The position numbers were made by a program, and so were the translations under genes. Below, one piece after another: positions 1-64,000 of a stretch of DNA of 64,000 nucleotides. This stretch comes from an uncultured Candidatus Babeliaceae bacterium (GTDB taxonomy: Bacteria > Babelota > Babeliae > Babelales > Babelaceae): contig OY969927.1 in assembly GCA_963704655.1 (NCBI GenBank), positions 704,001 through 768,000 of the forward strand, given 5' to 3'. Position 1 is the first letter of the stretch. The number at the start of each line of letters is the position of its first letter. Under the pieces are notes generated by a model. That model saw nothing but the letters and a program-made list of their open reading frames with translations. It had not been told where the DNA came from and ran no database searches.

Positions 1-1
1 T

Positions 2-292
2 AGCATTAACGCCTATCATTTTTTAAGCAGAATCTCTGCGTTCTTCCAGTATGTATTTACAGGGCATGATGAAGATTGCTTTAAGATTTGCAGCGCTACA
101 ACTGACCCGGCTAATATATCGATAAAACGATTAGTAGAAAATTCTAAATGGGAATCTAATGTGGTTAACGTGGGCATGACGTATGACATTTCGCCTAATT
201 TGGCCCTTGGGTTCCTGTGGCAATCACCGTCTGCCCGACGCAATGCCTATAGATCAACAACCATTATGCTCTCTATTGTTGGAACATTTTAA
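2..292 (+). CDS. 3' end of a putative outer-membrane beta-barrel protein (partial, runs off window start); paralogue of 41586..42875
   Basis: Open frame from nt 2 to TAA at 290-292 (SINAYHFL...QYVFTGHDED...PANI...SKWESNVVNVGMTYD...IVGTF*). Terminal Phe, and motifs shared with 41586..42875 (QY....H.ED, PANI, S.W.S..VNV...YD). Confidence 0.65.
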   Translation, partial: SINAYHFLSRISAFFQYVFTGHDEDCFKICSATTDPANISIKRLVENSKWESNVVNVGMTYDISPNLALGFLWQSPSARRNAYRSTTIMLSIVGTF

Positions 293-382
293 CCGCTTGT
301 CACTGGTCTTATGCCATGCTATACTATAATAAAATTCATAGTTTGAAATTTAATTAAAATAATCCTAAAAGGCATTTTTAGC

Positions 383-769
383 ATGAATAAGCACTATTTT
401 TTGATATTGTTAATTTTCTTTACAGCAACCGCTATAACCGAAATCAAGGGACAAGATATTCCTAGCGATCAAATCAAAGCTCAAGAAGAAAGCATAAAGC
501 TCCTTTACGCACAACAAAGAAAAGATGGTATTGCTATGTTGAAACATGGCTTGGCATTCCTAGCAGGTTTTTTTTGGCTTGGCGAACAACAGTTAAAATA
601 TGGACATCCGCTCAGATTTCCTGAAGATATGGCGCTCATGGCAATAGGGGGAATTACGCTCTATAATCTATGCAAGGCATACCACCATTGTTTTGAAGGG
701 TTTGGGTGTGGTATTGAAATACATCTGATAGAGAAGGCATTGAAGAATTCAGCTAATACATCGGTTTAG
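383..769 (+). CDS. hypothetical secreted/membrane protein
   Basis: 128-aa ORF with signal-peptide-like N-terminus and hydrophobic segments. Confidence 0.6.
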   Translation: MNKHYFLILLIFFTATAITEIKGQDIPSDQIKAQEESIKLLYAQQRKDGIAMLKHGLAFLAGFFWLGEQQLKYGHPLRFPEDMALMAIGGITLYNLCKAYHHCFEGFGCGIEIHLIEKALKNSANTSV

Positions 770-771
770 CC

Positions 772-800
772 TAGACAAACATTCAATTTCGAGGTAAAAT
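772..800 (+). promoter_or_regulatory. sigma70-like promoter for rpsU-rbfA
   Basis: TAGACA-N17-TAAAAT about 40 nt upstream of rpsU. Confidence 0.45.
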
Positions 801-841
801 CTAATAAGTATTAGTCAACCCCCAGCTTTATTTGTGAGTAT

Positions 842-1051
842 ATGACAAAAAAATTCAACATTAGCATTTCTGTAAACGATAATATCGAACGCGCGATCCG
901 CCAACTTAAAAAGAAAATTGAACGTGAAGGTGTTGTTCGTGATATGAAACGTATTGTGTACCATGAACCACAAACACAAAAACGTCGTAAACGTTTAATG
1001 CGTGCGGTTAAACAAAACATGATCCGCATGTCTAACTTTAAAACCGTTTAA
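842..1051 (+). CDS. rpsU: 30S ribosomal protein S21
   Basis: NIERAIRQLKKKIEREGVVRDMKRIVYHEP matches the S21 pattern; 69 aa, basic. Confidence 0.9.
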   Translation: MTKKFNISISVNDNIERAIRQLKKKIEREGVVRDMKRIVYHEPQTQKRRKRLMRAVKQNMIRMSNFKTV

Positions 1052-1053
1052 TA

Positions 1054-1440
1054 ATGACGATTCGCTCTGCATCAGATATTAAACGTTCACAAAAAGAATC
1101 CCTTCTTTTAAGAACAATAAGTCAGCTGTATCACCAGGTTTCTCGTGACGATAAAGCGTTGCAGCAAACTTATATTACACGTGTACAGCTTTCTCCAAGC
1201 AAAACCATCTGCACGGTATATTTTTATACCGCAGAAGGTGAAGAAGCCTACAATGCAATAAAGCAAAAACTTGCTTTATACAAACCTTCTATGCGTAAGG
1301 CGCTTGCCCAAGAGATTAATGGCCGCTATACCTGTGAACTTGCATTTAGATTCGATGACACGTTTGAAAAAACGCAAAAAATCGAACGCTTACTCGATGC
1401 TATAGCAGAAGAGGACAAAAATTTAGAACCACAAGAATGA
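1054..1440 (+). CDS. rbfA: ribosome-binding factor A
   Basis: ITRVQLSP...VYF...MRKALAQEINGRYTCELAFRFDDTFEKTQKIERLL, RbfA pattern. Confidence 0.85.
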   Translation: MTIRSASDIKRSQKESLLLRTISQLYHQVSRDDKALQQTYITRVQLSPSKTICTVYFYTAEGEEAYNAIKQKLALYKPSMRKALAQEINGRYTCELAFRFDDTFEKTQKIERLLDAIAEEDKNLEPQE

Positions 1441-1904
1441 TTCAATACCTATTCTGGTCAATTTTTCTTATCGCACTTGTTGTAACTTTTTTTACCGATT
1501 ACTATTATCTGCTGATACATAGAGCAGCAACTATTTATCTTATTCCCCTCTTTTTATTTGGCGCATTTTTGTGCGCTACCCCCTGCACCTTACTGGAAGC
1601 ACTTTTAGGCTTTTTTGTTGGATATGGCTTTCTGTGGTGCTTTAAAACGTTTTATCTGTGGCACAGAAATATCGATGGCATTGGCCAGGGCGATTTAGAA
1701 CTTCTTGCAACAATCGGTTCATTTTTAGGACCCATGGGTGTTTTATACACCATTACTTTTGGCTCTATTATCGGCACCCTTATTGCTCTTATTATGCTTT
1801 TCACCAAACGCGCAGACGCACAAACCCAGCTCCCGTTTGGTTCATTTTTAGTTATCGGCTGTTTTATATACATCATATTAATAGCATTTACCAAATATCC
1901 CTGA
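1437..1904 (+). CDS. prepilin peptidase (A24 family, lacks the N-terminal Zn domain)
   Basis: Multi-TM; GIGQGDLELL (GxGD) and LPFGSFL motifs. Confidence 0.8.
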   Translation: MIQYLFWSIFLIALVVTFFTDYYYLLIHRAATIYLIPLFLFGAFLCATPCTLLEALLGFFVGYGFLWCFKTFYLWHRNIDGIGQGDLELLATIGSFLGPMGVLYTITFGSIIGTLIALIMLFTKRADAQTQLPFGSFLVIGCFIYIILIAFTKYP

Positions 1905-2367
1905 AGATTTGATCTTTTGGATCATATGAGTAATGATTTACTAGAGTGAGATCAATTTTTTCCGAAAAAGGGATTAAATCTTCTGCCGTTAAAGTCTTAG
2001 AAGTATCACCGGCATAAGGAAAACAAACAATATGATTACCCTTATTATCCAAAAATAAAATGTAATACCGCCTAATCCCACCCCTCCATCTTCCAGGTGG
2101 ATGAACTATATCCGAATAAAGTTTGTACTTAACTGGACGTGGTTTTGGTGCTGAAGGATCAAGCATACATTTAAAAGATCCAGGACGATATTCTACTTTT
2201 TTTATAGGTTCCCCATCAAACGTATAAAATGTTGCATATAATTCTTTTGCATTTTGATCATAAACATAATAAGATGCACCCTTTACAATTGAGTCTTCTG
2301 ATGCATATAAAGATAAACACATTAATATAAAAAATCCTGAGATGATCTTATATACGTAATTATTCAT
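1888..2367 (-). CDS. hypothetical secreted protein
   Basis: 159-aa ORF with signal peptide (SLYA). Confidence 0.6.
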   Translation of the reverse strand: MNNYVYKIISGFFILMCLSLYASEDSIVKGASYYVYDQNAKELYATFYTFDGEPIKKVEYRPGSFKCMLDPSAPKPRPVKYKLYSDIVHPPGRWRGGIRRYYILFLDNKGNHIVCFPYAGDTSKTLTAEDLIPFSEKIDLTLVNHYSYDPKDQIFRDIW

Positions 2368-2385
2368 AGTAAGGCCTCAATTAGA

Positions 2386-2414
2386 TGGGTTCCTGGTCTC
2401 AGCCAGTAATGACA
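2386..2414 (-). repeat. TGTCA-tagged palindromic repeat (family C)
   Basis: Minus strand TGTCATTACTGGCTGAGACCAGGAACCCA; same architecture as 4951-4977 and 40494-40520. Confidence 0.5.
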
Positions 2415-2439
2415 CGGTGTTACGGAGTGCCTACTGTAT

Positions 2440-2889
2440 CTATGCCAAATCATCCTTAACAATCACGATCTCGCCTTTTTCATTAATCGTCAGTACATCA
2501 GGCTCGCCGTCATTATCAATATCCCCTGCGGCGGCAATGGTAAAGCCCTGTCCGCTGACAGAAGCGCCTGAAAGAGCCGAAGCCGGTGTACCAAAAGCGC
2601 CGACTACTGATGATCCAGGAAAGCCATATGTATAATTAACTTGGCCCTCTGGCTTCCAATTAAGACTGCTTGCCCCCTGAAGCTTATCACAATAGGCGCC
2701 ATGTTCGGCAAAATAAGACTTTTGTAACATATACAGAACCCGCAACTGAATATGGGCTTCTGAACGCTTTGCCTTTGCAAGAAATGTCATAAAATTTGGC
2801 AATGCCAAAACGGCAAAAAATGCTATTATTGCAATAACAATCATCACTTCGATTAAACTAAATCCACGACGAACCCCACAACGAACCAT
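2440..2889 (-). CDS. type IV pilin (PilA-like)
   Basis: RRG|FSLIEVMIVIAII class III signal; AKRSEA; C-terminal DIDNDGEPD. Start placed at MVRCG. Confidence 0.85.
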   Translation of the reverse strand: MVRCGVRRGFSLIEVMIVIAIIAFFAVLALPNFMTFLAKAKRSEAHIQLRVLYMLQKSYFAEHGAYCDKLQGASSLNWKPEGQVNYTYGFPGSSVVGAFGTPASALSGASVSGQGFTIAAAGDIDNDGEPDVLTINEKGEIVIVKDDLA

Positions 2890-2906
2890 ATGAGCCTCCT
2901 GAGAGC

Positions 2907-2926
2907 TGGTGCGCAATGCGCACTAC
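2907..2926 (-). repeat. GTAG-tagged mini-hairpin (family D)
   Basis: Minus strand GTAG-TGCGC-ATT-GCGCA-CCA; related to 8019-8039 and 32539-32559. Confidence 0.45.
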
Positions 2927-3056
2927 TTTAGATTTTTTTCTACTCAATCGAGCATACTCCATACACCCCCTAAAAGGTCAATAGTATCTATTTTTTTAAA
3001 ATATTATTTCTATTTGAAAACATTATAAGCCGACAGCCATTTAAAAATTGAATATT

Positions 3057-3085
3057 TTGACATAATTGATTTTAGTATGTACATT
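3057..3085 (+). promoter_or_regulatory. sigma70-like promoter
   Basis: TTGACA-N17-TACATT upstream of the folC-like gene. Confidence 0.55.
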
Positions 3086-3133
3086 AGTAAATAATTGAAA
3101 AAGTTATTCCACAAATCCAAAAGGACATTAATT

Positions 3134-4564
3134 ATGGAAATTACCTCAACTACTGCCCGTAAAGAAGGCATAGCGCTAAAACAACGCAGCTACACAGATA
3201 TTGTTGAATATCTTGATAGCCACTGGTCTGTTGCCCGCCAAGATTCACTTGATCGCGTTAAAGCACTTGACCAAGCATTAAACAACCCTTCAAAATCAGT
3301 TCGCGCGATTTTGGTTGCCGGCTCAAATGGAAAAAGCTTAACGATCAACTTTGCAGCCAAGCTTCTTACGGCTGAAGGTTTAAAAGTTGGCGCTTATTAT
3401 GCTCCCCATGTTTTAACCTACCAAGAACGCTTTGCTCTTAATGAAACAACTATTTCACAAAAATTATTTACCGATATTGCAAATGAAGTTATCAATGCAG
3501 CTGAACAAGCATCTATTAATGCTAACAGCTCAGAACTTTTAGCAATAATGGCACTCAGCTATTTCAAACAAGAAAAAGTTGAAGTTGCACTTTTAGAAGT
3601 TGATAATGGCGGTTTAAACAACCCTGTTAATATCTGTAACGCATTAGTTGCGACTATTACCCGTATTGCAGAACCAACTGTTACCACAACCCCAGAAGAA
3701 CTTGAAGCGATTACGCGCCAAACAGTTGGTATCGTTAAAAAAGATACCTATTTAGTTTCTGGCGACCAAAGCAAAGCAGCGTTACATTTGATGCAAGAAC
3801 TTACTCAAGCGCAAGGTGGCCACTGGCTTATGCCTATTCGTAAAGTGGTTGCACTTGAATATCCATTTGAACAATTACATGGCCGCTGTGCAGCACTTGC
3901 TGAACGTATTGCTGTAACGTTTATTCAAAAATGCATGCCTGAAAAAAGAACTTCAAATCTTGACCTTGGCAGCACAGACAGCTTATTGGTAAAACAAAAA
4001 ATTCAACGTGGACGTCCTACTATTGAAGCTAAACGTCAACAAGAACTTAACCCACGCAAAACGGTTGAACAGTTCTGGAAAGAAGTTACTACCGATTTAC
4101 CAGGTAAGTTCCAAGTTCTTGATAAAGAAAAACCAACCGTGTTACTTGATAACGCACACAACATAGACGCATTTAAAAATCTTCTTCTTGGTGTACGTTT
4201 AATGCACTATCAACGTGCACTTAAAGGCTTAAGCGTTGTTATTGGCGCAGCAGCTGACACGTTGCATAATCAAGAGTTTGTAAAATTATTACGTTATTTC
4301 TTCAAAAAAACTTCCGGTCAACTTTTCTTGTGCCCTATCCAAGAAGCTGTTAAAGGCGTTGGTGAAAACAAATCATGGGATGTTGAACAAGTATTGCTTG
4401 ATATGAAGAAAATGAAAATCAAAGCAAAAGCGTGCAAAAACTTTGAAGATGCATTTGAACAGGCTAAAAAATCTGTTGATGATCGCCACGGACTTGTTGT
4501 TGTCACCGGTTCACATGCCGTTGTTAACGAGTTCTGGAACTACAAAGGCATCAAGAAATTCTAA
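3134..4564 (+). CDS. divergent FolC-like / Mur-ligase superfamily protein
   Basis: VAGSNGKS P-loop, YAPHVLTYQERF, PGKFQ, LLDNAHN, VVTGS. Start at ATG 3134 after AAGGA. Confidence 0.75.
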   Translation: MEITSTTARKEGIALKQRSYTDIVEYLDSHWSVARQDSLDRVKALDQALNNPSKSVRAILVAGSNGKSLTINFAAKLLTAEGLKVGAYYAPHVLTYQERFALNETTISQKLFTDIANEVINAAEQASINANSSELLAIMALSYFKQEKVEVALLEVDNGGLNNPVNICNALVATITRIAEPTVTTTPEELEAITRQTVGIVKKDTYLVSGDQSKAALHLMQELTQAQGGHWLMPIRKVVALEYPFEQLHGRCAALAERIAVTFIQKCMPEKRTSNLDLGSTDSLLVKQKIQRGRPTIEAKRQQELNPRKTVEQFWKEVTTDLPGKFQVLDKEKPTVLLDNAHNIDAFKNLLLGVRLMHYQRALKGLSVVIGAAADTLHNQEFVKLLRYFFKKTSGQLFLCPIQEAVKGVGENKSWDVEQVLLDMKKMKIKAKACKNFEDAFEQAKKSVDDRHGLVVVTGSHAVVNEFWNYKGIKKF

Positions 4565-4580
4565 CACCTGGTTATTTGTT

Positions 4581-4610
4581 GGACCCCTGATGCAAGGGGT
4601 CCTTTTTTTT
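4581..4610 (+). terminator. rho-independent terminator
   Basis: GGACCCCT-gatgca-AGGGGTCC followed by T8, directly after the folC-like stop. Confidence 0.85.
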
Positions 4611-4620
4611 AGCAAACAAC

Positions 4621-4686
4621 GCCGCCCGCATGGATTCGACCATGCTCACCACGAGCGGCCGCTCACACTGAGCGAAGTCGAAGTGT
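4621..4686. repeat. REP-like palindromic repeat family A, doublet
   Basis: GCATGGATTCGACCATGCTCACCACGAGCGG/CCGCTCACACTGAGCGAAGTCGAAGTGT; near reverse complement of 36090-36152. Confidence 0.9.
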
Positions 4687-4693
4687 TAAAATC

Positions 4694-4930
4694 ATGAACT
4701 TAATTATCTTTTACACAGCAGTAATTATAATGGGCCTTGCAACGGGCAATCTTCAGTACCAAGCTCTTTCAAAAAATAAACCCACATTACTAATCGCAAC
4801 TCTTTTACTGCGCCTTACGCTCCTGGTTCTTGCCGGATGCGCAGTACCACTCTTGCACTTATCCCTGCTTCATTTTATACTCAGTATCATACTATTTTGG
4901 GGATGCTCGTTATGGTATGTAATCATATAG
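4694..4930 (+). CDS. small membrane protein, AtpI-like by position
   Basis: 78 aa, very hydrophobic, LLLRL motif, immediately upstream of atpB. Confidence 0.45.
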   Translation: MNLIIFYTAVIIMGLATGNLQYQALSKNKPTLLIATLLLRLTLLVLAGCAVPLLHLSLLHFILSIILFWGCSLWYVII

Positions 4931-4950
4931 TGCTTTAAAAAATACGATAG

Positions 4951-4977
4951 AGATCCTGAAACACGTTCAGGATGACA
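4951..4977 (-). repeat. TGTCA-tagged palindromic repeat (family C)
   Basis: Minus strand TGTC-ATCCTGAA-CGTGT-TTCAGGAT-CT. Confidence 0.7.
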
Positions 4978-4999
4978 CAAGCTCACAGCGTGATTTATT

Positions 5000-5815
5000 A
5001 TGACAGGTTTAGATCTTTTTCATCATATTTACTGGCAACCCCTTGCATACTTCGGGATTACTCACCCATTTTTAACTATTCAATTAGATCTTATCTTTGC
5101 TACGTGGTTTGCACTTTTTTTATTACTTGTTTTTTCTCTGGTTGGCAGATACGCACTTAACCATCCAGAAAGTCTTTTACACACGGCGTACATGACCTTT
5201 ACCCGCAGTTTTATGGAGCTTGTTGCTCAGTCTTGGGGCGGCACGTGCCCAGAAAACTATTTTCTTGTCATTACCACTTTTTTTATCTTTATACTCACCT
5301 GCAATTGGTTCATGCTTATTGGCCTAGAAGAGCCGACGGCAAATTATAATACGACACTCGCGCTCGCATTACTGTCTTTTTTATATATTCAAAAAGAGTC
5401 AATAAAAAAGCATGGCGTGATAGCGTATCTGAACGAATACTTTAAAACACCATTACCCATCAGCAAATTTTCATGGCTTATGGCGCCCATTATTCTTGTA
5501 CAATATATACTCAACACCGCAGCAGCAGTAGCGCTATTTCCTATAGAGCTTATGAGTAAATTTTCTGGGGTTCTTTCTTTATCGTTTAGATTATTTGGCA
5601 ATATTTTAGCAGGTACTATTGTATTTGGGTTATGGAACTCCTTTATACATTCAACCTGGTACTTTCAGATCTTTGGGCTTGTCAGCGGCATCAACTTAGT
5701 AATACTTGGTTTTTTTGGCGTCTTTGAGGGTCTTATTCAAGCATTTGTATTTACTATTTTAACGACAACGTATCTTTCTCTTGCTACAACAAATCAACAA
5801 GAGGAGCCTGTATGA
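5000..5815 (+). CDS. atpB: F0F1 ATP synthase subunit a
   Basis: PTANYNTTLALAL, SLSFRLFGNILAG (essential Arg), GLIQAFVFTILTTTY. Confidence 0.95.
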   Translation: MTGLDLFHHIYWQPLAYFGITHPFLTIQLDLIFATWFALFLLLVFSLVGRYALNHPESLLHTAYMTFTRSFMELVAQSWGGTCPENYFLVITTFFIFILTCNWFMLIGLEEPTANYNTTLALALLSFLYIQKESIKKHGVIAYLNEYFKTPLPISKFSWLMAPIILVQYILNTAAAVALFPIELMSKFSGVLSLSFRLFGNILAGTIVFGLWNSFIHSTWYFQIFGLVSGINLVILGFFGVFEGLIQAFVFTILTTTYLSLATTNQQEEPV

Positions 5816-6750
5816 TGAATCTTGCAGCAGCACATTATAGCAGTATCGCCTTACTAATTACCCTTCCAGTTTTTGCAACGGCATTGGGCCAAGCACGCAT
5901 TGCCAAAGCTGCCTTTGCTGCCCTTAACCAGCAGCCTGCGCATGACACGGGGATAAAAAAATTATTCTTTGCTGGTATTGCACTCAGCGAAACCATAGCA
6001 TTAATTGCCGTGTTAACAACGGCATACTTATTCACCACACCACTTACTACAGATTTACAAATCTATGCACGCATAGGCACGTGCATGAGCATTATTGTTC
6101 CATGCGTTATTGTTGCATATTTTGGCAGCATGAGCATAGCGCAAGCTCTTGGTTCAGCAGCACGCCAGCCATTTTTAACCAATCAAATTTTAAGTTTTAT
6201 GCTTATCACGCAGTCACTTATGCAAACACCGGTTATTTTTTGTGCAATCTTTGGGCTGATTATTCAATATCAAGCAACAACCATTACGACCCTGCCTGCG
6301 GCATTACAATTATTAGCAGTAGGCCTTACACTCAGCTTGTCATGTATTGGACCATGTTTTGGGTTAAGTCACTTTATCGCACAAGCTTGCCATTCTTTAC
6401 GTCTAAATCGTATAGCATTTGCAAAACTTTTTTCATTTACCTTTATCACTCAAGCAATTATTGAAACACCCTTTTTATTTGGCCTTGCAACTGCTATTGT
6501 AATGCTCCAACTTCCCAATGTAACGTTGATGAAAAGTATTGCGCTATTATGCGCTGCCATTGCTCTTGGGGGAGCAACATTACCGGTCAGTATCGTATCT
6601 GCACAAGCATCCGCTAAGGTTCTTCAAGGAATCGCCCTTACGCCAGAAAATACTACACTTCTAAGCCGCTTCAGCCTCTTTTGCCAGGCGTTTATCGACA
6701 CCACCGCCGTTTACGGTCTTATTATTGCCCTCATGCTTATAATGTATTAA
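5812..6750 (+). CDS. atpE: ATP synthase subunit c, four fused c-hairpins
   Basis: Four ~75-aa hairpin repeats with NQQP/ARQP/RLNR/ALTP loops and LSET/LMQT/IIET/FIDT at the ion-binding site; overlaps the atpB stop. Confidence 0.8.
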   Translation: MMNLAAAHYSSIALLITLPVFATALGQARIAKAAFAALNQQPAHDTGIKKLFFAGIALSETIALIAVLTTAYLFTTPLTTDLQIYARIGTCMSIIVPCVIVAYFGSMSIAQALGSAARQPFLTNQILSFMLITQSLMQTPVIFCAIFGLIIQYQATTITTLPAALQLLAVGLTLSLSCIGPCFGLSHFIAQACHSLRLNRIAFAKLFSFTFITQAIIETPFLFGLATAIVMLQLPNVTLMKSIALLCAAIALGGATLPVSIVSAQASAKVLQGIALTPENTTLLSRFSLFCQAFIDTTAVYGLIIALMLIMY

Positions 6751-6823
6751 ATAACATTGAAAATAAGAAAATCTCTCGTATAAGCTTATAAAGAAATCGG
6801 TTTCTTACCTTAGGGCCTCTAGT

Positions 6824-7279
6824 ATGAAAATTCGCACATTAGCGTTATTTGTAATATGCACATTAAGCATGTGCCTGAATGCAACAAAAACCTATGGGCT
6901 TAAAGATACCGCCGGCAAAAATCCAGAAGAAATAAAACAATACATTGCAGAAAATCTTGAGTTTTTAAGAAAAACTAACACCTGCGTTGGGTGTTATCTA
7001 AAAGAAGCAAATCTTGCGGGTTGGAATTTACAACGGGCAAAACTTGCCGGAGCCATTTTGATAGGTATGCAAGCAACTGGAGCAAGTCTTAATAAAGCAG
7101 ATCTTACAGATGCAGATTGTACCGATGCAAAATTTAATGGCGCGGATCTTACAGGAATTAAAACTTCAGCTAAAACAAAATTTGATCACGCAGATCTTAC
7201 TAATACGGCATTAAATCCAGCATTTAAAAAAGATCCATATTCAAATAGCACAGTTTATAAAGAGATCACAAACTCTTAA
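6824..7279 (+). CDS. secreted pentapeptide-repeat protein
   Basis: Signal peptide, CVGC, A(N/D/K)Lxx repeats. Confidence 0.85.
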   Translation: MKIRTLALFVICTLSMCLNATKTYGLKDTAGKNPEEIKQYIAENLEFLRKTNTCVGCYLKEANLAGWNLQRAKLAGAILIGMQATGASLNKADLTDADCTDAKFNGADLTGIKTSAKTKFDHADLTNTALNPAFKKDPYSNSTVYKEITNS

Positions 7280-7357
7280 TAGATTTTTTTTATTGCCATG
7301 TTTCTTATTTCGTTTTAACCTTCTTTGCGTTAATAAAAAATTAAATAATACTATTCT

Positions 7358-7393
7358 GCCGCTTAACCCTTCGACAGGCTCAGGATGAGCGGC
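7358..7393 (-). repeat. family A repeat, single
   Basis: Plus strand GCCGCTTAACCCTTCGACAGGCTCAGGATGAGCGGC. Confidence 0.9.
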
Positions 7394-7407
7394 TAATTGG
7401 GAATACT

Positions 7408-8601
7408 ATGAAAAAAGCAAAAGAACAAACAGCAGTTGTCTATATAATCACAAAACTTGAATTAGGCGGCGCACAAAAAGTGTGTCTTGCACTTTTTAAT
7501 GGCGTAGAATCACCAGAATATCAAACACATCTTATATCTGGTGCCGAAGGGGTATTAGCGGCTGAAGTAAAAAACAATCCACATGCACATCTAACACCAA
7601 CCATGCGCCGCGAAGTGAGCATGTTTGGCATTTTTACCGAAATTAAAAACTTTTTTGCACTGATCAAACAGTTAAAAACGCTTAAAAAAGAATATGCGCA
7701 TATTATCGTGCACACGCATAGCACAAAAGCGGGTATTGTCGGCCGTTGGGCAGCGTTCTTTGCCGGTATCAAAAATATTATTCACACCGTGCATGGCTTT
7801 GCATTTCATAACTTTCAATCATGGTTTACCTGGACTGCGCTGTATATTCCCGAGCTTATCACCAGCTTTATTACTACAAAGTTTGTCTTTGTCAGCCAAG
7901 CAGATGCACAAACAGCAATGCGCCTGTTCCCGCGCATTAAGAACAAAAAAGTTCTTATAAGAGCAGCTATAGATGACCACCATTTTATCGCAACGCACAA
8001 ACAGATGGTAAGCAAATCAGTGCGCCAAAGCGCACCAAAAGAGCATGTGCACCCTTTTATTATTGGTACTATCAGCTGCTTCAAACCACAAAAAAATCTC
8101 CTTGATTTACTTAAGGCATTCGAGCTTGCCTATAAACAAGACCAGAATATTCGTTTAGAAATTATAGGTGACGGCCAACAACGGCCCGCGCTTGAAGCAT
8201 TTATTAGTCACCATAAATTAGAAAAAGTAGTCACACTTCACGGTTGGCAACTAGACGTTGCACCAATTATGAAACGGTGGCACATCTTTGCGCTCAGCTC
8301 TCTGTGGGAAGGTTTGCCATGCGCTATTATTGAAGCTCGTTTATTAAAATTGCCTATAATAAGTTACAGAATTGGCGGCATTAGTGATGTTATTCACCAT
8401 GGCGTAAATGGTTTTTTATATGATGCAATAAATAGTGCGTCAAAACGCACCAATTGGCAAAAATTAGCACAAGGCTTTCTCATGCTCGCACATGACGCTA
8501 CATTATATGCAACTCTTGCACAGTATCCTGATAACTTACAAAATTTTACGCATGACGATATGATAAAAAAACATAAAGAACTCTATCAACAATTGCAATA
8601 A
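7408..8601 (+). CDS. GT4 glycosyltransferase
   Basis: LGGAQKV, HTHSTKAG, HTVHG, SSLWEGLPCAIIEA. Confidence 0.9.
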   Translation: MKKAKEQTAVVYIITKLELGGAQKVCLALFNGVESPEYQTHLISGAEGVLAAEVKNNPHAHLTPTMRREVSMFGIFTEIKNFFALIKQLKTLKKEYAHIIVHTHSTKAGIVGRWAAFFAGIKNIIHTVHGFAFHNFQSWFTWTALYIPELITSFITTKFVFVSQADAQTAMRLFPRIKNKKVLIRAAIDDHHFIATHKQMVSKSVRQSAPKEHVHPFIIGTISCFKPQKNLLDLLKAFELAYKQDQNIRLEIIGDGQQRPALEAFISHHKLEKVVTLHGWQLDVAPIMKRWHIFALSSLWEGLPCAIIEARLLKLPIISYRIGGISDVIHHGVNGFLYDAINSASKRTNWQKLAQGFLMLAHDATLYATLAQYPDNLQNFTHDDMIKKHKELYQQLQ

Positions 8602-8659
8602 GGGCGTATACTTAAAGAAAAATATATCACGTAAACCGCCTATTTATAAGCATTATAGT

Positions 8660-9574
8660 ATGAAACTTTATGATAATCTTCTTCACGCAATTGGCAACAC
8701 GCCTTTAGTACGAATACCCTTTAATTCTGCAGGTAAAGTATACGCAAAGCTGGAATATTTAAATCCAGGCGGCAGCATCAAAGACCGCGCTGCGCTTTAT
8801 ATGATCGAAGAAGCAGAACGTACTGGTCTTATAAAACCGGGCGGAACGCTCATTGAAGCATCTTCTGGAAACCAAGGTATTGCAACAGCACTTATTGGCG
8901 CAATTAAAGGATACAAAGTTATTATTACCGTATCTGAAAAGATCAGTGAAGAAAAACAAAAAACATTGCAAGCTTATGGCGCGCAATTGGTTCGCTGTAA
9001 GCCAACTTTACATCTTGATGACCCAAATGGTTATCATGCCAAAGCAGTAGAAATTCACCGAAACACACCAAACTCATTTATGCTTAACCAGTATTTTAAC
9101 CCAACAAATGCAGCGGCACATTATGCAATGCTTGGGCCTGAAATTTGGCAGCAAACAGATGGAAAAGTAACTCACTACCTAGCTGCAGCTGGAAGCGGCG
9201 GAACCGTAAGCGGTGCAGGAAAATATCTTAAAGAGCAAAATAATAACCTCAAAGTTATTGCAGTTGATGTTGAAAACTCTTATCGTTCAACCAACAATAA
9301 CCCAAAGCCGTATAAACTTGAGGGCATTGGCGTTGATTATGACACACCGCATTTGCGCAATAATATTATCGATGAATATGCATTAGTTAACGATGACGAC
9401 TCGATTGAAATGCTTAAAACTATGGCACAAAAATATGGCTTTCTTGTCGGCCCATCAAGCGGTGCCGTTGCTTGCGCAGCAGAGCGCCTTGCCCGCACCC
9501 TGAAAGAAGATGATATCATGGTGATCATCTTTGGCGATTCCGGCAGAGCATATTTAACAAAGAACTTTTATTAG
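8660..9574 (+). CDS. cysK: cysteine synthase / cystathionine beta-synthase family PLP enzyme
   Basis: IGNTPLV, KLEYLNPGGSIKDR, SSGNQG, GSGGT, DSGRAYL. Confidence 0.85.
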   Translation: MKLYDNLLHAIGNTPLVRIPFNSAGKVYAKLEYLNPGGSIKDRAALYMIEEAERTGLIKPGGTLIEASSGNQGIATALIGAIKGYKVIITVSEKISEEKQKTLQAYGAQLVRCKPTLHLDDPNGYHAKAVEIHRNTPNSFMLNQYFNPTNAAAHYAMLGPEIWQQTDGKVTHYLAAAGSGGTVSGAGKYLKEQNNNLKVIAVDVENSYRSTNNNPKPYKLEGIGVDYDTPHLRNNIIDEYALVNDDDSIEMLKTMAQKYGFLVGPSSGAVACAAERLARTLKEDDIMVIIFGDSGRAYLTKNFY

Positions 9575-9586
9575 AATGCTATTGCA

Positions 9587-19426: not shown

Positions 19427-20254
19427 ATGATCTTTAAAAAACTGTACACTATACTTTTTTGCGCTGCTCTTTTTGGTTGCGTATACGCAGTGTGGCTCTA
19501 TTACCGCTACACGCACTACAATAAACTCGCAAATCTTCAGCAAGAAATTCCGCAAGAAAAACGCATTAAGCATCTTGGCATTATTATGGACGGCAACCGC
19601 CGCTGGGCAAAATCGCATGGCTATAAGCCGTGGATTGGGCACAAGAAAGGCGTTGAACCCGTACGCACCACACTTGAATTTTGTATCAAAAATCAGATAC
19701 CGTACCTTACGCTCTATGTCTTTTCTTTGGAGAATTTTAATAGGCCCCAAGAAGAGCTGTCTTACTTATTTGATGTACTTGCACAGCAAATTGCAGACCA
19801 AGAGCTTGATAAACTCTTTAAAGAAGGCATTAAAGTACGCTTTATTGGTGAACGTTCACTGTTTCCTGAAAAACTTAAACCGCTTATTGAAGATATAGAA
19901 AATAAGACGCAAAACGGCACCAAACTGACCCTTAATCTACTTTTTTGCTATGGCGGCCAGCAAGAAATAGTCGCTGCATGCAAAAAAATCGCCCAAGAAT
20001 GCACAAATGGCATTTTAAAGCCTGAAGACATCACACCTGAACTCTTTGCCGAACAGCTCTGGAGCGGCCCTGTTCCACCCCCCGATTTAATAATAAGGAC
20101 GGCCGGAGACCAACGATTAAGTAATTTCCTGACTTGGGGTTCAGCCTATAGCGAACTCACCTTCTTGCCCTGTTTTTGGCCCGAAATAACCGAAAATAGG
20201 CTTGCGGCAACCACCGCAGACTACTACAACCGTAAACGCACCTTTGGCCGATAA
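19427..20254 (+). CDS. uppS: undecaprenyl diphosphate synthase
   Basis: HLGIIMDGNRRWA, FSLENFNRP, YGGQQEI, PDLIIRTAGDQRLSNFL. Confidence 0.95.
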   Translation: MIFKKLYTILFCAALFGCVYAVWLYYRYTHYNKLANLQQEIPQEKRIKHLGIIMDGNRRWAKSHGYKPWIGHKKGVEPVRTTLEFCIKNQIPYLTLYVFSLENFNRPQEELSYLFDVLAQQIADQELDKLFKEGIKVRFIGERSLFPEKLKPLIEDIENKTQNGTKLTLNLLFCYGGQQEIVAACKKIAQECTNGILKPEDITPELFAEQLWSGPVPPPDLIIRTAGDQRLSNFLTWGSAYSELTFLPCFWPEITENRLAATTADYYNRKRTFGR

Positions 20255-20355
20255 ATTCTTCATTTCTAGCCCCCATTTTACAATTAATTCCTATTTTGTT
20301 ATTATTAAATAGTAATAAAAAAATAGAAAGATATCTAAAAAATAAAGGAAGTTTT

Positions 20356-20742
20356 ATGAAAAAAATAGTAGCAATCTTAATTCTTACACTGACAAGCCTA
20401 TTGCCATCGTCCACTCAGGCGTCCACTGAGGCATTTAATGTACCATTATGGGGAATCGCCGCGCAAGCGACTATAGCCTATATACCTTTAATGCTCTCTG
20501 ACCCTGTTCTGAAAGACCGACCATCGATTAGTAATATGTTATATTCCAGAATGTCATATCGTACCAGAACCGCGCTTCTTCTGACGTCTGTGATTATAAG
20601 CACATCAAGTTTTCTTGACCTTGCTGATTCACGTGGATTTCTGGGCTTGTTACACAAAGCTGAGTTGTTACCTGAAGATTCAAGTAACTTATACCAATCA
20701 ATAATAGCTATCGGTCTTATTTCTATTTACGCATTATCATAA
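20356..20742 (+). CDS. hypothetical secreted/membrane protein
   Basis: Start MKKIVAIL after AAGGAA; signal peptide and TM segments. Confidence 0.6.
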   Translation: MKKIVAILILTLTSLLPSSTQASTEAFNVPLWGIAAQATIAYIPLMLSDPVLKDRPSISNMLYSRMSYRTRTALLLTSVIISTSSFLDLADSRGFLGLLHKAELLPEDSSNLYQSIIAIGLISIYALS

Positions 20743-20777
20743 ACAACTAAATATATCTTAAAATTTCAGGGTTTTTT

Positions 20778-20925
20778 ATGAAAAAAATAGTAGCAATCTT
20801 AATTCTTACGCTGGCAAGCTTTTTTGCCAGCATCCACTCAGGCATTTAATGCACCATTTACGGGAATTTTTGGCAGAAGTAGTTATAGCCCAAATATCTT
20901 TAAAGCTTTCAGAAAAGATTCGTGA
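20778..20925 (+). pseudogene. frameshifted paralogue of 20356..20742 (5' part)
   Basis: Near-identical first ~90 nt; extra T in a T6 run shifts the frame; end approximate. Confidence 0.7.
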
Positions 20926-20965
20926 GGTGGCCTTAAGTATAAACTGGGATTGTTACAAAAATGGG

Positions 20966-21202
20966 GATATTACCCCTGCGCTCTTCAATGGCCAACTTTG
21001 GGGCCAACTTTGGATGCCTAATTCACCCTGATTTAATAATCAAGACGGCCGGAGACCAACGATTAAGTAATTTCCGATTTGAGAGTTCAGCCTATAACGA
21101 ACTCACCTTCTTGCCCTGTTTTTGGCCCGAAATAACCCCGAAGAAAAACTTGCCGCAACTATAGCAGACTTCTATAAACGCAAACGGACATTTGGCCGGT
21201 AA
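20966..21202 (+). pseudogene. degenerate duplicate of the uppS 3' end
   Basis: DITPALF..QLW / PDLIIKTAGDQRLSNF..SAYNELTFLPCFWPEIT / ADFYKRKRTFGR* with frameshifts. Confidence 0.9.
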
Positions 21203-21213
21203 AAAAATAAATT

Positions 21214-22104
21214 TTAATCTTCTTTGCCCTGTAAGCCCGCTATATTTCTTACATCTTTGTAGCGTTCCCGAATATGCCAATTAAGCTTAAGCATAAGGTT
21301 TACATAGTTTGTGCTACCAATTTCAGGGTTTAACGCAGATTTAAGTTCTGTAAAATCTTTTTGTATCTCACTATACACATCATAAGCCTTATAAGAAGCA
21401 GTCCCGACACCAAAGGTCGCCATACCACCTGCAATTAAAAGGGGGTTACGCTCTGCAAAATCAATAGCTTTCTTTTGAATATCGGTAATAGTAGTATCAG
21501 CCTTTTTAAAAACACCTTTTTCATCTAAATAGCCTTCTACGTGTGGATGAGTAGCCTGGAAGGTCTTTTCTTGGCAATAATTCACTACGATTTGCTTTAA
21601 TTTATTAAGGGTTGGCAGTGCTGGAATAACTTCGCGAACAAGCTTTGGGTCACTAGATTCATCAATTGCTTTGTTCACCTGCACATTAAGCTCTTTGCTA
21701 TAACTTTCTAGCCCTGATTTAGAGGCAATTGCTGAAGTCGCCCGATGCATCGCCATATTTAAAACAGCATTGTAGCAATGTTCAAAAGCCATTTTTGACA
21801 ATGAATCAGTTGAAAGATTAGGCTTAGATGGAGAATTAGGTTTAGAAACCTCATTTTTGCTCGTCTTCGTCTCAGGCTCAGGATTTACTGATAAATTTAT
21901 AAAATCTGGGCCATATTCAAGATTAACCTCATTTGGATTGAAATAACCTTTTGTCCAACTCAAAAGCCCTTTTGCATAGGGACGCACTACTTTTTTTATC
22001 TCTTTCGATCCTGGTTCTTGAAAGGCCCACAGATTGAATGAGATTAAAGCCGAAAAGGCTGTTAAGAATATAATTCTAAAGTTTTTTTTAGAAAAATGCT
22101 TCAT
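21214..22104 (-). CDS. hypothetical secreted/membrane protein
   Basis: 296-aa ORF, signal-like N-terminus, RBS AAGGGAG. Confidence 0.6.
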   Translation of the reverse strand: MKHFSKKNFRIIFLTAFSALISFNLWAFQEPGSKEIKKVVRPYAKGLLSWTKGYFNPNEVNLEYGPDFINLSVNPEPETKTSKNEVSKPNSPSKPNLSTDSLSKMAFEHCYNAVLNMAMHRATSAIASKSGLESYSKELNVQVNKAIDESSDPKLVREVIPALPTLNKLKQIVVNYCQEKTFQATHPHVEGYLDEKGVFKKADTTITDIQKKAIDFAERNPLLIAGGMATFGVGTASYKAYDVYSEIQKDFTELKSALNPEIGSTNYVNLMLKLNWHIRERYKDVRNIAGLQGKED

Positions 22105-22219
22105 AATCTCCCTTCTTTAATGCAGATTCATATTGTCTAATTAATATTGTCTATTAGTACAATTATACACAAAATCAATAAATTTTACAAGTGGAAATTA
22201 TTAATTACAATATTTCAGG

Positions 22220-22247
22220 TTGACATTTTTTAATTCTTCTATAGAAT
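22220..22247 (+). promoter_or_regulatory. sigma70-like promoter of the GNAT operon
   Basis: TTGACA-N16-TAGAAT. Confidence 0.5.
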
Positions 22248-22286
22248 AAAATAAATATAAAAAAATAGAAAAGCTTAGAAGAAGTC

Positions 22287-22886
22287 ATGAAAAAACTAAT
22301 GTTATTTTTTGCCGGTATAGTTTTTTGGTCGACCATGCAGGGATTCGATGAATCCTTAAGGCCATTTATCCCTTTTAAAGCCGCTGATGAATTTACCGAG
22401 AAATCACTCGAAATAACTGAAAAATTTAAAAGGACTAACCGAAATGCTATAAATTTCCCATTCAAAGCATTTGAGATCTTTTGCAAAAATGAAGTGGACT
22501 CGATTCTTATAACAAATCCTGAAAAAACAAAGACCTTTGGATCGTTGGTATATTTATTTTTTAATAGCTCGATAGAAAAAAATGATCAACACAATCCAGC
22601 CTATATTTATATAACAAACATCAAAATTACGCGCCAATTGCGCGGCAACGGCTTGGGGTCAGCACTTTTTAATTATGTTCTGCATAAACAACACCCAGAA
22701 AAAATATCCTATATTGAACTTGCCTCGGCAGCATCTGACTATGAATACGAAAAGATCCCGCATGCAAAAGCGCGTGAGCGACTCAACAATTTTTATAAAA
22801 ATCTAGGTATGGTTAAAAAAATTGGCACGGTAAATCAATATATCCTGCATCTTGATACCACAAAAAAAATAAAAGGGGCACCATGA
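22287..22886 (+). CDS. GNAT acetyltransferase with signal peptide (1/7)
   Basis: LRGNGLGSALF motif A; LNNFYKNLGM. Confidence 0.75.
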   Translation: MKKLMLFFAGIVFWSTMQGFDESLRPFIPFKAADEFTEKSLEITEKFKRTNRNAINFPFKAFEIFCKNEVDSILITNPEKTKTFGSLVYLFFNSSIEKNDQHNPAYIYITNIKITRQLRGNGLGSALFNYVLHKQHPEKISYIELASAASDYEYEKIPHAKARERLNNFYKNLGMVKKIGTVNQYILHLDTTKKIKGAP

Positions 22887-23335
22887 AAAAAATAATATCA
22901 TCACTCTTATTCTTCTTTAGCTTCATAGTACAAGCAAATCCTGTAGAGATAACTGAAGAATTTTCACTAAAAAAAGAGATCAATGGTAAACGTATTTATG
23001 TATCGCTTTTAAAAGGTTCTCAAAAAATAGGCATTGCTAGCGGAACGGAATTTTTAGAGTACATAACTCTGGGGGTTTTGAATGTTTTAGAAAAAAAAGA
23101 TCGCAAGAATGGCAATGGTTCACGGCTTTTAAAAGAATTTTTAGCCTATGCACAAGAACGCAATAAGCTCGTGTTAGCAAAAGTGTATCCTATGGACTGT
23201 AATAATGACCTAAAGGGACTTTTAATCTTTTATGAAAAGCGTGGAGCTCAGATCATCAACGCTTCATATATTGATAAAGAAGATGGAATTGAAAAAGCCA
23301 TAATAGCGTTCCAAAAACACGTTACGCAGGCATAA
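22883..23335 (+). CDS. GNAT acetyltransferase with signal peptide (2/7)
   Basis: RKNGNGSRLL; LLIFYEKRG. Confidence 0.75.
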   Translation: MKKIISSLLFFFSFIVQANPVEITEEFSLKKEINGKRIYVSLLKGSQKIGIASGTEFLEYITLGVLNVLEKKDRKNGNGSRLLKEFLAYAQERNKLVLAKVYPMDCNNDLKGLLIFYEKRGAQIINASYIDKEDGIEKAIIAFQKHVTQA

Positions 23336-23853
23336 TGAAAAAAATAATATCAACTTTTTTATTATTCTTTACCATCTTGCTACCAGCAAATCCCGTAGAT
23401 ATAACTAAAGAGTTTTGCACAACAACTAACTTCGAAATGGGTTCTGGATTCAAAATCTTTTCAGAAAAAACATCTTTTTATAAGCGCCCTGCTCTATGCA
23501 TAACTATTAAAAATCAATCAGACGGAGCAAAAATAGGCGAAATCTCTTATTCAAAAAAACAATCCCCCGATAAAAGCACATATCATAATGTTGTTGAAAG
23601 TATAGCCATTGAGGAAAATTTTCAATCAAAAGGATACGGCTCACTTTTATTAAAATATGCTTTGGCTCAATGTTCCACAAAAGAATGTCTGGGAACAAAT
23701 GTTTTTGCAACAACCACAAATTCAAGTGACCCAAATGATTACAAACGCCTCAAAGCTTTTTATATACGCGCCGGTGGCATTCTTGAAAATAATTCTGAAA
23801 CAAAGCTTACAGGAAGATTCAACTTTCCATCGCACTACACGGAGAAAGCATAA
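23335..23853 (+). CDS. GNAT acetyltransferase with signal peptide (3/7)
   Basis: FQSKGYGSLLL; LKAFYIRAGG. Confidence 0.75.
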   Translation: MKKIISTFLLFFTILLPANPVDITKEFCTTTNFEMGSGFKIFSEKTSFYKRPALCITIKNQSDGAKIGEISYSKKQSPDKSTYHNVVESIAIEENFQSKGYGSLLLKYALAQCSTKECLGTNVFATTTNSSDPNDYKRLKAFYIRAGGILENNSETKLTGRFNFPSHYTEKA

Positions 23854-24311
23854 TGAAAAAATTAATCTTATTAATAACCTGTATTTTAGCCCAATTTAAA
23901 ACTCTAGCATCTCTAGAAGTCTATGTTAAAGAGAGCACAAAAAAAAATGTAACCACTTTAATACCCTACAATAAACAAACTGACATGCCACTTGGATTAT
24001 GCACGTATGAAAATCAACCAGATAAAATTACTTTAGGCTATTTACGGATAAACACAGGCTACAGAAAACAACAAATTGGCTCCCTATTACTCAACAAAGT
24101 ACTCGAGACTGCAAGAAGCGTACAAAGGCCTATTCACGCTGAAGTAAGCCCCTTGGCTGAAACAACTTCGGGAAAAACTGATAAAGAGCTGTTGAATGAT
24201 TTACTACGATTTTACACCAGGCATGGTGCGGAAATAGTTGAACTGCGGGAACACGAAGCAGATATAGTTTTCAATAAACATCTTTTGCAAGAAAATACTG
24301 ATGAATTTTAA
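23853..24311 (+). CDS. GNAT acetyltransferase with signal peptide (4/7)
   Basis: YRKQQIGSLLL; LLRFYTRHG. Confidence 0.75.
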   Translation: MKKLILLITCILAQFKTLASLEVYVKESTKKNVTTLIPYNKQTDMPLGLCTYENQPDKITLGYLRINTGYRKQQIGSLLLNKVLETARSVQRPIHAEVSPLAETTSGKTDKELLNDLLRFYTRHGAEIVELREHEADIVFNKHLLQENTDEF

Positions 24312-25009
24312 AAAAGAACTACTAACTGTACAAGTAACGGCTTTTTAAGATCTATCCAAGAACCGGGCAAAGGCTTTTGAGCAATAATAGTTCCTGGCAG
24401 AAAGTCACGGTATTTTTTTAAATCATTGCTTTCTTTAAAAAGCGTCACAGTTATTCCATAATTTTCTAAAAACTCTTGAACAACTATACTATCTTGCCCT
24501 ATTACATCAGGCATAATACGATTTGTTTGTGGCCCAGAACTGACTAAAAGCTGAACGGTTTGATTATCATAAGCAAGTCCTGGCTCTGGACTTTGCGCAA
24601 TAACGGTTCCTGCCGGCATATGATGCATAATTAGATGTGATTTGATAAAAACACCATCTTGCGTGGCCCTTTGCTGCCATTTTGCTTCATTTTTCCCAGT
24701 AAAATCGGGAATATTTGATTGGTTTGGAATTTTGGAAATAGTAATAAAGACCGCCTGTTTTGGCTTTATAGATGCCCCTGGCACCGGTTTTTGTGCTAAA
24801 ATTGTCCCCGGGCTTGTTTCTGTCGCCTCAAGTTCAGATAAAATCTTTAACGTAAACCCCTGATCAGTCGCTTGGCGCAATGCATAGGTTACTGAATGAC
24901 CCAATAAAGCTGGCGCTTTAAGGGACTTTTCATGAACAAAGAATGAAATCAGGCCAAAACCTGCTAGAAATGCGATAAAGGGAATAAAGACATAGAGAGA
25001 ATAATTCAT
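24308..25009 (-). CDS. PASTA-domain membrane protein
   Basis: N-terminal TM and three PASTA-like repeats (PGTILAQKP.PG, AGTVIAQSP.PG, PGTIIAQKP.PG). Confidence 0.85.
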   Translation of the reverse strand: MNYSLYVFIPFIAFLAGFGLISFFVHEKSLKAPALLGHSVTYALRQATDQGFTLKILSELEATETSPGTILAQKPVPGASIKPKQAVFITISKIPNQSNIPDFTGKNEAKWQQRATQDGVFIKSHLIMHHMPAGTVIAQSPEPGLAYDNQTVQLLVSSGPQTNRIMPDVIGQDSIVVQEFLENYGITVTLFKESNDLKKYRDFLPGTIIAQKPLPGSWIDLKKPLLVQLVVLF

Positions 25010-25023
25010 GATTTTTACTACGT

Positions 25024-25057
25024 CCGCTCATCCTGAGCTTGTCGAAGGGTTAGGCGG
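25024..25057 (+). repeat. family A repeat, single
   Basis: CCGCTCATCCTGAGCTTGTCGAAGGGTTAGGCGG. Confidence 0.9.
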
Positions 25058-25077
25058 TTCAAATAAAGTTTTTTAAT

Positions 25078-25482
25078 AGTGATTAAGGTGACCAATAAGC
25101 CAGATTCTGTTACACCCAATTTCTTGGGCATATGGCAACCATTTCTCTGAGCGATACACCCGCATAATAATTCTACTACGCTCTTTCGAGCTTCGAAGAA
25201 CAGGCCGGAACGAATACCGTATATGCTGCTTGATCTTGCTCCAGGTAGGGTTTGCCGCCCTCAGCTAGTCACCTAACTGAGCCGTGCGCTCTTACCGCAC
25301 ATTTTCACCCTTACAAGCGCCTAAGCGCGAGCGGTCTTGTCTCTGTGGCACTTTCCATGATTTACATCTTCTGCAGCTTTTCAACCGTAGATACCATCTT
25401 CGTTTGGAGTCTGGACTTTCCTCATTACGCCATAGCTCAATGAGCGACGGCAAACGCGATTGCCTAGGCTACCTTAACCACC
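25078..25482 (-). ncRNA. rnpB: RNase P RNA
   Basis: Minus strand GAGGAAAGTCC, GAAAGTGCCACAGA, GGCAAACCC..CCTGGAGCAAG, ACAGAATCTGGCTTA; P1 pairing GGTTAAGGTAGCC/GGTCACCTTAATC. Confidence 0.95.
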
Positions 25483-25549
25483 ATATATACCAGATTATAC
25501 ACTATTTTACTCCAATTGTCTTCATACCACGCATTAACATATTGCCAAT

Positions 25550-25577
25550 TTGACATTTTTTTACAATTTAGTAAACT
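25550..25577 (+). promoter_or_regulatory. sigma70-like promoter
   Basis: TTGACA-N16-TAAACT upstream of GNAT 5. Confidence 0.45.
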
Positions 25578-25614
25578 AATAGTAATCAAAAAAAGTAAAA
25601 ATTAGAGGTGATTT

Positions 25615-26178
25615 ATGAATTTTAAGAACTTTTTTCTATTATTCTCTGTGATCATAGCCACGACCCACGCTCAAGACCCAGAATTAGGTGATATTACCCA
25701 GGAATTTTGTAAGGTAACTAATACACCTGATACTATCTGCGCACAGTTTCAAGCTTTTAAAAGAAAGCTAACTCCCGCCAGAACGGAAGTGGAACTTTTC
25801 AAAAAAGTGGTCAAAACACCAAATAGCCTCGAACTCGAGCCTTCTGAACCAGAAAGACAAAAAATAGGGTATGTCGAATATACCAAAACTAAAGATAATG
25901 TTATTAGGGTAGAATGGTTAAAAGTTAATGACGATTTTCAAGGTAACAATTATGGCTCAAAATTATTACTGTATGCACTAGCACAATGCAATAATTGCCC
26001 TTATACCACCCTCATGGCCAGCCCATTTACCGCCAGATCCGATAGCCGACCTGAAAAATATCAAAAACTTAAACAATTTTATGCTAGCCATGGCGGAAAA
26101 GTCCTTTATGAAGGTTCCGAACACTGGGATGAATCCAAGCCCACTTATGCACGAATGTATTTTTCTGAGAATTTTTAG
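25615..26178 (+). CDS. GNAT acetyltransferase with signal peptide (5/7)
   Basis: DITQEFCKVTNTPDTIC; FQGNNYGSKLL; LKQFYASHGG. Confidence 0.75.
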   Translation: MNFKNFFLLFSVIIATTHAQDPELGDITQEFCKVTNTPDTICAQFQAFKRKLTPARTEVELFKKVVKTPNSLELEPSEPERQKIGYVEYTKTKDNVIRVEWLKVNDDFQGNNYGSKLLLYALAQCNNCPYTTLMASPFTARSDSRPEKYQKLKQFYASHGGKVLYEGSEHWDESKPTYARMYFSENF

Positions 26179-26201
26179 ACAAGTTAACGATAAAAAATAC
26201 C

Positions 26202-26726
26202 ATGAATAAAATATCCCACTACATATTAAGCATAAGCATTCTGATTGCATTTCAGATAAAAGCCGTTATTACTATAAGCACCACAACGAATATCACTGAA
26301 GAATTCTGTAAAGTTACTGAAACTCCAGATACCATCTGTGAAAAGTTTCAAGCATATAAAAGAGTATTTTATGATCGAATCCAAATCGACCTTATAGAAA
26401 AAAATACGCATAATGATATCGGATACGTATCGTTTCAAAAAGACAACAATAACAACATGCAGATAAAATCGTTAGAAATTGAACCTAAATTTCAAGAAAA
26501 CAAGCATGGCTCAAGATTATTACGCTACACGCTTGCTCAATGTACTGGCGCCTGTACCAAAACATTATTAAAAGCATACCCTTCTGCGGCATCAACAGAA
26601 AATCACGATCGGGAACTAGAACGATTAATAAAATTTTACGAAAGACATGGCGGTAAAATGCTTGATAGAGATCAAGAAGCTGCTCACTTCGAATTTAAAA
26701 ACCAGGGACAAAAGAATCATGCATAA
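26202..26726 (+). CDS. GNAT acetyltransferase with signal peptide (6/7)
   Basis: NITEEFCKVTETPDTIC; FQENKHGSRLL; LIKFYERHGG. Confidence 0.75.
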   Translation: MNKISHYILSISILIAFQIKAVITISTTTNITEEFCKVTETPDTICEKFQAYKRVFYDRIQIDLIEKNTHNDIGYVSFQKDNNNNMQIKSLEIEPKFQENKHGSRLLRYTLAQCTGACTKTLLKAYPSAASTENHDRELERLIKFYERHGGKMLDRDQEAAHFEFKNQGQKNHA

Positions 26727-27915
26727 AAAAATTTCTACCTATTTAACTATTACAGTAAGCGTGTTCATGCTTTTAAGCGCCTGCAGAAACAAAAAAGTAA
26801 AATTAACCATTCAAGCACCTCAAGCTATGCCGGAATTTTTTGATATGCGCCCAACGACAGAACATATTTCATATCTGTATGCTCCGGGCATGATGAACAC
26901 CGAGCTTGGCATGGGTAGATATTGCCCAGAATTTACGGCCTCTACCGGTGAAAAAGTCACGTGGAGATCGGGCGGACAGGTTATCGGCCAACCACACAGC
27001 GCGGTGGTATTTCCAGAGATCGATCTCAGAAAACCAGATTATTTCACAATAAATCCGATTATGATGCTTATTAATGGCATGCGCCAAGATCTTGCACCTT
27101 TGGCTTTACGCTTTATGAAAGATGGCCTTGATTTTACCGTTATTGATAATCCAGATTCACCATTATCAATAGCAAATTATAGCTTCAATTTTGGCAAGGC
27201 AAACTTAGGCCAAAAAAACGACATTAAAACATTACATAAAGCCTATAACAATCATATAGAACGATACCCAAATACCGGCGTTATTATGTATGGCGATTCG
27301 CGCGGCGCAGCAACTATTTTTAATTTTATCGCGCTCCATAAGCCACAACAGGTAAAAGCTGCAGTTCTAGACGGTATTTTTGACAATATCCCGCACACGG
27401 TGAAACATTTTGCGTATACCGATAAACGCGCATGTGAAGAAGACAGACTCTACAGCATCGTACGCTTTATGATGGGAAGCTACAAACATGATGGCATTAA
27501 TCAACGTGAATGCGCAGAGATTATTGCAGATGATATCCCGCTTTTAATGGTAATATCACTCAAAGACGGCCTTGTGGCACCACAATCTGCCTTTTATTTA
27601 TATAACAGACTCCGTGACCGTGGCCACCAAAAAATTCATTTACTTGTCTTAAAAAGAGCATTGCACCCAGCGTATATGATCACTGACGCACAGGATAAAA
27701 AAGTCTATGAAACAGTTGTGCACGCATTTTACAAAAAGTATAACTTGCCGCACAATACTGCACTGGCTTTAGAGGGACAAAAAGACTTTGATGCTACCCA
27801 GCCAACAGCAGAGTATCTTCAAGTTACCTATAATTTGCCAACTTGTGCATTATGCGATGCAACTCAGCCAGAAAAAGTAAACGGCAAAAAGATTAAAAGA
27901 ACCATAAAAAAATAA
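26719..27915 (+). CDS. alpha/beta-hydrolase lipoprotein
   Basis: Lipobox LLSAC; GDSRGA nucleophile elbow; start at MHKK overlapping the upstream stop. Confidence 0.75.
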   Translation: MHKKISTYLTITVSVFMLLSACRNKKVKLTIQAPQAMPEFFDMRPTTEHISYLYAPGMMNTELGMGRYCPEFTASTGEKVTWRSGGQVIGQPHSAVVFPEIDLRKPDYFTINPIMMLINGMRQDLAPLALRFMKDGLDFTVIDNPDSPLSIANYSFNFGKANLGQKNDIKTLHKAYNNHIERYPNTGVIMYGDSRGAATIFNFIALHKPQQVKAAVLDGIFDNIPHTVKHFAYTDKRACEEDRLYSIVRFMMGSYKHDGINQRECAEIIADDIPLLMVISLKDGLVAPQSAFYLYNRLRDRGHQKIHLLVLKRALHPAYMITDAQDKKVYETVVHAFYKKYNLPHNTALALEGQKDFDATQPTAEYLQVTYNLPTCALCDATQPEKVNGKKIKRTIKK

Positions 27916-27930
27916 ATCTAAAGGGACATT

Positions 27931-28503
27931 ATGAATTTCAAATATTTTTTTGCATTATCTTTTTTCGTTTTACCTCAAGCAGTAACACTTGAAATAGAAA
28001 AAACAGATATCACAGAAGAATTCTGTTGCGTAACTCAAACACCAGATACAATCTGCGCTCAACTTCAAGTATTTCTTCAAATAAGTCGTTTCACTGACAA
28101 CAAAAAAATCTTCAAACAGGAAGTCCAAATTAAACGTAAAAATGATCAAAAAGAAATTGGTACTATATCCTTTGAGCAACAAAAATTCGAGAAAACAGAT
28201 CCCGACTATCCCGACTATATCCTTAAAATACGCGAGCTTGAGGTCGAACCTGGATCTCAAAAACAAGGCTATGGCAGTAAATTGTTAAATTATACTCTTT
28301 CTCAATATTGTGGCTCGACATGCGATGGTGCATATTTAGTCGCCCATGCTTTTAGGGCACCTGAAAGTCAAAGAATAGTGGAACTTGAAAAACTAAAAAA
28401 ATTCTACAAAAAACACGGTGGCGAAGAACTCCCTGTACCTTCACGCGAAATACCTAGAGATGACCCAACAAGGGCTAAATTTGCATTTAAAGAAAAAAAA
28501 TAA
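27931..28503 (+). CDS. GNAT acetyltransferase with signal peptide (7/7)
   Basis: DITEEFCCVTQTPDTIC; SQKQGYGSKLL; LKKFYKKHGG. Confidence 0.75.
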   Translation: MNFKYFFALSFFVLPQAVTLEIEKTDITEEFCCVTQTPDTICAQLQVFLQISRFTDNKKIFKQEVQIKRKNDQKEIGTISFEQQKFEKTDPDYPDYILKIRELEVEPGSQKQGYGSKLLNYTLSQYCGSTCDGAYLVAHAFRAPESQRIVELEKLKKFYKKHGGEELPVPSREIPRDDPTRAKFAFKEKK

Positions 28504-28831
28504 CAGCTAGAATTGTAAAGTACGAAAACGCTAAAATCCAGCGGACCCACTTGTCTTCGCGCAAAAGTTTATTAAAATAGTTTGCAGAGACAAGCATAAT
28601 AATAATTGTGCCATAAAAAAATGGCGTAGTTACGCCGTAAAATACGGCTTGCATAACAACAAAAAAAGCTGAAACCACCCTAACAATTCGTGGCGAGAAA
28701 AAGCTCACATGATACGCAAATATAAAGGGCGTAGTTACCGACAATAATCTTCCTGCTAACCCATTCAGGATTATATCAAAAAAAATTGCGCCAATAATAA
28801 TAAGTAATTGATTAATTATTTTCATAAACAT
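28487..28831 (-). CDS. small integral membrane protein
   Basis: 114 aa, almost entirely hydrophobic. Confidence 0.55.
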   Translation of the reverse strand: MFMKIINQLLIIIGAIFFDIILNGLAGRLLSVTTPFIFAYHVSFFSPRIVRVVSAFFVVMQAVFYGVTTPFFYGTIIIMLVSANYFNKLLREDKWVRWILAFSYFTILAVIFFL

Positions 28832-28845
28832 AGTGAATTAAAATT

Positions 28846-28920
28846 CGCGCTAACCCTTCGACTGGCTCAGGATGAGCGAGCCTTTAGCATCGAGCTTGAC
28901 GAGATGTCAGGATGAGCGGC
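28846..28920. repeat. family A composite repeat
   Basis: CGCTAACCCTTCGACTGGCTCAGGATGAGCG + CATCGAGCTTGACGAGATG + TCAGGATGAGCGGC. Confidence 0.8.
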
Positions 28921-28971
28921 GTGTTAAAGTTAATTGTGGTTAGTAACTATAAATGTGAGTATACTAATAGT

Positions 28972-30906
28972 ATGCATATTTTTAAAGTTATTATTTATTA
29001 TACTCTTATTGGCAGCTGTTTTTTAGCCGGTATACTCGCCTATCTTTTTACCCATGTCACCATAGATTTTTCAACACTAGAAAATTACGACCCGGGCAAA
29101 TATTCTATTGTGCTTGATGATACCGGTAATGAATTAACACGCTTTCAGCTTGATAGACGCGAGCCAGTGCCGCTTGAAAGTTTATCACCCAATTTAATTC
29201 AAGCTTTTCTTGCTGCAGAAGATCAAAACTTTTTTTTACATCATGGCATATCATTAAAGGGCATGCTTCGTTCATTTATTGCCAATTTTACGCGCGGCAA
29301 AATTGTACAAGGGGCAAGCACTATAACACAACAGCTTATCAAGCTTCTTTTTTTAGATAATAGACGCACCTTTGAAAGAAAATTTAAAGAGCTCTTTCTT
29401 GCGCTTATTGCTGAACATCAATTTAGCAAAGAGCAAATTTTACAAACCTATCTTAACCATATTTATCTTGGCTGCGGCATTTATGGCGTTGAAGCAGCAA
29501 GCCAGCGTTTTTGGAATACATCGTGCGGAAACTTAACTATTTCACAAGCGGCAACCCTTGCAGGGATTGTTCAGTCCCCCGAACGATTTTGCCCTCTTAC
29601 ACACCCAGACCAGGCTCTTAGAAGACGAAATGTTATACTCTGGCGCATGCTTAACCAAAAGAAAATAACCAAACAAGAATATAGCCAAGCCAAAGAAGAA
29701 CCCCTTAATCTTCAAGATGCAACAGCCGGCTGCTGTGCACCCCATGTAAAACAGATGATTGCGCAAGCAGTAGAAAATCTTGTTGAAAAAAAAGAGTTAT
29801 ATAGCGGTGGGCTAGTGATTCAAACAACTATCTCAAGCATGCTACAAAAAAAGAGTGCTAAAATATTTACTAAGCACCTTAAACATAATCAAAAATCAAC
29901 CGACGTTCTGCTTGATGGCGGCTTAGTTCTTATCGAAGGCAGCAGTGGCAAAATAAAGGTTTTAATCGGTGGAAATAACTTTAACGAATCACAGTTTAAC
30001 CGCGTGACCCAAGCGCGCCGACAACTTGGCTCGATATTTAAACCGCTCATTTTTGCAACCGCAATTGACCACGGTGCCCGCATGGACGACATCTGCAATG
30101 ACGACCCTATAACTATCGAATTTAATAATACTCTCTGGAGTCCACAAAATTATAATCACAAATTTGTTGGCCCGGTTACCCGCGCATATGGCCTGTATCG
30201 CTCGCTGAATACTATTGCGATTCAAACACTGTATACTGCCGGCATACAAAACACTATTCATGCAGCGCATGCCTGTGGCATAACCCAAGAAATGGCACCC
30301 TATCCTTCACTTGCTTTAGGTTGTGTCGATGCAACGTTATTGCAAGCAGTAAGCATGTTTAATTGCTTTGCACAGCAAGGCAAATATTATGAACCCTATT
30401 ATATTGAGTGGATAAAGAATAGCCAGGGTAAAAAGATATATAAACACACCCCAGCTGAACATCAGGCTCTGAGTTGGCTCTCAACAAGTCAGGTATCAGC
30501 GGCTCTTGCAACCCGCATGACCCAATTGCAAAAAAAACACCCTGCAGGAAGCCCTATTACTGCATTTAAACCGGGAACACTGATCGGAAAAAGTGGAACA
30601 ACCAATGATGCGCGTAACTGCTTTTTTGTGGGAGCAACGCCACGTTATACGGCTGCTGCATTTTATGGCAATGATAATAATCTTGCAATGGGCGACAGCA
30701 TTTTTGCCTCACAAACAGTTATGCCACTTGTTATTGAAGTTCTTAAAAAGACAGAACCTTCCCCAAACGATCGCTTTATGTATCACCCTGATTTACAATC
30801 AGTTATTATTGATGAATTTACTGGTCAACCAAAGAAAGATCTTCAAGATCCTCATGCCATTGAAATTTTAGTTCCAAGAGGGAGACTGAATGAAAAAAAT
30901 ATTTAA
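28972..30906 (+). CDS. class A penicillin-binding protein (PBP1A family)
   Basis: AEDQNF, GASTITQQL, SIFK, SLN, KSGTT. Start moved out of the upstream repeat. Confidence 0.92.
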   Translation: MHIFKVIIYYTLIGSCFLAGILAYLFTHVTIDFSTLENYDPGKYSIVLDDTGNELTRFQLDRREPVPLESLSPNLIQAFLAAEDQNFFLHHGISLKGMLRSFIANFTRGKIVQGASTITQQLIKLLFLDNRRTFERKFKELFLALIAEHQFSKEQILQTYLNHIYLGCGIYGVEAASQRFWNTSCGNLTISQAATLAGIVQSPERFCPLTHPDQALRRRNVILWRMLNQKKITKQEYSQAKEEPLNLQDATAGCCAPHVKQMIAQAVENLVEKKELYSGGLVIQTTISSMLQKKSAKIFTKHLKHNQKSTDVLLDGGLVLIEGSSGKIKVLIGGNNFNESQFNRVTQARRQLGSIFKPLIFATAIDHGARMDDICNDDPITIEFNNTLWSPQNYNHKFVGPVTRAYGLYRSLNTIAIQTLYTAGIQNTIHAAHACGITQEMAPYPSLALGCVDATLLQAVSMFNCFAQQGKYYEPYYIEWIKNSQGKKIYKHTPAEHQALSWLSTSQVSAALATRMTQLQKKHPAGSPITAFKPGTLIGKSGTTNDARNCFFVGATPRYTAAAFYGNDNNLAMGDSIFASQTVMPLVIEVLKKTEPSPNDRFMYHPDLQSVIIDEFTGQPKKDLQDPHAIEILVPRGRLNEKNI

Positions 30907-31297
30907 CATTGCAATTCTCATGTTTTTTGTGACTTTAAACGTAAATAAACTTAACGCACCTCTTGATGATGATGAAAAGAAGGTACTCCAAGAAAAAAAC
31001 TGGCAAATAACCCGCATATGGGGACCTGGAGCCGGTCAGAAAATAAGTCTATTTCAACTCAGCCAAGATATTGAAAAATCACCAGAAGATTTAGGATTGC
31101 GTATAAATAGAATGTATCATGCAAAAAATGCACTAGATTTAAAATCTATCACAGCTTCCACGGACCCTTCTACTCACGTGCTTGAGAAAATTGTGCATGA
31201 AGATGCCAATTTTGTCATTTTGCATATCGATCCGACCGGGCCAGTCAACTGTTATTGGTTAACCGAAGCACGCGAAATTATATCCAAAATAAAATAA
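30890..31297 (+). CDS. hypothetical secreted protein
   Basis: 135 aa, signal peptide, RBS AGGGAG. Confidence 0.55.
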   Translation: MKKIFNIAILMFFVTLNVNKLNAPLDDDEKKVLQEKNWQITRIWGPGAGQKISLFQLSQDIEKSPEDLGLRINRMYHAKNALDLKSITASTDPSTHVLEKIVHEDANFVILHIDPTGPVNCYWLTEAREIISKIK

Positions 31298-31338
31298 AAA
31301 ATCGAGAGGACTTCCCGATTGAGACCCAGCGCAAAGCG

Positions 31339-32406
31339 CTATGTCGACATAGTAGAGGACGTGAGTAAAGAAAGAATATTTTCAATATTTTTGTCTGCAT
31401 CAGCTTGGCAAACCATAAAAAATTGTTGCGGCTTTTGTGCGCACAGCGCTTGGGCATTATGTAGCTGATGATCTGTTGAAGATGTCTCTAATGGAATAAT
31501 ACACGTGGGAACATTCATATATTCAAGCTCCCAGAGTGTCCCGGCGCCCGCACGGCAAATCACTAAATCTGCAGCGCTATAAAGCAATTCAATTTCAGAA
31601 TAATAATCAACAACAAAAGCTTGATACTTGTTTTCAGCATACCACGCTGCAAGACGCGACGCGTCTGCAGAACCAGCCTGATGAATAACTTGAATTTCAT
31701 GCGGTGAAAAACGTGTAACAATACGTAATGCAAAATCGTTAATAAATTGCGAGCCCTGCGAACCGCCTAAAAAACAGATCGTCTTTTTTGCTGGGGAAAG
31801 TCCCAGTTGCTTACGCGCAGAATAACTGTCTATTACTGAAAATTCACGCACCGGATATGGCTTATAATATAATGCTTTATGTTCTAGATGCTGTAAGGTT
31901 GTTTTATAACAATAAAATACTTTGCTGCTTAAGGGCGCCAAAAACTTCACCGCATCGCCCGGAATTGCATTAAGTTCAAAAAGTTCACAGGGGATTCTGA
32001 ATAGTTTTGCAAACAAAAATACAGGAACTGCTGAAAGGCCGCCAGTAGAGACTACTTTTTCTGGATGCGTTTTTATATATAAAAAAAGCAATTTTGCAAA
32101 AGCAAATGACCACACTGCTGCATGAAACGGGAACAGCCAGAATTTTTTGCGCTGAATATCTGGCAAATATAATGGGCAGTGAGTTAACCGTGCATGGTGA
32201 GTGCCGTGCCCTTCGATACATTCACCTATCGGTGAACACTCAGGGTGCACGGTGTATCGAACCATCGCACTATCAATAATTTTTTTATCTAATGGACGGT
32301 GCGTAGTGATAAACACCGCAGGTGCACCAGCCTGATGAGCAAGGGTAATTAAAGGCATAATATGGCCAGCAGATTTACCGCCCACATACCAAATACTTTT
32401 ATTCAT
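31339..32406 (-). CDS. murG: UDP-GlcNAc:lipid I GlcNAc transferase, with a repeat-derived 26-aa insert
   Basis: GGKSAGHIMP, STGG, ELNAIPG, GGSQGS, CRAGAGT, DHQLHNA. Confidence 0.9.
   Translation of the reverse strand: MNKSIWYVGGKSAGHIMPLITLAHQAGAPAVFITTHRPLDKKIIDSAMVRYTVHPECSPIGECIEGHGTHHARLTHCPLYLPDIQRKKFWLFPFHAAVWSFAFAKLLFLYIKTHPEKVVSTGGLSAVPVFLFAKLFRIPCELFELNAIPGDAVKFLAPLSSKVFYCYKTTLQHLEHKALYYKPYPVREFSVIDSYSARKQLGLSPAKKTICFLGGSQGSQFINDFALRIVTRFSPHEIQVIHQAGSADASRLAAWYAENKYQAFVVDYYSEIELLYSAADLVICRAGAGTLWELEYMNVPTCIIPLETSSTDHQLHNAQALCAQKPQQFFMVCQADADKNIENILSLLTSSTMST
32188..32265. repeat. nested family A repeat (A within A), in frame in murG
   Basis: CCGTGCATGGTGAGTG-[inverted 49-nt unit 32204-32252]-TGTATCGAACCAT; 78 nt. 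Confidence 0.85.
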
Positions 32407-32849
32407 AATGTATCTTTACAACGTTGATAATAGGCAAGTAATGAATCTTGCAGCTCTTTATTAGCTAATTTTTGAACGGTTTTTAAAGCCTGTAAACTCG
32501 GCTTTCGTGGTGCAGATTGATGCTCTATTTTTTTTTCCTTTGGTGCGCTTTGGCGCACTATTTTCATAACCCAAATACAGCGAATCGCTGTGAGCGTAAA
32601 CCCTTCTGGGTAAAGTTTATATAAAGCACTGTTCATGCGCTGCAACATCATGCGGGATAATGCATGCAATTCATGCATCCAATGGCTATCATAGACTCCA
32701 ATAATAACGGTCGAGCCATTAATTCGCTCAAGACGAGCACGGGTTGAAAGATCACCCATAATTGTTGACCATTCAGCTCGCAATTTCATTTGCCAGTCGT
32801 GCTCAGTGCGTGATAAAATTTGATCAACTAAACTTGTTATTGGTTTCAT
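32403..32849 (-). CDS. DciA/DUF721 family protein
   Basis: L..EWSTIMG.L, V.DSHWMHEL pattern. Confidence 0.7.
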   Translation of the reverse strand: MKPITSLVDQILSRTEHDWQMKLRAEWSTIMGDLSTRARLERINGSTVIIGVYDSHWMHELHALSRMMLQRMNSALYKLYPEGFTLTAIRCIWVMKIVRQSAPKEKKIEHQSAPRKPSLQALKTVQKLANKELQDSLLAYYQRCKDTL

Positions 32850-32855
32850 AAGATA

Positions 32856-33581
32856 TTAGTTTAACAAACAAGAAAGATTAAGGTACACATTTCGCCAGAA
32901 AATCTTACCACTTCCCGGCATAGGCAACTTTTCTAGACAACTATGCAAATAGTTTACTACCGGAAAATACGCACTATTTTTTAAACTTTCTTGCGTCCAA
33001 AAGGTAATAATATCATCAAGTAAAAGGCGTGATTCATAATCTGAAATTTTGGTGCGATCAAGCTGCTGATGAAACTGAATAATATCAGCGATATTTTTTT
33101 GGGTTAACAGACTAAACATCTCACGATACCCATTATCCTGAGCGTCTGACTTAAACTCAGTAACAACACAGCGGGATTTAACCGTTGGCAGAAATTCCTG
33201 CGGCCGATCGGTCAATAATAGCCAATGCCAACCTGCAGGTGGCTCTTCAAGTAATTTTAATAAACTATTGGCGCATGCATCTGATAGCTTTTCTGCTTGT
33301 GTTATCACACAAAAGAATGGTTCGCCTTGTGCGCGGACAATTGCTATTTTTGAAAAAACAACATCCAAATCCGCACGCGAATAGGTTGATTTAATAGTTG
33401 AAAGAATCATATAAGCATGAAACTGCTGATTTTCAATCTGCTTACAGATAGAACAACTTTTACAACCAAGTGAACGACAATATTCCCTTTGCACCAGCGC
33501 AACAGCCTGCGCTTTTAAAATATTCTGTGAACCGGTCCATAATTGTGCAGGGCTAGTTCTGGTTAATGCGCTATGATTCAT
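32856..33581 (-). CDS. holB: DNA polymerase III delta' subunit
   Basis: C..GCKSCSIC Zn motif, ANSLLKLLEEPP, LPTVKSRC; follows tmk. Confidence 0.85.
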   Translation of the reverse strand: MNHSALTRTSPAQLWTGSQNILKAQAVALVQREYCRSLGCKSCSICKQIENQQFHAYMILSTIKSTYSRADLDVVFSKIAIVRAQGEPFFCVITQAEKLSDACANSLLKLLEEPPAGWHWLLLTDRPQEFLPTVKSRCVVTEFKSDAQDNGYREMFSLLTQKNIADIIQFHQQLDRTKISDYESRLLLDDIITFWTQESLKNSAYFPVVNYLHSCLEKLPMPGSGKIFWRNVYLNLSCLLN

Positions 33582-33582
33582 A

Positions 33583-34206
33583 CTACTTTTTAAATCGCTT
33601 GTTAAGTTCAGCAAGAACTTGTATTGCCAATTCTGTTGGAGGCAGATGTGCATCAACCGTTAAAACATTATCTTTCGTAGCAAAAATCTTTTCAAAACCA
33701 TCAATAACACGCTCAAAAAAAATAGTTTTTTCACGTTCAAAGACGGTTAAAGCCTCATGCCGTTGCGCGATTCGCTTAAAAGCAGTTACCGCATCAATTT
33801 TACTATAGACAATAAGATCAGGGGTTATTCCCTGCATAACCCACTGGGTAACCCGTTCAATAAGGTTAAGATCGATCTCGCGACCATAGCCCTGGTACGC
33901 TCGCGAAGAATCTGCCATGCGGTCAGACAAGATGATTTTACCATCTTCTAATCCGGGCTTAATCACCTGCGTAATATGCTCTGCGCGGTCTGCCGCAAAA
34001 AGCAAGAACTCTGCTTGGGGAGTGAGCGTATATTCATGAACAATCGCTCTGATTTTCTGCCCAGCAGGAGTGCCTCCCGGCTCTTTAGTTAAAATTACCG
34101 GCACATGCAGCGCCTCTAGAGACCTAAAAACAAGCTTACTAAGCGTGCTTTTGCCACTACCATCTATGCCTTCAAACGCGATAAGAAATCCAGATTTTTT
34201 TTCCAT
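33583..34206 (-). CDS. tmk: thymidylate kinase
   Basis: FEGIDGSGKST, EPGGT, LFAADRAEH, DR...SS.AYQG. Confidence 0.95.
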   Translation of the reverse strand: MEKKSGFLIAFEGIDGSGKSTLSKLVFRSLEALHVPVILTKEPGGTPAGQKIRAIVHEYTLTPQAEFLLFAADRAEHITQVIKPGLEDGKIILSDRMADSSRAYQGYGREIDLNLIERVTQWVMQGITPDLIVYSKIDAVTAFKRIAQRHEALTVFEREKTIFFERVIDGFEKIFATKDNVLTVDAHLPPTELAIQVLAELNKRFKK

Positions 34207-34263
34207 ATACTCAAACTATGTTACTATGATATATAATTAGAGTATCATATTTTAGAGATTTTT

Positions 34264-34449
34264 ATGAAAAAAGTTTGGATTAAACCCGGCTGCATCACCT
34301 GCGGCACCTGTGAATTTATCGCACCAGAAGTTTTTGAAGTAACTGATATCTGTCGAGTAAAAGAGAATGCACCTTTAGAAGAATCAGATGCGGCAATTAA
34401 GCAAGCAATTGCACAGTGTCCGGTGAATGTTATTGAAGGACAAGAATAA
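34264..34449 (+). CDS. ferredoxin
   Basis: CITCGTC...AP...CPVNVI, 61 aa. Confidence 0.9.
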   Translation: MKKVWIKPGCITCGTCEFIAPEVFEVTDICRVKENAPLEESDAAIKQAIAQCPVNVIEGQE

Positions 34450-34455
34450 ACTGCG

Positions 34456-34522
34456 GCGCTCAAATGGTTCGATTTCACTCACCACGAGCGGCCGCTCGCC
34501 CTGAGCATAGTCGAAGGGTGCG
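34456..34522. repeat. family A doublet
   Basis: ATGGTTCGATTTCACTCACCACGAGCGG/CCGCTCGCCCTGAGCATAGTCGAAGGGT. Confidence 0.85.
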
Positions 34523-34532
34523 AAAGAGTATA

Positions 34533-36077
34533 ATGGAAGAACTAACTCATTTTACAAGCTTATATAACGAACTTCTTGCACCAGCAGAACCACTTTATGC
34601 CGGGCAGATGCTCGCGCGTTCTGCGCAAAAATGGCCAGAACGCATAGCGCTTATCTGTAATAACGAGCAGATAACTTTTGACCAACTTTACCAAGAGGCA
34701 AGCGCTGTAAGTTATTTTTTGCAAGAACAGGGTATTAAACCACGTGATAAAGTGATGATTCTGTATGAAAATTCGCTTAATTTTTTTCGTGCTTACCATG
34801 GCGCCTGGCAAATGGGTGCGGTGGTTATTCCCGTTAACACCTTTATGCATGAACGCGAACTTGAACATGTTATGCACGACTGCCAGCCTACGGTTCTTAT
34901 CGTTTCAGAAAAACTGAGTGGTAAAGTTTCTCAACTTTATGGCAATGCACGCCTTATTATTACGCAAGAGCAACTTGCTACAATCTGCGCAGAGCCAAAA
35001 AAATTTACGCCAGTAGCGTTACAGCAAAAAGAACTTTCTGTTTTATTATACACTTCAGGAACAACAGGGATGCCCAAAGGGGTTATGCTCAGTTCATATA
35101 ACTGCATATATAATAGTATTCAAGGTATCGCCAAGTTTTCTTCACTTCCTGATGATAAAGTTTTATGCGCCTTGCCGCTGTTTCATAGCTTTATGCAAAA
35201 TGCCTGCGTCTGGAGCAGCTGCTTATTAGGTGCTGCAGTTATAGTGGTATCAAAGATTGACCGCAAAGCATTATTAGAAGGTATTGCACACAAACCTACC
35301 GTTGTTTTAGGAATTCCACAGCTTTTTGGTCTTTTTTGCTTATTAAAAAAGATAGACTTTTCCAGCGTTCGCTTTTTTATTTGTGGCGGGGACGCGTTAC
35401 CGGATAAAATTCGCAAATTCTTTGAACTTATCTATGGCAGGAAACTCTGTAACGGCTACGGGCTCAGTGAAGCATCACCCTTTATCAGTGTGGATCTTGA
35501 TGACACGCGCAGCGAAACCAACACGATTGGCAAGCCGCTTATTGGCATTTCTGTTCAATTACGCGACGAATCTGGCAAAGATATCTCAAAAACTGATATC
35601 GGCACTCTATGGGTAAAAGGTGACAATAACATGCTTGGTTACTATAACGCACCGGAAGCAACCGAAAAAATTTTACACGATGGCTGGCTCAATACAGGAG
35701 ATCTTGCGCGCATTAACAGTCAGGGCAAACTCGTTATCTGTGGCAGAGAAAAAGATCTCATTATTCATAAAGGGATAAAGATCTATCCGCAAGAAGTTGA
35801 AAATTGCCTTATGCAACATGAAGCCGTTCAAGCAGTGGGCGTTATCGGCGCACCAACAGAGAACGACGGCGAGATCCCTATAGCCTATATTGCTGCACGC
35901 GATTATGTAGATAAGCAAAATATACTTTCTGCAGAACTTCTTGAACTGTGTAGGCAGCATCTTGCTCCCTATAAAATCCCGCGCGCTTTTATTATCATCA
36001 AAGAGCTTCCTACAACAACAACAGGCAAAGTGGATAAAAAAGAATTACGGATATTGCATGCCCAAAAATTGAGTTAA
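34533..36077 (+). CDS. long-chain fatty acid-CoA ligase
   Basis: YTSGTTGMPKG, GYGLSE, TGDL, GREKD, TGKVDK. Start moved out of the upstream repeat. Confidence 0.9.
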   Translation: MEELTHFTSLYNELLAPAEPLYAGQMLARSAQKWPERIALICNNEQITFDQLYQEASAVSYFLQEQGIKPRDKVMILYENSLNFFRAYHGAWQMGAVVIPVNTFMHERELEHVMHDCQPTVLIVSEKLSGKVSQLYGNARLIITQEQLATICAEPKKFTPVALQQKELSVLLYTSGTTGMPKGVMLSSYNCIYNSIQGIAKFSSLPDDKVLCALPLFHSFMQNACVWSSCLLGAAVIVVSKIDRKALLEGIAHKPTVVLGIPQLFGLFCLLKKIDFSSVRFFICGGDALPDKIRKFFELIYGRKLCNGYGLSEASPFISVDLDDTRSETNTIGKPLIGISVQLRDESGKDISKTDIGTLWVKGDNNMLGYYNAPEATEKILHDGWLNTGDLARINSQGKLVICGREKDLIIHKGIKIYPQEVENCLMQHEAVQAVGVIGAPTENDGEIPIAYIAARDYVDKQNILSAELLELCRQHLAPYKIPRAFIIIKELPTTTTGKVDKKELRILHAQKLS

Positions 36078-36089
36078 AAAATTACCCCA

Positions 36090-36152
36090 ACACTTCGACT
36101 TCGCTCAGTGTGAGCGGCCGCTCGTGGTGAGCGTAGTCGAATCCATGGCGGC
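36090..36152. repeat. family A doublet
   Basis: ACACTTCGACTTCGCTCAGTGTGAGCGG/CCGCTCGTGGTGAGCGTAGTCGAATCCATGGCGGC. Confidence 0.9.
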
Positions 36153-36164
36153 AGCGAGTACATC

Positions 36165-37199
36165 ATGAAACATATAGTACATATCATAACTGGATTACAG
36201 CGTGGTGGCGCAGAGACAGTTTTGGTGACACTGGCAACTGAACTTGCACAAGAACCCTATAACTATAAACAAACTGTTATCTATTTTCATGACGGGCCAT
36301 TACGCGCGTCTTTAGAAAAATTGGGTATTACATGCTACAAAGCTTCTTATATCAGCGCATTTTGGCATATAAAACAACTCAAACCTGATGTAATTCACAG
36401 TTCTTTGTGGTCAGCTAATATTATCACCCGTTTATATGCAAAACTATTTTCTATCCCTGTTTACTGCGCATTACACACAGTAGCGCAACATAGCGGTAAT
36501 TTTAGAAATTATATCGATGCACTGTTCCCGTTTAAACCAACCAGATATATCGCAGTATCAAAAGACGTTAAAGATTCGTATGCCAAATTTTTACCCGCAC
36601 AAAAAATAACGGTGATTGAAAATGGCATACCTATGCCTGCCAACTTGCAAAAACCTGTTAACAAAAAATCAAACGAGTATACCATCGGTACCGTGGGCCG
36701 CTTTGTTGAAGTAAAAAATTATGACGTACTTATTGAGGCATTTGCTTTAATTCACAAAGAATTCCCTCATATAAGGTTAATGCTTGTTGGTCATGGCCCC
36801 CTAGAAGATCAACTTCTTAAACAAGCAGAAGCACTTAAAATTTCAGACGCCGTAACATTTGTTATTAATAAGCCAGCACAAGAGTTTTATAATAAGTTTG
36901 ATTGTTTTGTACAACCATCAAAACATGAGGGGTTATCAATAGCATTGCTTGAAGCATTACAAGCAACAATTCCTGTTATTGTTACCGGCATTAACCATAA
37001 CCATATCATTATCGAACATGAAAAATATGGGCTTGTTATTGAACCAAATTCTGTTTTCGAATTATATCAAGCATTAAAAAGATATATCTTAAACCCCGAG
37101 CTCGCGGATAAATATGCTCAAGATGGCAACAAATTTGTGCAGCAACACTTTTCTGCATGCGCAATGGCAAAAAAATACCATAAGCTATTTTGCAGCTAA
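36165..37199 (+). CDS. GT4 glycosyltransferase
   Basis: GGAETV, NGI, VGRF..VKN, EGLSIALLEA. Confidence 0.9.
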   Translation: MKHIVHIITGLQRGGAETVLVTLATELAQEPYNYKQTVIYFHDGPLRASLEKLGITCYKASYISAFWHIKQLKPDVIHSSLWSANIITRLYAKLFSIPVYCALHTVAQHSGNFRNYIDALFPFKPTRYIAVSKDVKDSYAKFLPAQKITVIENGIPMPANLQKPVNKKSNEYTIGTVGRFVEVKNYDVLIEAFALIHKEFPHIRLMLVGHGPLEDQLLKQAEALKISDAVTFVINKPAQEFYNKFDCFVQPSKHEGLSIALLEALQATIPVIVTGINHNHIIIEHEKYGLVIEPNSVFELYQALKRYILNPELADKYAQDGNKFVQQHFSACAMAKKYHKLFCS

Positions 37200-37864
37200 C
37201 GGCACTCTTCACAATGAAGCGAAATAAGCTTAACCGCATATTCAATGTCATCTGTAATAATCGGCTCTACCAAATGAGTTTTTGATAAAAAGTTTTGCTC
37301 TTTTGCTTGATCAAAAAAGGCTTTGTACGGCTTCCAAAATTCAGAGCCAATAAGTACAACCGTTCTTCGCTTAATTTTGCCCGTTTGCATAAGGTTCATT
37401 AAATCAGAAAGCTCGTCCATGGTGCCAAGACCGCCCGGAAAGATAATAAAGCCGATAGAATAATCGATTAAAAGCCATTTACGGGCAAAAAAGTCACTCA
37501 CAGTAACCGATTCACCTGGACATGGGTTAGGCATATCTTCTGACTGCAACCCCGTTATAATAACTTTGAGTGTGCGCTGAATCCCATCGGGCGTTGCATG
37601 TGCACCACAATTTGCCGCCTCCATAATGCCCGGGCCACCGCCGGTGATAACAGAAATGTCGCTATGAATTAAAAGATGCGCGGCATGGGACGCCATGTCA
37701 CGGTAATAATCTTCATGATCAAAGTTTCTACTGCCACCAAAAATACTCACACATGGTTGAGGAAGTTTACCAATTTTCCATAACCCTTTAACAATTTGAA
37801 AATTTACACCTAGAAGTTGCAATGCAACTTTAAAACACATCCATAAACGTTTGGAAAGCTTCAT
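37196..37864 (-). CDS. LOG family protein
   Basis: TGGGPGIMEAAN, FFARK, PGGLGTMDE. Confidence 0.9.
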   Translation of the reverse strand: MKLSKRLWMCFKVALQLLGVNFQIVKGLWKIGKLPQPCVSIFGGSRNFDHEDYYRDMASHAAHLLIHSDISVITGGGPGIMEAANCGAHATPDGIQRTLKVIITGLQSEDMPNPCPGESVTVSDFFARKWLLIDYSIGFIIFPGGLGTMDELSDLMNLMQTGKIKRRTVVLIGSEFWKPYKAFFDQAKEQNFLSKTHLVEPIITDDIEYAVKLISLHCEECR

Positions 37865-37922
37865 AATCGTCTTTCGTTTAATGTATACTCATACTACGCA
37901 TGATCAAAGCTAGGAAAATTGT

Positions 37923-39182
37923 ATGGTTACCTTTAAAAAATTCTTACTGTTAGTCATACCATGTTGTCTCATGGCAACACAACATCTTACGCAAGAATCG
38001 CAAGAAGCTCATGATATTTGGATGATCATCTTTGTTCATGGAACTTCTGGTGCACTAAGCAATGTCTCACTTTCAAATATTTATCGTGTCATGCTTGATG
38101 AAGTTGAAAACACCCCGTATGAAAAAGCAGTAGATCTGATCCGCTCAAACCCGTATATGTATCAAAATCAACCGATGCAAGAATATGGGCTGCACCCAGT
38201 TGATCATCTTAATAGAAAACCGGGGCAAGCGGCAGCATTATTTGCCCACATCTATGATTCTGTTTTACAAGAAACGTCACCAGCGCACAAGCACACGATC
38301 TATTACACCTACGGCTGGTCAGGCGTATTAAGTGAATCGATACGCTACAAAAATGCTTCACGCTTTTATCATGAACTTTTACTTGAACATAAAAAACAGT
38401 GTCTTAATCACCCAGGAAAAAATGTTAAAATCTGTATTGTTTCATATAGCCATGGCGGAACAGTTGCATTACAGCTTGCACGCGTCTTTGAAAAAGAGCG
38501 TGCGCACGAACCGCTTACTATCGATCTTTTAATAACGCTTGGAACACCCATACAAAAAGAAACTGACCATCTGGTAACACATCATATGTTTAAAAAGGTC
38601 TATCATATCTATTCGCGTGGTGACAAAGTACAAAAACTAGATTTTTTTTCATTCAGACGCTTTTTTTCTAAACGCCGATTTAATGACACAACGCGCTTTG
38701 TTACACCAGAAAAAGTTGTTCAAATTGAGCTACAGCTTAAACCTTCACGACGTGATTATAAAGAGCATGAAAAACCAAAATTTGTTAACCGCTCACCTGG
38801 ACACATTGAACTCTGGTTTTTTGGATGGACAGAAGGCATGTATCGGAAAAATTTCCCATTACATCCGCTGCCAACAGCATGCTTAGTTCCTGTTATTATT
38901 AAAGCGGCACAGCAAGCCATGCCGCATGAAAATGATCTGGTTATTGAGCTTTATCCACAAACAGAAAAATGTATTGTTAAAAAAAGACGCTACTTTAAAA
39001 AGGTACATGCTAACGGCATTAAGCATGCAACACTTGCAAAAATAAAAAAGACCGCACTTGATGAACGGCCAGAAACATTTTGCAGAAAAGAATATTTAAA
39101 TCATATGCATATGGCCATTAAACAGGCATATGGCACAGTAAGTGAAAAGCATACCAAGAAGATATGCGGATGCGATTCATAA
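37923..39182 (+). CDS. secreted alpha/beta-hydrolase (lipase-like)
   Basis: FVHGT, YGWSG, SYSHGG, LGTP; related to 59298..60707. Confidence 0.7.
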   Translation: MVTFKKFLLLVIPCCLMATQHLTQESQEAHDIWMIIFVHGTSGALSNVSLSNIYRVMLDEVENTPYEKAVDLIRSNPYMYQNQPMQEYGLHPVDHLNRKPGQAAALFAHIYDSVLQETSPAHKHTIYYTYGWSGVLSESIRYKNASRFYHELLLEHKKQCLNHPGKNVKICIVSYSHGGTVALQLARVFEKERAHEPLTIDLLITLGTPIQKETDHLVTHHMFKKVYHIYSRGDKVQKLDFFSFRRFFSKRRFNDTTRFVTPEKVVQIELQLKPSRRDYKEHEKPKFVNRSPGHIELWFFGWTEGMYRKNFPLHPLPTACLVPVIIKAAQQAMPHENDLVIELYPQTEKCIVKKRRYFKKVHANGIKHATLAKIKKTALDERPETFCRKEYLNHMHMAIKQAYGTVSEKHTKKICGCDS

Positions 39183-39662
39183 TTATCGCTGTTGTCGACG
39201 CGCAGAATTATAAGCAAGTAATCCAGCAATGATAGATAGCCCCTCGCCTGTAGTAAGCACATTTGAACCACCAATAGAAACGCGTTCGGCTACCTTTAAA
39301 GCTGGGAATCCTACCGCAGCAGCAGCAAAACCCCAGGCAAAATATTTTCTAGTATCATCAGTCTCGCGAAGTTCTTGAAAAGCATCTCTTCCAAAAATAA
39401 CAACATTATCTGCAGAAGGGTAATTTAAAGCAAGATCTCCTAGTGCAAAGCACATGGCCCCAAAAGCCGATGCATCTGTAAAAGTAAAGGGATCATGCGA
39501 TATACCATGTACACATATCGAGGATGTCAATACGCCAAAAACAAGACCGCCTTCAAAAGCAGCTCTTCTATAACCATTTACATAATAACGGTCTCTATTA
39601 AAACCTACTTCTGTAGAAAATAGTGGCACAACAAATAAACTTAATAATATAAATTTTTTCAT
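39183..39662 (-). CDS. hypothetical membrane protein
   Basis: Signal peptide and Gly/Ala-rich hydrophobic segments. Confidence 0.55.
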   Translation of the reverse strand: MKKFILLSLFVVPLFSTEVGFNRDRYYVNGYRRAAFEGGLVFGVLTSSICVHGISHDPFTFTDASAFGAMCFALGDLALNYPSADNVVIFGRDAFQELRETDDTRKYFAWGFAAAAVGFPALKVAERVSIGGSNVLTTGEGLSIIAGLLAYNSARRQQR

Positions 39663-39666
39663 AATG

Positions 39667-40473
39667 TTACTTTTTTAATAAATTCCAAATTTCAAGAAAA
39701 TCTTGCATGGCAAGTTGCTGTGAACGGAGTTCATGGTATTTTTCTGGGATACGCGCAAGATCAAATGTATATGTGGCCAAGCTGTTGCGCAATGTTCTGC
39801 GTGGTTGACTAAAGCACGCTTTTATAAATTTCCAAAAGCCGACTTCATCTGGAATTTCTGCAACATCTTTTTTAGGTTTAAAATACAAAAGACGTGAATC
39901 TACTTTAGGCGGCGGCACAAAGGCGCCGGGTTTAATGCGCTCCATGAGCTCAAGGTCAAAATAGTACTGGAAAAATAGTGAGACATAGCCGTAACCACGT
40001 CCCGATTTTTTTACGAGTTTCTGTGCGACTTCTTCTTGAATCATGACTACACCCTCTTGCAGTAAGTTTCTATTTTTTTGCAAAATATGCAAAATAGGAA
40101 ACGTGATAGAATACGGCAAGTTAGCAAGTAACACCCACGGTGCATGCGGCGCAAGGCGCGAAAAATCGGTATCCAAAATATTTTCTTGAAATATCGTCAT
40201 GCGTGGACTTGGATACTGACCCTGAACAAACTTTGCCCATTCAGGATCAATTTCAAAAATCCATAACCGTTCAATTGGTTGTTGCAAAATAGATTTTGTT
40301 AAAAATCCATCACCACAACCGATTTCAAAAACACTGGTAGTTTTAGTAAGGGTAACCCGCTCGATCATGCGATCAATAACTTTTTGATCACGCAAAAAGT
40401 GCTGGCCAAACTGTTTTTTAATAGCAATACCGTGTGCGACTGGGCGTATCTTTTTGTCTTTTTTGTTATACAT
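39667..40473 (-). CDS. rsmA: 16S rRNA dimethyladenosine transferase
   Basis: KKQFGQHFL, EIGCGDG, ANLPYSIT, FVPPPKVDS. Confidence 0.95.
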   Translation of the reverse strand: MYNKKDKKIRPVAHGIAIKKQFGQHFLRDQKVIDRMIERVTLTKTTSVFEIGCGDGFLTKSILQQPIERLWIFEIDPEWAKFVQGQYPSPRMTIFQENILDTDFSRLAPHAPWVLLANLPYSITFPILHILQKNRNLLQEGVVMIQEEVAQKLVKKSGRGYGYVSLFFQYYFDLELMERIKPGAFVPPPKVDSRLLYFKPKKDVAEIPDEVGFWKFIKACFSQPRRTLRNSLATYTFDLARIPEKYHELRSQQLAMQDFLEIWNLLKK

Positions 40474-40493
40474 AATAATTTTTACATTCCATG

Positions 40494-40548
40494 TGTCACC
40501 CTGAGCATGTCTCAGGGTCTTTTACAATTACAAAGAGATCCTGAAACA
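40494..40548. repeat. TGTCA-tagged repeat (family C) plus inverted remnant
   Basis: TGTCACCCTGAGCATGTCTCAGGGTCT ... GAGATCCTGAAACA (the latter matches 4950-4963). Confidence 0.65.
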
Positions 40549-40554
40549 TTTGCA

Positions 40555-41592
40555 TTATCTAATTAATGCTTCGCTGAAGAAATCTATATTTTCAAGTACT
40601 TTACCACCACCGTTAACCACACATAATAATGGATTTTCTGCAATACGCACCGGAAGGCCCGTCTCACGTGAGATAAGTTTATCTAATCCACGCAATAACG
40701 CACCACCACCAGAAAGTACTATACCATTATCAACTAAATCTGATGATAATTCGGGTGGTGTATTTTCTAATGCAACACGAACCGTGTCAATAATAGAAGA
40801 TATTGTTTCAAGTAACGCTTCATTAACTTCAGTGCTGGTAAACCAAATCGTTTTTGGAACGCCAGTAACAAGATCACGGCCTTTAACTTCCATACGTTCA
40901 ATATTACCTTCTAAAAGAACGGTACCGATTTGGATCTTAATCAATTCTGCTGTGCGTTCACCAATAAGTAAATTGTATTTACGTTTGATATATTGGACAA
41001 TCGCGCGGTCCATTTCATCGCCACCAACACGAACAGAACGACAAAAGACTACATTTTTTAAACTGATTACGGCAACTTCAGTAGTACCGCCACCGATATC
41101 TACAATAAAACTACCAACAGGCTCATGTACCGGAAGCCCCGCACCAATAGCAGCAGCCATAGGCTCCATAATGCAATATGCCTCACGAGCACCAGCATTT
41201 TTTGCACATTCTTTAATAGCACGCTGTTCAACTTGTGTAATTCCTGAAGGAACACCTATCACCATACGTGGACTTACGAGCGTACGACGGTTATCTTGAA
41301 CCTCTTTAATAAAGTACCGTAACATACTTTCAGTTAGATCGAAATTTGCGATCACCCCATCACGCATCGGGCGACAGGCAATAATAGTTTCTGGGGTTTT
41401 ACCAAGCATATCTTTTGCTCGACGGCCAGCTGCAAGAACCTGGTTTGTGTTTGCCTTAACAGCAACAACTGAAGGTTCGTTCAAAACAATGCCGCGATCG
41501 GGAACATAAACTACCGTGTTAGCTGTTCCAAGATCAATTGCTAGGTCGTTAGAAAAAAAACGAAATAATCTTGCGGGGAAAAAATTTACCAT
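40555..41592 (-). CDS. mreB: rod shape-determining protein MreB
   Basis: DLGTANT, EPSVVA, DIGGGTT, GGGALL. Confidence 0.97.
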   Translation of the reverse strand: MVNFFPARLFRFFSNDLAIDLGTANTVVYVPDRGIVLNEPSVVAVKANTNQVLAAGRRAKDMLGKTPETIIACRPMRDGVIANFDLTESMLRYFIKEVQDNRRTLVSPRMVIGVPSGITQVEQRAIKECAKNAGAREAYCIMEPMAAAIGAGLPVHEPVGSFIVDIGGGTTEVAVISLKNVVFCRSVRVGGDEMDRAIVQYIKRKYNLLIGERTAELIKIQIGTVLLEGNIERMEVKGRDLVTGVPKTIWFTSTEVNEALLETISSIIDTVRVALENTPPELSSDLVDNGIVLSGGGALLRGLDKLISRETGLPVRIAENPLLCVVNGGGKVLENIDFFSEALIR

Positions 41593-42875
41593 AATGTTGA
41601 CTCTACTGTTAATGAGATTCCAAAGGTTTTAGCGACTCTTTTTGTTATTAAAAATTGTACCGGGATATCGACTGCAAAGGTAATAATAGGCTTAAAGTTA
41701 CGCTCTTTGCTATCTTTTGCAAAATCATATAATGCTGCCACATTTACATACTCACTTGCCCATTGCGAACGTTTATTCATAAGTTCTATATTTGCGGGAG
41801 GCATGCCACAATTACGTAAATCACACCAATGATCCTCTTCATGGTAGACCAAAGTATACTGCGCTTGTAAACCAAAACCACTGCGAAGGCGCAATAATTG
41901 TCCATAAGGTGAGAATATCACCGTCACACCAGGATCAACTTTTGATGCACCAAAAAGAACGCCGTAATTATTTGGCTCGTTAAACTGGACCATGCGTCTG
42001 TTTGCGGTGCGTGCAAAGCGTTTGTTTATACGCAATAGCAGGCCAACACCCAAATTTTCTTTAAGTTCAAACTGCCCATCAAGCGATGCGAATATCCCCC
42101 AATGGCCATTGCCACCAAGTGGAATCGACGCAGGATTAAAATAATCAACAGATTGTGCAGTGGGGATAAGCACACCAAAATTAAAACCAAAGTCTAAATG
42201 GCGCAACTTATATTTATAATCATCCACTATACCCAAACGCAAATAGGCCTCAATATCACTAATGCCCACCGTAGTATATTCACGTGCACGTAAGCCCAAT
42301 ATATCTTGGATAAGATTATTTTCATCATACAAGTCAGTAAAATCTCCCGGCGTATAACTATTGAAATCAACTTTATTAGGTTGCAAATTAAGCCCAGTGG
42401 TAAGACGTGCCATGAAAAAATTGAAGCCCCAACTAAAATAACGTGTAATGGGTTGGTAAAAAGTAAAACCAAGACCTTGCCCACGAATAATACCTTCCAT
42501 GGACCATTTTAATGCCGAGCTTGCACCAATAAGATCTGATCTAAAGGTACTTTGGCTTGTGAGCCCTACATATTTTAATGCGTTATCTAAAGTAATCTGA
42601 TTATACACGCCGTTTATATTAAAAAGCGGAATATCACCTTCTGTAGCAAAGCCGCCCGGTTCTTGTTCACCAAACTCTTCAAAAAAAGATTGCTCGCCTA
42701 CCCATACAAATGGTTGAATCATAAGCTGACCATAGGCATCAGGCTTTTTTACCAATAATTTTTGTAGCTCAGGAAGATACTGATTGTCATATACCATCGC
42801 TTGCAACAAGAGGTGCGAAAAGCATACGATGACGGCTAGAACATAGCGAAAAAGTATAAAATATTTTTTTTCCAT
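41586..42875 (-). CDS. putative outer-membrane beta-barrel protein
   Basis: Start MEKKYF (the longer ORF runs through the tRNA and repeats); signal peptide, amphipathic strands, terminal Trp. Confidence 0.65.
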   Translation of the reverse strand: MEKKYFILFRYVLAVIVCFSHLLLQAMVYDNQYLPELQKLLVKKPDAYGQLMIQPFVWVGEQSFFEEFGEQEPGGFATEGDIPLFNINGVYNQITLDNALKYVGLTSQSTFRSDLIGASSALKWSMEGIIRGQGLGFTFYQPITRYFSWGFNFFMARLTTGLNLQPNKVDFNSYTPGDFTDLYDENNLIQDILGLRAREYTTVGISDIEAYLRLGIVDDYKYKLRHLDFGFNFGVLIPTAQSVDYFNPASIPLGGNGHWGIFASLDGQFELKENLGVGLLLRINKRFARTANRRMVQFNEPNNYGVLFGASKVDPGVTVIFSPYGQLLRLRSGFGLQAQYTLVYHEEDHWCDLRNCGMPPANIELMNKRSQWASEYVNVAALYDFAKDSKERNFKPIITFAVDIPVQFLITKRVAKTFGISLTVESTLW

Positions 42876-42923
42876 TACCCTGTTTTTTCCTAGTAAAGTC
42901 TTGTTATGCCGCAAAATTTTCTT

Positions 42924-42986
42924 CGCTAATCCCTCGATCCAGCTTCCGACTACGCCGAGGCTTCGACGGACAGGCAGGATGCACTG
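42924..42986 (-). repeat. family A unit carrying a 30-nt family B insert (42945-42974)
   Basis: Minus strand CAGTGCATCCTG[CCTGTCCGTCGAAGCCTCGGCGTAGTCGGA]AGCTGGATCGAGGGATTAGCG. Confidence 0.85.
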
Positions 42987-42992
42987 AACTGG

Positions 42993-43043
42993 CCTGCCAT
43001 CTGTAGCTTGCCAAGCCGGAAGGCCTGGATAAGCGAAAGATGG
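42993..43043 (+). repeat. family B repeat abutting the tRNA 3' end
   Basis: CCTG-CCATCT-GTAG-CTT-[hairpin]-AAG-CGAA-AGATGG. Confidence 0.7.
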
Positions 43044-43132
43044 AGGAGAGAGGGGGATTCGAACCCCCGATTCCTTGTAACAGGAATAACCGCTTTCGAG
43101 ACGGCCGCTTTCAACCACTCAGCCATCTCTCC
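43041..43132 (-). tRNA. tRNA-Ser(CGA)
   Basis: GGAGAGATGGCTGAGTGG...GCCGT-CTCGAAA-GCGGT, long variable arm, GTTCGAATC, TCTCTCC-T-CCA. Confidence 0.95.
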
Positions 43133-43251
43133 ATTGCATCAAAACGCTGCATAACGTAATACACTCTAGAATACCCGATGTATTATTTTTTTAAAGTGAC
43201 GCCTGATTTTTTTCATGGTAATATCTAACAACCATAAAAAGGGGAAATCGC

Positions 43252-44769
43252 ATGAAACCCATATCTGTTCAGATGTATATCATAGTTTTTATAGGATTTT
43301 TTGGTATGAAAGAAAGTTTCTCAGCTCAACAAATAAATTTACCCAATACAAGCATACAGGCAGTTGTTCTTGCTGCAGGCAAATCAACCCGTTTTGCCAT
43401 GGGAAGTTCAAAGTTGGCATTCCCATTAAGTGGGCAACCAATGGTACTTTATCCTTTATCAATTCTTGAATCACTTTCAATCCCAACAATTGTCGTAACA
43501 GGCTATCAGCAAGAACTCATTAAACAGATTATTACCGAAAAAACAAAGTTAACTCCTCTTTTTGTTGAACAGACAATTCAAAAAGGTACTGGCCATGCAG
43601 TTGCATGCACTAAAGCGTCATGGCAAGCAGATCATATTCTCATTATCAACGGCGATATGCCCCTTATTACCACTGAACTTATTGCACAGTTGATACATGA
43701 ACACGTTGTTACTCATGCAACTATTTCGTTTGTTATCGCACCATGTAATGAACAGCCAAATGGTTATGGAAAAGTAATTCGTGCAGACAATAGCGTACAA
43801 ATTATCGAAGCACGGGATTTTAAAGGAACTGCACAAGAAGGCCGTTTTATTAATGCAGGCATTTATATAATAAACACAAATTTTTTAAGTGCTGAAATCG
43901 AAAAACTTGCACTTCATGAAAATTCACAAGAATGGTACGTCACCGATATTATAGCAGCAGCAAGTGATACAGGCCATCGTGTACATACCCTTGAAACAGA
44001 TTTTGACACTATTCGCGGCATTAACACCATCAGCGAATTAGCAACGGCAGAAAAAATTATTCGTGAACGTATCATTCATGAATGGATGAAAAAAGGCGTC
44101 TATTTTGAACAACCAGAGACAACCATTATTGAGCAATCGGTAACCATTGGGGTTGGCACGCGCATCGGCGCAGGCGTACATTTATTACAAAATACACGCA
44201 TAGGCGCTCGCTGCACCATTGGCAACTATAGCTCGATATCTAAGAGTATTTTGGCCGATCAAGTGACTGTTTTACCTCACTGTGTTATTACCGATTCAGA
44301 AATTTATGATCATGCAAGCGTTGGCCCATTTGCCCACTTACGTAATGTACACTCGCTTCACCAAAACGCCTGCATTGGCAACTTTGTTGAAGTAAGTAAT
44401 AGCACTATCGGCGCAGGCTCCAAGGCAAAACATCTTTCATATATCGGCAATGCAAACATTGCAGAGCAGGTCAACATCGGCGCTGGAACAATAACCTGCA
44501 ATTATGACGGCTTTCAAAAGCATGTCACTACCATAGAAAAAAATGTAAAAATCGGTAGCAACAATTCACTTGTTGCGCCCGTTACTATCGGTCATGATGC
44601 TATAACCGGCGCAGGCTCTGTGATAACCAGCGATGTACCACCCTTTGCACTTGGCATTGCACGTGCACACCAAGTTAATAAAGAGCATTATGCACAACGC
44701 CTTAACGAATCACGATCATTTCTTGGTGCAATAAAAGCAGATACACCACAGTCGCACAATGAAAAATAA
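43252..44769 (+). CDS. glmU: bifunctional UDP-GlcNAc pyrophosphorylase/acetyltransferase
   Basis: LAAGKSTR, GTGHAV, GPFAHLR, GNFVE, HLSYIG, TCNYDG; N-terminal extension. Confidence 0.95.
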   Translation: MKPISVQMYIIVFIGFFGMKESFSAQQINLPNTSIQAVVLAAGKSTRFAMGSSKLAFPLSGQPMVLYPLSILESLSIPTIVVTGYQQELIKQIITEKTKLTPLFVEQTIQKGTGHAVACTKASWQADHILIINGDMPLITTELIAQLIHEHVVTHATISFVIAPCNEQPNGYGKVIRADNSVQIIEARDFKGTAQEGRFINAGIYIINTNFLSAEIEKLALHENSQEWYVTDIIAAASDTGHRVHTLETDFDTIRGINTISELATAEKIIRERIIHEWMKKGVYFEQPETTIIEQSVTIGVGTRIGAGVHLLQNTRIGARCTIGNYSSISKSILADQVTVLPHCVITDSEIYDHASVGPFAHLRNVHSLHQNACIGNFVEVSNSTIGAGSKAKHLSYIGNANIAEQVNIGAGTITCNYDGFQKHVTTIEKNVKIGSNNSLVAPVTIGHDAITGAGSVITSDVPPFALGIARAHQVNKEHYAQRLNESRSFLGAIKADTPQSHNEK

Positions 44770-44795
44770 AATTGTCTTTATACACACAACTTACG

Positions 44796-44831
44796 GCCGC
44801 TCATCCTGAGCTCGTCGAAGGGTTAAGCGGC
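44796..44831 (+). repeat. family A repeat, single
   Basis: GCCGCTCATCCTGAGCTCGTCGAAGGGTTAAGCGGC. Confidence 0.9.
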
Positions 44832-44834
44832 ATT

Positions 44835-46070
44835 ATGATAAAATTCATTCACACAGCAGATATCCATTTCGGGATGGAAAATTATGGCAAGATCGACCCA
44901 AAAACGGGTATCCATTCACGCCTAATCGATTTTCAAAAAGCATTGCATGAATGCATCGACCGAGCGATAGCTGAAGATGTAGATTTTTTTATGTTTTCTG
45001 GTGATGCCTACAAAACACCAAACCCGTCACCAACGCATCAGAGGCTTTTGAGCGAATGCTTTTTTAGATTATTTAAGCATAATATTCCTATCGTTATGGT
45101 AATAGGCAATCACGACCATCCACTGACATTTGGTAAATCACACGCACTTGAAATATTTGGGCAACTGCCACTTGAAGGGTTTCATGTTATCAGCAAGCCA
45201 GAAAATATTTTACTGCAAACAAAAAATGGGCCCGTTCAGATTACGGGCATTCCGTGGCCGACGCGCGCACAAGTGAGTTTATCACATGAGCACCAAAGCA
45301 GAACAGCAGCACAACTTACTGAACTTATCAGCAATGGCATTGCAGATATTATAAGAAACTGCGCAGAGAAACTTAATCCAGAAATTCCAGCAATTTTAGC
45401 CGGACATTTAACCGTCAGCTCAGGGATATTTTCAGGGTCTGAAAAGCGTGCCGTATATGGCAATGACCCTGTTTTATTACCGTCACAACTTGCGATAGAA
45501 CCCTATGAATATGTTGCATTGGGCCATTTACACCGGTACCAAAATTTAAACCCAAATGCGCATCCGGCAATTGTTTATTCTGGCTCTATAGAGCGCATAG
45601 ATTTTGGTGAACGCAAAGAAGAAAAAGGGTTTTGCTTAGTAACTATTCATGAAAAAAATAATACAACACATGAATTTATCAAAGTCACTACGCGCCCATT
45701 TATACAAATCGAAATCACCCTTAACGATGACTCAAGTCACACAGAACAGATATTGGCTGAGCTGCGTAAACACCCTATTGCCAATACTGTGCTTAAGATC
45801 GTCTACACACTTCCAGCACATATTAAAGACCGTGTTGATGCACATGTCATTCATAATGCCTGTGAATCTGCACATTATATTGTAGGCATATTCCCGATTC
45901 GCCCTATAATAATTAAAGAATCACGCGCTGCACTTAAAGTTGATATGAATCTGCAAGAGCTTATGCAAAGTTACTGTTCAACAAAGCCTGAATATGCGCC
46001 GCTACAAGACGATATGATCAAAAAAGCACTTGAACTTGCCCATGAGCTTGAACAAGAAGAACATAATTAA
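44835..46070 (+). CDS. sbcD: SbcD/Mre11 nuclease
   Basis: HTADIHFG, GD, GNHD, ALGHLH, YSGSIERIDFGE. Confidence 0.9.
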   Translation: MIKFIHTADIHFGMENYGKIDPKTGIHSRLIDFQKALHECIDRAIAEDVDFFMFSGDAYKTPNPSPTHQRLLSECFFRLFKHNIPIVMVIGNHDHPLTFGKSHALEIFGQLPLEGFHVISKPENILLQTKNGPVQITGIPWPTRAQVSLSHEHQSRTAAQLTELISNGIADIIRNCAEKLNPEIPAILAGHLTVSSGIFSGSEKRAVYGNDPVLLPSQLAIEPYEYVALGHLHRYQNLNPNAHPAIVYSGSIERIDFGERKEEKGFCLVTIHEKNNTTHEFIKVTTRPFIQIEITLNDDSSHTEQILAELRKHPIANTVLKIVYTLPAHIKDRVDAHVIHNACESAHYIVGIFPIRPIIIKESRAALKVDMNLQELMQSYCSTKPEYAPLQDDMIKKALELAHELEQEEHN

Positions 46071-46094
46071 ATATGTTCATTAAGCCGATTATCT

Positions 46095-46616
46095 TTAAAC
46101 CAAATCAGGAGCGTTTTGTTGACGACCCTCTAGATATTCTTCAAGAGAACCACCCAAAATCTGGAACCCCAAAAGTGCGCCACCCTTCAATAACATCATC
46201 GAAGCCTTGGCCGCATCTTCTGGCGAGGATATTCCGATAATCCCATTTGCCATGTGAGAAGTTAAGATTCCCCATTCAAGCCCTGCTAAAAAATAGATAT
46301 TAAAGAGTTTATCGTTTTTATACTGTAGTCTTGCAGGTGTTCCGAAGCGCTCACGCCAGTACTTATCTTTTATTGAGAAAGCCAAACACACTGCAAGAGG
46401 CGTAATAACTACCGAAGATGCTGGTGATTCGCCCCTTTCAACTCTTGTACAACCAAATGCAGCGCTTCCACATGCAATACCCCATGATAATCCGTACCCT
46501 TTAATCGACTCCATTTTTGAATTGACTCTATCTATTTCTGCGATTTCTGCACAAAAAGCTTGCATTGTGACATGAGCGATAATAATGAGCACTAAAGATT
46601 TTAAACATATTTTCAT
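46095..46616 (-). CDS. hypothetical membrane protein
   Basis: 173-aa ORF, signal peptide and TM segments. Confidence 0.55.
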   Translation of the reverse strand: MKICLKSLVLIIIAHVTMQAFCAEIAEIDRVNSKMESIKGYGLSWGIACGSAAFGCTRVERGESPASSVVITPLAVCLAFSIKDKYWRERFGTPARLQYKNDKLFNIYFLAGLEWGILTSHMANGIIGISSPEDAAKASMMLLKGGALLGFQILGGSLEEYLEGRQQNAPDLV

Positions 46617-46713
46617 GCGATAAACCTATAATTTAATATAAAAAAACTTACATTAAATTATATCTTTAATGTACGCCATGGCAAGGTAACAACAAAAACA
46701 TTCTAGATCTAAT

Positions 46714-47481
46714 TTACTCGCAAGCATTAACAGGCAACTGTAATTTTTTATCTTTCAGTGATAAACAAATAGATCGTTTTTTATTAAAATCATCATCATT
46801 TCCGATAAGAAGACTTGGAAGCAATACCATCAAGGTGGGAGCTTTTATCACAAAAGCTGAAAGAAGATCATCGCTATTTACTCGACCGGAAGAAGCAGCC
46901 GTTTTAAGTGCAAAATGTGTTAGAGCCGATAACCCAACACCTACGCAAAATGACGAAGTTAAGAAACTATTTCTTTTAGGCAAATCGTCAAGAACAATAT
47001 TTTGCGCACTAAGTTTTTCTCTTAATGAACGCTCTAGTTGTTGTAATTGTATATACTTATTTTTTTGATCAACCATGCACTTTCGTAACTGCAATGTAAT
47101 AAAAATTGCAGAAGCCAGATCTCTAACCGTATCGGCATCCAAAAGATCAGCCCTGTCTTTTACTGCTACATATTTAAATAAAATCGGCACCCACACCCCA
47201 AAAGTAGCGCCATGAAGAACCATCTTATTCACACCAATTTCACGCCGCTCTAAAGCAATTGTGTGGCATGCACGAATATCACGTTCTTGTTCTTCATTAA
47301 GATCCTGCATCGCGTTTTGTTTTCTTTCAAAAAGAACTTTATTTTCAAAAGCACTATTCACCAGCCTATTATATTCAAGAATCTTACATTCTCTTACAGC
47401 CACTTGGTTATCTTTATTAAGAGCAGATAGAGCTACGGTAAGGCAAAGAGCTAATGATAGTATAAATACTTTACTTTTCAT
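46714..47481 (-). CDS. hypothetical membrane protein
   Basis: 255-aa ORF, signal peptide, coiled and TM segments. Confidence 0.55.
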   Translation of the reverse strand: MKSKVFILSLALCLTVALSALNKDNQVAVRECKILEYNRLVNSAFENKVLFERKQNAMQDLNEEQERDIRACHTIALERREIGVNKMVLHGATFGVWVPILFKYVAVKDRADLLDADTVRDLASAIFITLQLRKCMVDQKNKYIQLQQLERSLREKLSAQNIVLDDLPKRNSFLTSSFCVGVGLSALTHFALKTAASSGRVNSDDLLSAFVIKAPTLMVLLPSLLIGNDDDFNKKRSICLSLKDKKLQLPVNACE

Positions 47482-47499
47482 AAGGGTCCCTAATATGTG

Positions 47500-47799
47500 T
47501 TATTTTTGTTTTTTTCGTTGTAAAGATAATCTTCTATTATCAAGATTTTTTTGATAGAGCGCTAAAACCACCCCTGAAATAGCACTCAAACTAAATGATA
47601 TGATTGCAACATCATCAAAACCGATATTATACGTTCGCAGCGCTCCAACAGCAAGCGTTGCAGCTGAAAATGCTAAGCCTACTCTGGCTCTTTTTACTTG
47701 ACGGTCTATATCATGATAGCTTGAATCAAACCCATAGATTGAAACTGAAAAGAGTACTAATAGGTACAGCAGCAATCTATTTTTCACTATAAAACCCAA
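47500..47799 (-). CDS. hypothetical membrane protein
   Basis: 99-aa ORF, hydrophobic; start uncertain. Confidence 0.45.
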   Translation of the reverse strand: MGFIVKNRLLLYLLVLFSVSIYGFDSSYHDIDRQVKRARVGLAFSAATLAVGALRTYNIGFDDVAIISFSLSAISGVVLALYQKNLDNRRLSLQRKKQK

Positions 47800-47860
47800 A
47801 TAATAAAACTTTTTTTACACCATAATAGTATAATTAAGTTTAAGGATTCTTCAAAACAGT

Positions 47861-48739
47861 TCAAATCATTTCATTTGATTCAAGCACTTTTGCATCTTCT
47901 GGATGTGTAAAACGAATAGTAGCCTGCGATAATAAGAGTGAGTAATAGGCTTCAAAGACCTCTTTAAGGCGTTCTTGGCGCATTTTTGTTACTATCTCCA
48001 TATAACAGTCATCAAACGGCATAACTTGCGCAGGTGTTTTTTTGATCAAACGAGTGATCTCAAAACCACCATCAATGGCTTCAGTAAAGACGATATCACG
48101 CTCTTTATGAGTTGTAAGCGCTTTGCGGTCATCTGCAATTTCAGACTCTTTAAGCTCAAATGGCTCATCAAACTGTACATCTTTATCAAGATTAATAGTT
48201 TTAAGATACTCAGAAAGTTTTTTATTACCTAACTGTTCCTGAGAAATAAAAGCGGTAGCAATAGTATACGTAGCTTCAACTTGAGGTGGATTTTCTTTAT
48301 AACGCTCTTCTGCCTGTGCTCGAGAAACGATCATACGCTTGTCTGATTTCACACGAAATTCAACTACTTGCTCAATCATTTGGCGGGCACGTAGATATTC
48401 AAGAGCCTCTGCATAGGTGTAACCGGCTTCTCTAAAAAGATCTTCTACCGCTTTACGTGAGAGCCTGTTCTGTTTTTGAATATTTTCAATATACTTTTCA
48501 GCTTCTTGCTGCGTGACAATAATTTTATGATATAACGCATCAAGCTGCATCAGTTTATTTAAAATCACTTCACGCAATGTTTGCATGTGCCCATCAAGAG
48601 CTGGACGAATATCAGAGGCTAAAATAGCAACGGTTCCCATTTCATGATAAATAATTACCACAATTTCGTTAACCAGTTGCATACGCGCTGGCAGCGAGAA
48701 TGCTATAAAACATGCAAAAAACTTGAGAAATTTATTCAT
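47861..48739 (-). CDS. SurA-like periplasmic chaperone
   Basis: Signal peptide; VNEIVVII...ILASDI, IENIQKQNRLS helical SurA N-domain pattern. Confidence 0.6.
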   Translation of the reverse strand: MNKFLKFFACFIAFSLPARMQLVNEIVVIIYHEMGTVAILASDIRPALDGHMQTLREVILNKLMQLDALYHKIIVTQQEAEKYIENIQKQNRLSRKAVEDLFREAGYTYAEALEYLRARQMIEQVVEFRVKSDKRMIVSRAQAEERYKENPPQVEATYTIATAFISQEQLGNKKLSEYLKTINLDKDVQFDEPFELKESEIADDRKALTTHKERDIVFTEAIDGGFEITRLIKKTPAQVMPFDDCYMEIVTKMRQERLKEVFEAYYSLLLSQATIRFTHPEDAKVLESNEMI

Positions 48740-48761
48740 ACAACTACAGCCCTGAGTATAT

Positions 48762-48798
48762 AAAAAAAAGCGGGAACATATTAATAATATGTTCCCGC
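48762..48798 (-). terminator. rho-independent terminator
   Basis: 13-bp stem GCGGGAACATATT/AATATGTTCCCGC with T8 on the minus strand. Confidence 0.8.
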
Positions 48799-48835
48799 AT
48801 AGTATACGTTACTTAGCGCTTGTTTTCAAGTACGG

Positions 48836-48921
48836 CCGCTCCCTCGATACATTCTACTTCGTAGAACACTCGGGATGCACGGATTATGGCCGCTCATCCT
48901 GAGCATGTCGAAGGGTTAGCG
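48836..48921. repeat. family A doublet (long-hairpin variant plus short variant)
   Basis: CCGCTCCCTCGATACA-TTCTACTTCGTAGAA-CACTCGGGATGCACGG ... CCGCTCATCCTGAGCATGTCGAAGGGTTAGCG. Confidence 0.85.
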
Positions 48922-48940
48922 AGAACTAATTACCCTTGAA

Positions 48941-49984
48941 CTACGCTTTAAGTTGTTTTGGCGCAACAACTGCTTCTTGCACAGGCATTTCTTGCGCAGG
49001 TGCTGACTGAACGTCACTTTTTACCAGTTGCATAATGTTATCGCGATGAACAACTGCACCGTATTTCTGTTTTAATTCATCCATAGTTTTGGTAACTGCT
49101 TTTCCAAGCTCATTACGAATTAAGAATGATTTAACGGCTTGCTGAACTTCTGGATCACTATATGGTTTGAAGGTATCTTTTTGGATTGCAGTTGCTTTAA
49201 TAACCGCAAACTTACCGTTAGCAAGTTTTACTACTTCAACATGTGGTACCGAAGTATAACCCATTACTTTGCTGCGAATATGTTCGTCAACTTCCATAGA
49301 ACGTGGGCTTACTAAACCTAAATCTTTAACTTTACGTTGACCATCTTTTGCAACTTTTGCAAAATCCTGTTTTTGTGCACTTGCTGCAAGTGATTTTGCT
49401 TCAGATTCTTTTCCAGCTTCGATCATCTGAACAGAAACACCGCCAACTTTATCAATAAACGGTGCACGTTTAAAGATTGCTACACGGTCACGATTTTCTT
49501 CGTAATATTTCTGAGCAACTGCATCGGTAACTTCTTGCTCAATTTTTTTGTATAAATCAGACTGGAAGATACTGTTTTTAAGTTGAGTTTCAACCGCTTC
49601 ATGTGCTTGTTTTGCAGCCATTTTATATTCTTCAGATTCTAAAAGGCCTGCATCTTTAACGTAGTGGCTCACTAATAACTCAGCAAGCATTGCATCAGCA
49701 AACTGGTCATAGAACGCCTGTTGTTGGTCTGCTGGAAGCCCTGAAAGTGCTTGTTGAATATCAGGACGCGCCATACAAAGTTGGCTAAATTTATTTTCAA
49801 AATCACGTTGTGTTAATGCTGGTTTACCATCAAGCGAGATACAACACGGTGAACCATCGGTGCCATGATCGTGCCCACTTGTGCATGTTGTGCATGAGTG
49901 TGAAAACCATGATTTCCAATCACATGCTGGGAGCATCATCAATGCACTTACCAGAAAAACTATACTTAAAAATCTTTTTGTCAT
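48941..49984 (-). CDS. PrsA/PpiC-like foldase lipoprotein
   Basis: Lipobox LPAC; YYEEN, FAKVAK..DLG parvulin-like segment. Confidence 0.65.
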   Translation of the reverse strand: MTKRFLSIVFLVSALMMLPACDWKSWFSHSCTTCTSGHDHGTDGSPCCISLDGKPALTQRDFENKFSQLCMARPDIQQALSGLPADQQQAFYDQFADAMLAELLVSHYVKDAGLLESEEYKMAAKQAHEAVETQLKNSIFQSDLYKKIEQEVTDAVAQKYYEENRDRVAIFKRAPFIDKVGGVSVQMIEAGKESEAKSLAASAQKQDFAKVAKDGQRKVKDLGLVSPRSMEVDEHIRSKVMGYTSVPHVEVVKLANGKFAVIKATAIQKDTFKPYSDPEVQQAVKSFLIRNELGKAVTKTMDELKQKYGAVVHRDNIMQLVKSDVQSAPAQEMPVQEAVVAPKQLKA

Positions 49985-50006
49985 ACTTGTCCTTTAAATT
50001 TTAAGG

Positions 50007-50066
50007 CCTGCCCGCCATAGCCTTTTATATTAACAACTTAAGAATAAATGCGAGGCGACGGCTGGG
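50007..50066 (+). repeat. family B repeat with expanded AT-rich loop
   Basis: CCTG-CCCGCC-ATAG-CCT-[~29 nt]-AGG-CGAC-GGCTGGG. Confidence 0.65.
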
Positions 50067-50244
50067 TTATATTACCAATTGCCACTGTGTAGGTTACCAT
50101 AGGGAATAAATATTTACAAAAAAATGCTCTTTATAAACTCAATCTCATTTTTCTTGAAATTTTCTTATAAATAAGATTATTTTATTAAAAACCTGTATTA
50201 AGAATCTTCAGCATATCTTACGGCAGCGGCCATGAAAGAATTTT

Positions 50245-51201
50245 ATGAAAAAAAACAAATTTATAGTTAAACAGCTATTTTACTCAACTCTCCTTTTTAT
50301 CCCATTTTCTTGCTCATATAGTCTTTTTGAAGGCGCTCTAGAAGATAAAAATGCTCAAGGGTATGTAGCCATCAAATTTGCATCAGCGGAATGGGGCGAT
50401 CCCAAGCAATATGAAAATGCTGTGTGGCAAAATGTAACTATTCCAACAGAAGTACTTAAAGAAGCATACAACGTACCATTAAATGGATATAGTAAAGTAA
50501 AAATTACTTTACCAAAAAGCACATCTAACCCCACTGGAGAATATTCAGTTCAATACATGACAACGCTTGAAAAACCAAAGGCTGCCTATATGAGTCATTC
50601 TGAGGGGTTAACAACCATTGTGCAAAAAGGTTGGATGAGCGATACAAAATTATACTTTTCAACTCTATTTTTTGATACAAAAAAAGATTTCGATGAGTTC
50701 TTTCAAAATTTAATAAACAAAACTAAAAAAGATCCTACAAAATATATCGCAGTAAAACCGGCTGATGCTCAGTGGGGCGACGAAATAAAAAATGAAAATG
50801 AAATATTAAGTATGGAGATACAAAGACAAATATTGGAATCTGCGTACAAAGTAAAATACAGTGGTTTTTCGCATCATAGAGAAGAATCTCCAAGAGGTTG
50901 GTTAGGCCAGCCTTCAAAAAAATCAACAATACTCGTCCTGGAGACCCTCGAAACACCTAAAACTACCAACATATTTGATCCATATGCCGAAATAGAAACA
51001 ACTATTTTCATTAATAATAAAGAACTAAAATACACAACTCGCTTTTTCGATAATTATCAAGATTTACAGCAGTTTTATAAAAACCCTCCAAAAGAAACTC
51101 AAAAGAAAGAAAGTGTAGATATTAAAGCTTTAACAAAGTTGTTCAACGATTTCACAAAAAACATAAGTGTTCTTTATATACAAACACGTTATTTAAAATA
51201 A
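50245..51201 (+). CDS. hypothetical secreted protein with an internal domain duplication
   Basis: YVAIKFASAEWGD / YIAVKPADAQWGD; TLEKPK / TLETPK; STLFFD / TTRFFD. Confidence 0.65.
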   Translation: MKKNKFIVKQLFYSTLLFIPFSCSYSLFEGALEDKNAQGYVAIKFASAEWGDPKQYENAVWQNVTIPTEVLKEAYNVPLNGYSKVKITLPKSTSNPTGEYSVQYMTTLEKPKAAYMSHSEGLTTIVQKGWMSDTKLYFSTLFFDTKKDFDEFFQNLINKTKKDPTKYIAVKPADAQWGDEIKNENEILSMEIQRQILESAYKVKYSGFSHHREESPRGWLGQPSKKSTILVLETLETPKTTNIFDPYAEIETTIFINNKELKYTTRFFDNYQDLQQFYKNPPKETQKKESVDIKALTKLFNDFTKNISVLYIQTRYLK

Positions 51202-51840
51202 CTAATTGGTAACCTTGCAGACTACTAAAAGTTCAACTGAAGCGGCACCGTTTTTATATAATTCGCGCGCGGCGGCGGCTGCCGTTGCGCCCGTTGTATA
51301 TAAATCGTCAATTAAGAGTATTTTTTTATTATGTAAAGAAAAAGCACACGTAAATGCATCTTGAAGATTCTCTTTTCGCTCGGGCGCAGAGAGTGTTGAT
51401 TGAAAAGCCGTATTTTTGGTTCGTTTTAAAAGTGGCATTACCGGTTTATGCAAAACCCGTGCAATTTTTTGGGCTAATATTTCTGCTTGATTAAATCCAC
51501 GCCAGATTTTCCGTTGCCAATGCAGTGGAATCGGCACAATATAATCACAGGATAATGTTTGATTTTTAACATACTCAGAAAGCAAAAAAGCCATTTGGTC
51601 TATCGGTATCCGCTGGCTATTTAATTTTGCCTGAATTAACTTTTCCATAGGCTTTTGATACGCCGTAAAGGCATGTACGGTTATGTGGCGTGATGCTGTT
51701 ATAGAAATAGTTTGTGAAAATATTTTTGGTAATGCATCTAAACATTCAGTGCACAACACCGTGTGATGTGATAATAATAGTTCACACCCTACGCAATAGG
51801 GCGGGGATAGTATGTTTTTAAAAATGGTGAGTATGCGCAT
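51202..51840 (-). CDS. comF: ComF family protein
   Basis: CxxC...CxxC, PIPLHWQR..RGFNQA, LLIDDLYTTGAT. Confidence 0.9.
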   Translation of the reverse strand: MRILTIFKNILSPPYCVGCELLLSHHTVLCTECLDALPKIFSQTISITASRHITVHAFTAYQKPMEKLIQAKLNSQRIPIDQMAFLLSEYVKNQTLSCDYIVPIPLHWQRKIWRGFNQAEILAQKIARVLHKPVMPLLKRTKNTAFQSTLSAPERKENLQDAFTCAFSLHNKKILLIDDLYTTGATAAAAARELYKNGAASVELLVVCKVTN

Positions 51841-51851
51841 GTGCCGGTATA

Positions 51852-52313
51852 TTACTCTTGTAATGTGGCAATAATGCATATCACGCCGACAACAATTGCT
51901 GCATCTGCAATATTAAAAACGGGTAACGCGTAATGGTTAACATGAAAAACAATAAAATCTATAACACCATTATACAATGCGCGGTCGATTAAATTGCCCG
52001 TTGCGCCAGCAATAACCAGTAACTCTGGGTAAATCGAAAAACCCTTAATAAAACGAAAGACGGTGTATCCAACAAGTAAAACTATCAGCAGTGAAATGGC
52101 AACAGAAAGCGCAATAAAAAAAGGCTGTGTTGCATGGTGAAAAATGCCCCATGAAATGCCCCGGTTGGTAAGTACTTCAAGAGAAACATACTGATTTAAC
52201 ACAATCTCTTTGGTTGCTGTCTTTAATGCCCACTGCTTACTAAAAAAATCTATAGCAAGGACAAAGGTGAAAAAAGAAAGCGCGCCAAAAACTGAAAAGA
52301 TTTTTTTCATCAT
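51852..52313 (-). CDS. lspA: lipoprotein signal peptidase
   Basis: NRGISWG, GATGNLIDR, GVIDF, FNIAD. Confidence 0.93.
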   Translation of the reverse strand: MMKKIFSVFGALSFFTFVLAIDFFSKQWALKTATKEIVLNQYVSLEVLTNRGISWGIFHHATQPFFIALSVAISLLIVLLVGYTVFRFIKGFSIYPELLVIAGATGNLIDRALYNGVIDFIVFHVNHYALPVFNIADAAIVVGVICIIATLQE

Positions 52314-54682
52314 CGAACAGTTACTCCTAAGGCATGAACAGCTGCAGTAACCGCAGCGCGTAACTGGTCAATCTCTTGTTTAGAAAAAGTTTTTTCTTCA
52401 TCAACTGCTTTATAACGTAACGTTACTGCACGCTCAGAAACCCATTCCGGTTTTTCAAAGTAATCAACCAACTGCACGTGATATATGCGTGCGTCTACCA
52501 CCGCTATTGCTTGCTCAATTGCATCAACTGAAACGGCAAATGGCACGAGTAAACTGATATCTGTAGTAACAGGCTGGTATGCTGAAAGCGGGGTGAATGT
52601 TACCAACTCTTTATGCGCTTGTAATAATACATCAAGTTCAATTTCAAAAATAAACGCATGGCCCGTAGTAAATGCACGCATGCTGTCTGGCCTTACACAA
52701 CCTGCATAGCCGATAACTTTATCATTAAAAACTAACTCTGCTGTTTGATGCGGATGATAGAACACAGCAAGGTCAGATTCAGGCTTTCTCCAAACTATTG
52801 GCAATGAAAGTAACTTAAAGATTTGAGAAACTTTTTCTTTATATTCATAAAAATTAAGCTCAGTTGCTTGATACCAAATACCTGCAAAAGATGATTGTTC
52901 AACTGGTTTATTATTAATTTTTTTCCAAATATTATTTATCTCAAAAAATGCCATACGGTCATGTTCATAGACATTTTGTTCAATATTTTTAAAAAGATGT
53001 GGAATCAGTGACGAAACTAAGCTTGTCCAATGTTCTGAAACGGGGTTTGCAACAGCATAAGCCGTATCGGATAAAAGTTTACTCAAACCCACTTTTTCTA
53101 AAAATTGATTATCATAAAATGCATAGTTACTTACTTCATGCATGTTAAAACCAAATGCACACAGGCGCTTAAGCGCACGACGCATCATAATATAATCGGT
53201 AGAAAATGGCTTCATAACCCGCGAAGGCAATTGCATTGCAAGATTATTAAAGCCGATAAAACGCGCAATCTCTTCAACAATGTCCTCTGCGATAGTAATG
53301 TCTTTTGTTGCGCGAAAACTTGGCACGCTTATCGTGAACTCTGCACCAGTAGCAGTGTCTTTTTGTTGTACGCCAAAGCCCAACGCACTTAAGATAGTGT
53401 AAATATGATCTGCAGAAACATGAGTTCCAATACGATCAGAAACAAACGTCTGCGTAAAACGTATACTTTTTTCTTGAGGAACTTCACCAAGCGACATAAT
53501 TGCTTGCGCACTTTGATAGACTACATCATGGATATCTAAAAGATGTAAAAAGCGTGTTATAGCTTGCGTGTTATATAAAGGATCGAGTGATTTTTCAAAT
53601 CTTGTGGAAGACTCTGTACGGACCTTATGCTTAATTGATGATTTACGGATAGCTGCTGCAGCATATGATGCCGATTCAATAAAAAGCGCGGCTGTTTTTC
53701 TGGTTACACTAGAACCTTTACCGCCCATAATTCCTGCAAGACCTAAAATCTTTTGGCCATCACTGATAACCATATCAGTATCAACTAAGGTAATAGTTGC
53801 ACCATCAAGAAGTAATAACTTCTCACCCGAGGTTGCTTGCTCGACCTTAAGAACATCGCCTGTAATATATGCAGCATCAAATGCGTGCATTGGTTGGCCG
53901 ATATCATACATAACATAATTTGTAGTATCAACAATGCCATTTATAGGCTTTGCATCAATGGCACATAAGCGAAAGAGCATATCGGGAAATGAGGCAACAT
54001 AGGTGATTTTCGGGATACTTAAGCCTGCTATGCGTTTGCAATTTCGCTCCCCGATCACACTGAGCGAAGTCGAAGCGTTCTCCAAACCGATGGTGTTGCC
54101 TGCAACAGCGGGCGTGCTTTGGGTGAACGAGCGTATCGCTTTTTGAGCAAATATATACTCTTCTGGCAATAATTCTAAGCCATAAAGTGCTCCAACTTCA
54201 CGGGCAAAACCTCTGTGTCCCCATAAATCTGGTCTATGCGTTAATGCTTTGTTATCAAAAGTTAAAATATAGTCCCATGCAGGGATCGCGCTTTTCCAAG
54301 CGCCAGCTTTTTGTGCTTCAGGCACCCAGACAGCAGGAACAAGACCATCTTTTTCAGCATGCAGGTCACGCAGCGAAAGATAGGTAAACATATCGCCCTG
54401 CTTGAGTATCAAACAGCTGTCACCAACAGCCAGGTCTGTACGCGGGGGTAAGGTGATCTCTTTATGTAACTCGACAATTGAAAGCGTACAAGCGGTATCT
54501 TGTTTAATAACAGTACCTAAAAAAATCTTATCTAATGGATAGGTAATTTTTTCAACATGTTCTACTTCAGCAACAGTAGCTCCGATACGTTCAAAAAAGT
54601 TGCCCTTTTCAAACTCAGACTGAAACTCAGAAAATGGGTTTTTCTTAATATGACTAAACAACCAAGAAAGAGATAGCTTCAT
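52310..54682 (-). CDS. pheT: phenylalanyl-tRNA synthetase beta subunit
   Basis: HRPDLWGHRGFARE, GQPMHAFD, LAGIMGG, RFEK, EDIVEEIAR. Confidence 0.93.
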   Translation of the reverse strand: MKLSLSWLFSHIKKNPFSEFQSEFEKGNFFERIGATVAEVEHVEKITYPLDKIFLGTVIKQDTACTLSIVELHKEITLPPRTDLAVGDSCLILKQGDMFTYLSLRDLHAEKDGLVPAVWVPEAQKAGAWKSAIPAWDYILTFDNKALTHRPDLWGHRGFAREVGALYGLELLPEEYIFAQKAIRSFTQSTPAVAGNTIGLENASTSLSVIGERNCKRIAGLSIPKITYVASFPDMLFRLCAIDAKPINGIVDTTNYVMYDIGQPMHAFDAAYITGDVLKVEQATSGEKLLLLDGATITLVDTDMVISDGQKILGLAGIMGGKGSSVTRKTAALFIESASYAAAAIRKSSIKHKVRTESSTRFEKSLDPLYNTQAITRFLHLLDIHDVVYQSAQAIMSLGEVPQEKSIRFTQTFVSDRIGTHVSADHIYTILSALGFGVQQKDTATGAEFTISVPSFRATKDITIAEDIVEEIARFIGFNNLAMQLPSRVMKPFSTDYIMMRRALKRLCAFGFNMHEVSNYAFYDNQFLEKVGLSKLLSDTAYAVANPVSEHWTSLVSSLIPHLFKNIEQNVYEHDRMAFFEINNIWKKINNKPVEQSSFAGIWYQATELNFYEYKEKVSQIFKLLSLPIVWRKPESDLAVFYHPHQTAELVFNDKVIGYAGCVRPDSMRAFTTGHAFIFEIELDVLLQAHKELVTFTPLSAYQPVTTDISLLVPFAVSVDAIEQAIAVVDARIYHVQLVDYFEKPEWVSERAVTLRYKAVDEEKTFSKQEIDQLRAAVTAAVHALGVTVR
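54051..54078 (+). repeat. family A unit inside pheT
   Basis: CCGATCACACTGAGCGAAGTCGAAGCGT vs CCGCTCACACTGAGCGAAGTCGAAGTGT at 4659-4686 (26/28). Confidence 0.85.
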
Positions 54683-54716
54683 GTATTTACGACCTAACTT
54701 TAAAGAACTTAATAAT

Positions 54717-54786
54717 CCGCCCGCATGGATTCGACTACGCTCACCACGAGCGGACGCTCATCCTGAGCCTGTCGAAGGGTTAGCGG
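54717..54786. repeat. family A doublet
   Basis: CCGCCCGCATGGATTCGACTACGCTCACCACGAGCGG-ACGCTCATCCTGAGCCTGTCGAAGGGTTAGCGG. Confidence 0.9.
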
Positions 54787-54867
54787 GTCAATGAAAGTCT
54801 GCTATATATCTAGTAAAGTTTACGCAAAAATTGTAAAACGATCAATCTATGGTAAAATTATATCATT

Positions 54868-55782
54868 ATGAAAACTATACTACTTTATTACAAATATACC
54901 GATGTCGAATTTCCTGCGCAGCAAGTAAAACTTCAAAAAGAGCTCTGCGCACGCTTAGGTCTCAAGGGACGTATCATTATTGCTACTGAAGGAATTAATG
55001 GCACTGTTGCCGGAACCCAGGAAGCTTGTGATGCTTATATTGAGCACATGAACGCTCACCCACTTTTTTTTGGCATTGATTTTAAAATCAGCCAGTGTGA
55101 AGGCGAGCCGTTCCCCCGCATGCGAATTGTTGAAAAAGAAGAGATCACTCGCATGGGCAAAAGTCCCAAAGAAATCTCTTATAAAGATACTGGGACGCAT
55201 TTAACCCCACAACAAGCACATGACCTTATTGCCAACAATAAAGATCTACTTATCTTAGATGGCAGAAACGCTTACGAGGCTGCTATTGGTAAATTTGTAG
55301 GAGCCATTGTGCCTGATATTGAGACCTTTAGAGAATTTCCTGATTATATAGATAAAAACCAAGATATGTTTAAAGATAAAGAGGTCTTTATGTACTGCAC
55401 CGGCGGCATCCGCTGCGAGCGCGCAACTGCTTACTTAAAAAGTAAAGGTGTTGCAAAAGAAGTATATCACGTAACTGGTGGTATTGACCGTTATGCTCAG
55501 GCGTATCCTGACGGATACTTTAGGGGCAAAAATTATGTCTTTGATGGCCGCATAGCCGTTCCTGTTAATAACGATATTCTGAGTACCTGTGCACTTTGTT
55601 CACAAGCAGCTGACGATTATTACAACTGTGTCTATGCTGGCTGCAACAAACAGCTTATTATTTGCCCACCATGTGTACAAGAACATAATGCAACCTGTAG
55701 CGAAAAGTGTAAACAACTGATTTTAGATAACCCTGCACTTATGCGCATTATCCCGCACAAAACAGCAACATGCGCTCGCTAG
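54868..55782 (+). CDS. trhO: rhodanese-domain tRNA U34 hydroxylase family (TrhO/YceA)
   Basis: GRII.A.EGINGT, YCTGGIRCE, GKNYVFDGR. Confidence 0.88.
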   Translation: MKTILLYYKYTDVEFPAQQVKLQKELCARLGLKGRIIIATEGINGTVAGTQEACDAYIEHMNAHPLFFGIDFKISQCEGEPFPRMRIVEKEEITRMGKSPKEISYKDTGTHLTPQQAHDLIANNKDLLILDGRNAYEAAIGKFVGAIVPDIETFREFPDYIDKNQDMFKDKEVFMYCTGGIRCERATAYLKSKGVAKEVYHVTGGIDRYAQAYPDGYFRGKNYVFDGRIAVPVNNDILSTCALCSQAADDYYNCVYAGCNKQLIICPPCVQEHNATCSEKCKQLILDNPALMRIIPHKTATCAR

Positions 55783-56807
55783 AAAACCTGATTCAACAGA
55801 ACGCTCCACTGGCAGACAAAAACTGGTTTAAAACAGGCGGGCCTGCAGAGTTTTATGCAGAGCCACAAACACCACAAGAATTTGCTGCAGCTATTATATT
55901 CGCACGCGAACACAGTTTGCCTATTACATTATTAGGCGAAGGCGCTAACGTACTTATCAGCGATGCGGGAATTTCTGGGCTTGTTATTCGCCCCGCTTTA
56001 AAAGAAATTATATTCGAAACATGTTCAAACGCCGTGCACCCTGCCTGTCCGTCGAAGCCTTGGCGAAGTCGGAAGTGTTCACCGCAGGTGAATGTATCGA
56101 AGGGGCAGAATATCTGGGTTACAGCGCAGGCAGGCGTGAGTATGCATGAACTTATCGATGCTTGCTTAGCGCAAGGCGCATTAGGCTTAGAAGAATTTAG
56201 TGGGATACCCGGAACAGTTGGCGGGTCAGTTTTTATCAATATCCATTATTTTGAATTTTTATTAAGCAAGTTTATTACTCAAGCGACAGTTATTAACGCC
56301 ACAACCGGCGAGCTGCTTTCAGTTGACCATGCATGGTTTAATTTTAGTTATAACTATTCAATGTTACATGAAAATAATTACTATCTAGTAGATGCTACGT
56401 TTAAACTTAAACGTGCTGAATCGCCTTTAGATGTTGCGTTTGCGCAAGGGCGCAGAAAAGAGATTATTCGCCACAGAGCAGCTCGATACCCAAATGCGGG
56501 AACTTGTGGCAGTTTTTTTAGAAACTTTTATCCGCAAGAAGTTACGCTTGAAAGCTTAGGAAAAAAACTAATCTATGTTGCTTATTATTTAGATAAAATT
56601 GGTGTTAAAGGCGCACTTTCATGCGGCGGTGCAACGGTGTCTTACCAGCATGCAAATATGCTCGTTAACTCTGGCAATGCCTCCACTGCCGACTTAATAA
56701 CTCTTGCACGCACCATGCAAGAAAAAGTCCGTGATGCTTATGGCATTACGCCACAGCCGGAATGCAGATTATTAGGTTTTGAAAAATACCCATTACTATC
56801 CTATTAA
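55770..56807 (+). CDS. murB: UDP-N-acetylmuramate dehydrogenase, with a repeat-derived insert
   Basis: FKTGGPA, LGEGANVL, GIPGTVGG, GSFFRN, HANMLVN. Confidence 0.92.
   Translation: MRSLENLIQQNAPLADKNWFKTGGPAEFYAEPQTPQEFAAAIIFAREHSLPITLLGEGANVLISDAGISGLVIRPALKEIIFETCSNAVHPACPSKPWRSRKCSPQVNVSKGQNIWVTAQAGVSMHELIDACLAQGALGLEEFSGIPGTVGGSVFINIHYFEFLLSKFITQATVINATTGELLSVDHAWFNFSYNYSMLHENNYYLVDATFKLKRAESPLDVAFAQGRRKEIIRHRAARYPNAGTCGSFFRNFYPQEVTLESLGKKLIYVAYYLDKIGVKGALSCGGATVSYQHANMLVNSGNASTADLITLARTMQEKVRDAYGITPQPECRLLGFEKYPLLSY
56032..56103 (+). repeat. family A unit with a 30-nt family B insert (56044-56073), in frame in murB
   Basis: CCGTGCACCCTG[CCTGTCCGTCGAAGCCTTGGCGAAGTCGGA]AGTGTTCACCGCAGGTGAATGTATCGAAGG. 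Confidence 0.88.
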
Positions 56808-58309
56808 GCTTCATTAATTTCCTTAATAACAAACATATTAGCGTTATTAAGTTTTTGAAAAGCTTCATTTGCACTAGCATAATTCTCAGGATTTTTATCA
56901 GGATGAACTTTCAAAGACAATATCCTAAATGCTCTATTAACATCATCTATTGTTGCTTTATGAGAAACGCCCAAAATCTCATAAGGATTTTTAGTATTTA
57001 GGATCCGTGTTATCGCTTGATCTTGAGTTTCATTTTTTAATTCAGAACTCATAGAACTTTCAGCTTCAAATGATTTTTTATAAGCATCTTTTAACACATT
57101 CACGTCCCATATTTTGGCGACCTTGCCAAGAGACAAAGTAATTATTTTTTTATCTGAAGGTGAAAATTTTACAGACAAAACTTTATACTCACCGCCAAAT
57201 GGATTAAAGCTTGTCAGAGTCTTGTGAGTTTGTACATCTTGTATAGTAACCGTTTCATTTTCACCTACCAAGATAACCATATCACCATGATATGAAAATA
57301 TTGTCTTGCTTGAATCATAAGCTTCATGTCCAAGAATTTTATAAAGATTGCCTAAAGCTGTACCTATATTGCCATCCCAAACTCCGATAAAGCCATCAGG
57401 TGTGTAGGTAAGAATTTTAGTTCCATCTGCTGAAAAAGCTATAGTCGGTCTATCTTCTTCGGGATTACTTACTTCTTTTTCTTTAACAAGTGTGGCTATC
57501 TTTTGACCTGCCTCTACTGACCATAATACTATCGGGCCATAATACTTTTGCCCTGAAATGGTCTGCACAGCACTGGTGAGTAGTTTTATGCCATCGGGTG
57601 AAAAGTGCGCTATATTTACGTTTGGAAAGGTATGCAAACTGGTGCCGGTAGCAACATCCCATATTTTTGCAACGCTTTGTTTTTTTGCAACATCTTGTGC
57701 TACGGTAAGGAGCTTACTTGCATCAGAAGAAAATTCTATAACACTAACCGCTTTAGGCGTCGCAATTGCCGCCTGCTTTTTGCCTATAGAAGGCATAGCC
57801 CCTGAAGATGTTTCAGGCGCCTTAAGAGCCTCGTAAGCTTTAAGACTAAGTAAGCTTCCCCCTGTTGCAACATCCCAAATTTTAACTATTCCATCTTCTG
57901 CTCCTGTTGCAAGCTTTAGATCATCGTGAGAAAAACTTACTTTATTAATTTTTTTTGGATGAGCATTAAAAGTACTTATCATGCTACCAGTTCCGGTATC
58001 CCACAAAATAACTGTCCCATTTGAAGATCCAGTAACAATTTTTTTACCATCATGCGAAAATGCCGCAACCACAACAGGACTACTATGATCAAGCTTATAT
58101 ATAAGTTTGCCAGTTTGCGCATCAAAAAGATCTGCGCTGTTTCCCTCACCAGGGGTTAAAATTTGCTTTTCATCTGGGCTAAAAAATGCGAATAATATCA
58201 TAGCATTATTTGAAATTGTTACTACAGGTGAAATATCCTGCATCCCACAAAGCTGTTGAGCCATGCCCAGCAAAACAAGAATAAAAACATTAAGAATATT
58301 TTTTTTCAT
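56804..58309 (-). CDS. secreted WD40-repeat protein with C-terminal J-domain
   Basis: Signal peptide; multiple FS.DG...WD repeats; NPYEILGV...LKVHPDKN. Confidence 0.88.
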   Translation of the reverse strand: MKKNILNVFILVLLGMAQQLCGMQDISPVVTISNNAMILFAFFSPDEKQILTPGEGNSADLFDAQTGKLIYKLDHSSPVVVAAFSHDGKKIVTGSSNGTVILWDTGTGSMISTFNAHPKKINKVSFSHDDLKLATGAEDGIVKIWDVATGGSLLSLKAYEALKAPETSSGAMPSIGKKQAAIATPKAVSVIEFSSDASKLLTVAQDVAKKQSVAKIWDVATGTSLHTFPNVNIAHFSPDGIKLLTSAVQTISGQKYYGPIVLWSVEAGQKIATLVKEKEVSNPEEDRPTIAFSADGTKILTYTPDGFIGVWDGNIGTALGNLYKILGHEAYDSSKTIFSYHGDMVILVGENETVTIQDVQTHKTLTSFNPFGGEYKVLSVKFSPSDKKIITLSLGKVAKIWDVNVLKDAYKKSFEAESSMSSELKNETQDQAITRILNTKNPYEILGVSHKATIDDVNRAFRILSLKVHPDKNPENYASANEAFQKLNNANMFVIKEINEA

Positions 58310-58334
58310 AGCTATCCTATTATTTTAACAGTTA

Positions 58335-59045
58335 CTAAGTTCTTGCTCTTTTTGATGAGCTTTCTTCTACAGATTCTATTTTTCTTTTATTTTCAAGATT
58401 TGTTAACCCATCTTTTGCTTTTTGCAATAGAGTATCAACGTTAATACCAAAATCTTCTTCAATTGATTTTTTTTCATCTTCGTCAAATTTGTTTTCTTCA
58501 ATAGCATCGATAGTTTTTCGATAGAGTTCTTGAGCATTGGCATCGGATAAGCGTTCATATTTTTCTTGAAGATCAATAGCTTGCTTATAAGGCTGCAAAA
58601 AATAATCAACAGTCCCATCTTCATAATCAGATTCATAATTATCTATAAGCTCAAGCATTAAATGTGTCGGCTCGGGATATAATGTGAAAAAAGAATCATC
58701 AAAGCGTGGAGTGTCTTGCATCAACTCTGCATACAGCAAATCTGCAAGTCTCTTACGCGCCTTGAAAAGCGTTTCATCATCAACATTTTTTGGGGTTTTA
58801 CCGGCTCTTACAATTTTTGTATAAGCTTTTAATATATCAAGTAAAGCCGCATCACGCTCAGGACCAGGAGAAGAATACTCAGCCACATCATAGCTGTCTT
58901 CAACTTCATCATAACGTTGTTTATAAAATTCCTTAGGGTCAAAAATTTCTTGCTCTTCTTGCTCTTCTTGCTCTTGCAAAGCATTTAGCGCTGATGCTGC
59001 GCCTAAAAAGGCTATTGCTAAAAATAAAAAATTCTTTTTCATCAC
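58335..59045 (-). CDS. hypothetical acidic secreted protein
   Basis: Signal peptide, E/D-rich. Confidence 0.6.
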   Translation of the reverse strand: MMKKNFLFLAIAFLGAASALNALQEQEEQEEQEIFDPKEFYKQRYDEVEDSYDVAEYSSPGPERDAALLDILKAYTKIVRAGKTPKNVDDETLFKARKRLADLLYAELMQDTPRFDDSFFTLYPEPTHLMLELIDNYESDYEDGTVDYFLQPYKQAIDLQEKYERLSDANAQELYRKTIDAIEENKFDEDEKKSIEEDFGINVDTLLQKAKDGLTNLENKRKIESVEESSSKRART

Positions 59046-59297
59046 TTTTCCCCTATATTATTAACAGAATTTATATTTCTTAATACCAATATAGCATTAT
59101 TCGTATTGTAAAATAAATGGTTTTAATAAAAAAGCTAAACATTATTATGATATATATAAAAAAATATATCTTTAATGCCGATCTGAACAGCAAAAATATA
59201 AATCTTTTAGGCTTCTCTTGACTTTTAAATAATTTCAAATATATAATTATTATAAGTGCTGGATTATGAATTCAAAAAAGAAATTACAGGGATTATA

Positions 59298-60707
59298 ATG
59301 AAAAAGCCCGCTCTATTTTTAGCAGCGCTTACTGCCACATTCAATATTTTTGGTTATAGCATTATGCTGCCTGAAGGCATCTGTAATGCAACCGAAATTT
59401 CTGCAAAAATGGGCTGCGGCAAGAATAAACTCACCTTTGATTCAAAAAACCCTGTTTTTTTGATACTTATTCATGGAACTTTTTCTGAAGATGAAAAATT
59501 TTTAGATTCTATTGCGCTCAATAAAGACCTTATTCCTCAAGGTTTTTTTGAAAACAAAGAATACAATAACAGCTTACCTATTAAGCTTACCTATAGCTGG
59601 AGCGGAAAAAACTCTGACAGCGCTCGCATCAGCGCAGGAAAAACTTTAGCAAATAAGCTCGATTTTATTAATTTACAATGCAAACAAGAAAAAGTTGAAC
59701 CGAAAATTATCCTCATGGCACACAGTCATGGTGGAAACATATCGGCTGTTGCAAGTAACTTAGTAACCAAGCCTATAGATTGCGCAATTTTCTTAGCTGC
59801 ACCAGTATTACGTTACGATCAAAAAGTTAAATCTAACTCAGAAAACGACCTTTATCTGCCAAAAGCGATTAAAGAACTTTTTCTTTTTTATTCAATGCAA
59901 GATTTTGTTCAAACAGCCGGAGCTCTTACCAGCAATTTCAAAAGACGTTATGGCCCAATAACAGGGATTAATCTCTATAATGTGAGACTCTTACTTAATG
60001 GCCAAGAGCCATTGCACACGGAGCTTTATAACCAAATTATTGAAGATCATATATTAGATCTTTGCTCAGTAATCAAAAAAAATTATAAAAAAAATAAAAA
60101 TCTTATAGCAAACATCGCGCCAAAAAATCCAAACGCTGACAAACTTATAGCTATAAAGAAATATGACCCGACAACAACAAACCCATTTACCGGCAAATCT
60201 ACCGATGGCTTATGGGAAAATTGGGAAGAATTCACTTATGAAACGGGTGAACCTAATGAAGCTGAAATCAGCGATGCTGCACGCTTTACCTTTAACAACT
60301 TCTACCACACAGAATTTTTAGATACCACACCACTTTTAGATAGAACCTTGAAAACTATTCAAAAGGTTACCTGTATAGAAGTTATTGGACAAGCTGGGGC
60401 ATTACTTAAAAAGTTGCCCGCAAGTACCTTAAAAGGCGCTTCGCAAATGTGCTGCCAATTTGACGAATTCAAAAAAAAGCATCCGAATGCAACCCAGGCA
60501 TTAAGTTGTCCAGCAGAGCCAACATCAACAGCGCAAGCACCACTTTCATCTGAAGAAAATAGAGACCTTTGTCTTAATCTTTTTGGTCCACTTGGCAGAA
60601 CTCTTGGTGGTTTGCCCGAATCTGCAAAAAATGATCTTAAGACAAGATGCTGTTTGCCAGACTTTATGGCAAAGCACCCGAATGCATCGAAAACAATTGG
60701 TTGTTAA
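59298..60707 (+). CDS. secreted lipase-like alpha/beta-hydrolase with two Cys-rich C-terminal repeats
   Basis: LIHGTF, YSWSG, AHSHGG; C...G..G..L..LP.S........CC...F..KHPNA...C twice. Confidence 0.7.
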   Translation: MKKPALFLAALTATFNIFGYSIMLPEGICNATEISAKMGCGKNKLTFDSKNPVFLILIHGTFSEDEKFLDSIALNKDLIPQGFFENKEYNNSLPIKLTYSWSGKNSDSARISAGKTLANKLDFINLQCKQEKVEPKIILMAHSHGGNISAVASNLVTKPIDCAIFLAAPVLRYDQKVKSNSENDLYLPKAIKELFLFYSMQDFVQTAGALTSNFKRRYGPITGINLYNVRLLLNGQEPLHTELYNQIIEDHILDLCSVIKKNYKKNKNLIANIAPKNPNADKLIAIKKYDPTTTNPFTGKSTDGLWENWEEFTYETGEPNEAEISDAARFTFNNFYHTEFLDTTPLLDRTLKTIQKVTCIEVIGQAGALLKKLPASTLKGASQMCCQFDEFKKKHPNATQALSCPAEPTSTAQAPLSSEENRDLCLNLFGPLGRTLGGLPESAKNDLKTRCCLPDFMAKHPNASKTIGC

Positions 60708-60709
60708 TT

Positions 60710-63067
60710 TTACCACGTAAAGCGGGCTTCGACTTCACCACCAAAGTCACCACGCTCGTCGCGCATGCCACGAAGCGTTATTTCGTCAGTTGGCTTATAA
60801 GCAACTTCAATAAGTACGTCTTCACTTAAACTAAAGTTTTGTTGAATTAATGCACTTAAATTTTCATTTACTTCTATTGCAAGGGCTGCACGAAGACCGC
60901 CACGGCTTGTCTGGTCACTAAAACGGGGAACAATTTTTACATTTTGCAATGGCCCGAGCCAATTTTTAAATCCGTCAGATTCAGTGAACTCATCTGAAGA
61001 ACCAACGATGAGTTTTTCAACCATCCCCATAGAAGATAACGGCATCACCAACGATAGCGAACTATCTGGCGACCCACCAAATAAAAGGCCTATAATTTGT
61101 TCTTCTTGCAAATTCGGAGTTGACTGAAAGGAAATAACTGGGTTTTGAGCCGTGCCATCAACCGTTAATGTTATTGCATAATTTTTTATTACCGCAGTTG
61201 CACATAGCTCAATTGCCGGGTCGTCACGTTCATTATCAACAAAAAATATTTTTCCATATTGAATCTCAAGCGGCTTATAAGGAAAGTTTAATGTTCCTTG
61301 CAATAACTCAATGTGCCCATAGAGTTGCGGCTGCGCGATAGTACCAAGCACCTGCAATTTAACCTGTGCGCGCGCTTGTAAAAATGGAGTTTTTATTTCA
61401 ACGGGCTCATATGAATGTATCGTTACATCAAGGTCTGCTGTCTGCGCCAGTGGGTGACTTTCAAAAGGGTTAATGGTTGCAGCAACAATATCATTACCTA
61501 CGCCACCAGAAAATGGATTGTTTCGAATGTGACATTTTTTTATCGTACAAATACCTTGTACCTTTGATCTAGATTCTTTTTGGTATTCAAGAACACACGC
61601 ACCAGAAAGCTGTGCAAAAAAATCTTTTGCTCGGTTAATAAAAAAGTCCTGCATCATGATCGGCACATGCGCAGACTGCACGTTATTGTGCGCATCAAAA
61701 CCAAGCGTACTTATGCCACTTATTAATCTGCCACGGTCCGTCTGCAACGTCGTGTCACGTAACAAAAGATACGTTCTATCAGAAGCATATAATGCAGTAG
61801 TATGAAGCGAACGTAAAAAATTATAGGTGTAAGGAATCCGAACATGTAGCCCAGAAAGATCTAGTTCACTCTGCCAATATTTTGTAGTTCGCATGCCCTT
61901 TACAATAAAGGGTGCTTGGTACTGTAACAAATCACCATATGGAGATAGTAACTTGAGATACTCCTGTGGCACTATGTTCTTTTGCAAAAGGGAATAAAAA
62001 AAGTCTGTTGCGCCGCTTACTGTATAGCGACTATCATAATATATCTGTGCTTCTAGTTTATGCTTATTATCATCATGAATAGTTACCTTTACATGGTCAG
62101 GCTGTGAATCATAATCTAAATTAAATAATAACGATTGTAGCGTAATAGATGCTGTGCCCTGAAGATCTGTCGCTACTGATAGCGTGCCGGCAGAAGTTAT
62201 TGCATTAAACTGATACGCATTTTTTGGTGCGATAGTTTTTGAAAGGCTAAGTTCAGTTTTTTGATCATCGTCCTTAAATGAAACTGATACATTATTATCT
62301 TGCACATCAGCACAAATTTTACCCGGGCACCACGAATCTTCTAAAGGATTACGTAACATAATGGTGCCATGTATATCTGTAAACGCCTTTTTTGTGCCCA
62401 TATCAGTAACTCTTTTTATCAATAGCCTTAGGTCCCGAGCAAGAAATTGATTCTTATAAGCGATATGATCTTGGGTAATAGTAAGACCGATATGTTGGTG
62501 ATTATCAATAAGATCTATAGCGCCGCTTACATTACATTCAAGGGCCGTGTCCGCATTAACATGAAGCGTAATTTTAGCATGCGGTATATGCAACTTTTCA
62601 GGAATAATAGGTATCACCATAACCTTTTCACGAATAAATGCCTGAACATGATCCACAATGGCAACCTTACCATCAACAACCTGCGTATCGATTTGCATAT
62701 CACCACAGGTAATAGTAAGAACAACCAGCTTCTCTAAAAAGAGTTTTGCCCAATTAACCGTTACAGTTATACTATCGCTTGTCCAAAACCAATCACGCCC
62801 TTTTTCAGGAAGCACCGTTACGTCAGTTAAAAAGATACTACCATGGAGTATATCTAGACGATCGACTTGCGCATTAAAATCGCAGTCAAAAGCTTTACTT
62901 GTGCCTTGGCAAATAGCTGTTTCAAGATATTCGATTGTTACCGGGTCATGCATAACGATAAACAAAGATGCAAGCACTGTTAAACATATTGCACTTATAA
63001 AAGCAATCAAAAACTGCACAAAAAATATACTATATTGTACCAATAACTTTATTAATAACTTTGCCAT
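60710..63067 (-). CDS. tamB: TamB (translocation/assembly module) family protein
   Basis: N-terminal TM, beta-rich; C-terminal GT..QP.L.G, DP.I.L.A, V.GTAQNP...F.S.P.L....I..LL. Confidence 0.75.
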   Translation of the reverse strand: MAKLLIKLLVQYSIFFVQFLIAFISAICLTVLASLFIVMHDPVTIEYLETAICQGTSKAFDCDFNAQVDRLDILHGSIFLTDVTVLPEKGRDWFWTSDSITVTVNWAKLFLEKLVVLTITCGDMQIDTQVVDGKVAIVDHVQAFIREKVMVIPIIPEKLHIPHAKITLHVNADTALECNVSGAIDLIDNHQHIGLTITQDHIAYKNQFLARDLRLLIKRVTDMGTKKAFTDIHGTIMLRNPLEDSWCPGKICADVQDNNVSVSFKDDDQKTELSLSKTIAPKNAYQFNAITSAGTLSVATDLQGTASITLQSLLFNLDYDSQPDHVKVTIHDDNKHKLEAQIYYDSRYTVSGATDFFYSLLQKNIVPQEYLKLLSPYGDLLQYQAPFIVKGMRTTKYWQSELDLSGLHVRIPYTYNFLRSLHTTALYASDRTYLLLRDTTLQTDRGRLISGISTLGFDAHNNVQSAHVPIMMQDFFINRAKDFFAQLSGACVLEYQKESRSKVQGICTIKKCHIRNNPFSGGVGNDIVAATINPFESHPLAQTADLDVTIHSYEPVEIKTPFLQARAQVKLQVLGTIAQPQLYGHIELLQGTLNFPYKPLEIQYGKIFFVDNERDDPAIELCATAVIKNYAITLTVDGTAQNPVISFQSTPNLQEEQIIGLLFGGSPDSSLSLVMPLSSMGMVEKLIVGSSDEFTESDGFKNWLGPLQNVKIVPRFSDQTSRGGLRAALAIEVNENLSALIQQNFSLSEDVLIEVAYKPTDEITLRGMRDERGDFGGEVEARFTW

Positions 63068-63552
63068 ACACTATTACGATAACGGTAAACACGAATATAA
63101 GAAAATGCTGAAACGGGGGTAGTTAATGCGTACTGTTCATATCCGTCTGTTATATACAGTGTTCCAGACTGTAACGTGCCATCAGGATGCGCACCTATCT
63201 TTTTATCTACAAAAGTAACCATTTGTGTAACAAGCTTTTGTGGTGAAGATGGCGGCCCATATACATCAGGTAATACCCCAAATCTAAAACCATCTTGCAA
63301 AGCATAACGACTGCCGTCATATATTAATGCTGAATTTACTTCATCAATAGTAATTTTTTGCTCTTTTTTTAAGCACGTTGCACGTGTTGCCGCAGTACGC
63401 AGCAACAGGCTCAACACAGCAACATCAGTAGCAAAAGAAGTGCCCTTAACGACATTATAACTTATAAATCCGATTGTAGAACAAACAAGTATTAACGTTA
63501 TTACCAGCATCAACTCAAACAGCATGAACCCTTGTCTGGCCATTCGAGCCAT
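63052..63552 (-). CDS. minor pilin / pseudopilin (FimT/GspH-like)
   Basis: RQG|FMLFELMLVI class III signal; ATG overlaps the GIY-YIG stop (TAATG). Confidence 0.75.
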   Translation of the reverse strand: MARMARQGFMLFELMLVITLILVCSTIGFISYNVVKGTSFATDVAVLSLLLRTAATRATCLKKEQKITIDEVNSALIYDGSRYALQDGFRFGVLPDVYGPPSSPQKLVTQMVTFVDKKIGAHPDGTLQSGTLYITDGYEQYALTTPVSAFSYIRVYRYRNSVWQSY

Positions 63553-63905
63553 TATTCGATTCCCTCTTGCGAAACTATGAAATCTGCATCGCAGCCGCTC
63601 GTGGTGAGCGTAGTCGAATCCATGCGGCAAGATTCTTCATTTTTGAATCCACCCCAACCATTACGTATTAATATCTCTTTTTTCTGACGCGTCCAGCGCT
63701 TTATTTTATGCTCTGCCACAAATGCCTCATCGCGTGTTTGAAATAACTCAAAATATTTTAATGTAACGGGTAGTCTATTTAATGTGTAACCCTTATACTT
63801 GCCTTCATTATGTTCGCATACCCTTTGTTCTAAATTATCTGTATGCCCAATATAATAAGAACCATCAGCACATTGAACGATATAAAAATAAAAACCTTCA
63901 TTCAT
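63552..63905 (-). CDS. small GIY-YIG nuclease (UPF0213/YhbQ-like)
   Basis: FYFYIVQCADGSYYIGHTDNLEQRVCEHN...YT...P...EA..AE..IKRW.R.KK; C-terminal tail reads through a repeat. Confidence 0.9.
   Translation of the reverse strand: MNEGFYFYIVQCADGSYYIGHTDNLEQRVCEHNEGKYKGYTLNRLPVTLKYFELFQTRDEAFVAEHKIKRWTRQKKEILIRNGWGGFKNEESCRMDSTTLTTSGCDADFIVSQEGIE
63594..63628 (+). repeat. family A repeat, left arm of a perfect 35-bp inverted pair
   Basis: GCCGCTCGTGGTGAGCGTAGTCGAATCCATGCGGC. Confidence 0.92.
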
Positions 63906-63925
63906 GATTTACCAAATTTTTTTAG

Positions 63926-63960
63926 GCCGCATGGATTCGACTACGCTCACCACGAGCGGC
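63926..63960 (-). repeat. family A repeat, right arm of a perfect 35-bp inverted pair
   Basis: Plus strand GCCGCATGGATTCGACTACGCTCACCACGAGCGGC, exact reverse complement of 63594-63628. Confidence 0.92.
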
Positions 63961-64000
63961 CTGTTAAAGTGATTTTATTATAGATAAATTACAATTAATA

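Follow-up and report, generated by a model that had tools for sequence, protein, structure and literature searches.

The window, the 64,000-nucleotide stretch of DNA that was analysed, contains a murB reading frame of 345 amino acids (55770..56807, +) with a 72-nt repeat as an insert of 24 codons in frame (56034..56105, +). The repeat is a composite. A 'long' unit of repeat family A (GTGCACCCTG / AGTG-TTCACCGCAGGTGAA-TGTATCGAAGGGG) is split at CCTG^AG by a second unit, B, at 56044..56073 (+). B consists of a CCTG tag followed by a 26-nt hairpin (CCTGTCCGTCGAAGCCTTGGCGAAGTCGGA), and letter-identical copies lie in the genome at 9217 and 1221401. Another copy, CCTGTCCGTCGAAGCCTCGGCGTAGTCGGA at 42945..42974 (-), shares 28 of 30 positions with the murB copy and splits a further family A unit (GTGCATCCTG / AGCTGGATCGAGGGATTAGCG; 42924..42984, -) at CCTG^AG in the intergenic region from tRNA-Ser to the next gene. 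Both copies have GTGCA(C/T)CCTG on their 5' side and AG on their 3' side, and the 3' parts of the hosts are unlike (AGTGTTCACCGCAGGTGAATGTATCGAAGGGG for the copy at 56044 vs AGCTGGATCGAGGGATTAGCG for the copy at 42945). When a degenerate B pattern was run against the window, these were the 2 matches, with 0.00 expected from 100 shuffles. The original prediction of two such elements was borne out in positions and identity, in the split between CCTG and AG in both copies, in the different sub-variants of the hosts, and in the nesting of one repeat family within another, with B as a separate unit at a fixed junction in A.

Three further copies named in that prediction, at 42993, 50007 and 25171-25204, are real relatives of B, each starting with CCTG. 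The hairpin at 42993..43043 (+) (CCTG-CCATCT-GTAGC...GCGAAAGATGG; DNA fold z -2.2) abuts the gene for tRNA-Ser(CGA) (43041..43132, -), and its last bases are the complement of the CCA end of the tRNA. The unit at 50007..50066 (+) has an AT-rich piece of about 31 nt in its apical loop. The third (CCTGTTCTTCGAAGCTCGAAAGAGCGTAGTAGAA; 25171..25204, -) is inserted precisely into RNase P RNA (gene 25080-25476, -), in its P15-17 region. The window also encodes a predicted mini GIY-YIG nuclease of the Ssn-like kind (63552..63908, -), placed between perfect 35-nt inverted repeats of a third repeat family (63594-63628 / 63926-63960).

B is a discrete module, composed of a 4-nt tag (CCTG, or CGTG/CTTG) and an imperfect hairpin of 26 nt around the conserved core GWAGC...GCGWAG. 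When 68 distinct 30-mers were anchored solely on the central motif, the stem was paired in 90.8% of the cells, and slid controls gave a pairing of 20-51%. Five of the six outer pairs change on both sides, which was reached by 0/500 shuffles. Using standard DNA energy rules, which ignore G.A pairs, the folding energy of B was no better than that of shuffles (z = -0.3), and the same was observed for the A+B composites. Scans for the structure alone (stem-GWAGC..GCGWAG-stem) were unspecific, with 37 matches vs 61 in the reversed sequence and 156 vs 131, and solely the distribution of the tags was informative. Genome-wide, CCTG was found four bases upstream of such hairpins in 23 cases and AGTG in 8, and neither was among the six commonest tags of the reversed-sequence control. 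B is free of stop codons in all six frames. Its near-invariance could reflect strong constraint instead of recent movement.

The doubled CCTG at the junction had been read as a possible 4-nt duplication. Since CCTG belongs to B in every context, including the precise insert in RNase P RNA, it is not a target duplication. In RNase P RNA, the 34-nt B-type insert with its CCTG tag extends a helix in this genome and in the genomes G003 and G004, whereas the RNase P RNA of G001, G002 and G013 lacks it at that position; its left flank is CGG. An empty, letter-identical twin of the murB-type host lies at genome position 474487. Filled and empty host differ by exactly 30 nt, unambiguously and without duplication. 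For the host at 42924..42984, the genome search revealed no uninterrupted twin within 4 edits.

Orthologous loci were then compared. The congeners G001-G003 and more distant relatives have a murB without the 24-codon insert, and in G004 a different repeat occupies the corresponding position. At three loci, murB, tRNA-Ser and one of G250, the repeat block as a whole is missing from the congeners, and the comparison yielded no orthologous pair in which A has B in one genome and is free of it in the other. In the genus g143, the search for an ortholog with A only likewise showed relatives without the entire unit. Thus, the search for uninterrupted orthologous sites in relatives, proposed with the original prediction, returned none: the differences concern whole units or blocks in every case, and in none only the B within an A unit. 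In four public sequencing runs the strain was present as short low-depth contigs that matched both sites letter for letter and contained no junction bypassing B; the reads are therefore uninformative on polymorphism.

The B copies of the genome were collected with blastn-short. Five copies lie at CCTG^AG, and three of these have one common host and an identical B. Since they share host and insert, the three are copies of one composite; their outer flanks are unrelated, and the murB copy and its two twins arose from an A+B composite that multiplied as a unit. This bears on the claim of two independent insertions. The empty twin of the murB host and the junction filled in 13 other genomes speak for it, whereas three of the five copies go back to one composite and no orthologous pair of A and A+B was found, so that independence is plausible but unproven. 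That a tetranucleotide is the whole target is not supported: the genome contains 429 CCTGAG hexamers, 98 of them within A units, yet all five B copies at CCTG^AG lie within A units. A second site, TCGA^AGG, is used in this genome at 225485. A B-like copy with the tag CAAG (806542-806571) lies outside any A unit. The copies are found on either strand, one of them within a coding region.

Allowing up to 3 mismatches, B was detected in 68 of the 261 genomes of the order and in 45 of the 145 genera, with 0 genomes for a reversed-pattern control; none of the five congeners had it. The exact core, taken as a 27-mer, occurs in at least 117 public contigs assigned by label to several phyla. To assess the flanks, one copy per genome was taken from 29 genomes. 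AG followed B in 20 of the 29, at an AG dinucleotide frequency of 0.053, whereas CCTG preceded it in 7 alone and xCGA in 5-6, and GGA and CGT were found among the other left flanks. Exact CCTG|B|AG was found in 18 copies from 13 other genomes, chosen by a pattern that included the flanks, and their hosts are many A sub-variants, both short and long. TCGA^AGG is also filled in L050, L115, L137 and L139. Further hosts are other B-type hairpins, tRNA-linked hairpins and NTS/SRM-like hairpins, and the 26-nt core is present in repeats labelled Verrucomicrobiota as well. The flanks on the two sides of B did not pair significantly (49/82 vs 213/407, p = 0.17), and a simpler version gave 32/139 vs 12-13 in controls. 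Since the pairing was not significant, the statement that B always sits in a hairpin loop is not general.

These data can be weighed against the view that family A has long had B at CCTG^AG as an optional module, derived from one or few ancestral composites, and that the site specificity reflects inheritance and homology instead of targeting. The composites would multiply as units and, with the conserved A flanks as the shared stretch for recombination or gene conversion, swap arms with other A units. Such a history would agree with the single composite behind three of the five genome copies, with the confinement of all five to A units, which contain just 98 of the 429 CCTGAG sites, and with the gain and loss of whole units among orthologs. 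It would also agree with G098, where several composites have common host features and differing B tags and cores, as if host and B had diverged together. However, the same core occurs in unrelated hosts (NTS/SRM-like, tRNA-linked, other B units and the Verrucomicrobiota-labelled repeats), a B-type unit is inserted on its own in RNase P RNA, the murB host has an exact empty twin, and between sub-variants, conversion could draw on only about 10 nt of homology to the left and 2-4 nt to the right. We regard an ancestral composite as rather unlikely.

A B-type hairpin beginning at the encoded CCA follows 19 of the 39 tRNA genes. Together with the covariation of the stem and the extended RNase P RNA helix, this would fit hairpins that are kept for an RNA or DNA function of their own, such as tRNA 3'-end processing, termination or transcript stability, with their presence in A being incidental. 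Against such a function, the hairpin is missing from RNase P RNA and next to the same tRNA-Ser in congeners, both strands carry copies, one of which is in a coding region, and Rfam at the gathering threshold matched RNase P RNA and tRNA solely, with no family for the B-type hairpins. This explanation is very improbable. The nesting is reciprocal, as A-short units were found within three of the tRNA-linked B-type hairpins.

Which enzyme might move B was examined with the nuclease and transposase genes. The original prediction pointed to HUH/IS200-IS605 targeting, in which a Y1 transposase of the IS200/IS605 or RAYT kind would insert B 3' of CCTG. The lack of a target duplication and the tagged hairpin, as in REPs, would be in line with such an enzyme, as would CCTG on the left of 7 of the 29 copies and of the 18 further ones picked by the flank-including pattern. 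The Y1 domain (PF01797), however, had 0 matches in the genome, which is 96% complete and a single contig, against matches in 6 of the 14 genomes used as controls. An IS200/IS605 element is faithful to one target, whereas the left flank of B varies (CCTG, xCGA, GGA, CGT, CGG) and TCGA^AGG and other sites are used. In addition, B has a single hairpin, not two subterminal ones. Insertion of B by a Y1 transposase thus lacks support and is extremely doubtful.

The GIY-YIG domain (PF01541) was found above the cut-off at nine places, eight in open frames of 83-133 amino acids and one in a frame of 432 amino acids, with a tenth match below the cut-off. This agrees with the single-domain GIY-YIG proteins of about 90-120 amino acids expected of an Ssn system. 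Ssn-like genes with inverted copies of family A or its relatives on both sides lie at 474676, 482674, 488381, 375561 and 767678, and for the first of these the bracketing repeats are A-long units. No NCBIfam family matched the mini nucleases. For B, a motif regex detected GIY-YIG within 1.5 kb at 0 of 30 loci. In a hand tally, mini GIY-YIG type 2 was present in 60 of the 68 B-positive genomes vs 103 of the other 193, and type 1 in 38/68 vs 60/193. Since both types are about equally enriched, no enzyme is singled out. B-type motifs stood just upstream of 19 of 26 genes for an 80-residue GIY-YIG protein, which may simply reflect the position of these genes after hairpin-carrying tRNA genes. In this genome, the 80-residue type is encoded at 231.5 kb.

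Taken together, we think it somewhat probable that B is a self-contained hairpin module that is copied into other sequences, chiefly hairpin repeats, and that the A+B composites then multiply. Of this model, the analysis establishes the modularity of B, its fixed junctions, covarying stem and wide distribution, and the spread of the composites. B would be copied as a whole unit and without target duplication, and in this order of bacteria it would land mostly within other hairpin repeats. The favoured spots would be the two edges of the family A apical loop, CCTG^AG and TCGA^AGG. The A+B composites, once present, multiply as units. The insertion may take place on single-stranded DNA and may depend on a nuclease acting in trans, for which the mini GIY-YIG enzyme is the sole candidate seen, or on copy-choice repair.

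A bolder version treats B as the parasite of a parasite that spreads in a homing-like manner via the cleavage site of the family A nuclease. This enzyme would cut single-stranded A at the loop edge CCTG^AG, A units that already carry B would be immune, and a cut empty A would be repaired from B-bearing copies, so that the gene-less 30-nt hairpin rides along. In its wider form, two nuclease-hairpin systems would invade each other's loops, namely family A with the Ssn-like enzymes and the tRNA-end B-type hairpins with the 80-residue GIY-YIG family. We consider this elaboration as a whole distinctly unlikely.

Since B sits at one fixed spot within A, here and in many related bacteria, tiny hairpin repeats invade one another. 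Tolerance of such modules extends to the reading frame of murB, to helices of RNase P RNA and, for half of the tRNA genes, to the CCA end. A sequence-constant 30-nt module at a base-exact junction offers an assayable pair of substrates, A with and without B, and B is also a natural marker of where such elements are opened. Nuclease-linked hairpin repeats were tied to an enzyme as late as 2025.

Literature searches gave no match for the B core or the A motif strings, nothing on nested REP hairpin insertions, and one unrelated review on Dependentiae repeats; related motifs may be listed in the supplements of PMC11893778. Among the closest known systems is that of the Ssn nucleases, whose hairpin repeats are termed NTS or Ssn-related motif (SRM), described by Chenal et al. 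(2025, PMC11893778) in a paper that itself points out the IS-like layout and the parallel to REP/BIME and cites IS200/IS605 elements and their gene-less derivatives in its discussion. As there, small single-domain GIY-YIG genes lie between inverted oriented hairpin repeats that are also scattered over the genome. By eye, A and B differ from the quoted NTS/SRM consensus (CGTCATTCCCGCG..GCGGGAATCYRG type), and the bracketing of a nuclease gene by the repeat holds for family A, not for B (0/30 loci). The portion of PMC11893778 covered here makes no mention of a repeat nested in a repeat, and the word 'nested' has 0 occurrences in it. REPs tagged with GTAG or CGTC have been described, some of them within other palindromes, with REPs in longer palindromes reported for Anabaena variabilis, Thermomicrobium roseum and Halothiobacillus neapolitanus, and others inside ORFs encoding 20-30 residues (Di Nocera et al. 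2013, PMC3733652); Rickettsia palindromic elements (RPEs) are mentioned there as well.

Like a REP, B is an imperfect hairpin that carries a conserved 4-nt tag on one end and occurs in many dispersed copies. In contrast to REPs, its tag is CCTG, CGTG or CTTG, the genome is without RAYT, the host is a dispersed nuclease-linked repeat, the junction is base-exact and the nesting goes both ways. RPEs, too, are hairpin repeats; they occupy in-frame positions within the housekeeping genes of a bacterium that depends on a host. The 24-codon insert in murB resembles them as an in-frame repeat in a conserved protein gene that relatives have without it, whereas the repeats described here have shorter, modular units. 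IS200/IS605 elements and their gene-less derivatives are hairpin-bearing single-strand elements that insert without duplication beside a short target. B shares the insertion without target-site duplication, as seen for the filled and empty host and in the RNase P RNA comparison, and differs in having one hairpin, no constant left-flank target and no Y1 transposase in the genome. In conclusion, the nested repeats belong with the nuclease-linked, REP/RPE-like hairpin repeats, the nuclease link being that of family A, and their mechanism of insertion is inferred.

Both 30-nt copies of the hairpin module B were found exactly where the original prediction had placed them, on the plus strand in murB (window 56044-56073) and on the minus strand downstream of tRNA-Ser (window 42945-42974). 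They are identical at 28 of 30 positions, where chance would give no match. Upstream of each copy is GTGCA(C/T)CCTG, and AG follows directly. The source genome is one contig of 1,298,077 bases with 38% G+C, and no variants were seen at either site in the read data of four public runs, where coverage of the strain was shallow. In murB, B and its host hairpin repeat, family A, form a composite of 72 nt (24 codons, VHPACPSKPWRSRKCSPQVNVSKG), and all six reading frames of B are free of stop codons. The murB insert is missing from the congeners G001-G003 and from remoter relatives, and the congener G004 has a repeat of another family (GCCGCTCGTGGTGAGCG..) at the equivalent position (window 55770-56807; L012). 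Since another repeat occupies the same place in G004, this loop of the essential enzyme MurB is a permissive hot spot for insertion. At the 3' side of tRNA-Ser, the entire 135-nt block is missing in G004, and G003 has another small hairpin. A tRNA-linked B-type hairpin by tRNA-Ser (window 42993-43043) has no counterpart at the orthologous tRNA-Ser in G004.

The B copies of the source genome and the fetched loci were aligned solely on the central CGWAGCYT..GCGNAG, which gave 68 distinct 30-mers. The outer stem was paired in 90.8% of the cells, compared with 20-51% in slid controls, and both-side changes were observed at 5 of the 6 pairs, a level reached by 0 of 500 shuffles. A T.T mismatch usually lies beside the innermost stem pair and GWA faces GWA in mid-hairpin, so that standard DNA energy rules give the hairpin little stability. 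Irrespective of the preceding sequence, CCTG stands four bases upstream of 23 such hairpins in the source genome, which makes CCTG the tag of B itself. The RNase P RNA was compared at one spot of its P15-17 region. G001 and G002 read ..tttcgg/ttat.. with no insert, the source genome and G004 have CCTGTTCTTC.AAGCTCG.AAGAGCGTAG.AGAA between the same bases, and G003 has a version with a bigger loop. The insert includes the tag and duplicates no bases. This comparison is the cleanest proof that a B-type unit is a discrete tagged insert. The 4-nt target duplication proposed earlier is not supported by the 23 tagged hairpins and the RNase P insert, since CCTG is part of B rather than a duplicated piece of the insertion site.

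Across the genus, the RNase P RNA genes carry many hairpin repeats at helix tips (window 25080-25476, minus strand; L186-L190). G004 has an additional reverse A-long unit in a different helix from the P15-17 unit, and G001 has B-type and tRNA-linked-type inserts at other places. Window 16100-28100 contains several small paralogs whose starts resemble signal peptides (MKKII..), along with repeated blocks (families D1, D3, D4, D8, D10 and D11).

GTGCAYCCTG occurs 32 times in the source genome, most commonly as ccGTGCAYCCTG-AGTG-[variable hairpin]-TGTATCGAAGGR. Y and R covary in family A, so YCCT pairs with AGGR. The short form, GCTCAYCCTGAGC-NTG-TCGAAGGGTTAGCG, outnumbers the long form (62 and 25 units by regular expression), and 98 A-like units were counted among the 429 CCTGAG hexamers of the genome. 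A-long units also lie within a larger palindrome (CATGGTTCGATACACC ... GGCACGGCACTCACCATG) at genome 9190-9300, 374250-374340 and 736170-736260, with three nesting levels at 9207.

Five CCTG-tagged TCCGTC...GTCGGA hairpins split the CCTG^AG junction of an A unit in the source genome. At genome 9217, 760044 (the murB copy) and 1221401, B is identical and the host hairpin TTCACCGCAGGTGAA is common to all, with one change in the third. Since the outer flanks of the three are unrelated, the composite was multiplied as a unit, and our results show that A+B composites spread in this way after forming. An uninterrupted host, letter-identical to the murB type, is found at genome 474487 adjoining a nuclease gene. 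The host at window 42974 is different and has no empty twin within 4 edits in the genome. The fifth copy (genome 999126) is in an A-short-like host and has an extra 37-nt piece in its own loop. A CGTG-tagged relative occupies TCGA^AGG of an A-short unit at genome 225485, and a CAAG-tagged copy at 806571 is outside all A units. The main rival explanation is an old A+B composite that was spread via recombination among A units. This would account for the three twins and for the absence of stepwise orthologs, as no locus with a conserved A unit differing by B alone was found among the related genomes compared. It fails to account for B in unrelated hosts.

Within the order, 68 of 261 genomes have B with up to 3 mismatches; the count for congeners was 0 of 5, and a reversed-pattern control gave 0 matches. 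At least 117 public contigs contain the exact 27-mer core. Many of them have a Verrucomicrobiota label, and such bin labels need caution since identical flanks occur in three differently labelled bins. Public contigs with look-alike loci have Dependentiae or Babeliales titles. Around one B copy, flanks are identical over more than 100 nt in G079, an unlabelled genome from the order, and in two public bins labelled Saccharimonadales and Coxiellaceae (L040, L083, L117), which points to mis-binning or shared mobile DNA. For the flank statistics, one copy per genome was taken (29 copies). The tag was CCTG in 17 and CGTG in 8. AG followed B in 20 of the 29 (genome frequency 0.053), and CCTG preceded B in only 7. 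A pattern that includes the flanks found exact CCTG-B-AG in 18 copies from 13 other genomes, within varied A units such as ATCCTG-B-AGCTTGTCGAAGGG, GTCCTG-B-AGCCTGACGAAGGAC and long forms that differ in the central hairpin. B was also at TCGA^AGG in four other loci, and further hosts were other B units, loops of tRNA-linked hairpins and NTS/SRM-kind hairpins. A general test for pairing of the flanks across B was not significant. Taken together, our results show that B is a module which is copied in its entirety and leaves no duplication, and that its junctions are exact to the base and lie mostly within other hairpin repeats.

Insertion of B would occur at the unpaired edges of loops in single-stranded DNA and would need an enzyme in trans or copy-choice repair. 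The HUH/IS200-IS605 mechanism suggested by the original prediction is unlikely, since the source genome lacks an HUH transposase and the left flank of B varies. Of the nucleases, only mini GIY-YIG enzymes are linked to these repeats, and their genes are flanked by inverted copies of them: A-long units bracket the gene at genome 474676, and A-short units do the same at 482674 and 488381. The gene at window 63552-63908 has a third repeat family on both sides; perfect 35-nt inverted repeats enclose it (window 63552-63960), and the 3' end of the ORF enters one arm. Neither gene adjacency nor co-occurrence across genomes singled out a particular mini GIY-YIG enzyme for B.

All 39 tRNA genes of the source genome encode CCA, and 19 are followed by a hairpin that starts at CCA and stops short of a tag of the CAGG type, which is complementary to the CCTG of B. 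Three of these B-type hairpins (His, Pro and one Met) have an A-short unit in the loop, so nesting occurs in both directions. A family of 80-aa GIY-YIG proteins (e.g. genome 231546-231785, L001; L221-L250) is present in 163 of 261 genomes. Of the 26 such genes that were located, 17 follow a tRNA gene (mostly tRNA-Arg) at a distance of no more than 400 nt, with B-type hairpins in between. The B-type hairpins at window 50007-50066 and genome 231458-231520 lie immediately upstream of genes, and their loops contain long AT-rich stretches with words resembling TATAAT; these stretches may be promoters carried in the hairpin loop.

In the literature, supplements aside, we found neither the tag and core of B nor its conservation between contigs that bear different phylum labels, nor base-exact junctions inside a nuclease-linked repeat, nor reciprocal nesting. 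PMC3733652 already describes tagged hairpin repeats, also within ORFs and as insertions into other palindromes. Nuclease-linked hairpins have been published as well; the Ssn nucleases and their hairpin motifs described in PMC11893778 have the same layout of a gene between inverted repeats as the repeat-bracketed GIY-YIG genes found here.

Follow-up and report, generated by a model that had tools for sequence, protein, structure and literature searches.

The closest described counterpart of the locus analysed here is the Ssn/NTS-SRM system, in which a stand-alone GIY-YIG nuclease is encoded between flanking hairpin repeats (PMC11893778, Chenal et al., Nat Commun 2025). The SsnA nuclease of Neisseria meningitidis cleaves ssDNA beside its flanking hairpin in vitro, does not act on RNA and modulates transformation; the same paper draws analogies with RAYT/REP and, for ssDNA, with IS200/IS605, and leaves open whether the gene-plus-repeat unit moves (PMC11893778). 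In the accessible part of the Minerva preprint, SsnA loci serve as a benchmark only. An initial annotation of the present locus, made from the sequence alone, had put forward a stand-alone GIY-YIG nuclease with its own flanking hairpins; this idea is therefore already in print, RAYT/REP analogy included.

The window, by which we mean the whole stretch of 64,000 nucleotides that was analysed, comes from an amoeba-associated bacterium with a genome of 1.3 Mb. Close to its end a 451-bp insert, surrounded by perfect 22-bp direct repeats, separates a pilin-like gene, whose 166-aa product gave no match in a Pfam search, from the gene of a PilB-type ATPase (PF00437, E 4.6e-140; Table 1). A repeat search found two 35-nt arms in the insert that are 100% complementary inverted copies of each other, 297 nt apart, and the minus-strand ORF that they frame continues through the downstream arm, with no stop ahead of it; both of these points had been made in the initial annotation and both were confirmed. 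The arms are not simple termini, because insert DNA extends 62 bp beyond the upstream arm and 22 bp beyond the downstream arm. A promoter scan at the element found 2 sites as against 2.9 expected. We consider it likely that the segment is most of an insertion carrying a GIY-YIG gene of the 'GSYYxGHTD' type framed by its cognate hairpins, and that it works in the manner of Ssn/NTS.

Table 1. Features of the element and of the other hairpin units, in window coordinates.
Feature	Position	Strand	Remarks
Upstream arm	63926..63960	-	A single full hairpin unit of the GTGG/CCAT subtype; its CCGCTC..TGAG..TCGAA strand is read in the direction of the gene
Downstream arm	63594..63628	+	Perfect inverted copy of the upstream-arm unit; inside the 3' end of the ORF
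GIY-YIG ORF	63552..63905	-	117 aa; stop codon (63552-63554) shares one base with the ATG of the next gene (TAATG)
Folded GIY-YIG domain (model)	63639..63893	-	Residues 5-89; strand-strand-helix-strand-helix-helix
22-bp unique spacer, insert DNA	63572..63593	-	Separates the downstream arm from the duplicated target
22-bp direct repeat copy 2, CGCAAGAGGGAATCGAATAATG	63550..63571	-	End of ATPase gene and pilin ATG
22-bp direct repeat copy 1	genome 768023-768044 (window scale 64023-64044)		Just beyond the window
A+T-rich unique insert DNA outside the upstream arm	63961..64000	-	First 40 of 62 bp; insert end at 64022 on the window scale
Spacer, upstream arm to ATG	63906..63925	-	20 bp
Pilin-like gene, downstream	63052..63552	-	166 aa, N-terminus MARMARQGFMLFELML...; ATG overlaps the ATPase stop in relatives
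Head-to-head pair, GTGG minus and ACAC plus	4631..4686	.	Joined at GAGCGGCCGCTC
Solo unit, ATCC subtype	7366..7386	-	
Solo unit	25030..25050	+	Adjoins the 3' end of the RNase P RNA gene
Solo unit	28853..28873	-	Orthologous spacer of G008 without unit: 3 nt between flanking alignments vs 128 nt here
Head-to-head pair	34464..34519	.	Missing in G009 and G008 where the orthologous genes meet
Head-to-head pair	36090..36145	.	Missing in G009 and G008, where both genes overlap (ATGA)
Solo unit	44803..44823	+	
Solo unit	48896..48916	+	
Head-to-head pair, GTGG minus and ATCC plus	54726..54780	.	

Each arm is a unit of a hairpin family with the formula CCGCTC-N4-TGAG-C-N2-3-G-TCGAA-N4', that is, a CCGCTC tag, a 4-bp stem, an internal TGAG/TCGAA motif and a short or extended apical part. 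There are 135 such units in the genome, compared with 8-17 in five Markov-1 simulated genomes, and a strict scan of the window found 15, the two arms and 13 others. The figure of 13 other loci that had been given for the repeat is thus correct as a count of units, which lie at 9 places since they form four head-to-head pairs and five singles. When up to 3 mismatches were allowed, the 35-mer itself occurred 5 times in the window (0.00 expected from 100 shuffles). Within the window the other copies do differ from the arms by a few bases, as had been noted (2-3 mismatches), but this does not extend to the whole genome, where the exact 35-mer occurs six times, four of these away from the window arms; the arms therefore carry the commonest sequence of their own subfamily. 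The 4-bp stem was fully paired in 103 of the 129 core matches, whereas shuffled partners gave a mean of 38.9 and a maximum of 52, and compensatory stem types include ATCC/GGGT, GTGG/CCAT, ACAC/GTGT, GTAC/GTAT and AAAC/GTTT. Pairing was counted by script on the core matches because a MAFFT alignment of the 15 window units had placed two different stem registers in the same columns. The 5' CCGCTC is conserved at 79-98% and its 3' partner at about 50-65% only. Folding energies of single units were unexceptional (z 0.00 to -2.28 for five units).

The genome contains five genes of the same nuclease clade at five different, unrelated sites, and all five are framed by inverted hairpins (four by strict regex, the fifth by eye), as against 0.069% of 200,000 random intervals and none of the five other GIY-YIG genes in the genome. 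The same arrangement is seen around 84 homologous loci, which were selected for their similarity to the query (the best 80 of 292) and among which related genomes are not independent samples: the core motif was found 47 times on the plus and 27 times on the minus strand within 200 bp upstream, and 10 and 51 times, respectively, within 200 bp downstream. From 200 to 800 bp out the counts fell off gradually, reaching at most 13 per strand on the downstream side, and beyond 1 kb on either side they were 0-2 per 200-bp bin. A check of homologue flanks for inverted repeats had been proposed; in a strict scan of the 82 clade genes with full flanks, this genome's five included, hairpins were present on both sides of 38, on one side of 21 and on neither side of 23, and many of these 23 loci carry variant forms. 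Pairing of this nuclease and this hairpin recurs in Dependentiae, Sphingomonadales, Burkholderiales, Chloroflexota, Myxococcota and others, at least six phyla. Likewise, in a phylum sample of 151 genomes a clade homologue was found in 27 of the 37 genomes with at least five hairpins but in 14 of the 98 with none by the strict motif. We conclude that the association of nuclease and repeat is real and specific, and that the hairpins of the cassette orient convergently around the gene across phyla. The clade may explain the presence of the hairpin repeat in six or more phyla.

The only Pfam family matched by the window protein was GIY-YIG (PF01541, E 6.1e-17, residues 5-76), and an NCBIfam search gave just a sub-threshold group I intron endonuclease match (TIGR01453, E 0.032, far below the cut-off). 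The modelled fold ends at residue 89, the tail from 90 to 117 is disordered (block-mean pLDDT 41-48) and no second domain was seen in the structure model beyond the 85-residue core; this single-domain architecture belongs to the class of ~90-100 aa, and the paralogues in the five-copy genome are of 98-106 aa. Residues Y8, Y17, Y18, G20, R28 and H32 are invariant in an alignment of 26 clade members, from which L008, L010, L015, L016, L066 and L075 were left out. Describing the protein as UPF0213-type, as had been done, is reasonable in that the UPF0213 proteins EF2693 (1ywl) and BH0048 (1zg2) are its best solved relatives both by sequence (E 1.1e-14 and 3.5e-14) and by Foldseek (E 3.8e-06 and 1.1e-04), with Slx1 next after UPF0213; however, E. 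coli YhbQ scores only 35 bits against it, about the same as the Ssn-like clade. To our knowledge, UPF0213 proteins have no association with repeats.

A quick tree (SH-aLRT 86-90) placed the window protein in a 'GSYYxGHTD...KGW(S/T)RxKKEAL' clade, apart from a 'GTLYIGVT' clade to which all three SRM-flanked genes found in five other genomes belong; these genes were used as stand-ins for SsnA/cd10448. In bit scores the window protein reaches 16-35 against the SRM-flanked stand-ins and at least 66 within its own clade. It could nevertheless fall within the looser homologue criterion of the Ssn paper (tblastn E < 1e-10). The two systems share a stand-alone GIY-YIG protein of ~95 aa, inverted hairpins that frame the gene and are also dispersed in the genome, a conserved 5' tag that orients each hairpin, and an IS-like architecture present in many phyla. 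They differ in that the SRM is CGTCA plus a simple stem, whereas the hairpin here has a CCGCTC tag and a TGAG/TCGAA core. The published SRM was found on both sides of none of the 82 clade genes with full flanks, none of which was classed as SRM-flanked, and in this genome the SRM regex HGTCWY..RNCYNB matched at chance level (4 matches, compared with 4, 6 and 1 in shuffles). Judged on these comparisons, the system of the 'GSYYxGHTD' clade is a putative sister of the Ssn nuclease-and-repeat systems with another hairpin. It would give, beside Ssn, a second nuclease-hairpin pair that is specific to its clade but has another recognition element, and it may offer a new ssDNA-cutting specificity. Literature searches returned no description of the CCGCTC-TGAG/TCGAA hairpin or of the 'GSYYxGHTD' clade.

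Other known systems resemble the locus less closely. REP/REPIN repeats are also short, palindromic and mostly intergenic, form inverted doublets and have an enzyme gene (RAYT) between inverted copies; unlike them, the present family has a GIY-YIG rather than an HUH enzyme, a CCGCTC rather than a GTAG tag, and five gene copies instead of one. The CGTC-tagged REP superfamily consists of tagged hairpin repeats described as having no dedicated transposase, but both tag and core differ from ours, and neither 'TCGAA' nor 'GIY-YIG' occurs in the main text of the paper on it (Di Nocera et al. 2013, PMC3733652). Fungal mitochondrial mORFs share with our locus a duplicated end of the neighbouring gene beside the insert; theirs is organellar dsDNA homing, however, and here the two 22-bp copies in the window genome are identical, so that no foreign allele is recognisable. 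The 'peel and paste' elements of IS200/IS605 recognise subterminal hairpins in ssDNA, which is the ground of the analogy mentioned at the outset. They use an HUH transposase and are not known to make a target duplication, whereas we see a 22-bp duplication, a GIY-YIG enzyme and no strand bias.

An empty site at the pilin locus was sought in relatives, as had been suggested, and all five same-genus relatives have one, with the ATPase stop overlapping the pilin start. We conclude that the insertion is recent. Three further hairpin sites, solo or paired, are empty in relatives (Table 1); solo hairpin insertions show no long duplication, and non-hairpin flanking duplications of 22-85 bp are found at other loci. 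At the grpE copy elsewhere in the genome, the duplicated gene end carries five differences, all at third codon positions. The features by which insertion sequences are generically recognised are thus present, namely a 35-nt perfect inverted repeat, a 22-bp direct repeat, an empty site in five of five congeners and five copies. The only ORF of the insert encodes the GIY-YIG nuclease, which is not of a known transposase class, and we know of no bacterial transposase of the GIY-YIG class. The event is a clean one, the site being empty in five congeners and the duplication perfect, and the question of mobility, left open for Ssn, is therefore directly testable with a defined 451-bp element. The word 'duplication' is absent from the main text of the Ssn paper (PMC11893778).

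By analogy with SsnA, we infer that the enzyme would bind and cleave the hairpin in ssDNA and would move both the cassette and the solo hairpins. What this small enzyme most likely recognises in ssDNA is the folded hairpin, oriented by its 5' tag, and it most likely nicks beside it; the cassette and the gene-less hairpins, 135 units in all, behave as insertion-polymorphic, mainly intergenic elements. The units show no replication-strand bias (72 vs 63 for all units; 49 vs 35 for solo units, p 0.16), which counts against such a scheme because a lagging-strand ssDNA mechanism might be expected to give some bias. A bolder reading, which we offer tentatively and regard as possible but doubtful, is that the 'GSYYxGHTD' clade and the CCGCTC-TGAG/TCGAA hairpin together form an autonomous, nuclease-only DNA element that inserts at gene junctions with long, variable target duplications (22-85 bp), seeds gene-less hairpins and is the source of the cross-phylum hairpin repeat. 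If this were true, it would be the first class of bacterial mobile element driven by a GIY-YIG enzyme. On this reading, places similar to the core of the hairpin may be preferred as targets; the duplicated 22 bp include AGAG-GGAA-TCGAA.

The alternative that survives best, although we think it unlikely, is a domesticated host nuclease that polices incoming or exposed hairpin-bearing ssDNA, natural transformation being one occasion; on this view the enzyme does not move the hairpins, which would serve the host as 'marks', and mobility would be incidental, via recombination. A proposal of this kind exists for the Neisseria SsnA, with its effect on transformation (PMC11893778), one copy here lies between PilB-type ATPase and pilin-like genes, and the hairpins cluster at gene junctions, only 30 of the 135 units falling within crude ORFs in a genome that is 87% coding. 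However, the position at the pilus locus is a single case and the insertion is recent, and the clade gene is missing from the same-genus relative G008. Moreover, the 1.3-Mb genome holds five paralogues, one of them interrupted by a stop, and stops are present in many of the homologues in relatives too, a pattern more in keeping with selfish elements than with a housekeeping gene.

Less probable still, and in our view improbable, is that hairpin pairs resembling MITEs are moved by other machinery, unknown or of the host, and bracket a GIY-YIG gene that is inert on them. The arms do not coincide with the exact ends of the insert, and 10 of the 37 hairpin-rich genomes in the phylum sample have no detected homologue, as a passenger gene would allow. 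Against it stand the flanking of all five paralogues, the coupling of one clade to one hairpin core across six phyla or more and of a sister clade to a different hairpin, and the outcome of profile searches for four transposase families (Y1_Tnp, TnpB-type, rve and DDE_Tnp_1), none of which was matched anywhere in the genome. The earlier remark that no RAYT is visible in the window accordingly holds for the whole genome, where the best Y1_Tnp match (E 0.15, 12.2 bits) is below the cut-off of 23.

It is very improbable that the hairpins act as RNA, in processing, stability or regulation, with the nuclease as their RNase. A covarying stem is equally compatible with RNA and many units do lie at gene ends, but relative to genes the units are found in either orientation, and at the nuclease gene they converge, which would make one member of each pair antisense. 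In addition, no Rfam family was matched by the arms at the gathering score (lax thresholds gave chance-level snoRNA matches, E 3.1 and 8.2), and SsnA is inactive on RNA (PMC11893778). GIY-YIG homing endonucleases exist, and the duplicated gene ends next to the insert are reminiscent of mobile ORFs, yet a classical free-standing enzyme of this type with one dsDNA target, the hairpins being unrelated terminators or RNA stabilisers, is likewise very improbable given five copies at five different sites, convergent hairpins on both sides of the gene across phyla, 0 terminator-like sites (0.5 expected) in 701 bp around the element (L004 150-850) and, in the structure model, no apparent DNA-binding domain beyond the 85-residue core.

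In low-depth contigs from four sequencing runs, neither an excised form nor a joint spanning the element was seen. L004 649-903 is covered by a single contig (run X2), which extends from the interior of the upstream arm via the leader into the ATPase gene with zero differences.

The initial annotation had described a GIY-YIG reading frame framed by inverted copies of a repeat, and this observation is real. A repeat search bore out the perfect inverted arms around the GIY-YIG core, and the ORF starts 20 nt past one arm and reads through the other, which therefore lies inside it. When up to three mismatches are allowed, the window holds five occurrences of the arm 35-mer, and 100 shuffles yield none. 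Among protein families the ORF matches only the GIY-YIG catalytic domain (PF01541; residues 5-76, E 6.1e-17). In an AlphaFold model built on 26 members of the 'GSYYxGHTD' clade to which the window protein belongs, residues 5-89 adopt the GIY-YIG fold, and residues 90-117, encoded by the arm and the sequence after it, are disordered (10-residue block-mean pLDDT 41-48). As this tail is arm-encoded and disordered in the model, and as the stop codons of the paralogues lie at or before the hairpin, the read-through looks incidental.

Coordinates of the cassette and of further features (window positions unless marked as genome positions)
Feature	Position	Strand	Remarks
GIY-YIG ORF, 117 codons	63552-63905	minus	at window end
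Two arms, 35 nt each	63594-63628 and 63926-63960		perfect reverse complements, 297 nt apart
22-bp direct repeat, copy 2	63550-63571
22-bp direct repeat, copy 1	genome 768023-768044		just past window end
Insert	63572 to would-be 64022		in gene orientation: 62 bp A+T-rich unique DNA, upstream arm, 20-bp spacer, ORF including second arm, 22 bp unique
Cassette copy L003	genome 474580-474900		last 48 bp of upstream gene on both sides
Paralogue L002	genome 375483-375746		cut by in-frame TGA
Truncated Ssn-like gene L005	genome 303626-303793
HN.G-type GIY-YIG genes	genome 231546-231788, 1291162-1413, 1292118-288
Composite GTGG-type units	genome 13964, 34812, 146793, 259538, 865262, 981985
GGTGCGC… palindromes	8007-8042, 8430-8463, 32530-32571
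Tandem paralogous small genes	16119-17267, 20080-21137, 22877-23416, 25691-28080
Hairpin unit	25030-25050		abuts 3' side of RNase P gene
RNase P RNA	25080-25476		187 bits
tRNA gene	43044-43132

The window copy is a recent insertion. It lies between the genes for a 569-aa PilB/GspE-type ATPase (upstream; PF00437, E 4.6e-140) and a 166-aa pilin-like protein without a Pfam match (downstream). In each of the five genomes from the same genus (G006-G010) the stop codon of the ATPase gene either overlaps the pilin ATG or lies immediately next to it with zero intervening sequence, four of them having a TAATG stop/start junction, so that the empty site sought in relatives upstream of the pilin gene is present in 5/5 congeners. 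Here the two genes are separated by 451 bp, flanked by a perfect direct repeat of 22 bp (CGCAAGAGGGAATCGAATAATG) that is single-copy in the relatives; the exact ends of the insert differ from the arms. The duplicated ATPase tail (…SQEGIE*) supplies the end of the ORF, and in this way the ORF and the pilin gene again overlap at their stop and start codons.

Non-hairpin direct duplications of 85 bp (4 mismatches), 29 bp (3) and 28 bp (2) were found beside clade genes elsewhere; most controls for such duplications reach no more than 14, with 38, 34 and 24 as the top three scores. For three sites in the window that hold solo or paired hairpins, the orthologous junctions in the congeners G009 and/or G008 are likewise empty, and no long duplication is evident at these three. 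No excised form of the element was seen in the sequencing runs, which gave just thin contigs. At L003, another GIY-YIG locus of this genome, the two 48-bp copies show five differences, each synonymous and in a third codon position, the pattern expected if one copy derived from another allele. Within the 22-bp target lies AGAG-GGAA-TCGAA, similar to the hairpin core TGAG-CNNG-TCGAA, and among duplicated targets at other loci that of L047 has GTCGAA and those of the L034 group have the complement of CCCTGAGC (CTGAGC). These likenesses in sequence hint that targets may be chosen by mimicry of the core, although they are perhaps due to chance.

The genome, a single contig of 1,298,077 bp with 38% G+C of which the window covers bases 704001-768000, carries 135 hairpin units by strict scan, compared with 8-17 in five Markov-1 simulated genomes. 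The consensus unit reads CCGCTC, 4 variable bases, TGAG, C, 2-3 bases, G, TCGAA and 4 bases pairing with the first four, and finishes in a weakly conserved T(A/G)GCG. Fifteen units lie in the window; the '13 other loci' initially counted there are indeed 13 units besides the arms, but they occupy nine places. It can be seen that the 4-bp stem is fully paired in 103/129 core hits, against a mean of 38.9 and a maximum of 52 after partner shuffling, and that it occurs in compensatory versions (ATCC/GGGT, GTGG/CCAT, ACAC/GTGT, GTAC/GTAT and AAAC/GTTT). Because the 5' CCGCTC is well conserved (79-98%) and its 3' partner only weakly so (50-65%), we regard the unit as an oriented, tagged hairpin. Its apical part ranges from a few bases to a long extra hairpin, and head-to-head pairs joined at GAGCGGCCGCTC are recurrent. 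The units are mainly intergenic (crude ORFs contain 30/135, with 87% of the genome coding) and show no replication-strand bias genome-wide (72 vs 63). The exact arm 35-mer occurs six times in the genome, so the arms represent the commonest sequence of their subfamily. No Rfam family fits the hairpin and the folding energies of single units are nothing unusual; judging from the sequence, TGAG and TCGAA could keep the stem continuous by tandem sheared G·A pairing, which the nearest-neighbour fold does not represent.

Several variants were noted. A composite unit, in which a GTGG-type hairpin has between TGAG and TCGAA an inverted second core whose CCGCTC is replaced by AGTTTAT, recurs at six genome positions, and an additional subfamily of 10 copies has CCTTTA instead of CCGCTC. 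A second small palindromic family (GGTGCGC…GCGCACTATTT) is present in the window; outside the window, one copy occupies a TGAG/TCGAA hairpin loop located upstream of genome position 375746.

A PF01541 profile search of the genome gave ten matches, five of which form one clade (…GSYY[VI]G[HQ]TD…KGWTRKKKEA…; 41-57% identity to the window protein). All five clade genes are framed by inverted hairpins, each pair of its own subtype: four have a convergent pair by strict scan, and in the fifth, inspection by eye shows an AGAG variant. Such a strict-scan pair flanks none of the five other GIY-YIG genes and 0.069% of 200,000 random intervals. The absence of a RAYT, at first reported for the window, extends to the whole genome, with no above-threshold match to Y1_Tnp; the TnpB-type, rve and DDE_Tnp_1 families likewise gave no match. 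L002 is the only one of the five clade genes to be cut by a stop, and it keeps near-identical flanking arms of a long-loop AGAG variant; stops are also present in many homologues from related genomes. A further GIY-YIG type (…HN.G…T…F.PW…) is represented by three small genes, none with a CCGCTC-TGAG/TCGAA hairpin. A tRNA gene closely precedes each of the first two, and the third follows the second at a distance of some 0.9 kb.

The five paralogues served as queries against a single genome of each species; homologous loci were chosen by similarity to the query, and the best 80 of 292 relatives were kept. These come from Dependentiae/Babeliales, Sphingomonadales, Burkholderiales, Chloroflexota, Myxococcota, Binatia and others; inverted copies of the TGAG/TCGAA core frame most of these 80. 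The Dependentiae/Babeliales relatives indicate where the organism itself belongs. At 84 clade loci, all from other genomes, the core motif was counted 47 times on the plus and 27 times on the minus strand within 200 bp upstream, and 10 and 51 times, respectively, within 200 bp downstream. It declines gradually from 200 to 800 bp, more slowly downstream (up to 13 per strand), to 0-2 per 200-bp bin beyond 1 kb on either side. By strict scan of 82 clade genes with full flanks, including the five from this genome, the hairpin stands on both sides of 38, on one side of 21 and on neither side of 23, with variant forms at several of the 23. Among 151 Dependentiae genomes, a clade homologue is present in 27/37 with at least five hairpins, 9/16 with 1-4 and 14/98 with none (odds ratio 16; Fisher p 1.6e-10, an overstatement because related genomes are not independent). 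No homologue was detected in 10 of the 37 hairpin-rich genomes, and 14 genomes have a homologue and lack the strict motif.

The closest characterised system to the window copy is Ssn. According to Chenal et al. (PMC11893778), hairpin repeats (NTS/SRM) flank most ssn genes, SsnA of N. meningitidis, like three homologues, binds its own flanking hairpin and cleaves ssDNA only, just upstream of it, and a conserved 5' flank sets hairpin orientation; NTS-ssnA-NTS is called 'identical to' an IS and a parallel with RAYT/REP is drawn. CGTC-tagged repeats had been described by Di Nocera et al. (2013) as being without a transposase. Ssn and the window copy both have a GIY-YIG gene framed by hairpin repeats with a conserved 5' flank; however, in the genomes compared, CGTCA-type SRM hairpins go with a 'GTLYIGVT' clade, unlike the CCGCTC-TGAG/TCGAA hairpin and 'GSYYxGHTD' clade seen here. 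The concept of a GIY-YIG nuclease with flanking hairpin repeats, which the initial annotation could not check against the literature, is thus already in print, whereas in the literature, including part of the PMC11893778 supplements, we found no account of this hairpin, the clade's association with it or an empty-site/duplication demonstration. The words 'TCGAA' and 'duplication' are absent from the main text of the Ssn paper.

A PF01541 search of five other genomes (four sphingomonads and one Anaeromyxobacter) divided their small GIY-YIG genes into two groups. Those of the 'GSYYxGHTD' clade have TGAG/TCGAA hairpins and never the published Ssn-related motif on both sides, and all three genes with CGTCA-type SRM hairpins on both sides belong to the 'GTLYIGVT…FT…W.R.WK' clade. 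A quick maximum-likelihood tree parts the clades (89 and 13 rows; SH-aLRT 86 and 90), the SRM-flanked genes standing in for Ssn on the other side. Bit scores of the window protein are 66 or higher within its own clade, 16-35 for the other clade and 35 for E. coli YhbQ. L005 in this genome is a truncated 'GTLYIG[IV]T' gene flanked by other short palindromes (CCCTGAGCGCGTCTCAGGG), with no SRM match.

By analogy with Ssn, the nuclease probably recognises the folded, CCGCTC-tagged hairpin in ssDNA and nicks beside it, and such nicks may underlie insertion of both the cassette and the gene-less units. Duplications this long and variable speak against a simple, fixed staggered cut; they would be compatible with insertion assisted by recombination at a nick or close to one.

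Elsewhere in the window, a hairpin unit adjoins the RNase P RNA gene, and the tandem paralogous small genes have signal-peptide-like starts (MKKI…) and share 77-93% identity.
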